Positions 1 to 64,000 of a stretch of 64,000 nucleotides of DNA are shown piece by piece. The stretch covers positions 7,998,001-8,062,000 of the forward strand of contig NW_026262669.1 of NCBI RefSeq assembly GCF_021869535.1, written 5' to 3'. The DNA comes from Mytilus californianus (Eukaryota). A program made the translations under genes and the position numbers. Below the pieces are notes generated by a model that did not search any database, had not been told where the DNA came from, and saw nothing but the letters and a program-made list of their open reading frames with translations. Each line of letters opens with the position of its first letter. The stretch's first letter is position 1.

Positions 1-171
1 CATGCCCCTCCTACAGGGAGTCCAATAATCAGCTTGTAGTCTTTTGGCTTTACTATCTCTGGCTCTGTAGAAAATTGAAAAAGCATTTAAGTTAACCCTT
101 TCACACGACGTTTTCAGAATGAACGTCGTATCGTACGCAGTATTTATTTTATTACGTTGAGCACGCAGATG

Positions 172-2435
172 TACGAAAGCCTATTAGTGTCACAACAAAA
201 AAAATTATCTCGTAATTACGAGATAAATATCTCGTAATTACGAGAAAACTATCGCGTAATTACGAGAAAACTATCACGTAATTACGAGATAAGATTTTTA
301 TCTCGTAATTACGAGATAATCATCGCGTAATTACGAGAAAACTATCGCGTAATTACGAAATAAGCATTTTTTTATCTCGTAATTACGAGATAATTATTTT
401 TGGATAAACCTTTCGAAGCGTAAATCATTGCGTGTATATGTATTGTGTCTGTTTGGCTTGGCTCTCAGACTACCATTTTATCCAACGTTATCTCGAACAT
501 ATAAAAAGCGTCAGAAAATCTGTTCCATCCTTTATACCAGATGAAAATAATGGTAATGGAATAATATTAGAAATTTCTCATACCCTGCAGTATTGGTTCA
601 TCAAAAAGCATGATAATCATGAAAACAGTGTTAATTTGATCATACGAGCCGCTCCGTGCGAAAAGGTACAAAACCCATGAAATACATTTTTTTTAGGAAA
701 AGTGTGAAAAGTTTGCAATGAAAACTTAAGGGAGATACACTTTAATCGTCGTTAAAAATACATGAGTTGATAAGTGCCCGACAAAATTCAAATTCGGTGT
801 TTCATCCACAGGCGCTTGGGTATAGGATACGATTTTGTTTTGGGATTTTTTTTTGTTGTTGATTAAATATCATTATACTACATATCTATCACTTCTGCGC
901 ATGTCTTATCTAGTTTCGAGTGATTTTACCAACTCTTATACAACCCCCATTTTACTATCCACACGAAGAAACAGTAAAATGGGGATTGTATCAGAGTTTA
1001 GGGCGTTGATTATAGTGACAATAATAAAGTTGCAAACCATTTATTCACACTGAAATTACATAATTATAATAAACATTTATTTCAAATGTTAACTTGAAGT
1101 TTCCTTTTAATATGAACTGTGAATTGGATAGAAATACTAGAAAAAGTGGCGGGGTTGCATGCATTATAAATTCGTGCAGAGTAGAACATAGCCTAAGTCT
1201 NNNNNNNNNNNNNNNNNNNNNNNNNNNNNNNNNNNNNNNNNNNNNNNNNNNNNNNNNNNNNNNNNNNNNNNNNNNNNNNNNNNNNNNNNNNNNNNNNNNN
1301 NNNNNNNNNNNNNNNNNNNNNNNNNNNNNNNNNNNNNNNNNNNNNNNNNNNNNCATATAGTTTAGTACTAGTATATAGCTGTACTCTTCTGATAATTAGC
1401 TACGGTGACAGTAATATGATATTTTTGTAGGGTTGTTATGTCAGCGACGTTCTCCATGTCTCGCTTTTTTTCTAAGTGCCTATATATTCCGCCCGTACAC
1501 ATGCGGTCTTGGTAGTTTTTACTACATTAATGTACATGAAAGGCAGTGACAGTGAATATTATAAAGAAATATAAACAAAACAATATTACCATTTTTTAAA
1601 TGAATATTAGTGTGCAAGACACAAACAAACAAATGAAATTATGCTTATGAATTAACACAAAAAAAAATAAAAATTGGATATACCATGAATGCGATTGTGA
1701 TCTTCGAGCAAAACATATCTAGTTCAAAGGAAATTAAAATGTTTGTCGAAAAAAAACTCTTAATAGCTACTGTTGTTGTGTTGTTTCTCTCTCGAGCACA
1801 GGCATTTCCATTTCGTCTGTTAAAAAGCGATCCTGATTTTCCACATTAAATGACATTTGTACCGCGTTTTTCTTTATAGATTGGTTTGTCAGGATTGAAC
1901 TCTGAAGTTGGTGAACGACTTAAAGAACGAATTAAAGATCAAATGCATTTCTGCCAAATATCTTAGAATGATATCTTAAAATGTAATCACGTTCATAATA
2001 AAAACCAGTGACAACTTTCTTTATTCCTTTAATTTTAGATGTTTCGTGTAATCTCTTTTATTGCTTTGGATGTATATATTTAAATTCTAAATCCAACTTT
2101 AAAGTAAAGTTGAATGTACTTATTTTGGAAATTCATCTTTTACTTTCTATAACAACCTTCTTACGACTATATATATATGTAATTTTATCTCGTAATTACT
2201 AGATAGTTTTCTCGTAATTACGCGATATTTATCTCGTAATTACGCGATATTTATCTCGTAATTACGCGATAATTACGCGGTGGTTTTCTCGTAATTACGC
2301 GATAATTATCTCGTAATTACGAGATAAAAAATGATTATCTCGTAAATACGCGATAGTTTTCTCGTAATTACGCGATATTTATCTCGTAATTACGAGAGAT
2401 ATATATTTTTTTTGTGACTCTAATAGGCTTTCGTA
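172..2435. mobile_element. Non-autonomous foldback-like TIR element with subterminal palindromic tandem repeats
   Basis: The left end tacgaaagcctattagtgtcaca matches the reverse complement of the right end tgtgactctaataggctttcgta. The element is flanked by a direct repeat (CAGATG at 166-171 and 2436-2441, or AGAT if the termini are GTACG...CGTAC). Arrays of about 22-bp units containing the palindrome TCTCGTAATTACGAGA lie at about 206-395 and 2184-2398. Confidence 0.85.
1201..1353. other. Assembly gap (run of N)
   Basis: 153 consecutive N bases. Confidence 1.
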
Positions 2436-2819
2436 CAGATGTGATTCTGGAATGATATATTTTTATTTTAAAATCTTTAAATTCCCGCACAACCAAACGG
2501 ACGTCCCACTTTTGCAAGGGTTTTACTGCCGCTCAGAAGAAAACCGAAGTGACCATATTTCAATTGCCCAGTCACTTGTTGAGATTACATGAAAAGACAA
2601 TTAGCGTTATTAAGAAAGGGTTTGTAATAAAGAAGAAATACAGGAGAACCGTCTCTTTCTTCTTTTCTTTTTTCAGGAAAGAGGACGGGGCAGATGAAAG
2701 GATGTTTCGTATATTTTGTGTATTTTTTATTTTTTCACGCTTTGTTTTTTATCTGGTTTGGTGTTCGTTTAAATGTGGTGTCAATGTTTCCAGATGTGTT
2801 CCGTTTTTTTAAAACTTGC

Positions 2820-3020
2820 CTCTACATTTTGGTTTGGCACTGCTCCATCGGCCATTTGGAAGACATGTTAGAGTATCGGCCCCATTCACAACCAATGCAT
2901 CATCCAGACAACTTACTTTGGCGACGGTACCAACAGCTGTATTGTATGTCGATAGTTTTATATCAAAGAGGGTTACCTTTGATATAATTCCAGGAGCATG
3001 GTCTGCTATCTTCTCACAGT
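2820..3020 (-). CDS. Internal exon encoding one Sushi/CCP (complement control protein) domain; rest of gene not located
   Basis: Acceptor ttgcag|AC and donor AG|gcaagt bound a 201-nt symmetric phase 1-1 exon. It translates as DCEKIADHAPG...GTVAKVSCLDDALVVNGADTLTCLPNGRWSSAKPKCR, with 4 Cys and the G..W...P.C Sushi signature. Confidence 0.8.
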
Positions 3021-6000
3021 CTGCAATTATATATCTATAATGAATAATCATATACGGGTATTTGGTCATTTTTTTTTTGTTGTTTTGTATTGTAAGAAAC
3101 TTAAATTTGACGTGAACGCGCATGATCATACAAACTCCATTTAGGATGTACACGTCTGAGGAGCCAAAAATTTCTAGAATTAAACTTTTTTTCTTAACCT
3201 GATTTTTGGGTTTATATGACTGTAAAAAAATAATTGGTGAAGAAAAAATCTTATGGTGGTGCACTTCTTTTTTTGCTACGGCCCTTTGAAAGTACCCAAT
3301 TTTGATGATTTTCCCATTTTTCATCAATTTTTACCTATTTTTGGGCTATTATCGTGAAAAAAATCACAGTTCCACAATTTTCATAGTTTCAATAAAGATG
3401 AAGTGGACCAATCTGAATAAATATAACTAAAAAAACCTATAATAGGTAGGTGTTAATATAAGAAAGTTTTATCATATTTTGATGCTTTTTTGTGTCAAAT
3501 TTACCATGCTGTCAATTTTGTAAATTTGTGATTTTTCTCAGTCTTAGGAACAAAATGCATATTAGTTCAACTTTTTTGTAATAAATGATTGAAAAAAATA
3601 CATATCTAAGAAATTTGAAAAGAAAAAAATGATATAGGATATACATGATTCTGGTAAAATCTTTTTTTGTACCCCTCACCCATTTTCTAAACATTTTGGC
3701 TAAAAAGACTGACTTGATTGGTCGTAAAATTTAAAAAATTGATTACTCAAAAACTACTCATTGTAAAAATACACAATTTATTCACAGAGTTAAGTTTAAT
3801 TATAACATTTTTAAAATTCATTGATATTTTCCACTTGTATCACATGTTTTGGAAATAATTCCAGAACGAGATTTCAATGAGACTGAAACTTCAGAAGAAT
3901 ACATGAATGTGCTCATAGAAAAAAAACTCGATATATACTATGTGTTTGTGTCTAAATCACGAGACCTGTTTTCATGGGCTTCGATCTTGTGACATCAGAA
4001 TAGTCGTCTGATCTGATTGTGTCTGTTCCTATAATTGTGATATTTTTTTTATTTATGGCCGTTGATGCATGCATAGCCTTAAACCTCGACGCATGCACTC
4101 GGTCTCTTTCCGTTTGAAAATGATTCCCTAATGATTCATCTCTTGGTTTGTAAATTCTGTGTTTGTTTAGAAAATCGGTAAACTACTGCTGTCTCTCTTA
4201 TTTATGTACTGCAAAGATATACTCGCTAGATTTTCTTATATAACAAATAATATGTGGTATGATTACCAATGAGACAACTCTCAACCGAAACCTAATGACA
4301 TAGACGTTAACAACTATAGGTCACCGTACGGCCTTCAATAATGACCCCATACGACACAGTAAGCTATTAAAGGCCCCGAAATGACAAATGTTAAACTATT
4401 CAAAAACTGTTTGTTTTAATAACATATATCGTTCACTTCGCTAAATGATGTCGAGTCTTATTTTTACACACAAGCAATTCCGATGCTGAAAATAATATCA
4501 GAACATAGAAAACAACTCCATTTGGTAATACATGTACTTTAAAGATGTTTTTTCTCTTCGGTGAACAGCTGTCAGCTTGAAGGTTTTTTTTTAGTCTTTT
4601 TTTTATCTGAATTCGATAGTATTAAAAATAGCATGCATATACAATGCCATATAAACGTACGTGTAAGACTTGTAGGAGAAGTTGGTATGCTAAACAGAGG
4701 ACCAATCGATACAAACACTGTGTTCAGTAGTAATAGCCACATCCTGAAATAATAGAATTCATTGATTTATTTTGTAGTAATAGTGACATCCTAAAATAAT
4801 GAAAATCATTGATAAACTTAGTAGTAATAGCCACGTCCTGAAATATTAAATATCATTACCATAAATATAAAAATAAGGAGATGTGATATAATTGACAATA
4901 ATAAACGCAATTATAGGCCATCTTACGGCCTTCAACAATGAACAAAACCTATACCGCATAAAAAACTATAAAAGGCCCCGAAATGACAAATGTAAAATAC
5001 TTCAAATGAGAAAATCAACGGCCTGATTAATACCAATAAAATTTACTAAAAACATTTATGACAGACATGAACCAACGGCAACCACCGAATTACATGCTCC
5101 TGACTTGGAACAGACACATAAACACTTTAAAATTTACAGTTCTGCTTATACTCTGTTAAATTCGATAAACTGCTAAAATTCAAAGAAGTTGTAAAAATAA
5201 TATCATGCATTAGAATAACTAGTAATTGACCGTTATATACCATAATTGTTACAGACATTTTTAAGTAAGCGAACAGAGACCTCAAAAATTTAACACCGAT
5301 TACTTTACTCTAACAGACTGAGTGTAGATCAAAATGTACACTAATTTTGCAAGGATATATAAATATGTCTCTGAAACAGCAGTGATGGTATGTCAAAATT
5401 CCTTTACTTCTAACTATGGCAATTATTTCCATTTCTAATGTAACCGTTTTCAATTAAAATTCTTCCAAAGACATCAAGCCATCATGTAAAACGAAGCAAA
5501 CTTTATAATCATTAAAATACATCGCCAAACAAAGAGTTCTAGCATATACAAGATACTTTATTATTCAATTAGGCATAATTCAAAAATTTTCTTACTAGTG
5601 TAGTTTTATAAGCTTGCTCTGACTTGTGACAGCAATTGCACTAAACACGTTTAACTTACTAAAATTATATAATGGAACAAAAACTATCACTTTACAAACC
5701 TGGTGAAACAAAAGAGGCGTACCAATATAATACCTTATGTTTTATTCAAATTGTAAAAGTGATTTTTAATCCGTAGAAATTTAATATTTAAAACCCGAAT
5801 AGCGCGTGCTGATTGGACACCGTTTTTAGTAACCAATGAAATCACATTTTTGTATTAATTTCCAAGGCTTAATATTTTCTATAAAACATTTCTATTGGTC
5901 AGGTCTCATTACTTATGTTATCCAATCCAGTGTCGGGGCACTATTTAATAGTACCTATACTATGATATTTTAAACGGTTACAGTGAATCCAAGGCGGAAT

Positions 6001-8246
6001 TATTAGTTAATTAAAAACTAAGTTGCATGTGTTTTCTTTCTAAGCATAACCCCACATGTAATTCAAAGCATGAGAAAAACAAAGGAAAACAGGAATAAGG
6101 TGTCTGAAAAACCCCAAATGCACTCAGAAGTTACACTATCAAAGTACTGAGCAAATATGAAGTCATTCTATTCAATAGTCTTTAAGACATATGTGATGAA
6201 AGTATTTAGTTCATTCATCATATTGAAATAATAAAAGTATCGGCAAACAAGAAGTAGGTGTCTAACAGATCCAAAAAGTGTTTGATACGTGCATAACAAA
6301 ATATGAAGTCCAGAGGAATGTGTAATATAATTTTCTATCAAAACTACCAGTTATATAAACTGCTCTCTAGAAAAGGAGGTTGTTTAGTAGTGAATGTCAG
6401 TTATCTGTCAGTCTTGAAGAAGTTGTAAATCAGATAATTTTTCTATGTTATCTATTTTCAGATATAAATATTGTTTCTTGGAACCAATAGGAAGTCTGGT
6501 TACTGTTAAAATGACAACGTAAGTCTAAATTCTGCGTTTGTTTTTTTTAAATTCCTTTTGATAAATGAAATAATATCTGGTCATTTAAACATTAATACAT
6601 GCCATTGATTGTTAGGACACTTTTCATAAAGATGGACAACAGGCACTTGAAAATTAGACTCCCCTTTTTATAAATATTTGTTTGTTGTGTGTTATAATTT
6701 TTAGTAGTATATATTCTGAACTATTTTAACTTATTGTCTCTAATTTGGTGTGCTCTTGCAATATTCTATGGGATAGTACAATATCGGTAATTTATAAATT
6801 TTGACCCTCTACTATTATTTCCCACGTGAAAAACACAAAAAAAATATTTAGAAAAAATAGGGGTTTCTTCCCCATGCGCCTGGAGATAGACCCGAAAATC
6901 CCAAAGTAGTAATAAAAGATTGATTTGAAAGTGTGCTGTACATGTTAAATAAAATCAAGGGGATGTCGTATGAATGGAATAAGACAATTATTCCACATAA
7001 ACCAATTGAAAATGATTTGCACAACTATAGGTCTCCTAACGACCTTTAACAATGATCAAAACCAAAACGCATTGTAAGCTAAAAAAGGCCAGAAAAACAA
7101 AATGCTCTTAGTCTAATTCCAAACATTTCTTAAAGACCAGAATTGAAGACTGTCATGATGCTGACTTGTATACATTTGTATGTCTTCGCTCGATTAAATT
7201 TGTTGTTAGATTGCTGTTTCGTTGGCGTCTGATTCATAATCACCCGGACATTTAAAAAAATCCATGCAACAAACGGCACTGCTCTTTTTTTTTTCTTCCA
7301 TATTGTTTACAGTTCAAACCTTTGTGTAGTATATGTATATTTATCACTCGTGATTGTTTTTATCACCGACAAAAGTGGAAAATCTTCGTTACTGCCCTAC
7401 ACGCCAATTGCGTACAAGGGCAGTAAGTAAGTAAGTAAGTAATTGTTTTTATCCTTGAAAAACCTTTAACAAGATTTACCGGAAACCAGTCAACTTATTA
7501 AACCACAAAAAGGACTATTTAATTGACAATTATAGAACAAGTTCCCTATTTATTAGCTTATAAATCAAGAAAACAACTTACCTTGTTATTAAGAGGAGTT
7601 AATCATTCGTGAGGTATTTGACTTTATCGTTAGATTGCATTACAATGACATAAAACAATGCACCCTTCCTCCTCGTTATCTGTGTTATCACCCATAGTTG
7701 TCTAAGGCTATCTTGTATGACAGTTTATTGGTGGACTGTGGGATTATCAGTTTTAAAATCACACTTTCGGAAAATCAATGATTTCATATCAAATCTATAT
7801 CAAACCAAGGCGAAAATATGTATTAAATTATTGTCGTTTGAAAGGAATAAAAAGGGACCACAATTTTATCGAGATTTAAGTGCTTCCGGTCTGGATTTTA
7901 AATTTTCTCTAAGAAAGCACAAGGCGAAAACGATGAGGCGTTAAAAGTGCTTAGATACAAGGTATATCTAAAGACTAAAGGGGTTTTGAAAAACAACGGT
8001 ATGATAAGAGCTCACAAAATCATACCCATCTCGTCCTTATGAATGAAATGTTTGCCACTGAACATTAGGTAAAACCAATCAATCAATTATACCCGCTCCA
8101 CATTTTGATATGTATTGCAAGGTCCAAGCTTTGCTATGGGAAACTCTCAAATTATTTGAATATAAAACATTTGATCAGGAGATCAATAAAGGGGCAATCA
8201 AAAGTCATCAGTCTAAGAAAAACAAACAAAAAATGAAAAAACAACA

Positions 8247-9040
8247 ACACCAGAGATTGAACATTAAGAGCCCCACTCAAAACCAGAGATTGAGCATTAA
8301 GAAACCCTATCAACACCAGACACTGAGCATTAAGAGCCTCACTAAACACTAGAGATTGAGCATTAAGAGCCCACTAAACACCAGAGATTGAGCATTAAGA
8401 GCCCACTAAACTCCAGAGATTGAGCATTAAGAAACCCACTAAACACCAGAGATTGAGCATTAAGAGCCCCACTCAAAACCAGAGATTGAGCATTTAGAAA
8501 CCCACTCAACACCAGAGATTGAGCATTAAGAGCCTCACTAAACACTTGAGATTGAGCATTAAGAGCCCACTAAACACCAGAGATTGAGCATTAAGAGCCC
8601 CACTAAACACCAGAGATTGAGCATTAAGAGCCCCACTAAACACTAGAGATTGGGCATTAAGAGCCACACTAAACACTAGAGATTGAGCTTTAAAAGCCCA
8701 CTGAACACTAGAGATTGAGTATTAAGAGCCCCACTCAACACTAGAGATTGAGCATTAAGAGCCCCTCTAAACACCAGAAATTGAGCATTAAGAGCCCTAC
8801 TAACCACTACAGATTGAGCATTAAGAGCCCCACTAAACACCAGAGATTGAGCATTTAGACCCCCACTAAACACCAGAGATTGAGCATTAAGAGCCCCACT
8901 TTACACTAGAGATTGAGCATTCAGAGCCCACTAAACACCAGAGATTGGGCATTAAGAGCCCCACTAAACACCAGAGATTGAGCATTAAGAGCCCCACTAA
9001 ATACTAGTGATTGAGCATTAAGAGCCCCACTAATCACCAG
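8247..9040. repeat. Minisatellite, 32-34-bp unit, about 24 copies
   Basis: Tandem units of acaccagagattgagcattaagagccccactaa. This explains the repetitive ORFs called at 8110-9106. Confidence 0.95.
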
Positions 9041-9885
9041 GATCAAACTTAATTGTTTCGGAAGTATAAGCATTTCTGCTCCAGTAGTGGCATTTATAAC
9101 ATCCATAAACAGAGTGATTATTGGTAGATCGAAGAGTTAGACGAATTATTTCTCACATGCAGCAGTATCCAGTCAAGCAATTCTAAACCAATGTTCTAGA
9201 CATGTCCTAAGTCAGGAGCATGTTTTTCAGTGGTTGTCGTTTGTTGGTGTGGTTCATAAGTGTTTCTCGTTTCTCGTTTTTATATAGATTAGACCGTTGG
9301 TTTTCCGGCTTGAATTGTTTTACACTAGTCATTTTGGGGCCCTTTATAGCTTGCTGTTCGGTGTGAGCTAAGGTCGTACTTTGACCTATAATTGTTTACT
9401 TTTTATACATTGTGACTTGGATGTAGAATTGTCTCATTGGCACTCACACATGTACCACATCTTCTTACTTATATTGACGAGTAAATCGTGCAAAAAAGTA
9501 GAAAAACACGAATATGTATCTATAAGATATAAGACACAATGTTCCGATCAAACTATTGCATTGTCATGTTCTAAAGATCCCATGATATTGAACATGCGCA
9601 GAAATTTAAACAAAACTTTAATCTGATATTGCACGGACAAATATACTGACGGACGGACGGACATACTGGAAAACCCTGTCGTAGACGGGGAACAGTAAAC
9701 TAACAGAAAAGGCTTTTTAGCAACTGATATGACAAATATATAATATCCGTTAACGATACAATTAATGTCATGTGGCAAGTTTAGAAAAAAATCAGTTTAT
9801 TAGCATCAGTCATCAAGTATTATAATAAATAAAACATATATAGTACACGCTCACACGTAATCTCATATAAAGTACATGCAAATGC

Positions 9886-10656
9886 TTAAATCTTTTGATT
9901 ACGATTTGTACCAGGTTTAGTTTTGGAAGCATTAGTACTCGAACGATTCTCAGATTTATGTGACCCTATGCTTTGTTTCCTTGTATTCTTGTTTACATCT
10001 GCTGATTTTAAAAGGTTTCCATCTCCCATCTTTGAACATTTCAGCATTTTTAAGACACAATCGAGCTTATTGTCTAACTGATTGAATCGATTGCCATGAT
10101 CGGTTTTCAATTGTTCCATAGCAACGCGTGAGTCAGTCGCCATTTTGTCCATGGCTTGACGGGTGTTCTGAAGATCAATTTTAAGTTCTCGTATTTGCTC
10201 GTTCAGTGTTTGAATCCTGGCATCTTTTTCTGCACTTTCATTCTGTAACTGCCTCAGTTCACCCTGTAGGATGTTCATCTGCTTCTTATAGAACTCTCTC
10301 TCTTGGTTCAGGTTTGTCATGGTAACCTCTTTATCGCTGATCGTTTCCTGTAAGTTTCTTTGAACTATTTGTAAATGTGCATTTTCTTCCTCTAGTGTTT
10401 TACATTGAGCTTCAACTTCATCCAACTTCCTTAGATGTTCTACGCATGTCTCGTCTACATTGTCTATCTCGTCATACTTTTGTTGGACGTTTTGCTTTAA
10501 AAGTCGGACGTCCTGTTTCAGCTTTTCAATTTTGTGCTCTTTCAGAAAATTTTCATTCTGTAAAAGTGTACAGCTGACTTCCAGTTCCTTGACTCTTTCT
10601 AAATACATTTCTTTTTCTTCATACAACTGGAGTACCTCAGCTTCTTCAAACTCGAC
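9886..10656 (-). CDS. CARD-coiled-coil paralog 1, terminal exon (coiled coil plus basic tail, 256 aa and stop)
   Basis: Acceptor ttttag|GTC (phase 0) opens a frame VEFEEAEVLQLYEEKEMYLERVKEL...RFNQLDNKLDCVLKML...NRNQKI*. It is E/K/Q/L heptad-rich and homologous to the exons at 33279-39196 and 46080-46814. Confidence 0.85.
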   Translation of the reverse strand, partial: VEFEEAEVLQLYEEKEMYLERVKELEVSCTLLQNENFLKEHKIEKLKQDVRLLKQNVQQKYDEIDNVDETCVEHLRKLDEVEAQCKTLEEENAHLQIVQRNLQETISDKEVTMTNLNQEREFYKKQMNILQGELRQLQNESAEKDARIQTLNEQIRELKIDLQNTRQAMDKMATDSRVAMEQLKTDHGNRFNQLDNKLDCVLKMLKCSKMGDGNLLKSADVNKNTRKQSIGSHKSENRSSTNASKTKPGTNRNQKI

Positions 10657-11858
10657 CTAAAACAAATTTATAAAAGGTAGACAAGGCTATACATTTAGAA
10701 ATATGGTCATCCTTGGACTACTGGCGACCGCGTCCGGCTGTAAAACCCATACTACAACTATGCTTTTTGTTTGCCTGTTTGGGGTGTATAAATACGCAGC
10801 CACGTTCGTTCGGAAAGGGGACGCGAGGATCTACTAACCCACCTGAGATCATCTATAGTTTTGTGCATAAGGATTTCGTGTTGCTTTTGCTTTAGTTTTC
10901 AGTGCTATATTATATGCTTTTAATTTTGCAATGTCCGTGTTGTTTCTACGGGTAACAGTTTTGCCTATCCTTTTCCCTGAAAGAACGTGTTTCGATTTCC
11001 TGTCAAGATTTAGGGTTAGACAATTTATATGACCGATGGTTTACGAATTCGGTGATATCGTAGAGTTAGATTTAATCCGCCTTTGCTTGATGCCTAACCA
11101 CTAGATATAACTTCTCAACAAATTTTAAAGGAGCATCGAGTAGGCTGTTGCTGTGAAGAAGAATCTGCTAACCCTTCCGGAGCTCATGGGATCACCGTGT
11201 TGGGTTCGTGTTGACCAGTCTTTAGTTTTATAAGGGGTGTTTTGTGGACTTTTTTGTCTTGTCGTTGTTGTTTTATGTCATGGCGTTGTCAGTTTTCTTC
11301 GACTTTGATTTTTAATGTCCCCTTTGTATTGTCTGCCACTTTCTTTCGATGCATGTGTAAGGTGATTACCACGTACGCTATCTGCACGTTAAATAAAAGT
11401 TGATTCGTTTCACATTTTGTCATACAGGTTTTTACACAGCTTCCTATACATTATAGCTCTTTAATACCAATGGATACTTTTAATAACGTTACTTGTTTTT
11501 ACATTGAAAAATTGAAAGAGAATTATTCTCGTGTGTGTGTGTGTGTGTACATGAATTCATCTGATTTTATAAGTGCACGTTCGTATTTCAATCAGATTAT
11601 TTCTATTTCAGGCTGTTGACTATGACTTGACTTAACTGTTTTATCTATCTATATTTATGTGACTATTTCGCCTTAAATAAATGCTTCCTAGCAGAATCAA
11701 AATGTGTGTGTACAGATCTGTATCTATATTTGATTTATAGACGTAGATTTTAAATCAATTTTAGTCTAACACCCTCATGGCAGCCAAACCTTAGAGCGTA
11801 TCTATATTTGGTTTAAATATAGATGTTAATTGAAAATCTTATCTAACGCCATCTATAC

Positions 11859-11869
11859 CTTTGCATCAA
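11859..11869 (-). CDS. Candidate 11-nt micro-exon of paralog 1 (V-D-A-K)
   Basis: acatttacag|TTGATGCAAAG|gtatag. This was the best exon I found that converts phase 1 (CARD exon end) to phase 0 (terminal exon start) without a stop. The joined CDS is 1068 nt (355 aa). Confidence 0.5.
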
Positions 11870-13303
11870 CTGTAAATGTGTCTTCTTTCAGGTGCTGAGA
11901 GCTTGTATCGTCTGCAAGAAGATATTTATCTATTGCAATGTAAAATAAAATAAACCTATTTTAAATGCATTATTTTTGTTGTCGGTGGGTGATTAACAAT
12001 TATTGTGTAAACAAAGAAGTCTATTTAAACTCATTTACAATGAAAACTGACTACAAGCTATTATCGTCAGACAATGGTTTTACGCAGGCACGATCCAATA
12101 CACATTATTGTTTAATTGATAGGTTTCATTAGTATAAGTCTATTAATTTAAACCTTTAAAACAAAGAAAATACGGCTACATTACAATTGTCTTTATCAAA
12201 ATAGACCATTATAATTATAACAGAAATGTTGACTTATTTTGTTTTCTATTAGGATTCTTTACTTTTGAGGACAAACTAAATTACGGAATTTTAATAGAAA
12301 TTTTACATTTGGCATGTTTAAAGAATATATTTCTTCATAAACCACCGCTGATGATATTTTTGATCTCATCTAAAGTTATCTAAACATTGATGAGCTTGTA
12401 GAAATGATAAAAGACAAAGAACAGCAATATAAGCGTTCTTTCTTTAATACATAGTTGTATCCCGGTATCTCTTAAAACTAGATACCTCGCATTATTTTCT
12501 AATCGACAAGAAAGGTTTGTTTATGTATAGTAATGGACTTCTGTAATCAGGCAGCAAAACCATGCTATAGAGGGGAGTCCTTATTCCCGCCGGTATACCC
12601 CTTTTGCAGAACCACACTTTTGATTTCAAGTGTTAGTTCCTTTTCGTCCTTAATATGTATGATATATCTGTCACTGAACGTTAAACTTTTACCAACGTGA
12701 TAAAAAGGCATCAAATATTCTTTGGCACAACGTGCACATTATCCTTGTATAATCCTCATTAGAATCGCTTGTTACTCAAAGTTTATTAGGCCGAAGTTAC
12801 AAATCAATTATATAAAATAAGGAAATGTGGTATGATCGGCAATGAGACAATTACCCCACCCAAGTCTAAATGACATGGATTTAAGCAACTATTGGTAACC
12901 GTACGGCTTTCAGCATAAACATTTTAATAGATATAAGAAGATGTGGTATGAGTGCCAATGAGACAACTCTCCATCCAAGTCAAAATTTATAAAAGTAAAC
13001 CATTATAGGTCAAAGTACGGTCTTCAACACGGAGCCTTGGCTCAGTATTTACTTCAGGGAGTTGTTACCTTAGCTTTTGCACTGGAAAGTAGTTTTACAA
13101 GCTAGAAATTTACAAACAAGATGAATCATTTAAACCGTCCGTCCTTCAGTCTATTCAAAAAGTATTTTCACATATTATAAGCAAGCTTGAACGTCCTCAG
13201 ACACATTCTTCTTTTATTTTTACTGGTAAGAGATATTAAAAAAGTTCTTTCGACATCAGTTAGGGAACCAAGAAAAAGGGAGAGAAACACCGCGTGTCAT
13301 TAC

Positions 13304-13589
13304 CTTTCTGCAGCTCTTTATGTTGTATTCGCGTTGCCACGTGATGATTCCCCGATACTTCTAATGCCTCTAGGAAGGAGGTGTAAGAATTCCCGCCTCG
13401 CTTTAGTAAAATATCAAGCAGTTTGTGGCATTGTTTATCTGTCCTCTTAGCAGACAAAATATCAGCTCTTTCATCCATTCCAAGACAATCATCTTCTATA
13501 AGTTTATCCATAATTTTCTCAAGTTGAGTGATATTGTCTTTGATAAACAACAAATTCTTCGTAATTCTCTTGGATTCTATGGGATCCAT
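13304..13589 (-). CDS. CARD-coiled-coil paralog 1, first coding exon (CARD domain)
   Basis: ATG at 13589 gives MDPIESKRITKNLLFIKDNITQLEKIMDKLIEDDCLGMDERADILSAKRTDKQCHKLLDILLKRGGNSYTSFLEALEVSGNHHVATRI, a six-helix death-fold CARD pattern. Donor AAAG|gtaatg, phase 1, 286 nt. Confidence 0.85.
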
Positions 13590-13796
13590 TTTGGATTGCT
13601 GGTGGTCGGACGAGATATAAGTCGTTTTTGAAACCGAATACAACAAGAACGTATGGTTTATTGCACAAACTATGATATCATATCAAGGTCTGTATATCAA
13701 GGTCATATTCGGTTATTAATAGTACTATAGCAGGGTATACTAATTTGTTTACATTATCATATTTCACATACAACAAGATATATACTTATTTTATAT

Positions 13797-16700
13797 CACT
13801 ACAAACCAGTAAAAGTCTGAAATGGCCTATATCTGTACTCGACTGTACTGATTTTTACTCGACCAGTCTGAATTGGTCTGAATTTTACTCGACAGTACTC
13901 GACCCCAGTCTTAACCGTACCCGACTGTACTGATTTGTACTTGACCCTCATCTTTGCCATTGAAAATAGTCTGAACTATTACTCGACCAGTCTGAAACAG
14001 TCTTAACCCATTCTCGACCTGTACTCGACCTATTTTTTTATACGACCGCAAAAAAATTTTTGTGGTCGTATATTGGTATGACTTTGGCGTCGTCGTCGTC
14101 GTCCGGCGTCGTCGTCCGAATACACATTGGTTTTCGCACTCTAACTTTAGTTTAAGTGAATGGATCTTTTTGAAATTTTACCATAAGGTTAAATACCACA
14201 AAAGGAAGGTTGGGATTGATTTTGGGGGTTATGGTACCAACAGTTAAGGAATTAGGGGCCAAAAAGGGGCCAAAAATAAGCATTTTCTAGTTTCCAGACA
14301 ATAACTTTGGAACAGTGTATGGATCTCTCTGAAATTATACTACAAGTTTCCATACCACAAAGGGATGGTTAGGATTTGCTTTGGGGGGTTATGGCTCAAA
14401 CCGTTTAGGAATTAGGGGCAAAAAAGGGGGAAAAACAAGGTTGTCCTGGTTAATGGACAAATACTTTAGTACAAAACATAATTTAAAGCAGTGTAAGGGA
14501 GATAAATCAAATACATCATTGAAATTATCTCCCTTACACTGCTTTTAAATTATGTATAAAGTAATGGTTAATGAACAATAAAGATAATTTAAAACAGTGT
14601 AAGGGAGGTAATCCAAATACAACGTTTTGGTTACTTCCCTTACACTGCTTTTAAATTATGTTTAAAGAAATGCATATTTATAAAGGAAGACCAGTAAAAA
14701 TATCTGCAAATGTTGCATCATTTTATTTTACAAAAAAATCTATATGAAAGATTTGACACTATATTTTTAATTCTTTTATAAAATAGATTAAGTTAGCACT
14801 ATGGTAAAATTAAATGGATAATTATGGTTGCCAACTCCATTGGAAATTTGAATTGAGATTATGACCATATCTTGAGGGAAAGAATTTTTTGGGGAAAAAA
14901 TGGGGGGGGGGGGGGGGATAAAAAGAAATTGTGGGGGGTCAATTTTTTCTCATTTCAGATTTCAGAAATTAAAAAGAATTATTCTTCAAATATTATTTTT
15001 TTTTCAAATTTCAAATATTGAAAAATTTCAAGAAGTAATCTTTAATTGCACAGTATGGCACATTAGATTTGTAAAATCTTTGATCACATATATTTATTTG
15101 TTATGCCGAATCTAACAGTGTATTTAGATTTTTAATTTTGGGTCCAGTTTTCAAAATAGTCTACATTAAGGTCCAAAGGGTCCAAAATTAAACTTTGTTT
15201 GATTTTAGCAAAAATTGAATATATGAGGTTCTTTGATATGCTGAATCTAAACATGTATTTAGATTTTTGATTTTTGGCCCAGTTTTCAAGTTGGTCCAAA
15301 TTGGGGTCCAAAATTAAACTTTGTTTGATTTCAACAAAAATTGAATATATGGGGTTCTTTGATATGCTGAATCTAACCATGTATTTAGATTTTTTATTTG
15401 TGGACCCCGTTATCAAATTGGTTCATATTGAGGTCAAAAGGGTCCAAAATTAAACTTTGTTTGATTTCATCTAAAATTGAATTATTGGGGCTCTTTGATA
15501 TTCCAAATCTAACCGTGTATTTAGATTTTTAATTTTGGGTCCTGTTTTTTAAATTGGTCTACATTAAGGTCCAAAGGGTCCAAAATTAAACTTAGTTTGA
15601 TTTTAACAAAAATTGAATTCTTGGGGTTCTTTGATATGCTGAATTTAAACATGTGTTTAGATTTTTGATTATGGGCCCAGTTTTCAAGTTGGTCCAAGAT
15701 AGGGTCCAGTATTTAAACTTTGTTTGATTTCAACAAAAATTGAATATATGGGGTTCTTTGATATGCTGAATCTAAACATGTATTTAGATTTTTGATTATG
15801 GGCCCAGTTTTCAAGTTGGTCCAAATTGGGGTCCAAAATTAAACTTTGTTTGATTTCAACAAAAATTGAATATATGAGGTTCTTTGATATGCTGAATCTA
15901 ACCATGTATTTAGATTTTTTATTTGTAGGCCTCGCTATCAAATTGGTTCATATTGAGGTCAAAAGGGTCCAAAATTAAACTTTGTTTGATTTCATCAAAA
16001 ATTAAATTATTGGGGTTCTTTGATATGCCAAATCTAACTGTGTTTTTAGATATTTAATTTGGGTCCCGTTTTTTAAATTGGTCTTCATTGAGGTCCAAAG
16101 GGTCCAAAATTAAACTTAGTTTGATTTTAACAAAAATTGAATTCTTGGGGTTCTTTGATATGCTGAATCTAAACATATGTTTAGATTTTTGATTATGGGC
16201 CCAGTTTTCAAGTTTGTCCAAGTTGGGGTCCAAAATTAAACTTTGTTTGATTTTAACAAAAATTGAATATATGGGGTTCTTTGATATGCTGAATCTAACC
16301 ATGTATTTTGATTTTGGACATTGGACCATAATAGGTAAATTAAAAAAATTTCTTAGACCACATTCTTTCTGTGTCAGAAACCTATGCTGTGTCAAATATT
16401 TAATAACAATCCAAATTCAGAGCTTTATCAAGCTTGAATGTTGTGTCCATACTTGCCCCAACTGTTCAGGGTTCGACCTCTGCGGTCGTATCAAGCTGCG
16501 CCCCAGCGAAGCATTTTATTCAGTCTAAACCATACTCGACCAAAGGTCTGAACAATACTCGACCAGTCTGAACCATACTGGACCAAACTGTTAAAATAAA
16601 TTTCTTTTTAACTGACATGACAACAGACACAATAAAATAAAGATATATTATAAAAACAGATTTTTACATTCTTACATGATTCTCAGATTTATGGAATAGA

Positions 16701-18257
16701 GATAGTTAAATCAAATTATCTTATATAATAATTTAATTATATTCATTTTAAAATTTTAGAGTTTTGTTAAAAAAAGATTTTCTTTTACCTAAAAACCACA
16801 CCTATACTGAGGGTAATTAAACCTTATTAAGATGCTTCTTGTTTGGCATGTTTTTTTTTTAAATTAATTTTCCTTAATTCCTAAATAAAAACTACATAGG
16901 TTTCATGGTTACATATAAAAAATGTACAATAGTTATATAATTATCTTTTTAATGAGGTAACAACAGCCAACAAAATCACTGAAATTGTTTAACCTTATTT
17001 TAGAAATACATCTATTATTATGATTTGGGATATATTATATACAATATATATCAAAAAGGGATAAAAATTAAAGAAATTAATAAAATTTTTCTTCTGATTA
17101 GTGGTGAAGTATAAAGTAATACCTCCTGCTTGGGGCAAACTCATTAAAAAGATCACAACCTGGTCAGAGAGTATTAAATTCTAATTAACATGATTAACAT
17201 TCATTCAAATTTGCAACATCCTGTGAAACTTAAATCGCAAGGCCTTTTTTTAATTCACTAGATAAGTAATACACGAGTTTAAGAAAAATAGGGCTTTCTT
17301 TTTACCTGTAAAATACACATGTACTGAGGCAATTAAACCTTATCAAAGTGCTTCTTGTATGCCATGTCTTTAATTTTGACAAAAATTATATAAATTTAAT
17401 TGAAATAAATTTTTACTGTAACTTTGGAACACATTTCCTTTTTTAAAAGTTATCACAGGAATAATTACTATGGAAGTTCTATTATCATGATTATATTAAA
17501 TTCTTGGTTTAACAAAACAAAAGTGTCATTTTTAAAATTTATTAAGTTACTTTATATGCTATTTTATATATATTTTAATAAAAAAAAATGTTCACTGCAT
17601 TATTAACTTAACTCGACTGACACCATAAATCTATACAAGGCTTAAGTTAATGGTGAAAATTGTCCAGTAGTAACCATAAAATATATCTGAAACATTCAAA
17701 AAATTTTGAATAACATTGAAAATATTAGTCACAATTCAGTTTTGAGATTATTTGATCAGCTTGTTTTATTTTTATTTTAAAGGTGATATATATGTATGTA
17801 TATAAGTGTTGATGAATATGGTGATGAAGTTATATTATGTTCATTGTGAAATTTTGGTTTTAATGCTATATTGAATACATTTTTAATTTCAAATTGTTGT
17901 TCAAATTTCTAGCCAGGGGAAATAGCTGTTGTTAAAAACAGTTCCTAAATTGATGAAATACAATAGATAGATACAAAAAATAGGTCTAGGTTGGTTAAGA
18001 CTTGGTCGAGTATGGTTCAGACTAGGTCGAGTATGGTTCAGACTAGGTCGAGCATGGTTCAGACTAGGTCGAGCACGGTTCAGACGCGTTTAAAATGGTT
18101 AAGTACTGGTCGAGTACAAGTTCAAACTGTTAAGTATGGTTTAGACTACAGTCGAGTATTATCAAGTAAATTTCAGACCAATTCAGACTGGTCGAGTAAA
18201 AATCAGTACAGTCGAGTACAGATATAGGCCATTTCAGACTTTTACTGGTTTGTAGTG
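13797..18257. mobile_element. Non-autonomous CACTA (EnSpm/CMC) DNA transposon
   Basis: Starts CACTACAAACC and ends GGTTTGTAGTG, with near-perfect TIRs of about 90 bp and a 3-bp TSD TAT on both sides. Subterminal repeats are of the actcgaccagtctgaac type. No transposase ORF was seen. Confidence 0.92.
14033..16520 (+). mobile_element. Helentron-associated (HINE/DINE-like) non-autonomous element nested in the CACTA element
   Basis: Has a 5' subTIR tacgaccgca with adjacent inverted copy tgtggtcgta, a (cgt)n microsatellite, central tandem repeats of about 125-137 bp (15120-16320), a 3' subTIR tgcggtcgta and a gctg-cgccc-cagc hairpin followed by Ts. It is inserted at a T-rich site that interrupts the CACTA subterminal repeats. 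Confidence 0.75.
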
Positions 18258-19055
18258 TATGGACATTGATAACTGCAAATTAGCTTGAACCGCAGACAAA
18301 TTGGGTGTAAGGGAGCTACCATTTGATTTTTATGTGGGTGGGGGGGGGGGGGGGGGGGATAAAAATAAGCAGGACAGGAGTTTTGAGTTAAAAAAAAGGA
18401 CGGACGAGACACTTTGCAAAAAAAAAAGGCAGGATGACAATTTATGTAAAAAAAAAGTCAGGATAAACTAAAAAAAAAAAAAAAAGGCAGGACCGAATAG
18501 AGTGAAAAATAAAAAGGCAGGACAGAGATTATATTTGTTATAATTTTTTTTTCATTTTGGTCTTGTATGCATTTTGATAATGGCTTTAACTTTGACTTTA
18601 TAACAAAAAACGCAATATACATATAATTATACAATATACAAGATTGAAGACCAATTCCTCACAGTATCACCAAAATCAGAAAGTTTTTAAACCTATTGGA
18701 CTTTGAAGACATAACTGTTTAAATGATTTATTCAAAGGTTTGTCAAATAATTTGACATACATCCGAAAAATTGTAAATATTTCAGCGCTTCTCATTTCTG
18801 TTGAATACACCTTTGGTACAATATTGGAGATTTGTTATAAATGTTTTGTACGATTTTGTATCAAAGGATATTTTGTATCGTTTTTTGTTGTTGTCACAGT
18901 CGTCTTAGTAAATGAAAGGAAAAAGCTGTTGGTTAAGACTTTTTAAGACAAAAAATACTATACAATCATTTGAGCAGGTAGCAGAACCATGAAAAAGAGG
19001 ACAAGGACATATGCCAGACGGATACGGGGTAACATAAGGCATATGTATATACGAT

Positions 19056-19330
19056 AATAATTTAATTTTGGATGTAACACGTCTTCTGATTGGCTGAAAG
19101 TGTTTTGTCTATCAGCTCATAGACATAATTTTGTCATGTGACCGCGACGTCATCAACGTTTTTATCATGATTTACTCCTTTTTAGAATTAAATTATAAGG
19201 AATGACTTTAATATTTTTTCTGTCTATTCGAAATAACATAAAAAATGTGGTGCACACTTTAAAATAACCAGCTACGCGGGTTATTCAGTGTGCACCACAT
19301 TTTTTATATTATTTCTTCATAGACAGAAAA
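19056..19330 (+). repeat. Interspersed repeat with a long 3' palindrome (Helitron-like end); second copy at about 45360-45650
   Basis: aaaaaatgtggtgcacact...agtgtgcaccacattttt forms a stem-loop. Two similar copies occur in the window. Confidence 0.6.
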
Positions 19331-20254
19331 AATATTACAGTCATTCGTTTATGAAATTATAAATATCAAGGTTTTCTACCTTCTTGAACATAACGCTTTA
19401 TGCAACAAATAGCTAATGTTGGTGCAATTTAGGGGGGATGCAAGGTTGAGTTAAAACAAATCTTGTTCCAGTATGTTATCGAAAAAAAATTTGTTTGCTT
19501 TTGATTATAGTCCAGAAAACATATATTCAAATATTTATCCTATAAAAAAAACCATAACCTACACAAAAGATTAACGGATGATGCCTTACATACAAACGAT
19601 CGTCGATCTACAATTATAATATATCTGATTGTTATATACTAGAAAACAGAGTAATAAGGAAGTACATTTGAAAAAGATTCTTTTTTAGATATCATAACTA
19701 TTTAGGTAACAGTCTAAAGATTATAAGTTAAGTTTGATTTTAAGGTTACAATATATGCAGAAATCAAACACGCACGCAAACGACAGCGAATTTTAAACAC
19801 GAGTTAATGATCACCAACCTTTGATACTTTTCGTCGTAAAAGTTCTTCAGCACTTAATTTTGATAAACAAACCTTACAATTTTTCCTGTGTTACCATTCC
19901 TGTATAATTATTCTAGCTACCATTGTTTTAAGGATATTACGAATAGAAAATAAATCTATGGCTCTCTTTTGATACGCCCTATCTACATTGTTGTCTCATT
20001 GACTTATATCTTCTTTAATCGGTATTCATATGTATAAAGACATCTGTGTAATTATTGTTTACAGTATAATGCATATAGCTTTTTTCAATACAACTGAGTG
20101 CAAAGGACTTATAAAACGGAACTTTCTGTATGTTCTACACTGAATCAGAAACCATTCTACGCCGTGTTCAAGAAAAGCATTGAACGAATGAATGAATGAA
20201 TGAATATTTTATTGCAGAGGCAAATATAATGCTTCGGCAAACTAACATAATATA

Positions 20255-20474
20255 TAATGACAATAATGACAGTAATGACAGTAATGACAATAATGACAGT
20301 AATGACAATAATGACAATAATGACAATAATGACAGTAATGACAGTAATGACAATAATGACAATAATGACAGTAATGACAGTAATGACAATAATGACAGTA
20401 ATGACAGTAATGACAGTAATGACAGTAATGACAATAACGACAATAATGACAATAATGACAATAATGACAGTAAT
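20255..20474. repeat. 9-bp period microsatellite (ataatgaca/gtaatgaca)n
   Basis: About 24 tandem units. This is the source of the low-complexity ORFs at 20157-20567. Confidence 0.95.
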
Positions 20475-22528
20475 GTAACAGAGAACAACACAATGAATAA
20501 AGTCATAGCAAGTACTTATTATTATATATAATAACAAATAATCATATCTGTAAATAATGTTCACCAAGAGTTATTCCGAACAGCAACTCGAGTACATTCA
20601 CGTGATACTATTGAAACTCTGAAGTCGACTCTAGAGTTTCAAGTGAACTCGGACCAATTGTTGAACCAGTTTCAGGTTTGTTTTACGGCGTCCCGGTGAC
20701 AGAGACTAAAAATATAATAATTTTAAAAAGAAACCAAACAACCAAACAAACAAACAAAAACAAAACAAACAAAACAAAACACGTCAACCATGGCGGAAAG
20801 AAAAGACAAAATAAAACAAGTCCACAAAACAATACAAAAAAACTAAAAAATTGAGTAACACAAACCCTAACCTAAAACAATGGGGGTGATCCGGAAGGGT
20901 AAGCAGTCTCTGCTCAAGTAGTGGCATCTGTCTGGTTACTTATTGCAATCAAAACATTCCGAGTTGAGTTGCATTCGTTTATTTTGCAGTCTACAAAAAT
21001 AGGATGAAATGTGTGGGTACGACATGTGATCATATCTTTAAATTGTCCACCAATGAAGAAAAATAAACACTGATTAAGAGCAATTCTCTGTAACCACCAA
21101 CCATTTTATATATGGAGGTCGGCACGCATAGTCACCGATTTTCATGAAACTTAGCCAAAACATGTAATCATATAAAAAAAGTAGGTAAAATGCTGACCAA
21201 ATTGTTGCTAGGCGACGGTTGCCATGGTAACCAAGTAAATGAGTTTTCCCGTATATTTTGAGGAATTTAGCATCGACAAATAACTACTTTGAAGTTATTC
21301 AAAATCAGAACCAGGTTTTCTTTGGTGATATTTGTAAATATTTTTCAGATACATGAAACTTAACAAACAAAACAGCAATATCATATATAAAAAATATTTT
21401 TGCTGAAAATTGTCACAACCACATGAGCAGAGGTCATTTTTCATAGTATTTGAGTAGACAAATTATACATATTTTGCATGAACAAAATATACATTTTTGC
21501 ATCCACCTCCACTTAAGCTGTGTTTATAAATTAAAAGTATCAATGTTTATAGTCAAAAAATTATATTGGTACAAAATTCAGAAAAAAAAATGATATTAAC
21601 ATGCAGTTTTCTTTAAGAACACATATATAAACCAGAATAGTAAATTACATGGCAAATTTAATTTCAAGAGACTGATTACACATTCAAATACAAAAAAAAG
21701 AAAGATGTCGTACGATTTTCAATGAGACAACTTTCCTCAAGACACCATAGCTTATTTTTAGACAGATCAATGAATCTACAAGAACAAGAGAAAAAGAACA
21801 TAACTGCTAAGAGGATAACCAGATTATTTCTTTGGTTGGGGTTGGGCTTTCGGACATGAGGTTTTGTATAGACAGAATAGTAATTTTCACTGGTAATAAG
21901 GCTGGATAACTCATTCATTGAAAAATTATTTTTCATTGTGTACACTTCTTTTTCGTATATCAAATCGTATGTTGCTGATGTGCATCTGAATGTACAGAAA
22001 ATTTCTTTTCATCATGTCTTGTGCAATATTATTGATCTTCATTTCCAGACACCATCACATTCATTTCATTAAGCATCCATTATCCCAGTCACAAAATATA
22101 AAATGATCTTTCCTCACCAATAGAACTCCCCTGAATCTGTTCAATTATGTTTGTATTTCAACAGTGGACGTTTAAAAAAAAAAAAAAAAAATTCTCTGCA
22201 AAATTTATTTTTAGCTCACATGGCCCACAGGGTCAAGTGATATTTTCTCATAACATAGCGCTGGTCGTCGTTAACTTGTTCAAACAAATCTTCTCCTCTT
22301 GAACTATTAAGCGAACGGAGTGGGCCCAGCAAGACCCCTTTTTTTGTCCCAAAAATATATCGTTTTTACAAAGTTGTTAAAAATGTAAACTCTAAGCTAT
22401 TTATAATAAAGTAGATAAATATGGGTCGTGTTTTACAATACAATGTACACACATCAGGTACTAGAATCATTATGTAATGCAAAAAAACGAAATTTAAGCA
22501 CTAGTCTTATGCTAATTGTAAAACGTTT

Positions 22529-23500
22529 TTTGTAGCTCACCTGGCCCATAGGGCCAAACAAGCCTTTTCATCACTTGTCGTCCGTTATCGTCCGTCGTTA
22601 ACTTTTACAAATCTTCTCTTCTGAAACTACTGAGACAAATTTAACCAAACTTGGCCACAATCGTCATTAGGGTATCTTGTGTTCGATGACCCAGAAATGG
22701 CTAAAATTGAACATGGGTGGGGGGGGGGGGGGGGGGGGTAAATGCAGATTTTGGCTTATATCTCTGAAAATAAAGCATTTATAGAAAATCTGACATTGGA
22801 ATAAAAAGTTCATCAGGATAGGGTATCTGCCCTGAAATTATCAGACAAATCAGAAAACCCGTTGTTGTCTAAAGCTTGCTGTCCCTGAATTGGTAATTTT
22901 AAGAAAATTTTGCAGTTTTTCGTTTTTGATCTGCAATTTTATCATAGATAGAGATAAACTGTAAACAGCAATAATGAACAGCCAAGTAAGATCTACAAAA
23001 AAGCCAATATGAACAAAATTAAGTTATTGCCCTTTAAAGTCAATTTTTAACAATTTTTATGTAAATTTTTGTCATCTTTTACAAAATCTTCACCTCTGAA
23101 AGTACTAAGACAAATTCAAGCAAACTTGGCGACAATCATCATTTGGGTATCTACTAAGTTTTAAAAAATGTGTCTGATGTCCCAGCCTATTAACCAACAT
23201 GGCCGACATAACTAAAAAAAGAAAATTGGGCTAAAATGCAGATTTTGGCTTATATCTCTAAAACTGATAGGAGTGATTGCCCTTAAATAAAGATTACTCT
23301 AATCTTCTTTTGTGTTTTGAGCAAAAACTAAAGAAGATAGATAGAAACCAAACAGACTTAAAGATTAGAAATACAAGATCAACAAAATAGAGATTTTTGT
23401 CATGAAGTCTATTCTCGTCTACAAATTCAATGTTGGCGAGTGTCCTTTGTTTGATATCAACATAGACCAAGGTGAGCGACACAGGCTCTTTAGAGTTTCT
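22529..23500 (+). mobile_element. HINE-type non-autonomous Helentron element (a truncated second start lies at about 22210)
   Basis: 5' ttttgtagctcacctggccc, a cgtcc microsatellite, internal repeats, and a 3' ggtgagcgacacaggctctttagag...ctagtt end. The gctcacc/ggtgagc subTIR pair is present. Confidence 0.7.
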
Positions 23501-23845
23501 AGTTGCCTTCAATGGAAGTGACGGCACTAGTGTTCAGTCTTAATATTAAACAAGAATGTGTTCATAGTACACGGATGCCCCAATCGCACTATCACTTTCT
23601 ATGTTCAGTGGACCGTGAAATTGTGGTTAAAACTCTAATTTGGCATTAAAATTAGAAAGATCATATCATAAGGAAAATGTGTACTAAGTTTCAAGTTGAT
23701 AGGACATCAACGTCATTAAAAACTACCTTGACCAAAAACTTTAACCAAAAACTTTGGACGGACGAACAGACGCACAGACTAGAAAACATAATGCACATAA
23801 ATGGGGCATAAAAATATTGTATTTATTGAAAACGCATTACATATA

Positions 23846-25478
23846 CAGTCCGCCAAAAGTTAAGCACCACCTATTTTTATTGCTTCGAATTTTTTTCATT
23901 TAAAAAAATCAGTTAATCCTCGAAAAAGAGAAAATATTCATGTAGCAATTTTGCTAACATATACCATAAACAAACCCTAAACCTAAGTTTGGTCACTTGT
24001 GCAGGTTCTATGCATTTGAATTTCGCGTTCATAGAAATAGTGAAAATTACACAAATCAGAAACGGAATTTTAGTTTCACTGTGATTTTATTTTTTTACAA
24101 CAATTAATCACCCAATATCCTTAAAAGTCTCTACAAATAATCTTTGGTATGTTTGGTAAATTTAATGTCAATATTTGAGTCAATAGCATGTGTAACCACC
24201 TCCCTTCCGGTACAGTTCCATAACACGGCGTCTCATACTCTGTACACACATTATGCACTTTAGTTAAGCAAATTTATTACATTCATCAACAATTGCCCTC
24301 TTAAATCGCCAAGATTTTGCAAAGGTGGATCTCTGCGATTGAGATTTCTGCCAATGGCATCCCATACATGTTCGATTTGGTTCATGTCTGGAGACATGGA
24401 AGGCCAAAATATAGTGTCAATGGCTTCTTGCTCTTTGTACTCGGTAATAATCGTTACCCTGTGTGGTCTAGCGATGTCGTCCATGTACAAGGGTCTTGAC
24501 AAAAGTGGGGGATTATTGAAATGAGGGACTACAATGTTTCGAAGCACCAAATCCCTTTATGTCTGTCTGTTCATGTTACTCTGCAACATATGCATACCCA
24601 GCTTACAACAGTATGAGAAGCAACCCCATACTGTAACACAACCAGCATCGAATGCAGTCGTTGTGCAAATGTTGTTGTGGTCATAGGCTATTTTATTTCC
24701 ACGCCAAACTCGTATTCTGCCGTCTATTGGTCGTTACAGAACCCGAATCTCATCTGACCAATGAACATTTTGCCAGCTTCTCCTGTTCCAGCGTCGATGG
24801 TCATTAGCCTTTTGAAACCTGATTATATGGTGCCTGGCTGTTAGGGAAGGTGTCTTGACAACACGACGTGCTCTTTGGTACCCTCTACTAAGTCGACGGA
24901 CCAATGTTCGAACACTAGCACGACCACCTAGAGGCCAGTGGTGTCTAAGCTGTAGGACAGGAGTAAATGGGTTGGCTTTAGTACGACCAATAAGCAATAT
25001 GTCATCACAATAGTTAGTTAAACGGGGTCTTCCGGACCTTGGTCTATCATTTACAGTTCCTGTGTCAACATGACGTTGTAAAAATTTGACAATGACGGTG
25101 TGGTTAACATTGAAATGGTCACCTATGCTCCTAATGCTCCTAACGCCATTTGACATGTCAATTGCTTGTCAACGTTCAGTCACAGATAACTTACGCCTTG
25201 CCATATTTCACAGTGACTTGGTAAAGGGCAAATTTCACCTGTACGCTTGGAAGTAGGAAGATGATTTAAAGGCATCGAAACAGTGTTTTTGTAATAGTGC
25301 AGATGACCTTTAATAAAAGTTGCTTGACGGGTTTATTGGATTTTTTTTTTTTGTCGCAATGAATTTTCTTAGTGTATGTTATAAGCAATTTGTAAAACCA
25401 AACATAAATATTTTTTTTGCAATAGTTAAAAAAATATTGCCAGTTATATTTAGGTGGTGCTTAACTTTTGGCGGACTG
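23846..25478 (-). mobile_element. Tc1/mariner DNA transposon, full length but inactive
   Basis: 28-bp perfect TIRs cagtccgccaaaagttaagcaccaccta (23846-23873 and 25451-25478) flanked by TA dinucleotides; 1633 bp long. Confidence 0.95.
24180..25204 (-). pseudogene. Tc1-family (DD34E-type) transposase pseudogene
   Basis: MARRKLSVTER* has an early TGA. Downstream motifs GRPR, WSDE, YMDDIARPHR, WPSMSPDMNQIEHVWD and SMRRR...GGYTCY* lie in different frames, indicating frameshifts. Confidence 0.9.
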
Positions 25479-28109
25479 TATATATAAAGTTTGAGACTGA
25501 ACATTTCGGCCACTTCCGTTTTAGTCAAAAACCATCTTAACAGTGACGTTTGATTGCATATTTGATAGATTTTTCATATTTAAACTTGAATTTGAGCATT
25601 TGTAATGACCTAACCAATTTAAATCTTTAACACAAACTGATTGAATCAAATGAAGTTCACCTTTAAGTGTTTAAAAATGTGAAACATTTTAGCCAAAATT
25701 AGCCCTAACCGGACTTCTTCTTAAACCAGACTTGGCGACAATCATCATTAGAGTTTGCACTTTAAAAAATGTGTCCCATTTTGGCTAACATGGTTGAAAT
25801 TGAATATGGGGGCAAAATGCAAGTTATGATTGTCTATCATCATCAAAACTGTTATAAATAGAGAAAAATTTGACAAGAGCTTTAATATTCCGAGTGATGG
25901 GATCTTCCTAAATAATAATGGTCTATTTACATCAAAACTGTTTGACAACTTCTTACTGGTGTTTCTGCCCTTAAACGATGAATTTTAACATTTTGTTTTT
26001 TGTTTTTACCAATTATCTCGAAAACAATAATAGATAAAGAGAAACATTTTATATAGGAAAAATGGTCAGCAACACCAGGTCTACAAAATATTGACTTGGT
26101 TGAAATCGTCAGCTGATTTTTTTATTGGAGTTATTGCGCCTTTATGACGTTTTTTTGTTTTTGCATTTTTGCCTTATATCAAAAATATCATAATAGAAAG
26201 AAAGAACTTTAAACTTACAGATATTAATATTCCAGGGTACCTTGTTTGTGAAAGCTGTAGCAATTAGGTAATTGCAACAGCTTAAGACCAATACATAAAT
26301 TATCATAAAATCATTCTTTGATATAATTCATTTTCATTTAATCTTCAAGATAGAGAGAAGAGAAAAGAAAAACACAGGAGAAAAAAAAAGAATGATATGT
26401 TTTGGTTGCAATTTGCCCAGTAATTTCAGACAGACGACAGGAGATGAAAAACTCAATTTGCCCAGATGGCTAGGCTCGCAAAATAAAAATAAATGTTTTA
26501 AAATCGTCTTTAAAAGTCTATAAACCTTTTTGTAACTGTTTTATCTAAAAAAAATTATGAAGTAAAATAATTGCGAAATTTGTAACTCAAATATTCAATT
26601 CCTCTCCTTGTCTGATTTTCTTCCACGTGAGCCATCGTAGATCAGCAGAATATAGGGACTGAGTTATTTGGGTTACGAAATTTGCTTAAAGCTGACATTT
26701 AATGTTGTCCAACTGTTCTGGAAATTTTATGATTGATCAATACCAACTGACCATAATATTCCTTTCTTGTTCTTACTACTTTATATAAACATGTCTATAT
26801 GCCTGGAACAAACAGCATTAATTTTGTATTTCAAGACAGAACAGGGGACAAAGTGGCTGGTGATTAACTGAAATTCACATGAGTAAAATCATGTTTGTGA
26901 ATTATTTAAGAAACACAATTACTGTTCTTAAAAGGAATTCGAAAGTCTAATTGGAAGAAATAATTACAAGTTTAGTTTCAAAATTTCGGAATTCACATTA
27001 TTTGTACCTTAGACAACAATACAATGATGGTTGCTAGGCATTTTATATTTATACGAAAATGGCTGCTAAAGTCTATGTTGACAATATTGACCCCTTATCT
27101 TTCAATTAGGATCTATATTATAGTTTATATTAATCCGAACCCAACTATGTATGGTTGCTAAGTACTTTTATATCAAGTAAGTTGCTAAGAATGTATGACA
27201 TGACCTTAACCTCTAGCTTTTGCTTTATTACCAAATAAAAGCAATGATCATTTTGAAGACTTTATATATATACTGTTTGGGTTGATTTGTTACAATTTCT
27301 TAACAAAAATGAACAAATCGAATAAAAAAGACTGAAGGTCAAAGGTCAAGGTCATCAATTTCCTTTGACCTTTGGGTCAACCTTAAGGTTTTTGAATGCA
27401 CAACATATCTCAAGTGATTTTCATCCTTTATCTGTCACTGTTTTTGAGCAATTCTAATAACAATGTCAAAATTCTTTTACAAAATAACAAAAATGATATT
27501 TTTATGTTTCCATAGCAACCACCCTAACAACCAATTTCCCAAACCTTTGATTATAAATTATTCCTGGGCAACAGTGATAGTTTGCATATATTACTTACAT
27601 ATAATTGGTTGAGGATGCAAAAGTGTGAAATTATGTCATTCAAAATGCCTACAATTTGACTTTTTGAATACATTGAAAACTCCATTATTTAAATCAGTGA
27701 TACCCCCTTTTCCCCTTTTAACCAGAATTAGTTTTCATCTTTCATCTAATCATTAAGGGTTAATTTTCAATTAACAAAAGTCAAAATATTCATCAAAATT
27801 GAAATATGTGCATGATAACTGCTTAAAATTGGTCATTTTTGTTCGTTAAAATATGCATTTTCGAGGTAAAAAATAAAGGGGACCCGTTACCATGGCAACG
27901 GGGACATAAAAAAAAATATGTCAATATATTTTTTGTTTGTTTATCGATAGCTACCAACAAACAAAATTTCAAGAAAATCTGAGACTATGCGTGCCGCATC
28001 TTGGTTGGTGGTTACAGAGAATTGCTATTAAATATTCTGTCAGAATGAGAAATCAAGAACAGTACATGCATCTGGTTTTGTCGGTCTTATGGGCGATATT
28101 TAACTTTTA

Positions 28110-29711
28110 TTTATTGCTTCGAATTTTTTTCATTTAAAAAAATCAGTTAATCCTCGAAAAAGAGAAAATATTCATGTAGCAATTTTGCTAACATATACCA
28201 TAAACAAACCCTAAACCTAAGTTTGGTCACTTGTGCAGGTTCTATGCATTTGAATTTCGCGTTCATAGAAATAGTGAAAATTACACAAATCAGAAACGGA
28301 ATTTTAGTTTCACTGTGATTTTATTTTTTTACAACAATTAATCACCCAATATCCTTAAAAGTCTCTACAAATAATCTTTGGTATGTTTGGTAAATTTAAT
28401 GTCAATATTTGAGTCAATAGCATGTGTAACCACCTCCCTTCCGGTACAGTTCCATAACACGGCGTCTCATACTCTGTACACACATTATGCACTTTAGTTA
28501 AGCAAATTTATTACATTCATCAACAATTGCCCTCTTAAATCGCCAAGATTTTGCAAAGGTGGATCTCTGCGATTGAGATTTCTGCCAATGGCATCCCATA
28601 CATGTTCGATTTGTTTCATGTCTGGAGACATGGAAGGCCAAAATATAGTGTCAATGGCTTCTTGCTCTTTGTACTCGGTAATAATCGTTACCCTGTGTGG
28701 TCTAGCGATGTCGTCCATGTACAAGGGTCTTGACAAAAGTGGGGGATTATTAAAATGAGGGACTACAATGTTTCGAAGCACCAAATCCCTTTATGTCTGT
28801 CTGTTCATGTTACTCTGCAACATATGCATACCCAGCTTACAACAGTATGAGAAGCAACCCCATACTGTAACACAACCAGCATCGAATGCAGTCGTTGTGC
28901 AAATGTTGTTGTGGTCATAGGCTATTTTATTTCCACGCCAAACTCGTATTCTGCCGTCTATTGGTCGTTACAGAACCCGAATCTCATCTGACCAATGAAC
29001 ATTTTGCCAGCTTCTCCTGTTCCAGCGTCGATGGTCATTAGCCTTTTGAAACCTGATTATATGGTGCCTGGCTGTTAGGGAAGGTGTCTTGACAACACGA
29101 CGTGCTCTTTGGTACCCTCTACTAAGTCGACGGACCAATGTTCGAACACTAGCACGACCACCTAGAGGCCAGTGGTGTCTAAGCTGTAGGACAGGAGTAA
29201 ATGGGTTGGCTTTAGTACGACCAATAAGCAATATGTCATCACAATAGTTAGTTAAACGGGGTCTTCCGGACCTTGGTCTATCATTTACAGTTCCTGTGTC
29301 AACATGACGTTGTAAAAATTTGACAATGACGGTGTGGTTAACATTGAAATGGTCACCTATGCTCCTAATGCTCCTAACGCCATTTGACATGTCAATTGCT
29401 TGTCAACGTTCAGTCACAGATAACTTACGCCTTGCCATATTTCACAGTGACTTGGTAAAGGGCAAATTTCACCTGTACGCTTGAAAGTAGGAAGATGATT
29501 TAAAGGCATCGAAACAGTGTTTTTGTAATAGTGCAGATGACCTTTAATAAAAGTTGCTTGACGGGTTTATTGGATTTTTTTTTTTGTCGCAATGAATTTT
29601 CTTAGTGTATGTTATAAGCAATTTGTAAAACCAAACATAAATATTTTTTTTGCAATAGTTAAAAAAATATTGCCAGTTATATTTAGGTGGTGCTTAACTT
29701 TTGGCGGACTG
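28110..29711 (-). mobile_element. Second Tc1 copy lacking one TIR (transposase remnant 28414-29438)
   Basis: Nearly identical to 23876-25478. The TIR at 29684-29711 is retained, while the other TIR lies outside the duplicated unit. Confidence 0.9.
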
Positions 29712-32700
29712 TATATATAAAGTTTGAGACTGAACATTTCGGCCACTTCCGTTTTAGTCAAAAACCATCTTAACAGTGACGTTTGATTGCATATTTGATA
29801 GATTTTTCATATTTAAACTTGAATTTGAGCATTTGTAATGACCTAACCAATTTAAATCTTTAACACAAACTGATTGAATCAAATGAAGTTCACCTTTAAG
29901 TGTTTAAAAATGTGAAACATTTTAGCCAAAATTAGCCCTAACCGGACTTCTTCTTAAACCAGACTTGGCGACAATCATCATTAGAGTTTGCACTTTAAAA
30001 AATGTGTCCCATTTTGGCTAACATGGTTGAAATTGAATATGGGGGCAAAATGCAAGTTATGATTGTCTATCATCATCAAAACTGTTATAAATAGAGAAAA
30101 ATTTGACAAGAGCTTTAATATTCCGAGTGATGGGATCTTCCTAAATAATAATGGTCTATTTACATCAAAACTGTTTGACAACTTCTTACTGGTGTTTCTG
30201 CCCTTAAACGATGAATTTTAACATTTTGTTTTTTGTTTTTACCAATTATCTCGAAAACAATAATAGATAAAGAGAAACATTTTATATAGGAAAAATGGTC
30301 AGCAACACCAGGTCTACAAAATATTGACTTGGTTGAAATCGTCAGCTGATTTTTTTATTGGAGTTATTGCGCCTTTATGACGTTTTTTTTTTTTTGCATT
30401 TTTGCCTTATATCAAAAATATCATAATAGAAAGAAAGAACTTTAAACTTACAGATATTAATATTCCAGGGTACCTTGTTTGTGAAAGCTGTAGCAATTAG
30501 GTAATTGCAACAGCTTAAGACCAATACATAAATTATCATAAAATCATTCTTTGATATAATTCATTTTCATTTAATCTTCAAGATAGAGAGAAGAGAAAAG
30601 AAAAACACAGGAGAAAAAAAAAGAATGATATGTTTTGGTTGCAATTTGCCCAGTAATTTCAGACAGACGACAGGAGATGAAAAACTCAATTTGCCCAGAT
30701 GGCTAGGCTCGCAAAATAAAAATAAATGTTTTAAAATCGTCTTTAAAAGTCTATAAACCTTTTTGTAACTGTTTTATCTAAAAAAAATTATGAAGTAAAA
30801 TAATTGCGAAATTTGTAACTCAAATATTCAATTCCTCTCCTTGTCTGATTTTCTTCCACGTGAGCCATCGTAGATCAGCAGAATATAGGGACTGAGTTAT
30901 TTGGGTTACGAAATTTGCTTAAAGCTGACATTTAATGTTGTCCAACTGTTCTGGAAATTTTATGATTGATCAATACCAACTGACCATAATATTCCTTTCT
31001 TGTTCTTACTACTTTATATAAACATGTCTATATGCCTGGAACAAACAGCATTAATTTTGTATTTCAAGACAGAACAGGGGACAAAGTGGCTGGTGATTAA
31101 CTGAAATTCACATGAGTAAAATCATGTTTGTGAATTATTTAAGAAACACAATTACTGTTCTTAAAAGGAATTCGAAAGTCTAATTGGAAGAAATAATTAC
31201 AAGTTTAGTTTCAAAATTTCGGAATTCACATTATTTGTACCTTAGACAACAATACAATGATGGTTGCTAGGCATTTTATATTTATACGAAAATGGCTGCT
31301 AAAGTCTATGTTGACAATATTGACCCCTTATCTTTCAATTAGGATCTATATTATAGTTTATATTAATCCGAACCCAACTATGTATGGTTGCTAAGTACTT
31401 TTATATCAAGTAAGTTGCTAAGAATGTATGACATGACCTTAACCTCTAGCTTTTGCTTTATTACCAAATAAAAGCAATGATCATTTTGAAGACTTTATAT
31501 ATATACTGTTTGGGTTGATTTGTTACAATTTCTTAACAAAAATGAACAAATCGAATAAAAAAGACTGAAGGTCAAAGGTCAAGGTCATCAATTTCCTTTG
31601 ACCTTTGGGTCAACCTTAAGGTTTTTGAATGCACAACATATCTCAAGTGATTTTCATCCTTTATCTGTCACTGTTTTTGAGCAATTCTAATAACAATGTC
31701 AAAATTCTTTTACAAAATAACAAAAATGATATTTTTATGTTTCCATAGCAACCACCCTAACAACCAATTTCCCAAACCTTTGATTATAAATTATTCCTGG
31801 GCAACAGTGATAGTTTGCATATATTACTTACATATAATTGGTTGAGGATGCAAAAGTGTGAAATTATGTCATTCAAAATGCCTACAATTTGACTTTTTGA
31901 ATACATTGAAAACTCCATTATTTAAATCAGTGATACCCCCTTTTCCCCTTTTAACCAGAATTAGTTTTCATCTTTCATCTAATCATTAAGGGTTAATTTT
32001 CAATTAACAAAAGTCAAAATATTCATCAAAATTGAAATATGTGCATGATAACTGCTTAAAATTGGTCATTTTTGTTCGTTAAAATATGCATTTTCGAGGT
32101 AAAAAATAAAGGGGACCCGTTACCATGGCAACGGGGACATAAAAAAAAATATGTCAATATATTTTTTGTTTGTTTATCGATAGCTACCAACAAACAAAAT
32201 TTCAAGAAAATCTGAGACTATGCGTGCCGCATCTTGGTTGGTGGTTACAGAGAATTGCTATTAAATATTCTGTCAGAATGAGAAATCAAGAACAGTACAT
32301 GCATCTGGTTTTGTCGGTCTTATGGGCGATATTTAACTTTTAAATTGCGTTTTTAACGAGCGTGCACTAGTATTAGTTAACTCAAGATCGAGTACAAATA
32401 CATTTTTCAATTACTTAGTGAATACGTAAAACTTGACATCCTTTTAATGTTCAGACAGATTTTGAAAATCTTGGCTTCAAGTGTTAATCTTGAATCCAGA
32501 CCTAACGCACCATATATTTTGTTCAGTGGTCAGAAGTAAATGTCTTAAAAGGTAGCCTATGCAATTGGTTAATGGGTGTTTTGTAAAAAAAAAACCACCA
32601 ATGAAATAAAATGCACACATATAGCATCAGAAGTTTATCGTGTAGTGTTTAAAAACCGAACTATTTTTTTTAACTCAAAAGCAGAACGCTAATATATAAA

Positions 32701-33278
32701 AAGTCCAATCTACAACCATTTTCAAAAAAACCTGTTCAAAAAATATAAACTCCGGAGTCAAAAGTCGGTAATATATATATATGAAAATAGTCTATTAAAA
32801 CCTACCAAAATGAATAGCATAGTTTTTTAAAGTATTTAAAAATGTATGATACATAAAGAAATGTGCATAAGGATTTGTTTCGTTTAGCTCCGATATGATT
32901 ATTTTAGAAGATTTTATTAAAATCGACAACCTTCTGTTCACACGAATCTTCCGGCATTAAATAAAACTGAAAAAATAATAAAGATTATTGAGATGTTGAC
33001 CTTTATCATTAGTGAAAGACGAAATAATGTTCACTTTTATTAATAGTATATAAAAAATCAACAAAATTAGCAATGTTTAATTCTAAGTTTTAATAAAAAG
33101 TACCGGCAAATGTAATAATTATATTCATTAAAATTGTAGATGACACAAACTTGTAATTGAGAAAAAAACAGAAACAAAAAAACAAACAAACAAATTAAAA
33201 AACAATTCAACAAATGAAAACAAATTCTTGACAAATACCATCGGTTAAGGATTTGATGTCCCTATTTCGACAGTTGAT

Positions 33279-33605
33279 TCAGTTTTTATATCGATTTGTT
33301 TTCCCTTTTCTTCCGTAGGAATCCTTGTGAGTTTTCAAGGGAGGTTTGCTTTTTTCAACACTCTTAACTAAATTCGGCAATGCTGGCCCCTGCGCTGACA
33401 TCATCTTTATCAAGATATCAATCTTGTCTTCCAGTGTATTAAATCGTTTGGAGTTGTCTTTCTTCCCGCCCTCCATCTTATTTTCTATCTCCTTGAAGCG
33501 TTCTAGTTGTTCTTTGTTCCACTGATCCATGATCCGTTTTTGTTCGTTATTGATCCGTGATAGGTTCTGTCTACTAGCTTGTAGGTAGTTCTGGAGTTTC
33601 CCTAC
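33279..33605 (-). CDS. CARD-coiled-coil paralog 2, terminal exon 5
   Basis: ttgcag|GTA (phase 0) gives VGKLQNYLQASRQ...RFNTLEDKIDILIKMMS...RYKN*, homologous to the C-termini of paralogs 1 and 3. Confidence 0.8.
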   Translation of the reverse strand, partial: VGKLQNYLQASRQNLSRINNEQKRIMDQWNKEQLERFKEIENKMEGGKKDNSKRFNTLEDKIDILIKMMSAQGPALPNLVKSVEKSKPPLKTHKDSYGRKGKTNRYKN

Positions 33606-36265
33606 CTGCAACATAACGCAAATACATGTTTTAATAAATAAATTTATTGATTATTGTTTTCTTTACTTTCCAGCGTCATATAAGGGAAAGAACATTGTCA
33701 AATTAAAAATCAGTTTATCAGGTAGGTTTTGCAATGTATGTCGACCGGGATGAAGGCTGCCACTAAAAATTAAAAAAAATGTTTTCCAAAACCTTTTATC
33801 AACATTTTGTGATTTTTGTAATCTTTAATAAAAATTTAACGGTAAATACAGACGACGACGGACGACAAGCGATTGCAATAGCACACATAATCCTTCTGGT
33901 ACTTAACACATCTTCTTGATGTGATCTACATAAATGCCAAATATAAATATAGAGGCTCCAACAAGCCTGAATCATTCACCATTTCAATAGGTCCCATTAG
34001 ACTTGATTATGAAATAAAGTTCTATTATGTGCAGACATATAGCGTAACTAACTTTAATATTAATTAAGCTTGATTAAATTCAGTGTTTATCATTCTCAAA
34101 AATTGAATATGTTTACGATAGGGTTTTGATACAAACTTTGCCCTCACTGGCGGCCATTTTTAACTTCGGATCAGCTCAAAACGTAAAAACTCTTTTTAAG
34201 GACCTGGATACTATTTACACATTGTATATTTATACTAAGTTTAAGCTCAGTCATTTCAGCGATCTTGAGAAGCAGATTTTGAACATTGATTTTTTCAAAG
34301 TTCCTTGGCGGTCATGTGTTTTAACCAATGTGTAACTAAGTAATAACACTTGAATAGGACCTTATAGTACACACGTATATCAAGTTTGATTCAATTCTGA
34401 TAAGTAGTTCTTAAAATAAAGATGAAAATGTTGTTTCCCATAGTGTTTCGATGCTCACAAAGTAGCAATGTTAAGGTTGTTGTTATAGATGATATAGATG
34501 ATATAGATGATATGTCGTAATTACGATATAGCGATGTCGTTATTTCCACATAATACGTCGTTATTACGACATAGCGATGTCGTTATTTCCACATAATACG
34601 TCGTTATTACGACATAGCGATGTCGTTATTTCCACATAATATGTCGTTATTACGACATAGCGATGTCGTTATTACGACATACTATGTCGTAATTACGACA
34701 TAATTTTTATTTTGAATGACCCTTTTCGGCTTCCGTACCAATTTGGCTAAAAAGAGAAAAAAAATCCGTAAATCCTGTAAAAGTGCAGTGTGTGTAGCGC
34801 TCTCTCTACAAGAGGTATCATATCACTCTCGGATTAAATGGTCTCATCCAGACCATCCGTGGTTGTGTATTTATACATCCCACACATGTTCAGTCTTGTG
34901 GTTGTGTATTTATACACCCCACACATGTCTATGTTTTCTATGTTGTGATTTGTATACTGTTTTTTATCTTTTGGTCGTTATTCGTTTTTTGCTATGGAGT
35001 TGTCAGTTTGTTTTCGATTTATGAGTTTGGATGACCCATTGATATCTTTCGCCTCGCTTCATAAACGGATGATCCCACATCGTGGGTTATACTATTGAAA
35101 AGGAGACGTCCAGTTCATCAATATGAATATCCAAGTCAACATTGTACCTTTAAAATTAACATTCACATTTTACATGTCCAACGAGGTCCACAACTGATAG
35201 TCATTTTGTGGTTATTTTAACAACATAGTATTACATCGTCGCTGGGCTTCCAAAATGACGTATATAGATATAAGAAGATGTGGTATGAGTGCCAATGAGA
35301 CAACTCTCCATCCAAGTCAAAATTTATAAAAGTAAACCATTATAGGTCAGTACGGTATATAACTTTTTTTGTTGTTGCTAAAACCACCTTTTCACACAAA
35401 CTGGCTTGGCGGAAGGAAATCTCTGATTTCCCAAAATATCATAGATTTAGACCAATCTAAACATTTGAAATAAGACATGTGAAAAAAATTGCTTCCAAAA
35501 TGTTGTATGTAAACTTGAAAATTGTCGTATAATGACTTTGGGAATCCAAAACTTGTACCTTTTTTATTTCTGTGAAAACAAGGTTAGTTTTTGTGTTATC
35601 CAGTAGTTTCCAAGTTTTTATTTCACAGCCATTTACAAAAATATTCAACTAATCGATGATTAAACTTGTCTCTTGAAAATGCAAAACATATTGTACTCGA
35701 AATTTTCTTTTAATTGTTAGAGCGAAATATTCTACCATTTTGCCTCGTTTATTACAATATGAATCAATCCTCGGTACTTATTTTTGTTTATTTTTAAATG
35801 GTTGGAAAACCTATTATTTTAAAGTTATTTTAAATCTCAACTGAATAAATTTCATAGTAATCAACCGGATGGTATATATATATATAACGATTGATAACAA
35901 TGGCGAAAACCAAAGAATAAATGGTGCGGTGTCATGTAAAATGTTCATTTAATTTACATTACATTTTACATCAAACGTTAAATCATCCAGATTCTGTAAG
36001 GCGAAAAAGTAAATTGCCATCATTACCAGTTGAATACAAAAATACGCTTTCATTTAATCGAGGACAACCATAACGTGGGTCTACGCATGTAAAAGTTATA
36101 TCAGTATGTGGCGGTGTAAAATTGGTTGTACTTTGTCTTATATCTATTGAATTGGTCAGTGGATTAAATACGTGTTTTAGTTTGAGTATCCTATCATTGT
36201 TCTTGCTGTTCTCGTCCTGCTAATTCAAGGTTAACCCTATGTTTGGTGTTTGTACTTTCCTTAGT

Positions 36266-37990
36266 TTTTACTTAGTTAGTATATACCTGATTTCTTAGTA
36301 TCATGATTGTTTTTACTTAGTATATACCTGATTTCTTAGTATCATGATTCTTTTTACTTAGTATATACCTGATTTCTTAGTATCATGATTCTTATTACTT
36401 AGTATATACCTGATTTCTTAGTATCATGATTCTTTTTACTTAGTATATACCTGATTTCTTAGTATAATGATTCTTATTACTTAGTATATACCTGATTTCT
36501 TAGTATCATGATTCTTTTTACTTAGTATATACCTGATTTCTTCGTATCATGATTCTTTTTACTTAGTATATACCTGATTTCTTCATATCATGATTCTTTT
36601 TACTTAGTATATACCTGATTTCTTAGTATCGTGTTTCTTTTTACTTAGTATATACCTGATTTCTTCGTATCGTGATTCTTTTTACTTGGTATATACCTGA
36701 TTTCTTCGTATCGTGATTCTTTTTACTTAGTATATACCTGATTTCTTAGTATCATGATTCTTATTACTTAGTATATACCTGATTTCTTAGTATCATGATT
36801 CTTTTTACTTAGTATATACCTGATTTCTTCGTATCATGATTGTTTTTACTTAGTATATACCTGATTTCTTCGTATCATGATTGTTTGGTATATACCTGAT
36901 TTCTTCGTATCATGATTGTTTTTACTTAGTATATACCTGATTTCTTAGTATCATGATTCTTTTTACTTAGTATATACCTGATTTCTTCGTATCATGATTC
37001 TTTTTACTTAGTATATACCTGATTTCTTCGTATCATGATTGTTTTTACTTGGTATATACCTGATTTCTTAGTATCATGATTGTTTTTACTTAGTATATAC
37101 CTGATTTCTTAGTATCATGATTGTTTTTACTTAGTATATACCTGATTTCTTAGTATCATGATTGTTTTTACTTAGTATATACCTGATTTCTTAGTATCAT
37201 GATTGTTTTTACTTAGTATATACCTGATTTCTTAGTATCATGATTCTTATTACTTAGTATATACCTGGTTTCTTAGTATCATGTTTCTTTTTACTTAGTA
37301 TATACCTGGTTTCTTAGTATCATGATTGTTTTTACTTAGTATATACCTGATTTCTTAGTATCATGATTCTTTTTACTTAGTATATACCTGATTTCTAAGT
37401 ATCATGATTCTTTTTACTTAGTATATACCTGATTTCTTAGTATCATGATTCTTTTTACTAAGTATATACCTGATTTCTTAGTATCACGATTCTTTTTACT
37501 TAGTATATAACTGATTTCTTAGTCACATGATTCTTTTTACTTAGTATATACCTGATTTCTTAGTCACATGATTCTTTTTACTTAGTATATACCTGATTTC
37601 TTAGTATCACGATTTTTTTTACTTAGTATATACCTGATTTCTTAGTATCATGATTCTTTTTACTTAGTATATACCTTATTTCTAAGTATCATGATTGTTT
37701 TTACTTAGTATATACCTGATTTCTTCGTATCACGATTCTTTTTACTTAGTATATACCTGATTTCTTAGTATCATGATTGTTTTTACTTAGTATATACCTG
37801 ATTTCTAAGTATCATGATTGTTTTTACTTAGTATATACCTGATTTCTTAGTATCATGTTTCTTTTTACTTAGTATATACCTGATTTCTTAGTATCATGTT
37901 TCTTTTTACTTAGTATATACCTGATTTCTTAGTAACATGATTCTTTTTACTTAGTATAATATACCTGATTTCTAAGTATCATGATTCTAG
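36266..37990. repeat. 41-bp minisatellite, about 42 copies, derived from the paralog 2 exon 4 end plus donor site
   Basis: The minus-strand unit is aatcatgatactaagaaatcag|gtatatactaagtaaaaag. Its highest-coordinate copy is the exon end itself (RIMILRNQ). Confidence 0.95.
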
Positions 37991-38132
37991 TATCTTTTTC
38001 ACTGTTTTCGTCCTTTTGTTTCTTCACTTGTTTCTCTACAATGTCGAGCTGACTTCTGTAGTAATTTAAATCCTTTTGTATGTTGTTAACTGTTTCTTCT
38101 TTTTCATCTAACGCTAACTGCAGGTCACGTAC
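37965..38132 (-). CDS. CARD-coiled-coil paralog 2, exon 4
   Basis: tctttcag|GTA CGT GAC...AAT CAG|gtatat; 168 nt, phase 0-0; VRDLQLALDEKEE...KDTRIMILRNQ. Confidence 0.8.
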
Positions 38133-38917
38133 CTGAAAGACACGTTCAATTTGTAACTTAATGATTATGTGAATCGACATAAACATAACATAGTTATGTA
38201 GCTTACGAATGAAAATGTTTGGTTAAATGTCGTAAGGTTACAATCTCACTTACGTATACCCAACTAGCCTAGTATCTTAGCTCATTGTTCAACAGTCGCG
38301 AAGAGGAGGATGGGCCAGGATGCCAGGCTAATACCCCACATATCGTTTTTTTTTCTTGATTCTTCAAAAAAAGCCATATACTATTGTAAATAACGCAGCA
38401 TTAAATGAATGTTTGAAGTCACGTGGTAACTATTTTTATAGCAGAACAATACACCAGTCTGTAGAATATGCATTGACTATCAAAAGGTTGAATACTCTTA
38501 CTAGACGGACCTTTTAAAACCAAAGATGTAAACGGAAATATACAGGAATGTGGGTGCATTATTTGTTAATTCGGGATCTACATAGGGGATATGGCTTCGT
38601 GTTTCCTGTTAGTGTTTTATATTCTCTAATCCCATATCCCCTAGGTATGAGGTAATGGGGATATATGCTCGGAGAATATAAAACATGCAATAAAATGTCA
38701 TTTTTAATCGAGATATTTCATTCTTGTGTATATTCATTTATTCTAAATTAAAACCGAAAGCGCCTCCGCAAAGACGTATTCGATCCGATAGGTCATAACT
38801 TGTTTCTTCAGTTTCTCTACCGGGTCCATATACACTTATTTCTGGCCATTTTGTTTCTTAAAACTGACAATATTTGACATCAAACATGTGACACAATGAA
38901 TAATGTATTTTCAATAC

Positions 38918-39196
38918 CTTTCTCATCAGCTCCCTAGTATTAGCGCCAGTATTCATCCTGCGGAAAATGTCACCTTCCGAAGCATCGAGACTGTTCTCCG
39001 ACAACCCCTTCCTGTTCTCCTCAAGGTCGATCTGTAGTTTATGGATCTCTTTGTTCAAGCATTCTATTTTGTGTTCCCTGACGGTAAGTTCTGACTGGAG
39101 CTGTTTGTAATTAGTTGTCATGTCTGACAGCTTGACTTTATACATCTGTTTTTCTTTATAAAGGTGCAGGATTTCATCTTCTCGGAAGTCACCAGA
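38918..39196 (-). CDS. CARD-coiled-coil paralog 2, exon 3
   Basis: attttag|TCT GGT...AGA AAG|gtattg; 279 nt, phase 0-0. SGDFREDEILHLYKEKQMYKVKL aligns with the start of the terminal exons of paralogs 1 and 3. Confidence 0.8.
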
Positions 39197-39978
39197 CTAA
39201 AATAAAGATTATTACAATGTTTTGTGCAATTTATTAGAACGCACCTGCCTGAAACTATTTAATTAAAAACAATTGTTGTTTCGGATTATAAAACTTCTAT
39301 ATTTATGGTCAAAAAGCTGTAATGACTCAGTTACAAAAAAGTCGACAATTGACGGTCTACAAGACCAAAACAAAACAAATAAGGGCGACAATGGCACAAA
39401 ATTTGCACACAAATTTATATAAATGTAAAAAAACTAGCTCAGCTAACAATTTACTCTCCGTGATACATTAATTTGTAACTAAAATACATAATTGCTTTAT
39501 TCAGAAAAAGGCTATTAGACTGAATGTTTCGGATTATACAGATCTGTATATAAAATATTTGAAACACATATATAGATTATGTTCAGTGGTTGTCGTTTGT
39601 TGGTGTGGTTCATATGTGTTTCTCGTTTATCGTTTTTTATAAGTCATTTTGGGGCCCTTTATGGCTTGCTGTTCGGTGTGAGCCAAGGCTCCGTGTTGAA
39701 GGCCGTACTTTGACCTATAATTGTTAACTTTTTATACATTGCGACTTGGATGGAGAGTTGTCTCGAGCATTGGCACTCATACCACATCTTCTTATTTCCA
39801 TTATATTAGAAAATTACGCTCTGGCTGAGCTGCATAGTATTAATGCTTTGTGAGAAATAGACATAATTTATGTGACATTATGTCTTTTATTTACGTTATT
39901 TATTGTTACTCAAAGTTGTGTGTTTGGTCGCTTTTCACGAAGAATCTTATCTTGTTTTGTAATATTAATTTAACTCAC

Positions 39979-40034
39979 CGTGCTATCACTGAACGAAGTC
40001 TCTTCTCGTGAGAGGACAGACATAGCTGTGTCAT
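39979..40034 (-). CDS. CARD-coiled-coil paralog 2, exon 2 (linker)
   Basis: ttacag|AT GAC...ACG|gtgagt; 56 nt, phase 1 to 0; DDTAMSVLSREETSFSDST. The full model is 1113 nt (370 aa). Confidence 0.7.
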
Positions 40035-41097
40035 CTGTAATATGAAATACATGATCTTAAGAAGGATTTTTTAATATCAAACATTTCTCAGAAGATATTG
40101 TTATCTCTAATTTCATACTTTATACAAAACTTTTAAATAATTTGGAATTTTGATGTTTTAAAACTTTTATCAAAATTCCAAAAATCTAAAATTTGAAAAC
40201 TTTTTAAAACTTTGAATTGATAAGTGTTACACGGACCTACATGCATTGCAAATTATGTCTTTATTCAAAAACAACAAACAATAATAATAACATCAATGTT
40301 AAAATAACCCCTCTCATTTGTATGTTTGAGTCTTCTTCAGTATTTAATAGGACTCAAATAATCTCATTTCATATGTGTATTTATGTACATTGACTCTCTT
40401 GTAGTATTATTTCATATCGTTAAAAATATAGTTTTTCTAGATGTTGAAAGTTGTAATTTTCATTGACGTATGATCCGAGGACAGTTATCGTCCTTTAAAA
40501 TATAGTCCCTAGTATGGACAGTGTATAACTCGCAATTTTTTTTCATACACTTTCCAAATTTATTTCTTTATATGCTATGCATGAAATATTTTAGTAGGGT
40601 GATGAAATTACATGTTAAAAATATTGGGTGATGAATTTTTAGGTTACTAAAAGTTGTGATTTATATAAATGTAAAAAAAAAAACTAGCTCCGCTTACAAT
40701 TTACTCTCCGACAATACATTAATTTGTAACTAATTTGTAATTAATCCGTTGTCCAGTTAAAAATAGGTAAAAAATTAGTATGTCTGAAGCTGTCAAAATG
40801 AATTATAGACCCCCTTAACATAGAATTGTCCATATTTTGAGTTAGAGCTATAGACTTTTTTTTATAATTTTGATATAATTTATCACAAAGGTAGTACACT
40901 ACACTGTAAACATCTTTTTGAGGTAGAGCAGGTGCGATTTATTTAATTTGAATTTATTGTTTAAGAGAAATGCATTACGAAATAATTGTGTTCTCGAGCC
41001 GTGGGTCTTGCTTTCCGCGAACTTTGCCCCTCTCCCACACGCATATACACATGTAATGAATGATTGCTGCCTTATAAATGTATACTTTTGTTCTTAC

Positions 41098-41380
41098 CGG
41101 ATGAATCTGTCTGTAGTATTTGATCTGCAATACGTTCATTTCCCGTGGCATTCAACGATTCTACAAAAGAGGTAAAAGCTGTGCCTCCAACAGTGATCAG
41201 TTTCTCAAGTAAGATATTGATTTGTGTTTCCTTTGACGATGCTGATAGAATGTTTGTCTTGTCCACAAGTGTTAGGACGTCATCCTCCATCAATTTGTCT
41301 ACAACCTTAGACAAGCGGACGAGATTATGTTCGATAAATTCACAATTTTTTGTTATTTTCTTGGACAGACATGGATCCAT
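41098..41380 (-). CDS. CARD-coiled-coil paralog 2, first coding exon (CARD domain)
   Basis: MDPCLSKKITKNCEFIEHNLVRLSKVVDKLMEDDVLTLVDKTNILSASSKETQINILLEKLITVGGTAFTSFVESLNATGNERIADQI; donor TCCG|gtaaga, phase 1. Confidence 0.85.
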
Positions 41381-42052
41381 TTTGAATAAAAAGTTTCACT
41401 TCGACTCCAACTTGTGTGAAACTACGTTCTACACCAATTAAAATCTGAACTAATTATTTAAATGTAGAAAAAAAGTATTTGCGCACTTAAGACTTTTTTT
41501 TCTTCTCAAATTTGGCAAAACTCCTCTTTCATTAGATAGATAACAATAAACAGTTTGAAATTATTAATAAAGGAACCATGCAGTGTTGTCCTGTTTTGTA
41601 AAAAACAAAGTGACACATTACTGTATTTATCTTATATCATATTTCCCTACATTGTTTTGTCCTCAAATGTAATTATAATTTTTAAATATACATTAGTTGA
41701 GTCATTTGTTTTCAAACTTGTCATAATAATTTTGAATTTTTCTTTTTGAATACAGTTATAAGTACTGAAAAGGTTTGAGATGGACAGATAAGAAAGAAAA
41801 AGAAAAGTTAATTAGATTTGTACACGAACATTAATTTTTACTACTTATTTTTGGTGGCGGGCATTATGTATAACATTACGGTTTACATATTGTTTTAAAG
41901 TGTAAACTAACATTTGTAACTGCAGGGTGTTCAACAGAAAACCATAACAATAAATAGAAATATAGAGAGATATGTCAGTATTTTATAAACCTTGAATACA
42001 ACTGTTTTTTTTTTTTTGGAAAATTGTGAATACAGTGCATTACTTTTTATAT

Positions 42053-42520
42053 AAAAATAAGGAGATGTGGTATGATTGCCAATGAGACAACTATCCACCG
42101 AAGTAAAAATAAGGAGATGTGGTATGATTGCCAATGAGACAACTATCCACCGAAGTTCAAATGAAGTGGATGTAAGCAATTACAGGCAACCGTGCGGCCT
42201 TCCACAATGAGAAAAAATCCATACCGTATTGTCAGCTATAAAAGGCCCCGAAATGAAAAATATAAAACAATTCAATTGAAAAAACTAACGGCCTTATTTA
42301 TAACAAAACAATTAACGGAAAACAAATAAAACAGGCATGAACAAACGACAACCACTGAACTACAGGCTCCTGCCTTTGGACAGGCACTTAAAAAATGTGG
42401 CAGAGTTAAACATTTTTGTGAGCGCTCAACCCTCCCCCTAACATGGGACAGTGGTGTAACAGCACAACATAAGAACAAACTATAAAAATCAGTTGAAAAG
42501 GGCTTAACTCATCAGATCGA
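42053..42520 (+). repeat. Representative copy of a very abundant interspersed repeat family (gatgtggtatgattgccaatgagacaact...)
   Basis: Copies or fragments in both orientations at about 4250, 4870, 6950, 9200, 12820, 35265, 39585, 45095, 47700, 48030, 50450, 55620, 55950 and 62070. Confidence 0.85.
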
Positions 42521-44751
42521 TACAAAGCAGAAAAACTTCACTTTTTACCTGTCTCTTTATGAAAACTGGAGCGGATGTTTCATTTTTTATTGGTTACTTC
42601 ACGAATTTCATAAATACTTATTTTACCAGTCGTATTGCAGTATTTAGTTTTATTCCTTCCTGTGTGTGATTTTTGTATTGCTATTTTTTGGCGATAACTG
42701 AGGGTCACTCTTACAACAAATCAATACTTATATCTGGATGTAAAAGTAGAGAGTAAATACTTTTTTGGCCAGAAAATATAGGGACACGTGTTGTGCCATT
42801 TGAATTCGACAGCCAAAATGTATTATGAATCTATCAAATCAAAACTTATAGATAAAGTGGTAAAAAATTCTTAAATCATTTGCATATATACAAATACTTC
42901 AATCTGATTGGTCGTTATAACTACAGTATTTCCTTAGAGTCCTTTTTCTATCTTGTTATTAATGTTTTGATTTGTATTTCTTGACCAAACATGATACATT
43001 TTGCAAGTGCTCAATATACCTTACGTTTCGGGAGATTCCGAAGATTGCTTTACTTTTGTATGTGTGTGTTTGTGACTGTTAAAACTCATCAGACTGTCAT
43101 ACATATCTAGGACATCGTTAACGCAAGGTTGATCACAGCATTTCCTGTAAAGTGGGTCGTCCGTGTGCACGTGGTTGTATCGGAAGTATAAATTCGCTGC
43201 CACGTCCGCTCAGAAAGGAAACGTTTAAATCAGATGCATTGTGTAGAGAGAGAGTGACGCGCTCTGTGGACTTTAAGAACCCTCGCAATAACTCTTCGAA
43301 GGATCCGCAGGTGACCTTTTGCAAGGCTAATTATCTGTCCCTATCCAATATACCCTCAATTTCCATTGTCATTCCGAATTTTACGCGCTTCATTCCAGTC
43401 GACCTCCTATTACAGGACCTACCTATTATGTTAATTGCCATTTGTTTTCGTTCAAAACATCCATGAAATATTTGCCAGTGGACATAAAACAAACAACAAT
43501 AAAATCACATTATCAGGAACATATATTCAGTATCTCGTTACCTGTTATTACCCCCTTAGTCTGGACTTTCGAAAGTTGAATTATGCATCTATTGATTCGC
43601 CTTACACCAAGTAGAAGTCGGGTCGGTTCGAATTTTTCCAGTATCATTCCTGGAGTTTTGTTGGTTGTTATTTCATCAAAAGAAAACGATAAATCTAATG
43701 CTGTGCACAGGATTGATTTGTTTTTATTATTATTTTCACGTGACTGTAAAATATGGAAATGCAGAATTGCTACTAGGGTTGAATCAACAAATCCAAAATT
43801 TCGTCTCATTACCAAACCCAACATTGACATCGACCATAGGTGTAATACCACCATTGTTTTCCCCTATTAGTCTTTGTTAAATTTGCACTTTCTAAAAATT
43901 GTGTAGAATTTATCTTTGTTTCAAATAAAGAGATACTTGGCACGAGTCAAGTTTAATCCTGTCCAGTACTACAGACAAAATTTCAAATTGCATTGCATAA
44001 AAGATAATAACCATCACTGGAAGTTTAATAACCAATCAAGTTTCCACCCCTTTCTTTCCTGCTTACAAGCTTTAGTAACCATGTAACCTCAAGTTTCCAA
44101 AATATTTTATAGAAACACCAAATAAAAAAAGAATGGTGCTTTAAAACACCCAAGATATATGTTTATGACTCAGAAATTTTTTACTGCAATGAAATGTAGG
44201 ATTAATTACCTACAACTGTCAAATTGATTTGGTGGTATTACACCTAGACACATTAAACATTTATCATCATCAACATGAAACATAATTATTTGGAGTGAAC
44301 CAAACATATACTACCTACTACCAAAACAAAACAATACCAGAAAAATAAACAATGGTGATATATAACTAGACTTTAATTGTTTAAATCAAATAAATAAACA
44401 CAATTCTGCAAGAATTAAAACATAGCAAAAAGACACATTAGAAGAAAAAAAACCCAATCAAACCAACAAATTTACGCTCAAAATAACACGAAACAACATT
44501 TTTGTACGTTTAACAAATGAATCATTTGTGTATGAAATCTTCCTTATTGCATGCTTGATATAAATATCGAGCAAGTTATATGCAAAATACCTATATGGGG
44601 GAAGAAATATCGTCACCTGTTATTATCATCCGTTTGACAGTAAAGACTATTTGGCTGTATTAGATCTGGTATTGTGTTAGATTAGGTCTCTGGTATGACA
44701 ATCACACCAACGATTTTTTATATAGAGATGTATAAATAAGTAATTAGACTT

Positions 44752-45012
44752 ATCACCGGGTTTGTACTAACATGAGCAATTTGACGGGTGAACGATGTGG
44801 AGCAGGATTTGCTTACCCTTCCCGAGCACCTGAGATCACCCCTAGTTTTTGGTGGGGTTCGTGTTGCTCAGTCTTTGGTTTTCTATGTTGTGTTTTGTGT
44901 ACTGTTGTTTGTCTGTTTGTCTTTGTCTTTTTCTTTTTTAGCCATGGCGTTGTCAGTTTATTTTCGACTCGTGAGTTTGAATGTCCCTTTGGTATCCTTT
45001 GCCTCTCTTTTA
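44752..45012 (+). repeat. SINE-like interspersed repeat; fragments also at about 10790-11345 and 20780-20940 (reverse)
   Basis: The core gcttacccttcccgagcacctgagatcacccc...gggttcgtgttgctcagtcttt...ccatggcgttgtcagtt is shared among copies. Confidence 0.6.
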
Positions 45013-45826
45013 GCAACATTATGTCAGATTGGGGACTTTATTTTAATTTGATTCCGCGTCTTGAGAAAGTATCATGCTTTTATTTGTAGACTTCAAATAT
45101 AAAAATAAGATGGATATGATTGCCAATGAGACAAGTCTCCACAAGAGACCAAATGACACAGAAATTAACAACTATAGTTCACCGTACGGCCTTCAACAAT
45201 GAGAAAAACCCATACCGTATAGTAAGTTATTGGTAAAAAAAAAACAATTAAATTGTGTTTACAGTTTTTAAACCACAATAAACTCTATTCACGATTTAAT
45301 TAATTCATTATATGGAAGGCATTGTATAAAACGACCTAATTATAATCGTTTATACGTATACAATTTAATTTTGAAATTCTGATTGGCTGAAAGTTTTTTG
45401 TCTATCAGCTCATAGACATAATTTTGTCATGTGATCGTGACGTCATCAACGTTTTTATGATCTACTCCTTAATAAAAATGGTATTTAGCATTAAATTATA
45501 AGGAATGACTGTAATATTTTTTTTTGTCTATTCGAAATGACCTCAAAAATGTGGTGCACACTTTTAAATAATCCGCTAAGCGCGTTATTCAGTGTACACC
45601 ACTTTTTTGATGTTATTTCTTCATAGACAGAAAAAATATTAAAGTCTTTCCTTACTTGAACCACTTAAAACTTTTGATAACAAGAGTACATCCGAAATTA
45701 AAACTCATCAAATAAACCAGGCATATAATTTGGTACGACAGACTCGCGTTTGTTTGATATCATACAACCAAGTTATTATAGTTTGTACTTTTGAAACCAC
45801 AATAAAACATTATTAACATGTGTACA

Positions 45827-46060
45827 TGAGGGTCTGGATGAGTTTTACAGAATAAAAGTTAATGGGTAAAAAGTGCAGAATAAAACGTAAAAAAAAGAGA
45901 AAAAACAAGAATAGATAATGATGGGTTGCTAAAATATTTCGAATAGAGAATAATGAGCAAAAGAGGTAAAGAATAAAGAAAAATTAAATGAAAATTTAAA
46001 AAATTTAAAAAATAAAGAAATGAGGGACCACCTCCCCCCTCTTCCCCATCCAGACCCTCG
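45827..46060. mobile_element. MITE of about 234 bp; a partial related copy lies at about 49763
   Basis: TIRs tgagggtctggatg / catccagaccctcg, flanked by TACA on both sides. Confidence 0.75.
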
Positions 46061-46079
46061 TACATGGAGTGCATCGTAT

Positions 46080-46814
46080 CTAACGACCAAACTTTTTATT
46101 GAACTTATTTTGTTTTTGTTGTCTCGGAACATTTCTGTTCATTGTTATAAGTTTGATGATATACTCCATCTTATCGTCAATTTGATCAAATCTTTCATCA
46201 TGACGTTTCTGGTTTTTATCCAGTTCTGCGCGCAGTTCTGCCGAAATCTTCTCTCTTTCTTGACGCCCAGCTTGAAGATGCACCTGTAATTTCCCAACAT
46301 TATTACGTAGAGTCATAATATTATTATCCTTTTGTGCAATGCTTGCCTTAAGTTCTTCGATTTGGTCTTCTAATGTCTCAATCAAATTGTTATAGTGTGT
46401 CGCCTCTTCAGTCAGTGTTTCTATGCTGATAGTCTGCTCTTCCATTCGGAGAAGTAACTCTTCGGAATCAATATGACACCCTACATCTTTCGGAACCTCG
46501 TCCAGTGGACCATCAACGGCATCAATTCCAACATCTCTCCGGTCTACCAATAACTTCGGTTTAGGCTCAACTTTTTTGTCCTTGTCTTTGTTTCGCTTTT
46601 TAAGTTCGTCTTTAATATTTGACGCTCTTTTTTCAACTGCTGCTAACTGACACCGTAGCGAATCGATTTCCTCGTTTAATATTTTTATATCCTCCGATTT
46701 GGTTTTGTTATCTGTTTTTATCTTCCTGTACTTATTAGAAAGTTCATTGTACTTCATTTTGACCATTTCTCTCTCTTTGATTAACTGAATTATTTCTTCC
46801 TTCCGGTCATCAAA
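46080..46814 (-). CDS. CARD-coiled-coil paralog 3, terminal exon (244 aa and stop)
   Basis: tattgtag|TTT (phase 0) gives FDDRKEEIIQLIKEREMVKMKYNEL...KDNNIMTLRNNVGKLQ...RFDQIDDKMEYIIKLI...KKFGR*. Confidence 0.85.
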   Translation of the reverse strand, partial: FDDRKEEIIQLIKEREMVKMKYNELSNKYRKIKTDNKTKSEDIKILNEEIDSLRCQLAAVEKRASNIKDELKKRNKDKDKKVEPKPKLLVDRRDVGIDAVDGPLDEVPKDVGCHIDSEELLLRMEEQTISIETLTEEATHYNNLIETLEDQIEELKASIAQKDNNIMTLRNNVGKLQVHLQAGRQEREKISAELRAELDKNQKRHDERFDQIDDKMEYIIKLITMNRNVPRQQKQNKFNKKFGR

Positions 46815-47107
46815 CTACAATATAAATACAACTATTACTATTATTACAAGTATTCAAATATTGGATTAGGACACAGCAATCATGCTCATAGTGATTTGTG
46901 TCCAAATAAAATGAAACATACACGAATACACGCGCATGCTTAGAACTTTTTCACAACATCGGCATAATGCGTAGGAATGTTTAAAATTGAAAGCTTTTTT
47001 TTACTTTTAAAATCCTGGTTGTAGCATCAAATGCGATTTGGAACTATACGATATGTAATCAAGTCGTTTATACTAAGGACGTTATTTGTATGAAGACACC
47101 AGTTTAT

Positions 47108-47663
47108 AATTGTTAAAGACACATGTGATATATACCTTACTGTAAAGTAGGTACCTTTCTATTGTTAAAGACACATGTGATATATACCTTACTGTGAAGT
47201 AGGTACCTTTCTATTGTTAAAGACACATGTGATATATACCTTACTGTGAAGTAGGTACCTTTCTATTGTTAAAGACACATGTGATATATACCTTACTGTG
47301 AAGTAGGTACCTTTCTATTGTTAAAGACACATGTGATATATACCTTACTGTGAAGTAGGTACCTTTCTATTGTTAAAGACACATGTGATATATACCTTAC
47401 TGTGAAGTAGGTACCTTTCTATTGTTAAAGACACATGTGATATATACCTTACTGTGAAGTAGGTACCTTTCTATTGTTAAAGACACATGTGATATATACC
47501 TTACTGTAAAGTAGGTACCTTTCTCTTGTTAGAGACACATGTGATATATACCTTACTGTAAAGTAGGTACCTTTCTCTTGTTAGAGACACATGTGATATA
47601 TACCTTACTGTGAAGTAGGTACCTTTCTATTGTTAAAGACACATGTGATATATACCTTACTGT
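47108..47663. repeat. 52-bp minisatellite, about 10.6 copies, in a paralog 3 intron
   Basis: Unit tgttaaagacacatgtgatatataccttactgtgaagtaggtacctttctat; a related single copy lies at 47958-47997. Confidence 0.95.
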
Positions 47664-47980
47664 AGAACCTGATGATCAGTATACCTTACTGTAGAACCTG
47701 ATGTTCAGTGGTTGTCGTTTGTTGATGTGGTTCATAAGTGTTTCTCGTTTCTCGTTTTTTTATATAGATTAGACCGTTGGTTTTCCTGTTTGAATGGTTT
47801 TACACTAGTAATTTTTGGGGCCCTTTATAGCTTGCTGTTTGGTGTGAGCCAAGGCTCCGTGTTGAAGGCCGTACTTTGACCAATAATGGTTTACTTTTAC
47901 AAATTTTGACTTGGATGGAGAGTTGTCTCATTGGCACTCATACCACATCTTCTTATATCTACTTACTGTAAAGTAGTTAC

Positions 47981-47997
47981 CTTTCTACTGTTAGAGA
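47981..47997 (-). CDS. Candidate 17-nt micro-exon of paralog 3 (V-S-N-S-R-K)
   Basis: acacacag|TCTCTAACAGTAGAAAG|gtaact converts phase 1 to phase 0, as the model requires. Confidence 0.45.
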
Positions 47998-48715
47998 CTG
48001 TGTGTTGTCATTAACATGTCTTTATAAAAATAGGGAGATGTGGTATGATTGCCATTTAGACAACTATCCACCAAAGTTCAAATAAAGTGGATGTAAGCAA
48101 TTATGGGTAATTGCACGGCCTTCAGCAATGAGAAAACCCATACCGTAAAGTCGGCTATGAAAGGCCCCGAGACGAAAAGTATTAAACAATTCAAATGAAA
48201 AAAACTAACGGTATAATTTATAACAAATCAATTTATATATAAAAAACAAACACGAACCAACGACAAACGCTGAACTACATGCACCTGACTTGGGACAGTC
48301 ACATATATTATGAGAGGTTAAAGATGTTTGAAGGCGCCGACCTTCTGAACCAACGATAAAAATCAGTTAAAAAACGGCTTAACTCATCAGATGGATACAA
48401 AGCAGAAAAACATCTCACAAAAGCACAGACTAGACGTGGCAGGGTATTTATACATCCATCACAACAAAAAAAGACACTAAGTTCAGATCTGAGAGTACTC
48501 GCAGTTACTGACAGCTAGTTCAAATCCAATCACAACTAATAAAAAAATTTAAGAATAAATGTATCTAAAACTAAAATGTCAATCAATACACTTCCGTCAT
48601 CTAATAAGGTTAGTGTAAAGACGTCATTAACAGTCGAAGAAAAACATAACCTTGTGCATTGTCCAAAATATAGGTATCGACATATTGTTTTACCGTGAAT
48701 GTGCATATGTGTTTA

Positions 48716-49177
48716 ACAATTTGCTCGCTTTATTGTCTGACAGTGCTCCAGACCTGACTAAATGACACAATTTGCTCGCTTTATTGTCTGACAGTGCTCC
48801 AGACCGGACTAAATGACACAATTTGCTCGCTTTATTGTCTGACAGTGCTCCAGACCTGACTAAATGACACAATTTGCTCGCTTTATTGTCTGACCGTGCT
48901 CCAGACCTGACTAAATGACACAATTTGCTCGCTTTATTGTCTGACCGTGCTCCAGGCCTGACTAAATGACACAATTTGCTCGCTTTATTGTCTGACCGTG
49001 CTCCAGGCCTGACTAAATGACACAATTTGCTCGCTTTATTGTCTGACCGTGCTCCAGACCTGACTAAATGACACAATTTGCTCGCTTTATTGTCTGACAG
49101 TGCTCCTGGCCTGACTAAATGACACAATTTGCTCGCTTTATTGTCTGACAGTGCTCCAGACCTGACTAAATGACACA
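48716..49177. repeat. 51-bp minisatellite, 9 copies
   Basis: Unit tttgctcgctttattgtctgacagtgctccagacctgactaaatgacacaa. This explains the 17-aa periodic ORF at 48690-49280. Confidence 0.95.
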
Positions 49178-49188
49178 TACGTGAACTA

Positions 49189-49360
49189 TACACCTTATCG
49201 CTATTTGTCCGCCATTGCTGTACATCACAAAAGTTCCCGTAAAATTTTGACGTCATAATAGAAAATATCTGACGCCACAATGGAAAAGTGATTGTTGTAT
49301 GACGTCAAAAGTTCAAGCGGGACAGATTCTCGGGTCAAGCGGGAATAGCAATAAGGTGTA
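49189..49360. mobile_element. Short MITE with TA-bounded ends
   Basis: tacaccttatcgctatt ... aatagcaataaggtgta are inverted termini about 170 bp apart. Confidence 0.65.
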
Positions 49361-49424
49361 TTATGCATATCCTTCAAAGCAATTCTGCGTTTAATCATTC
49401 ACAAGTACTTGTTAATTTACTTAC

Positions 49425-49445
49425 CACAAAGAATGTGTCCGCTTT
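49425..49445 (-). CDS. Optional 21-nt micro-exon of paralog 3 (E-S-G-H-I-L-C)
   Basis: aattacag|AAAGCGGACACATTCTTTGTG|gtaagt; frame-preserving phase 1-1 with a consensus donor. Confidence 0.35.
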
Positions 49446-50174
49446 CTGTAATTGGTTTTTATCTTAAACATAAGAAATGAAAATGTCGGCAACTATAAGA
49501 ATATTTTAAATGTAAATGTAAACTATAATTGGAGATATTTTTAAACAATAACAAACTTTGTGATTTAGTTAACAACGACTTATGTACCTAACAACGACTT
49601 ATGTACCTAACAACGACTTATGTACCTAATATATATAACGGATATTCATAAATTACTCTAGTATGTATAACTGTTTGAAATACGACAAATGCATTTATTT
49701 ATCATTTATAAGTTCTTTTTGATTGTCAACAAAAGTGTCTGCTATCAGTTTAATAAAAAAATTATGAGGGTCTGGATGCGGTTTACCGAATAGAAAAAAT
49801 GGGCCAAATCCATAAAGTATAGAAAATAATGAGGTGCTAAAACATAAAGTGTTGAGAATAATGGACAAAAAAAAAGACTAGAGAAAAATATCATAAAAAA
49901 TGAATGAATAGGCCCCATTCCTCAATTCATTTCATTTATAATTATATATTTTAATGAACAGACCCATTCCATTAATAACTATGTATATATATATGTTTCT
50001 AGCAACTACACAAATGTATATAATTGTACGAATCACAATAAAACATAATAATATTGTAATATGTTAGGATTAATCCCTTTTGTATTGTTGTTTGTTTATA
50101 AGTTTTGTATTTTTTTACCTTTGTGGGTAGAATATCTAAAATAAACCGATGTGATTTATACTTTGTTTTCTTAC

Positions 50175-50234
50175 CATTTTGTTTGCTGACAACATCGTCT
50201 GTTTTGGGGATCTTTTCAGCCATAGAGACTGTCC
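50175..50234 (-). CDS. CARD-coiled-coil paralog 3, exon 2 (linker)
   Basis: atttcag|GG ACA...AAT G|gtaaga; 60 nt, phase 1-1; GTVSMAEKIPKTDDVVSKQN. Confidence 0.65.
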
Positions 50235-50869
50235 CTGAAATATTTATATATATAATCACTTGCCAATATGCAGAAACTAAACTAATATGAAATTTATACA
50301 ATAACTTGAATAGTAACTAGTTAAAAAACTCGTTTTGATATAGACCTGTCAAAATAGATATTATATTTGTTTCTAGTCGTATAAGGATCTTCGATGACAA
50401 AATACAGACCAAACAATGTACAAGGCATCCAGTTTTGATAGCTATTGATATATCAAGAGAAGTTGTGGTATGATAATCAGATTGTCAATGAGACAACTAT
50501 CCACCCGAGTTCAAAGTGACGTGGATTTTATACACGTTTTTGCTAGGATCGTCGAGGACTAAACAGAGGCCTCTTAATGTAAAAGGCATAACGTTTTGAT
50601 ACTTTTATTATAACATAAGGAGATGTGACAATTTTCCATCTGAGTTCATATGTGATAGATTTGTATTCCTGGTCGGGTTAGGATCTTCGAGGACAAAACA
50701 AAACCTTTTAATGTACAAGGCATACAGCTTTGATAGCTGTTGGTGATGTGGTTTGATTGCCAATGAAACAACTAACCATCCGAGTCCAAATAACGTGGAT
50801 TTTTTTACATGTTTTTGTTAGAATCTTCCAGGACAATAAATGTACAAAGCATATAGTTGATTTTCTTAC

Positions 50870-51155
50870 CTTTCTGAGAGCAAACATCAGTTTTGAGTAT
50901 TTTGTCAGCCACATGACCGTTTCCAGATATTTTCAGTGATTCAATCAATGAATCAAATCCACCGCGCTTCATCAACAATTCTAACAAAAGATGACATTGT
51001 GTGTCTACACTTTTCTCTGCTAGTATTTCAGCCTTTTCCTCCATACTTATAGAGTCCGTCTCGATTAATTTGTCCATTACTTTACTCAATTGAGTGATGT
51101 TTTCCTTGAAGAAAACGAGATTTCTTTTTATACGTTTTGCAGACGTTGCATCCAT
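50870..51155 (-). CDS. CARD-coiled-coil paralog 3, first coding exon (CARD domain)
   Basis: MDATSAKRIKRNLVFFKENITQLSKVMDKLIETDSISMEEKAEILAEKSVDTQCHLLLELLMKRGGFDSLIESLKISGNGHVADKI; donor AAAG|gtaaga; 286 nt, the same length as in paralog 1. Confidence 0.85.
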
Positions 51156-52522
51156 TCCAGTTATTGATCAACGCAGCAAATATTGTGTGACTCTCTGTTC
51201 CCTTCTCCGGATTTTTGACATTCGTGACTTGAAAGAAGTCCAAAAGATATATTGAATGGACTTTTGAAGACCTCAATAATATCATAATTTTCTTTAATGT
51301 ATTGTTATGAGCATTTTTGTCTTTATGTATATATATATATATATAATATGTGAAGTTATAATTTGTTTAAAACACGTTTTAAAATTAAGCCTAATTTGTA
51401 ACAAATTAAATTATCGCATTGTCATTAACAATTGGGAAAACCTCAGAAGGCGTAAGACACGTGATCTATTGTCATTTTCCAAAATGAAGAAAGAAAGTTG
51501 ATTCATCATTATATAAATAAAAAGTATATAGTTTTGTATAACAACACAACTTGTATCATAACCAAAATAGAATAAATAGTTTATAGTAAAATGTTAATAA
51601 AATATTTAAAAAACATGAATAAAAGGTGATGTAGGGTAAAGGTCACTGGGACACGACCCAATTGACATGCGCATGCAAACAAAACCACCCATTCAGCAAC
51701 AAAGAGTCTCCAACAGACGACAGGTGTCTGTAAAGACATTACGTCCAACACTATATCGTAACGAGATAAAACAAATTGAATAATAAAGGTAAAAAATATA
51801 GAATACATTTCAATTGATTTTATTTTACACCAGGATAATTTTTAAAAACTATTAAAATGTTTACTCCAGTTCAAATTGTATCAAAGCTCTATTAGTTTTA
51901 AACGAACCACCTATCATAAACGTCCAAATACATATGAAATCTATAAATTTGATAGATTTTGGCAACTTTTGAGTATTCATTGAAAAATTGTACATGAAAG
52001 ACATCCTTTACCCAAACCAAAATCGTGTTGGAAGTGACATTACATAGTGACTTTTGAAAATTTATTTTGTTTGGAAACATTCTTCAATGCCATTTTGTTT
52101 TTGCAAAACATGTACAATTTGCAATTTTGACTTAATTACCAGCGATTGTTTCCATGTAGCCCTGAATTACATTTTAATTCGAGGAAGGAAATTTGTAAAA
52201 GTGACAATGGAAATTTGCTCTCTCTCTCTACCTTTTATATTATCACAATAATAAGATCAGTGTACCATTCAACATCTAATATCTGATATATTAGTGATAG
52301 AGAACATCTGCCTCCATTTCTTTCTTATTTAGGCACAACCGCCATATCTTCCGAATGACGTATCTGCTTTGCAAGACACGATGTTATCTCTCTTCACGGA
52401 TAATTGAACTATCATTTCATATTATCATTATTATTTAGATACGACAACTACATAGCAAATGAAATTATTTGGCTGAAAATCATTTTAAAACCTTTACGAA
52501 ATTAATTTTTGGATATTTTTTT

Positions 52523-52577
52523 ATGTTTGAAATAATGTTTCTATACAGACTGTTTTTATTGTGTCTGATATTTTCAG
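52523..52577 (+). CDS. Secreted antistasin-module protein, exon 1 (signal peptide)
   Basis: MFEIMFLYRLFLLCLIFS then G|gtaagt. It joins exon 2 to give ...IFS-V-CFS/ND, a hydrophobic signal peptide. Confidence 0.7.
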
Positions 52578-53641
52578 GTAAGTTTGTATACTAGTATATC
52601 ATTTATATAAACAGTAGGTTATTGCTTTCAATTTTCACGAAGAAAGGAAATTAATTGTGTTTTACTATCATTATGTATGAAAAAATGGGGGGAAAATATA
52701 CATTCATAAATCTGGCCAGTTTCTAGTAAACTTTCAACAATTTTTGTATGCCTGTATTTAAAAAGACAACGAAAGAAGCTTGGTAGAATTTATGGAATTT
52801 CTTTAAAAATATACGAAATAGAACTGCTCTTGAATCGCACTTTTTTGTAATTTGTGAATGAAGAATTTGATTATTTGGTGTTTCATTATCCTAAAAAAAC
52901 AAAAACAAAAACAGACACAGACAAAAATCCACTTTAAAAAAAATTTATAGATCCTGGGGTTGCTGCAATTTGTAACGCTTTCAAAGAAGTAAGGAATCTT
53001 GTCTGACGTTCAGTGTCTCAGAAAATAGACAAATTTATGGAAAAGGATAAAACAACCACCAAACATGGCAACTACTGAAATTTGTTAATGGTCGGAATAT
53101 TAATGTGTACCAAGTATTTCAATTTAAGCGGATTTCCATTTTAATGCTGAATTAAGAAAACAAAATATAGTAGTGTTACTATCCACGAAAGATCAAATTC
53201 AACGTTGTCTCATTGGCACTCATACCACATCTTTTTATTTATATATATTTCTATAATTTCACGAATGCCACTTAGTCTATTGATTTAGTTGTCCGTGAGG
53301 ACACATGTTTACTAATGGTCTTTCTTCTTTTGGACACGACGGTTTCTTTAGGAGACCTACACATTGATTGCCACATTACATCTTGATTTTTTGTCTTTCT
53401 TTTTTATTCGTAATACCGCTAAAATACAATTGACCCAATTCAACGTGTGTATAGATACATTTCATGCCGATAGGATTTGTGATAGAGGAGCCAATATAAC
53501 TTAAGACATACTGGTTAAAATAGGGCGATACAACACCAAGGTTCAATTATTCTTATATTAGGATATACTAGAAGAAATGTTTAGGAAGTTTTCATGATTT
53601 TTGTTAATGTCTATATTGCAGCTTATCTGTATTATTTTCAG

Positions 53642-54034
53642 TATGTTTTTCAAACGATACTTCAAAGAAACATAGGCCTGAGCGAGTAAGATCAAAAACA
53701 AGTAAAAGATTTAATATGCCAATGGGAATGCCTAGTGGACCTGGAGGAGGTCATGGAGGATCTAGTCCAATGGGAGGAGGACCCTTTCAACATGGTCAAA
53801 TGTCTAGTCCGGGAATGGGAAGTATGATGGGTGGTGGAGGTGGCAATCCAATGCATGGACCAATGACTGGAGGTGGACGTTCCAATAATCCAGCTATGAC
53901 AGGACCACATTCACCGGGTCACACATCAATGTTCAGTGGATCGAGTTTTGGTTGTATACGTCATCAAATTGTGTGTCCACGATGGTGCTTAATCATCGAT
54001 GAAATGGGATGTCACTCCTGTCCGTGTGGTCCTG
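53642..54034 (+). CDS. Exon 2: basic propeptide, Gly/Met/Pro-rich block, antistasin-like module 1
   Basis: ttttcag|TA...CCT G|gtatgg; 393 nt; ...SKTSKRFNMPMGMPSGPGGG...CIRHQIVCPRWCLIIDEMGCHSCPC. Confidence 0.85.
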
Positions 54035-54578
54035 GTATGGTATTAATATAAATTTTTTAGTGTGCACCAATTAACAAAAAACATTGATTTAACTCATGTT
54101 TACACTTCTTTATTATTTTATTCATGTTTAGTTTTATGATATTTTCAGAGGTCGATCAAAGTATCATCTGATAGCGAATTATAATGAAAAATACGTTTTC
54201 TCCCGAAAGTTGCGCATAATTGAAACGTTCGAAAATGTTATGGAATCTACCTTTACTTGAATAAAAAAAAATCTGAAAAAGTTTCATTTCCCTGTCATCA
54301 CACAATGTAGATATTTCTTAAAACTATTAGAAAAAGACTTACACTTTTTCTTCCACGAAATATATATATTCTTAATTCCGATTGCAAAACGGTAACACCT
54401 ACTTCATATAATTCAATCAGGAAAAAATATATAAATATTTCACTAAAAACTACATAATTTATGTTCCCTCTATGTCGTGATATGATGCAGATATGCTCCT
54501 CTTAAACGAAAATACACCCAAGAACTCTTATAAATTAATGACATTAATATGATTTTGCTATTTTAAAAAAAGCTGCAG

Positions 54579-54788
54579 GAATGGCGTTGCCACAAAACAA
54601 TCTGATGTCATCTATAATGTCGACAACAACAGGAAACTATCATACAGGAAGTTCAACAACCGGAAACGGAAGTGGAGAAAAGCAATGCCTAGGACAACTG
54701 TTATGTATGTCATCATGTAAAAATTCCTACACTTTAGGGCCTGTTGGACACGATGGCTGCCGTTCTTGTACATGTGAATCAGGATCAG
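54579..54788 (+). CDS. Exon 3: Thr/Ser/Gly linker and antistasin-like module 2
   Basis: ctgcag|GA...TCA G|gtaaag; 210 nt; CLGQLLCMSSCKNSYTLGPVGHDGCRSCTC. Confidence 0.85.
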
Positions 54789-55283
54789 GTAAAGAAAGTA
54801 TTGTGTATCATTTTTGTCAACTCCTATCACTTGAAAGTGTTATACACCACATATTTGACTCTTGAAAACAATACATTAAGAAAGCAATTCATTTTTGTCA
54901 AGTATAGAACCTAGTGGAGAGAAAAATATATACTTATATAAGCTTGCCCTGTTGTATAACTTTCAGTATAGAATATAGTTTCATGTAAAGATATGTTACC
55001 AATTTCAGACAGTATTTCTAATAACTTTAAAAAAAGGACCATTGTAAATAGTTAGTTATTCATTTATTTACTTAACCTTATTTTTATTTTATAAATCATG
55101 TATTGAATAAGCTTTCACCTTGTATTTATACTTGGAATAATATATTTTAAAGACCAATACTGTATTAAGATAACGTTTTTAAAACCATTTCAAAACATTT
55201 TTATTTTGTTGTCTATTTGTGGTTAAAACATTTTGTTTGCATGTTATTTCATAACCAACAATTCCCTTTTCTTCACATTTAAG

Positions 55284-55598
55284 GATACGGATATGGTAGT
55301 GGTTCTTCCGGCGGATATACAGGAGGTGGAAGTTCCGGTGGTGGCTCAAGTGTTTCAGGAGGAGGTTATACAGGATTCGGAGGAGGATATACTGGTGGGG
55401 TTACAGGTGGTTCTACGTCAACTCACACGAGTCATCAGGTCTCAACAAACCAGGTAAAATATGTAGTACAGCAAAAGAAGGAATGTACTGCACTGAAATT
55501 ATGCATGCAATCATGTGACACCGGGTACCAGTTGGGTGCAGTTCAAACTGATGGATGCCATAAATGTTTTTGTCCTCCAAAGAAGACGTATGTCTATG
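55284..55598 (+). CDS. Exon 4: Gly/Tyr/Ser-rich block and antistasin-like module 3 (not in the ORF track)
   Basis: atttaag|GA TAC...TAT G|gtaagt; 315 nt; GYGYGSGSSGGYTGGG...CTALKLCMQSCDTGYQLGAVQTDGCHKCFC. Confidence 0.85.
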
Positions 55599-56470
55599 GT
55601 AAGTTTTAATTCTTTGTTACATATTATACAGCTTTGGTTTTCCTGTTTGAGTGGTTTTACACTAGTCATTTTTGGGGCCCTTTATAGCTTGCTGTTCGGT
55701 GTGAGCCAAAGGCTCCGTGTTGAAGGTCGTACTTTGACCTACATGTATAATTGTTTACTTTTTACAGATTGTGACTTGGATGGAGAGTTGTCTCATTGGC
55801 TCTCATACCACATCTTCTTATTTCTATTAATTTTATAAAAAAAAAACAAAAAAAAAACAAACAAACCGAAGCGTAACATGATAAAATATTAAACGCGATG
55901 ATGGATACATTGTATTCGTCTTGCTACCCAGTTTTTAAATGAACTCTATATAAAAAATAAGAAGATGGGGTATGATTGCCAATGAAAAAACTCTCAACCA
56001 GAGACCACATGACATAGAAGTTAACAACTGTAGGTCACCGATGAACAAAACCCATACAGCATAGCTAGAAAGCTTTAAAAGGTCTCAAAACAACAAATGT
56101 AAAAAAAAAATAAAACGAGAAACTAACGGTTATTTTTGATGAAATTACATTGGTTCAACACTTTACCATCAGTGCAAGTCATGTGTCATTATTGAATTGT
56201 TGCAGTCTATCAGTGCGAGTCAGGTGTCATAACCTCTTTTTACAGTCTGCTAGTGCATAACATGTTTAAGAACCTTGCACTGATTTTGTTTCAATATGTC
56301 GGGACATGTCATGTGTACAAACATTGATTTCAGTGGCTTATGAGTTTAACGTATAAGCTCGTTTGAGGTGAATTTCACGTGAACAAAAAAAATAGTATCT
56401 GTCATGTATTTAATTAAATTTGAAAATTTGAATGTTCATTCTTAAAATAATTGCCTTTTTACACTTTCAG

Positions 56471-56659
56471 TTCAGCCACAAGTACAAGTTGTCCAACCTC
56501 CAAAGAAACAGTATGTTTATACAACTCAAGTACAAACCTATAAACCAGTCGCCAACACATTCACGTGTACCAGTTCATTCAGTTGTCAATACGGATGTAA
56601 TGTTGGATACAAGTGTGGAACCGATGGTTGTCCAATCTGTGAATGTATTCATCCGCAAG
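56471..56659 (+). CDS. Exon 5: Gln/Pro/Val linker and antistasin-like module 4
   Basis: ctttcag|TT CAG...CAA G|gtagta; 189 nt; CTSSFSCQYGCNVGYKCGTDGCPICEC. Confidence 0.85.
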
Positions 56660-57166
56660 GTAGTAATTAGAAAGCGAACAAATGTTTCCGCAATGAAGTA
56701 TATACATAAAAAGTTGCATGAACATATATAGTAGACACCGTTGATATTATATTGTTCCATCCTTAGCATGATCATAATTAGAAATTTCCTATTACATTTC
56801 ATGTTTTATTTTGTGTAAATCAGAGTTGTAAAGAATAAAAATTTGCCGTGTACTTGCAAGAACAGTTTACGGTTTCACTTCACTTTTTCAGTCTAGATTC
56901 TGAATTAGACATGCAATTGTAGTATGACTTTTCAATTTTTTTTTTATCTCTTATGTCAAAAACAAATGAGGACAACTGTGAACATTTAAGAATGCAGCTA
57001 TTAAATTTAATAAATCAAATTTCTCTTTTATTTTGTTAAACCTTTGCGTATTGTTTATGAACATCAAATATTCATAAAAAGGTCAAGGTTAAGATTAAAA
57101 GACATAACTTTGTTCTTCTATCACTTACTACTTCTACCGAAACATACATCATTATCAGTTTATCAG

Positions 57167-57328
57167 TTGTAGGACTCCAAGTAACAGAAGTAATTAGACC
57201 TCAAGCAGTACAGTGTACTAGTTCCTTCTCCTGCCCTAGAAGTTGTCAACTGGGATATAAATGTGGTACAGACGGGTGTCCTACCTGTGAATGTCTTATT
57301 GCTGTTCAGACCCAGTTGGTTAACACAG
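57167..57328 (+). CDS. Exon 6: antistasin-like module 5 (paralogous to exon 5)
   Basis: ttatcag|TT GTA...ACA G|gtaaca; 162 nt, with an alternative in-frame acceptor 6 nt downstream; CTSSFSCPRSCQLGYKCGTDGCPTCEC. Confidence 0.8.
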
Positions 57329-57825
57329 GTAACACATTGTACATTTACAGTTAATTGTCGTATTGCTGTGCAGTTGTGTCCAGACTCAGGTTGTTAACAC
57401 AGGTAGAATGTTTAAATATAACTGCGAACGATTTATTGCTGTCAGGATTCATGTTGCAAACATAGATACATACTAGTATTTTATTAATTAAAAATCGCTA
57501 CAATTATAGAAATGAGATGCTAAACCGAAATTAAACTTGTTTTCTCTGCCTCTAGAATCCAAAATTATGATGAAAAGTCACGTATCATGGAATTGACATT
57601 GCATGAATTATCACTTGTTATAATGGTTATTTGGTAGATAAAGACAATAGGAAGTGTTCTTACTGCAGTATAAAAGACATTCTAAATGTATCGTATAACT
57701 GTACAATCCCCTATAAATACAAATTGTGAATCAGGTTACTAATAGTGAATCAGGTTACTAATAGTGAATCAGGTTACTAATAGTGAATCAGGTTACTGCA
57801 AAGCCTTATTGCTTTTCATACTCAG

Positions 57826-60016
57826 TTTTGCAGAATATGTAAGCTTCGTCGTATCATTGGGCAATACAGATATCAAATATCTCGCATGTATACACGTAGT
57901 CATCATTAGTTACTAGTATTTATGTCAGAATATGTAAGCTTCGTCGTATCATTGGGCAATACAGATATCAAATATCTCGCATGTATACACGTAGTCATCA
58001 TTAGTTACTAGTATTTATGTCAGAATATGTAAGCTTCGTCGTATCATTGGGCAATACAGATATCAAATATCTCGCATGTATACACGTAGTCATCATTAGT
58101 TCCTAGTATTTATGTCAGAATATGTAAGCTTCGTCGTATCATTGGGCAATACAGATATCAAATATCTCGTATGTATACACGTAGTCATCATTAGTTACTA
58201 GTATTTATGTCAGAATATGTAAGCTTCGTCGTATCATTGGGCTATACAGATATCAAATATCTCGTATATATACACGTAGTCATCATTAGTTACTAGTATT
58301 TATGTCAGAATATGTAAGCTTCGTCGTATCATTGGGCAATACAGATATCAAATATCTCGCATGTATACACGTAGTCATCATTAGTTACTAGTATTTATGT
58401 CAGAATATGTAAGCTTCGTCGTATCATTGGGCAATACAGATATCAAATATCTCGCATGTATACACGTAGTCATCATTAGTTACTAGTATTTATATCAGAA
58501 TATGTAAGCTTCGTCGTATCATTGGGCAATACAGATATCAAATATCTCGCATGTATACACGTAGTCATCATTAGTTACTAGTATTTATGTCAGAATATGT
58601 AAGCTTCGTCGTATCATTGGGCAATACCGATATCAAATATCTCGCATGTATACACGTAGTCATCATTAGTTACTAGTATTTATGTCAGAATATGTAAGCT
58701 TCGTCGTATCATTGGGTAATACAGATATCTAATATCTCGCATGTATGCACGTAGTCATCATTAGTTACTAGTATTTATGTCAGAATATGTAAGCTTCGTC
58801 GTATGATTGGGCAATACAGATATCAAATATCTCGTATGTATACACGTAGTCATCATTAGTCACTAGTATTTATGTCAGAATATGTAAGCTTCGTCGTATC
58901 ATTGGGCAATACAGATATCAAATATCTCGTATGTATACACGTAGTCATCATTAGTTACTAGTATTTATGTCAGAATATGTAAGCTTCGTCGTATCATTGG
59001 GCAATACAGATATCAAATATCTCGCATGTATACACGTAGTCATCATTAGTTACTAGTATTTATGTCAGAATATGTAAGCTTCGTCGTATCATTGGGCAAT
59101 ACAGATATCAAATATCTCGTATGTATACACGTAGTCATCATTAGTTACTAGTATTTATGTCAGAATATGTAAGCTTCGTCGTATCATTGGGCAATACAGA
59201 TATCAAATATCTCGCATGTATACACGTAGTCATCATTAGTTACTAGTATTTATGCCAGAATATGTAAGCTTCGTCGTATCATTGGGCAATACAGATATCA
59301 AATATCTCGCATGTATACACGTAGTCATCATTAGTTACTAGTATTTATGTCAGAATATGTAAGCTTCGTCGTATCATTGGGCAATACAGATATCAAATAT
59401 CTTGCATGTATACACGTAGTCATCATTAGTTACTAGTATTTATGTCAGAATATGTAAGCTTCGTCGTATCATTGGGCAATACAGATATCAAATATCTCGC
59501 ATGTATACACGTAGTCATCATTAGATACTAGTATTTATATCAGAATATGTAAGCTTCGTCGTATCATTGGGCAATACAGATATCAAATATCTCGCATGTA
59601 TACACGTAGTCATCATTAGTTACTAGTATTTATGTCAGAATATGTAAGCTTCGTCGTATCTTTGGGCAACACAGATATCAAATATCTCGCATGTATACAC
59701 GTAGTCATCATTAGTTACTAGTATTTATATCAGAATATGTAAGCTTCGTCGTATCATTGGGCAATACAGATATCAAATATCTCGCATGTATACACGTAGT
59801 CATCATTAGTTACTAGTATTTATATCAGAATATGTATGCTTCGTCGTATCATTGGGCAATACAGATATCAAATATCTCGCATGTATACACGTAGTCATCA
59901 TTAGTTACTAGTATTTATATCAGAATATGTATGCTTCGTCGTATCATTGGGCAATTCAGATATCAAATATCTCGCATGTATACACGTAGTCATCATTAGT
60001 TACTAGTATTTATGTT
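57826..60016. repeat. 95-bp tandem repeat, about 23 copies, intronic
   Basis: Unit gtatttatgtcagaatatgtaagcttcgtcgtatcattgggcaatacagatatcaaatatctcgcatgtatacacgtagtcatcattagttacta. Identical register at 58201 and 59341 equals 12 x 95. Confidence 0.97.
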
Positions 60017-60038
60017 AGATACATCTTGTATTTTCTAG

Positions 60039-60569
60039 ATTGCGTTGACTGTGATGATATAGACAGATATAAGCAGCACTATGTCAAACCACAGAAACAA
60101 TACGTTGTTGTTCAACCTCATACAGAATGCACTGATTGTGGTACCCAAATTGTGTATCAGAAACCTCAACAACAAGTCGTTTACGTTCAGAAACCACAAC
60201 TACAAACAGAATGTACTGATTGTGGTACCCAAGTTGTATATCAGAAACCAAAGCCACAAGTCGTGTACATACAGAAACCACAACCACAAACAGAATGTAC
60301 TGATTGTGGTACCCAAGTTGTATATCAGAAACCAAAGCCACAAGTCGTGTACATACAGAAACCACAACCACAAAAAGTGGTGTATGTTACACAGACTCAG
60401 ACAGAAACATGCCACGGATGTGAGACAAAACCACAAATTGTGTACACCAGACCAAAGCCACAACAACAAATCGTTTACATTACTAAACCAAAGCCACAGC
60501 CACAGAAAGTCTACGTTTCACAGACACAAACTTGTAATAATTGTGGAGAAAAGCAACCACAAAAGAGTT
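60039..60569 (+). CDS. Exon 7: CxxC and (V/I)VYQKPQ repeat region
   Basis: tttctag|AT TGC...AGT T|gtaagt; 531 nt; TECTDCGTQxVYQKP repeated three times; six CxxC motifs in total. Confidence 0.85.
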
Positions 60570-61136
60570 GTAAGTTTTATTTCAATGTACTCCTGAGAGT
60601 AAAAAGAGGAGAACAATAGCAACGTGGCAATCGACGTTATTTATGACAAATATTTGTTTGATAGGAATTGGACCAGTTAACACATCAATTAACGTTAACA
60701 AAACTTCCAACAACTGTCGACTGTAAATACTATATACATATACTGTATATGAAAAGTGAATCCAAGTCGTGTTGTTTTATATTGGTTACGAATGTAATCC
60801 AGTGAAAACAATAAATCAAGAAGTAACATTTATCAGAATCGAAAGCGCTATTTACCAATGTGAATTATTGAAAAATTATCATTATATATAAGCGAGCCAA
60901 TACATTTTTATGAATCAGTCCATTCGGTATAACATTAAGGTGTACTTTAGTATTTAAAATTGAGAATGGAAATGGGGAATGTGTCAAAGAGACAACAACC
61001 CGACCACAGAACAGACAACAGCAGAAGGCCACCAACAGGTGTATATTCATGTGCTTAAAATTCAGTAATTTTATATTGTTAACGTTGATAGATTTTTTCC
61101 CTTGTCTTTTATTGTCAAATACTATATTTTTTTCAG

Positions 61137-61352
61137 TAATCGTCGGTCATCTCGTATCAAGTGGCGGAACAACTGGAGGAGGAGCTTATATCAGTGGTGG
61201 CGGCGGTTCATATTCTGGTGGCGGTGGATCATATTCTGGTGGTGGCGGATCATATTCTGGAGGAGGCGGATCCCACACGGGAAGTGGTGGATCATTCTCC
61301 GGCGGAGGTGCAGCGATGATGGGTGGTGGATCCACGGGAGGAATGACTATAG
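61137..61352 (+). CDS. Exon 8: Gly/Ser-rich (GGGGSYS)n block
   Basis: tttttcag|TA ATC...ATA G|gtactc; 216 nt. The donor is weaker, and reading through it would stop at 61369. Confidence 0.75.
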
Positions 61353-63052
61353 GTACTCTATCACTGTGACAATACGATAGTTCTAGGAATTTGTAGGGAC
61401 GGTAATATATGTGTATAACATGTTCACTTTGAGAAACTAAGGTTTCAACTCCCTCAGGCAAAGTTGACCTTAGATGGATTTGGCTATTTGTTTTAGGTAT
61501 TTTTGTCATATTGCTCTTCAATTGTTTCGGTACTTATACATCCCTCGGATTACAAATGTTTGGCTTTGGGCGTTCCTGATGAAGGTAAATCCAGAAAAGC
61601 GCTTCGGACGCATGAAATTATTAAACGTGTTGTTTTCAATTCTTTAAGACACAAGATCTAACAAAAATACAACAAAACATAAGACATATGGTATATAACA
61701 CGTGCGAAATTAAAAAAAAGATTTGACATGGGGCGGTTTATCAAAACAATAATCTACCAGGTTAAACCAGTCATTTTCGTTTTAAAACATGCCAGTACCA
61801 AGTCAGGAATATGACAGTCGTTTTACATTCGTTTCGTTGGTTTATATAGCATAACGTTTGATTTTCTCATTTTTTATGGACTTCCCTCCTTTTGAGTTGA
61901 CCTTTGAGTTTGGTATTTTTGTTTATTAATTTCTACGAGAAACTTGAAAATGTAAGAGTAACATTAAGTACATTTTCAACATGGCATTACCAGTGTATAA
62001 ACCTTATTAATTACACAACTGGTGAATTCATTATCCAATCACTGTTTCTCGGCAAACATGTACTATAGCTGACTATGCGGTATGGGTATACTCATTGTTG
62101 AAGGCCGTACGGTGACCTATATTCGTTAATTTCTGTGTCATTTGGTCTTTTGAGGAGAATTGTCTCATTGGCGATCATACTTCATCTTCTTATTTTTATA
62201 AGCTATCACAACGAAAATAGTTACACAAATAGCTAATAAGAAAATAACGCAATCAAATTAGATACACTGCATAACTAATTCTTTCATCAGCATATCTGGA
62301 GACACGCACTCAGTCTCACTGCTTTATGAGTTCATACGATTCTCTCAGTTTTGGTTTGCCTTCCTAATCAGTTTATAGGATTTGAACATCGATTAACTTC
62401 TATTACTTTAATCAAGAACAGTTACCCGGATGCCTTTAGATCAGTTCCTTACAGAAGCTGTTCTACCCTGAAACAATTTAGGACAATTCTAGCCTTAAAC
62501 AGAATCTGACCGTCTAAGAGTTCTATCATGAAACGGATTTGGACAGTTTTATCATAGAGCATATTTAGTCAGTTTTATTTCTCAAACAGTTCAAATTCAA
62601 CTATAAAAGCAAACTTAACTATGAATAAACTCATCATAGATAATAGAATTAAAATTTTGCACGACGGACGCGCGTTTCGCCTACATAAGACTCATCAGTG
62701 ACGCTCGAATCAAAAAAGTTAATCAGGCCATATGAAGTACGAACTTGAAGAGCATTGAGGACCCAACATTCTGAAAGGTTTTGACAAATACATGGTAAAA
62801 AGTATAAAAAAATACCAAACTCCAATGTGAATTCAAAAAGGGGATGTCCTTAAAAACAGACAAAATCAAATGTTATCAACCAACGGAACAAATGGAAACA
62901 GCTGTCATATTCTTGACTTGGTACATACATTTTTGGAAGTAATCCATTCCTGGGGCAGAAAATCCTTGATATTGGAACACGCTGTAAAATACACTCCTAC
63001 TTACATGTTAATTATTATTCGTAATAAAAAGAGTTAAATGTTAAATTTTCAG

Positions 63053-63139
63053 CCAACTGTCCACCAATGCCACACGACTGTGAACCATCGTGTATAAAAT
63101 ATGACGAACCACACTGTCGGAGATGCGAATGCGAACAAC
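63053..63139 (+). CDS. Exon 9: antistasin-like module 6 (not in the ORF track); the gene continues past this point
   Basis: ttttcag|CC AAC...CAA C|gtaagt; 87 nt, phase 1-1; ANCPPMPHDCEPSCIKYDEPHCRRCECEQ. Confidence 0.8.
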
Positions 63140-64000
63140 GTAAGTTATTGTTAATATGGGAAGCACTTGAATGACAAAAAATCCTGTTAATGGTTTTGAT
63201 CGCTAAGCATTGGTATTCAGAAGAAGTCAAATGTGTATAATTACGCAAAAAAATATATGATTACACAGTATTACATATATATATTTGCGCATTTGAAACA
63301 AGTTCCGAACGATTTTATATTTATTTCTATAGACCACACGTTGATTACAATTTCGCGTCTGATTTCTAACTAAATATATTTGAAGTATTTATCTTAGATG
63401 TTTTTATTGAAACATGAATATAACATTATGCCTTAGTAGTTGTGATATTTTTGAACTTTCGGTAGTCAAATTTTCAAGTCTTGTATTTTAGATTTTGAAA
63501 TTTAACTATCTGGAATAAATATAAATATCGTTATCAAAAATATGTTGTTATATCTATTTGTATTTTATTTTCGGTAAACAAAATATTACATCATCGATGA
63601 CAAAATGTCAAGTCAAATACACAGTCACCATTGTGTGCATACATTTCTTAAAGCATTGACGTCAAAAATGAGAAAGGTTAACAAAAAATTGCATGATCCT
63701 AACTTCTGCGAAATAAAATTATCAATCATAAGACAGAATACATTTTTACTTATTAACATTACTAAAGGAACTTGCAAATTCATGTATGTATCCACACCTA
63801 GAATTTAAATAGAAGACACGTTTATATATTTTATCAAATTTACTTTCATATTGTACAATGTGTTCTTGTTATTTAGTTTAACAAAGTGTTTAAAGCTGAG
63901 TTCAAATCTATCACATTTTCATAACAAAACAAACACAACGTTTCTTATTCTAAAGTTAATCTTATAGCACGTTTTGATTTCAAATTTGTAAAACATATTG

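What the first reader, a model, noticed from the sequence alone, without database searches (positions are those of the whole stretch)
52523..63139. Large secreted mosaic protein: six antistasin-like modules alternating with Gly-, Met-, Tyr- and Gln/Pro-rich low-complexity blocks
Seen: nine exons, all eight internal ones symmetric phase 1-1 (393, 210, 315, 189, 162, 531, 216 and 87 nt), at least 719 aa, with a signal peptide and six C-x5/6-C-x3-C-x7/13-C-x2-C-x-C modules. Several exons are absent from the ORF track. Established: this spacing matches the antistasin family (Pfam PF02822), and molluscan extracellular structural proteins such as abalone Lustrin A combine Cys modules, Gly/Ser elastomeric blocks and protease-inhibitor domains. 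Inference: an apparently uncharacterised shell, periostracum, byssus or mucus matrix protein built by exon shuffling. Skipping any internal exon preserves the frame, allowing combinatorial isoforms.
Basis: partly seen in the sequence, partly recalled or inferred. Interest (0 to 1): 0.75.

Follow-up and report, generated by a model that had tools for sequence, protein, structure and literature searches.

The report
Secreted mussel cysteine-knot and glycine-rich protein
This is a real mussel gene for a secreted protein made of six small cysteine knots joined by floppy glycine-, methionine- and glutamine-rich spacers; it is conserved across bivalves and already in the databases under a misleading "keratin-like" name and without its signal peptide, and its function is still untested.

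Summary
All nine exons are present with canonical AG/GT sites, all boundaries are phase 1, and the six-cysteine pattern occurs exactly six times in the 64 kb window, each time inside a predicted exon.

Corrections:
- Exon 3 probably starts 6 nt earlier, at 54573.
- A tenth, last exon lies 87 nt beyond the window.
- The conserved start codon is the second ATG, at 52535.

The window is Mytilus californianus. The gene is already RefSeq XP_052096528.1, named "keratin, type I cytoskeletal 9-like". That model starts inside exon 2 and lacks the signal peptide.

Orthologues with the same module order and intron positions exist in oysters, Pinctada and Mercenaria, so the architecture is old, not a recent shuffle. 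dN/dS against M. trossulus is 0.14.

Only modules 4 and 5 are recognisably antistasin by Pfam. The other four share the cysteine framework.

No exon-skipped isoforms were seen in oyster transcripts. My best reading is a secreted, cross-linkable matrix protein. No paper on it was found. An earlier follow-up in this scan (s1-287908) had already identified this genome as a mussel's.

The parts
52523..52577 (+). Exon 1: start codons at 52523 and 52535 and the signal peptide (hydrophobic core LFLLCLIFS), ending in phase 1
   Evidence: Donor CAG|gtaagt. Matches the N-terminus of M. trossulus XP_063437143.1 and M. galloprovincialis XP_076082046.1. Lies in a DNA block conserved with M. trossulus, and dN/dS is 0.15. 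Absent from the RefSeq model of this species.
53642..54034 (+). Exon 2: basic pro-region ending in KR-FN, a Met/Gly/Pro-rich spacer, and module 1 (53953-54027, short-loop type)
   Evidence: The K-R-F-N/S motif is conserved in oysters, Saccostrea and Pinctada.
54573..54788 (+). Exon 3: Ser/Thr/Gly spacer and module 2 (54686-54775, long-loop type).
Evidence: Also.
55284..55598 (+). Exon 4: Gly/Tyr/Ser spacer and module 3 (55484-55573, long-loop type)
56471..56659 (+). Exon 5: Gln/Pro/Val spacer and module 4 (56566-56646, seven Cys, GYKCGTDGC type)
   Evidence: Pfam Antistasin 18 bits, E 0.004.
57167..57328 (+). Exon 6: module 5 (57214-57294, seven Cys), the best antistasin match
   Evidence: Pfam Antistasin 23.4 bits against a cut-off of 21.2. 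The module 4-5 pair has 28 invariant columns across 12 bivalve sequences.
57831..60019 (.). Tandem array of 23 copies of a 95-bp unit, filling most of intron 6
   Evidence: The unit is single-copy in the orthologous M. trossulus intron.
60039..60569 (+). Exon 7: Gln/Pro/Val/Tyr/Lys-rich block with six C-x-x-C pairs, including 3.1 copies of an 84-nt repeat
   Evidence: Single copy in this genome. Related blocks occur in Pinctada and oysters.
61137..61352 (+). Exon 8: Gly/Ser/Tyr spacer (GGGGSYS repeats)
63053..63139 (+). Exon 9: module 6 (63058-63132, short-loop type). The donor leads to a last exon outside the window, at window-scale 64087-64124 (L002:1087-1124).
   Evidence: 100% amino-acid identity with M. 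trossulus.

Best explanation
What it is. This is the Mytilus californianus member of a bivalve-wide family of secreted proteins of about 730 residues.

Shown:
- Ten exons form one gene.
- The protein has an N-terminal signal peptide.
- A short basic pro-region ends in a conserved Lys-Arg followed by Phe-Asn.
- Six small six-cysteine modules of the antistasin framework follow, each at the 3' end of its own phase-1 exon.
- The modules are separated by low-complexity spacers: Met/Gly/Pro, Ser/Thr/Gly, Gly/Tyr/Ser, Gln/Pro/Val and Gly/Ser/Tyr.
- One 176-residue Gln/Pro/Val/Tyr block carries six C-x-x-C pairs.
- All exons are under purifying selection.

Inferred mechanism. After signal-peptide removal, and probably convertase cleavage after the Lys-Arg, the mature chain is a string of rigid three-disulfide knots joined by disordered, elastomer-like spacers. 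It is laid down outside the cell as a flexible building block of an extracellular matrix that can be cross-linked. Cross-links could form through its roughly 5% tyrosine, the unpaired seventh cysteines of modules 4 and 5, and the C-x-x-C pairs (disulfide or metal bridges). The most likely location is a shell-associated organic framework such as periostracum, insoluble matrix or ligament, rather than the mussel-specific byssus, because non-byssate adults such as oysters and hard clams keep the gene. Protease inhibition by some modules is possible but secondary.
For: - Gene model.
- Identity with RefSeq XP_052096528.1, on a contig of the same length as C89.
- Signal-peptide exon in sister species and oysters.
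- An oyster contig of 2508 nt with one 726-residue reading frame maps to the C. angulata genome in 10 collinear blocks. In oysters the homologous exons are therefore co-transcribed and spliced.
- dN/dS is 0.14 overall and below 0.4 for every exon.
- DNA conservation with M. trossulus and with a Logan genomic contig is centred on the exons, spilling into adjacent intron at some.
- Module order and post-module intron positions are conserved in M. trossulus, C. angulata and Mercenaria.
- Antistasin hits.
- Composition: Gly 16%, Gln 10%, Cys 7%, Tyr 5%, pI 8.4, 50 Cys.
- In the AlphaFold model only the modules show secondary structure, and the spacers have pLDDT of about 25-35.
- Met/Gly-rich regions are a reported hallmark of insoluble shell framework proteins in Pinctada (PMC7591529).
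Against: - There are no expression or proteome data for this gene in any tissue.
- No spliced Mytilus transcript fragments turned up in the protein collection, only genomic fragments.
- Motif searches of a Perna viridis shell proteome, a Perna byssus proteome and Pinctada insoluble shell/ligament proteins were negative.
- The protein is basic, not acidic like many mineral-binding shell proteins.
- Low pLDDT may reflect only the shallow 12-sequence alignment.
- Signal peptide and convertase cleavage are read from the sequence, not predicted by a dedicated program.
Confidence: 0.55

Rival explanations
1. It is a multi-headed secreted serine-protease inhibitor. Each antistasin-type module would present a reactive loop between its second and third cysteine, as in leech antistasin and hirustasin. 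The spacers would merely tether the heads, for example to control proteolysis in digestive fluid, haemolymph or the extrapallial space.
For: Modules 4 and 5 match Pfam Antistasin, and 28 of 45 family modules do. The only two Foldseek matches of the module 4-5 model were antistasin (1skz) and gigastasin (5ubm_I), though at E 5-9. At the position that I recall as P1 in antistasin, modules 2 and 3 have Met here and Lys or Arg in oysters. Antistasin-type inhibitors are highly expressed in mussel digestive gland (PMC5549309).
Against: At the same position, modules 1 and 5 have Pro, module 4 has Gln and module 6 has Glu. The P1 assignment is from memory and was not tested here. The modules lack the extra four-cysteine N-terminal subdomain of the leech inhibitors. 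Profile and sequence searches against solved structures found no antistasin-family chain. VIA-align found nothing at Z of 2 or more. More than half of the protein is conserved low-complexity spacer, which an inhibitor does not need.
Confidence: 0.17
2. It is a byssal or other adhesive-secretion protein of the foot. Antistasin-like proteins are found in Perna byssus and in adhesive secretions of Hydra, limpets and sea stars.
For: An antistasin-like protein was identified by proteomics in Perna viridis byssus (PMC6508894). Papers on Hydra, limpet and sea-star adhesion also mention antistasin (listed but not opened here). The protein has Tyr- and Gly-rich spacers and a basic pI.
Against: Orthologues with the same architecture exist in oysters, Saccostrea, Pinctada and Mercenaria, most of which have no adult byssus. 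The family's signature motifs are absent from the Perna byssal protein supplement.
Confidence: 0.1
3. The model is wrong in part. On this reading exon 1 is not used in M. californianus, as in the RefSeq model, or the locus is weakly expressed or decaying, so no secreted 730-residue protein is made.
For: The RefSeq protein starts at the internal Met of exon 2. The RNA evidence could not be obtained.
Against: All reading frames and splice sites are intact. dN/dS is 0.14, including exon 1. Exon 1 is annotated in two sister species. A 50-cysteine protein without a signal peptide would be implausible.
Confidence: 0.06

Closest known systems
RefSeq XP_052096528.1, 'keratin, type I cytoskeletal 9-like' (Mytilus californianus), and its orthologues XP_063437143.1 (M. 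trossulus), XP_076082046.1 (M. galloprovincialis), XP_071140948.1 (M. edulis) and CAC5362536.1 (M. coruscus)
   Same: It is the same gene. Exons 3-10 and most of exon 2 are identical letter for letter.
   Different: The M. californianus and M. edulis models start inside exon 2 and lack the signal peptide and pro-region (43 residues). The name comes from glycine-rich low complexity; no keratin domain is found. The M. coruscus model is fused to the downstream Apple-domain gene.
Leech antistasin-type inhibitors (antistasin, hirustasin, gigastasin; Pfam PF02822)
   Same: They share the six-cysteine unit C-x4-6-C-x3-C-x10-C-x2-C-x-C with conserved Gly. Module 5 passes the Pfam cut-off.
   Different: There is no four-cysteine N-terminal subdomain. 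The loop is lengthened to 13 residues in modules 2-3 and shortened to 7 in modules 1 and 6. Modules 4-5 have a seventh Cys. Most reactive-site positions are non-basic. Long low-complexity spacers are present. Inhibition is untested.
Lustrin A of abalone nacre
   Different: No sequence relationship was found in any search here. Lustrin's modules have a different cysteine pattern, and it ends in a different inhibitor-like domain. This is an analogy only.
Perna viridis byssal antistasin-like protein (ALP; PMC6508894)
   Same: It is a mytilid secreted protein with antistasin-type repeats of six Cys and two Gly.
   Different: ALP is 236 residues and over 20% Cys, and the paper describes it as internal 30-residue repeats. 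The signature motifs of the present family are absent from that paper's sequence supplement.
Paralogous bivalve family: M. californianus 'major surface-labeled trophozoite antigen 417-like' (P0044), Pinctada KAK3094756.1, and the oyster and M. edulis 'cysteine-rich motor neuron 1 protein-like' entries
   Same: Same module types in the same order (short-loop, long-loop, tandem seven-Cys pair, C-x-x-C block, Gly-rich block, short-loop), at 33-39% identity.
   Different: They have more long-loop modules, shorter spacers and no Met/Gly-rich N-terminal block.
Met/Gly-rich insoluble shell and ligament proteins (Pinctada NU-5 and LMP; scallop abductin)
   Same: Spacer composition is similar. The Met/Gly-rich stretches here resemble the Met-rich regions reported as common to insoluble framework proteins. 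The resemblance to abductin is from my own knowledge.
   Different: There is no homology. LMP and the second ligament protein have no cysteine modules.

Membership tests
Antistasin-like domain (Pfam PF02822) | Score at or above the Pfam gathering cut-off (21.2 bits) | tested here: inconclusive
   Module 5 scores 23.4 bits (met), module 4 scores 18.0 and module 2 scores 12.0. Modules 1, 3 and 6 give no hit. Whole-protein scans give nothing. 28 of 45 modules from the family hit at E of 0.1 or better.
Antistasin-like domain (Pfam PF02822) | Six conserved cysteines with C-x4-6-C-x3-C-xn-C-x2-C-x-C spacing | tested here: met
   All six modules have it. There are six invariant Cys columns over 45 aligned modules. 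The third loop is 7, 10 or 13 residues instead of the usual 10.
Antistasin-like domain (Pfam PF02822) | Fold of the solved antistasin-family inhibitors | tested here: inconclusive
   The model of modules 4-5 has a mean pLDDT of 62. Foldseek returns only 1skz and 5ubm_I, at E 5.4 and 9.2. VIA-align finds nothing at Z of 2 or more. Sequence and profile searches of PDB chains found no antistasin-family chain.
Antistasin-type protease inhibitors (MEROPS I15) | Reactive-site residue suited to a serine protease (Arg, Lys or Met) after the second Cys of the unit | tested here: not met
   The residues read Pro, Met, Met, Gln, Pro and Glu for modules 1-6, so it is met at most for modules 2 and 3. The position is assigned from my memory of antistasin Arg34.
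Antistasin-type protease inhibitors (MEROPS I15) | Measured inhibition of a protease | not testable with these tools
   Needs recombinant protein and an enzyme assay.
Keratin, type I (the RefSeq name) | Intermediate-filament rod domain; cytoplasmic protein without a signal peptide | tested here: not met
   No filament domain in any exon or orthologue. A signal peptide and 50 cysteines are present.
Secreted protein | N-terminal signal peptide | tested here: met
   Exon 1 encodes a short positively charged start, a hydrophobic core of about ten residues and small residues at the -3 and -1 positions of the likely cleavage site. It is conserved in M. trossulus, M. galloprovincialis and oysters. 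No dedicated predictor was available.
Shell matrix, periostracum, ligament or byssus protein | Peptides recovered from the material, or expression in the secreting epithelium | tested here: inconclusive
   RNA runs were unavailable. Motif searches in three supplementary sequence sets were negative. Other proteome supplements were not held as text.

The most novel reading that the evidence does not exclude
The family could be a so far undescribed, bivalve-wide 'knot-and-spring' matrix protein. Abductin-like Met/Gly and Gly/Tyr springs would be tethered by antistasin-type disulfide knots and a C-x-x-C cross-linking block. It would form a core organic component of a structure common to all bivalves, such as the hinge ligament, the periostracum or the larval shell, which standard proteomics has missed because it is insoluble and poor in tryptic sites.
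Probability: 0.12. Interest if true: 0.7.

Novelty: new member of a known kind. Interest (0 to 1): 0.35.

Why it matters
The practical gains are a corrected gene model and a corrected name. The protein is secreted and has antistasin-type cysteine knots. It is not a keratin and is not cytoplasmic.

The family keeps its module order and most of its modules across Pteriomorphia and at least one heterodont clam, with no gastropod relative among the hits. It is therefore a candidate for a shared bivalve extracellular material. It could be looked for in shell, periostracum, ligament and byssus proteomes that may have missed it with truncated or fused database entries.

If some modules do inhibit proteases, it would also be an unusual tethered inhibitor. 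None of this is surprising in kind, since mollusc genomes hold many such mosaics.

Tried and rejected
- Joined model.
- Solved structures. A profile of 45 modules, and module 5 alone, found no antistasin chain among solved structures.
- Structure. The two-module model reached a mean pLDDT of only 62 and the full-length model 34. Foldseek gave two insignificant antistasin-family hits and VIA-align none.
- ESM Atlas. No usable hit.
- Literature. Accession numbers, signature motifs, the RefSeq name and run accessions gave no paper. Papers mentioning antistasin in bivalves concern other proteins.
- Supplement motif searches were negative for the Pinctada insoluble shell/ligament proteins, the Perna shell proteome and the Perna byssus proteome. 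One proteome paper has no text supplement.
- Pinctada ligament proteins. I considered and rejected the idea that this is LMP or the second ligament protein, because their printed sequences have no cysteine modules.
- Exon skipping. A search for exon-skipped isoforms among oyster transcripts found only variation in a 7-residue Gln/Val/Pro cassette.
- Mytilus transcripts. A search for spliced Mytilus transcript fragments returned only genomic fragments.
- No contig looked human.

Full report
OBSERVATION

The region holds nine exons on the + strand: E1 52523-52577, E2 53642-54034, E3 54579-54788, E4 55284-55598, E5 56471-56659, E6 57167-57328, E7 60039-60569, E8 61137-61352 and E9 63053-63139. 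Every acceptor is AG behind a pyrimidine-rich tract. Every donor is GT, mostly GTAAG. Every boundary falls after the first base of a codon.

The pattern C-x4-7-C-x3-C-x5-15-C-x2-C-x-C occurs six times in all six frames of the 64 kb window. All six fall inside E2, E3, E4, E5, E6 and E9, and the pattern did not occur in any of 30 shuffles.

IDENTITY OF THE LOCUS

The window is contig C89, positions 7998001-8062000, of its genome. A HMMER search with exon 7 against 1.8 billion representative proteins found a 690-residue protein. This is RefSeq XP_052096528.1, "keratin, type I cytoskeletal 9-like [Mytilus californianus]". It is recorded on a contig of 12,069,346 bases, the length of C89.

The translations of E3 to E9 and of the 3' 106 codons of E2 occur in it letter for letter and in order. 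The gene is therefore already annotated. An earlier follow-up in this scan had already called this genome a mussel's.

CORRECTIONS TO THE MODEL

It uses an AG six bases upstream, so E3 runs 54573-54788 and is 216 nt, still phase 1-1. All Mytilus orthologues read the same. The two AGs are a tandem acceptor, so both forms are possible.

Second, the donor at 63139 leads to a last exon just outside the window, at window-scale 64087-64124 (L002:1087-1124). It encodes twelve residues and the stop, with AATAAA signals directly after.

Third, the RefSeq protein starts at the Met inside exon 2 and has no signal peptide. The M. trossulus (XP_063437143.1) and M. galloprovincialis (XP_076082046.1) proteins begin with a near-identical hydrophobic leader. 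It corresponds to E1 read from its second ATG at 52535, followed by the same basic stretch of exon 2.

E1 and its upstream flank form a conserved block between M. californianus and M. trossulus DNA. With both corrections the product is 733 residues from 52523, or 729 from 52535.

IS IT ONE TRANSCRIBED GENE?

Word searches found only genomic fragments of Mytilus relatives, not spliced transcripts.

The indirect evidence is strong:
- Against M. trossulus, every exon shows purifying selection, with dN/dS of 0.14 overall, 0.07-0.40 for E1 to E8, and no amino-acid change in E9.
- DNA conservation with M. trossulus, and with a Logan genomic contig of another relative, is centred on the exons, though at E3 and E6 it runs on into the adjacent intron.
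- In oysters a 2508-nt Logan contig carries one uninterrupted 726-residue reading frame with a signal peptide, the basic pro-region and all six modules.
- That contig maps to the Crassostrea angulata genome in ten collinear blocks at 96-100% identity, except 89% for the last block (final coding exon plus repeat-rich 3' UTR). It is therefore a spliced mRNA of the orthologue.

THE FAMILY

Full-length relatives at 33-39% identity exist in Crassostrea/Magallana, Saccostrea, Pinctada (split over two models) and the heterodont clam Mercenaria. There is also a second, paralogous lineage in Mytilus, Pinctada and oysters. Apart from Logan-only contigs, whose species I could not tell, all named hits were bivalves.

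The modules fall into three types that keep their order across species:
- short-loop (x7): modules 1 and 6;
- long-loop (x13): modules 2 and 3;
- a tandem pair with a seventh cysteine (motif GYKCGxDGCPTCEC): modules 4 and 5.

The module 4-5 pair with its linker has 28 invariant columns across twelve sequences. Introns sit just after each module in M. trossulus, C. angulata and Mercenaria too.

The one-cassette-per-exon, all-phase-1 layout is thus consistent with an origin by exon duplication. But it dates to before the split of the bivalve lineages sampled here and is not a recent shuffle. In this genome the seven-Cys module type also occurs on contig C24 and 75 kb downstream on C89.

ARE THE MODULES ANTISTASIN?

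Scanned alone, module 5 passes the Pfam Antistasin cut-off (23.4 against 21.2 bits). Module 4 scores 18 and module 2 scores 12. Modules 1, 3 and 6 give nothing.

Whole proteins give no Pfam hit at all. That would explain why only a composition-driven keratin name was assigned.

Across 45 modules of the family, 28 hit Antistasin and no other family recurs. All 45 align on six invariant cysteines.

Structure gave little. The module 4-5 model has a pLDDT of 62. Its only two Foldseek matches are antistasin (1skz) and gigastasin (5ubm_I), at insignificant E-values. VIA-align and sequence searches of solved chains found nothing.

I accept "antistasin framework" for all six modules and "antistasin family" firmly only for modules 4 and 5.

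WHAT IT PROBABLY DOES

Shown features of the product:
- It has a signal peptide and a basic pro-region ending in Lys-Arg followed by Phe-Asn. The motif K-R-F-N/S is conserved in Mytilus, oysters, Saccostrea and Pinctada.
- It has 50 cysteines: 36 in the six frameworks, 2 extra in modules 4 and 5, and 12 in six C-x-x-C pairs in exon 7.
- Composition is Gly 16%, Gln 10%, Tyr 5%, with a pI of 8.4.
- In the full-length model only the modules show secondary structure. All spacers, including exon 7, have pLDDT of 25-35. This is weak evidence, given twelve sequences.

I infer a secreted string of rigid disulfide knots joined by disordered spacers, used as a cross-linkable element of an extracellular material. 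Met-rich regions are reported as common to insoluble framework proteins of Pinctada nacre, prisms and ligament (PMC7591529). The Gly/Met spacers also recall abductin (my own knowledge).

Because oysters and hard clams keep the gene, a byssus-only role is unlikely. The named Pinctada ligament proteins are unrelated. The family's motifs are absent from the Perna shell and byssus supplements. The tissue is therefore open.

THE INHIBITOR RIVAL

The position after the second cysteine is, as I recall, the reactive Arg34 of antistasin. There the six modules carry Pro, Met, Met, Gln, Pro and Glu. At most modules 2 and 3 look like canonical inhibitors, and their oyster counterparts have Lys and Arg there. 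This keeps a partial inhibitor role alive, but it does not explain the conserved spacers.

ISOFORMS

It is arithmetically true that skipping any internal exon keeps the frame. Among eleven oyster proteins and transcripts, however, all modules are always present. The only internal variation besides small Gly-rich indels and one probable retained intron (P0054) is zero, one or two copies of a 7-residue Gln/Val/Pro cassette between modules 3 and 4. This may be a micro-exon or allelic variation. The isoform idea is unsupported, and it is untested in Mytilus.

VERDICT

This is a real, conserved, secreted mosaic gene. It is already in the databases, but under a wrong name and, in this species, without its signal peptide. 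No paper on it was found in the library searched.

It is a new member of a known kind: a mollusc secreted mosaic with antistasin-type modules. Interest is moderate to low until expression or proteome data place it.

All searches used single exons or database proteins.

Noticed in passing
window 57831-60019 (also 57718-57797): A 95-bp unit is repeated 23 times at 97% identity and fills most of intron 6. The same unit is single-copy in the orthologous M. trossulus intron, so the array expanded in the M. californianus lineage. A 19-bp repeat of 4.2 copies sits just upstream.
   Followed up: partly
window 54570-54578: Two AG acceptors lie 6 nt apart at the start of exon 3. RefSeq and the orthologues use the upstream one. 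Use of both would give isoforms differing by Ala-Ala.
   Followed up: partly
L002:1087-1124 (window-scale 64087-64124): The 12-residue C-terminal tail ends in Gly-Lys in all Mytilus species, a possible amidation signal. In M. californianus it contains QFFGLM, which resembles the C-terminal motif of tachykinins (from memory). Sister species have QFSGLM, and there is no upstream cleavage site, so this is probably chance.
   Followed up: no
L002:6825-7223 (window-scale 69825-70223): An open frame with a PAN/Apple-like cysteine pattern lies about 6 kb downstream. The M. coruscus annotation (CAC5362536.1) fuses it to this gene, which looks like a merged model.
   Followed up: partly
G000:C89:8135386-8136193 and G000:C24:24299483-24303531: Further seven-Cys antistasin-type modules occur in this genome. 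One set lies only 75 kb downstream on the same contig. Another, on C24, may be the paralogue named 'major surface-labeled trophozoite antigen 417-like' (location not checked).
   Followed up: partly
window 9889-13682, 38861-41395, 46083-51167 (- strand): Repeated pairs of open frames look like a death-fold/CARD-like N-terminal exon followed by a long coiled-coil exon. This is probably a tandem gene family, and it is unrelated to the finding.
   Followed up: no
window 24263-25168 and 28497-29402 (- strand): Two near-identical copies of transposase-like open frames (144 and 98 residues) lie about 4.2 kb apart, which looks like a duplicated Tc1/mariner-type element.
   Followed up: no
window 20160-20570 and 48693-49304: There is a long trinucleotide-type microsatellite that is open in several frames. 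There is also a tandem repeat encoding a 17-residue unit (about 51 bp) on the - strand.
   Followed up: no
L012:6400-8400 (C. angulata): The 3' UTR of the oyster orthologue runs into a tandem repeat with many diagonal matches extending over about 2 kb downstream of the gene.
   Followed up: no
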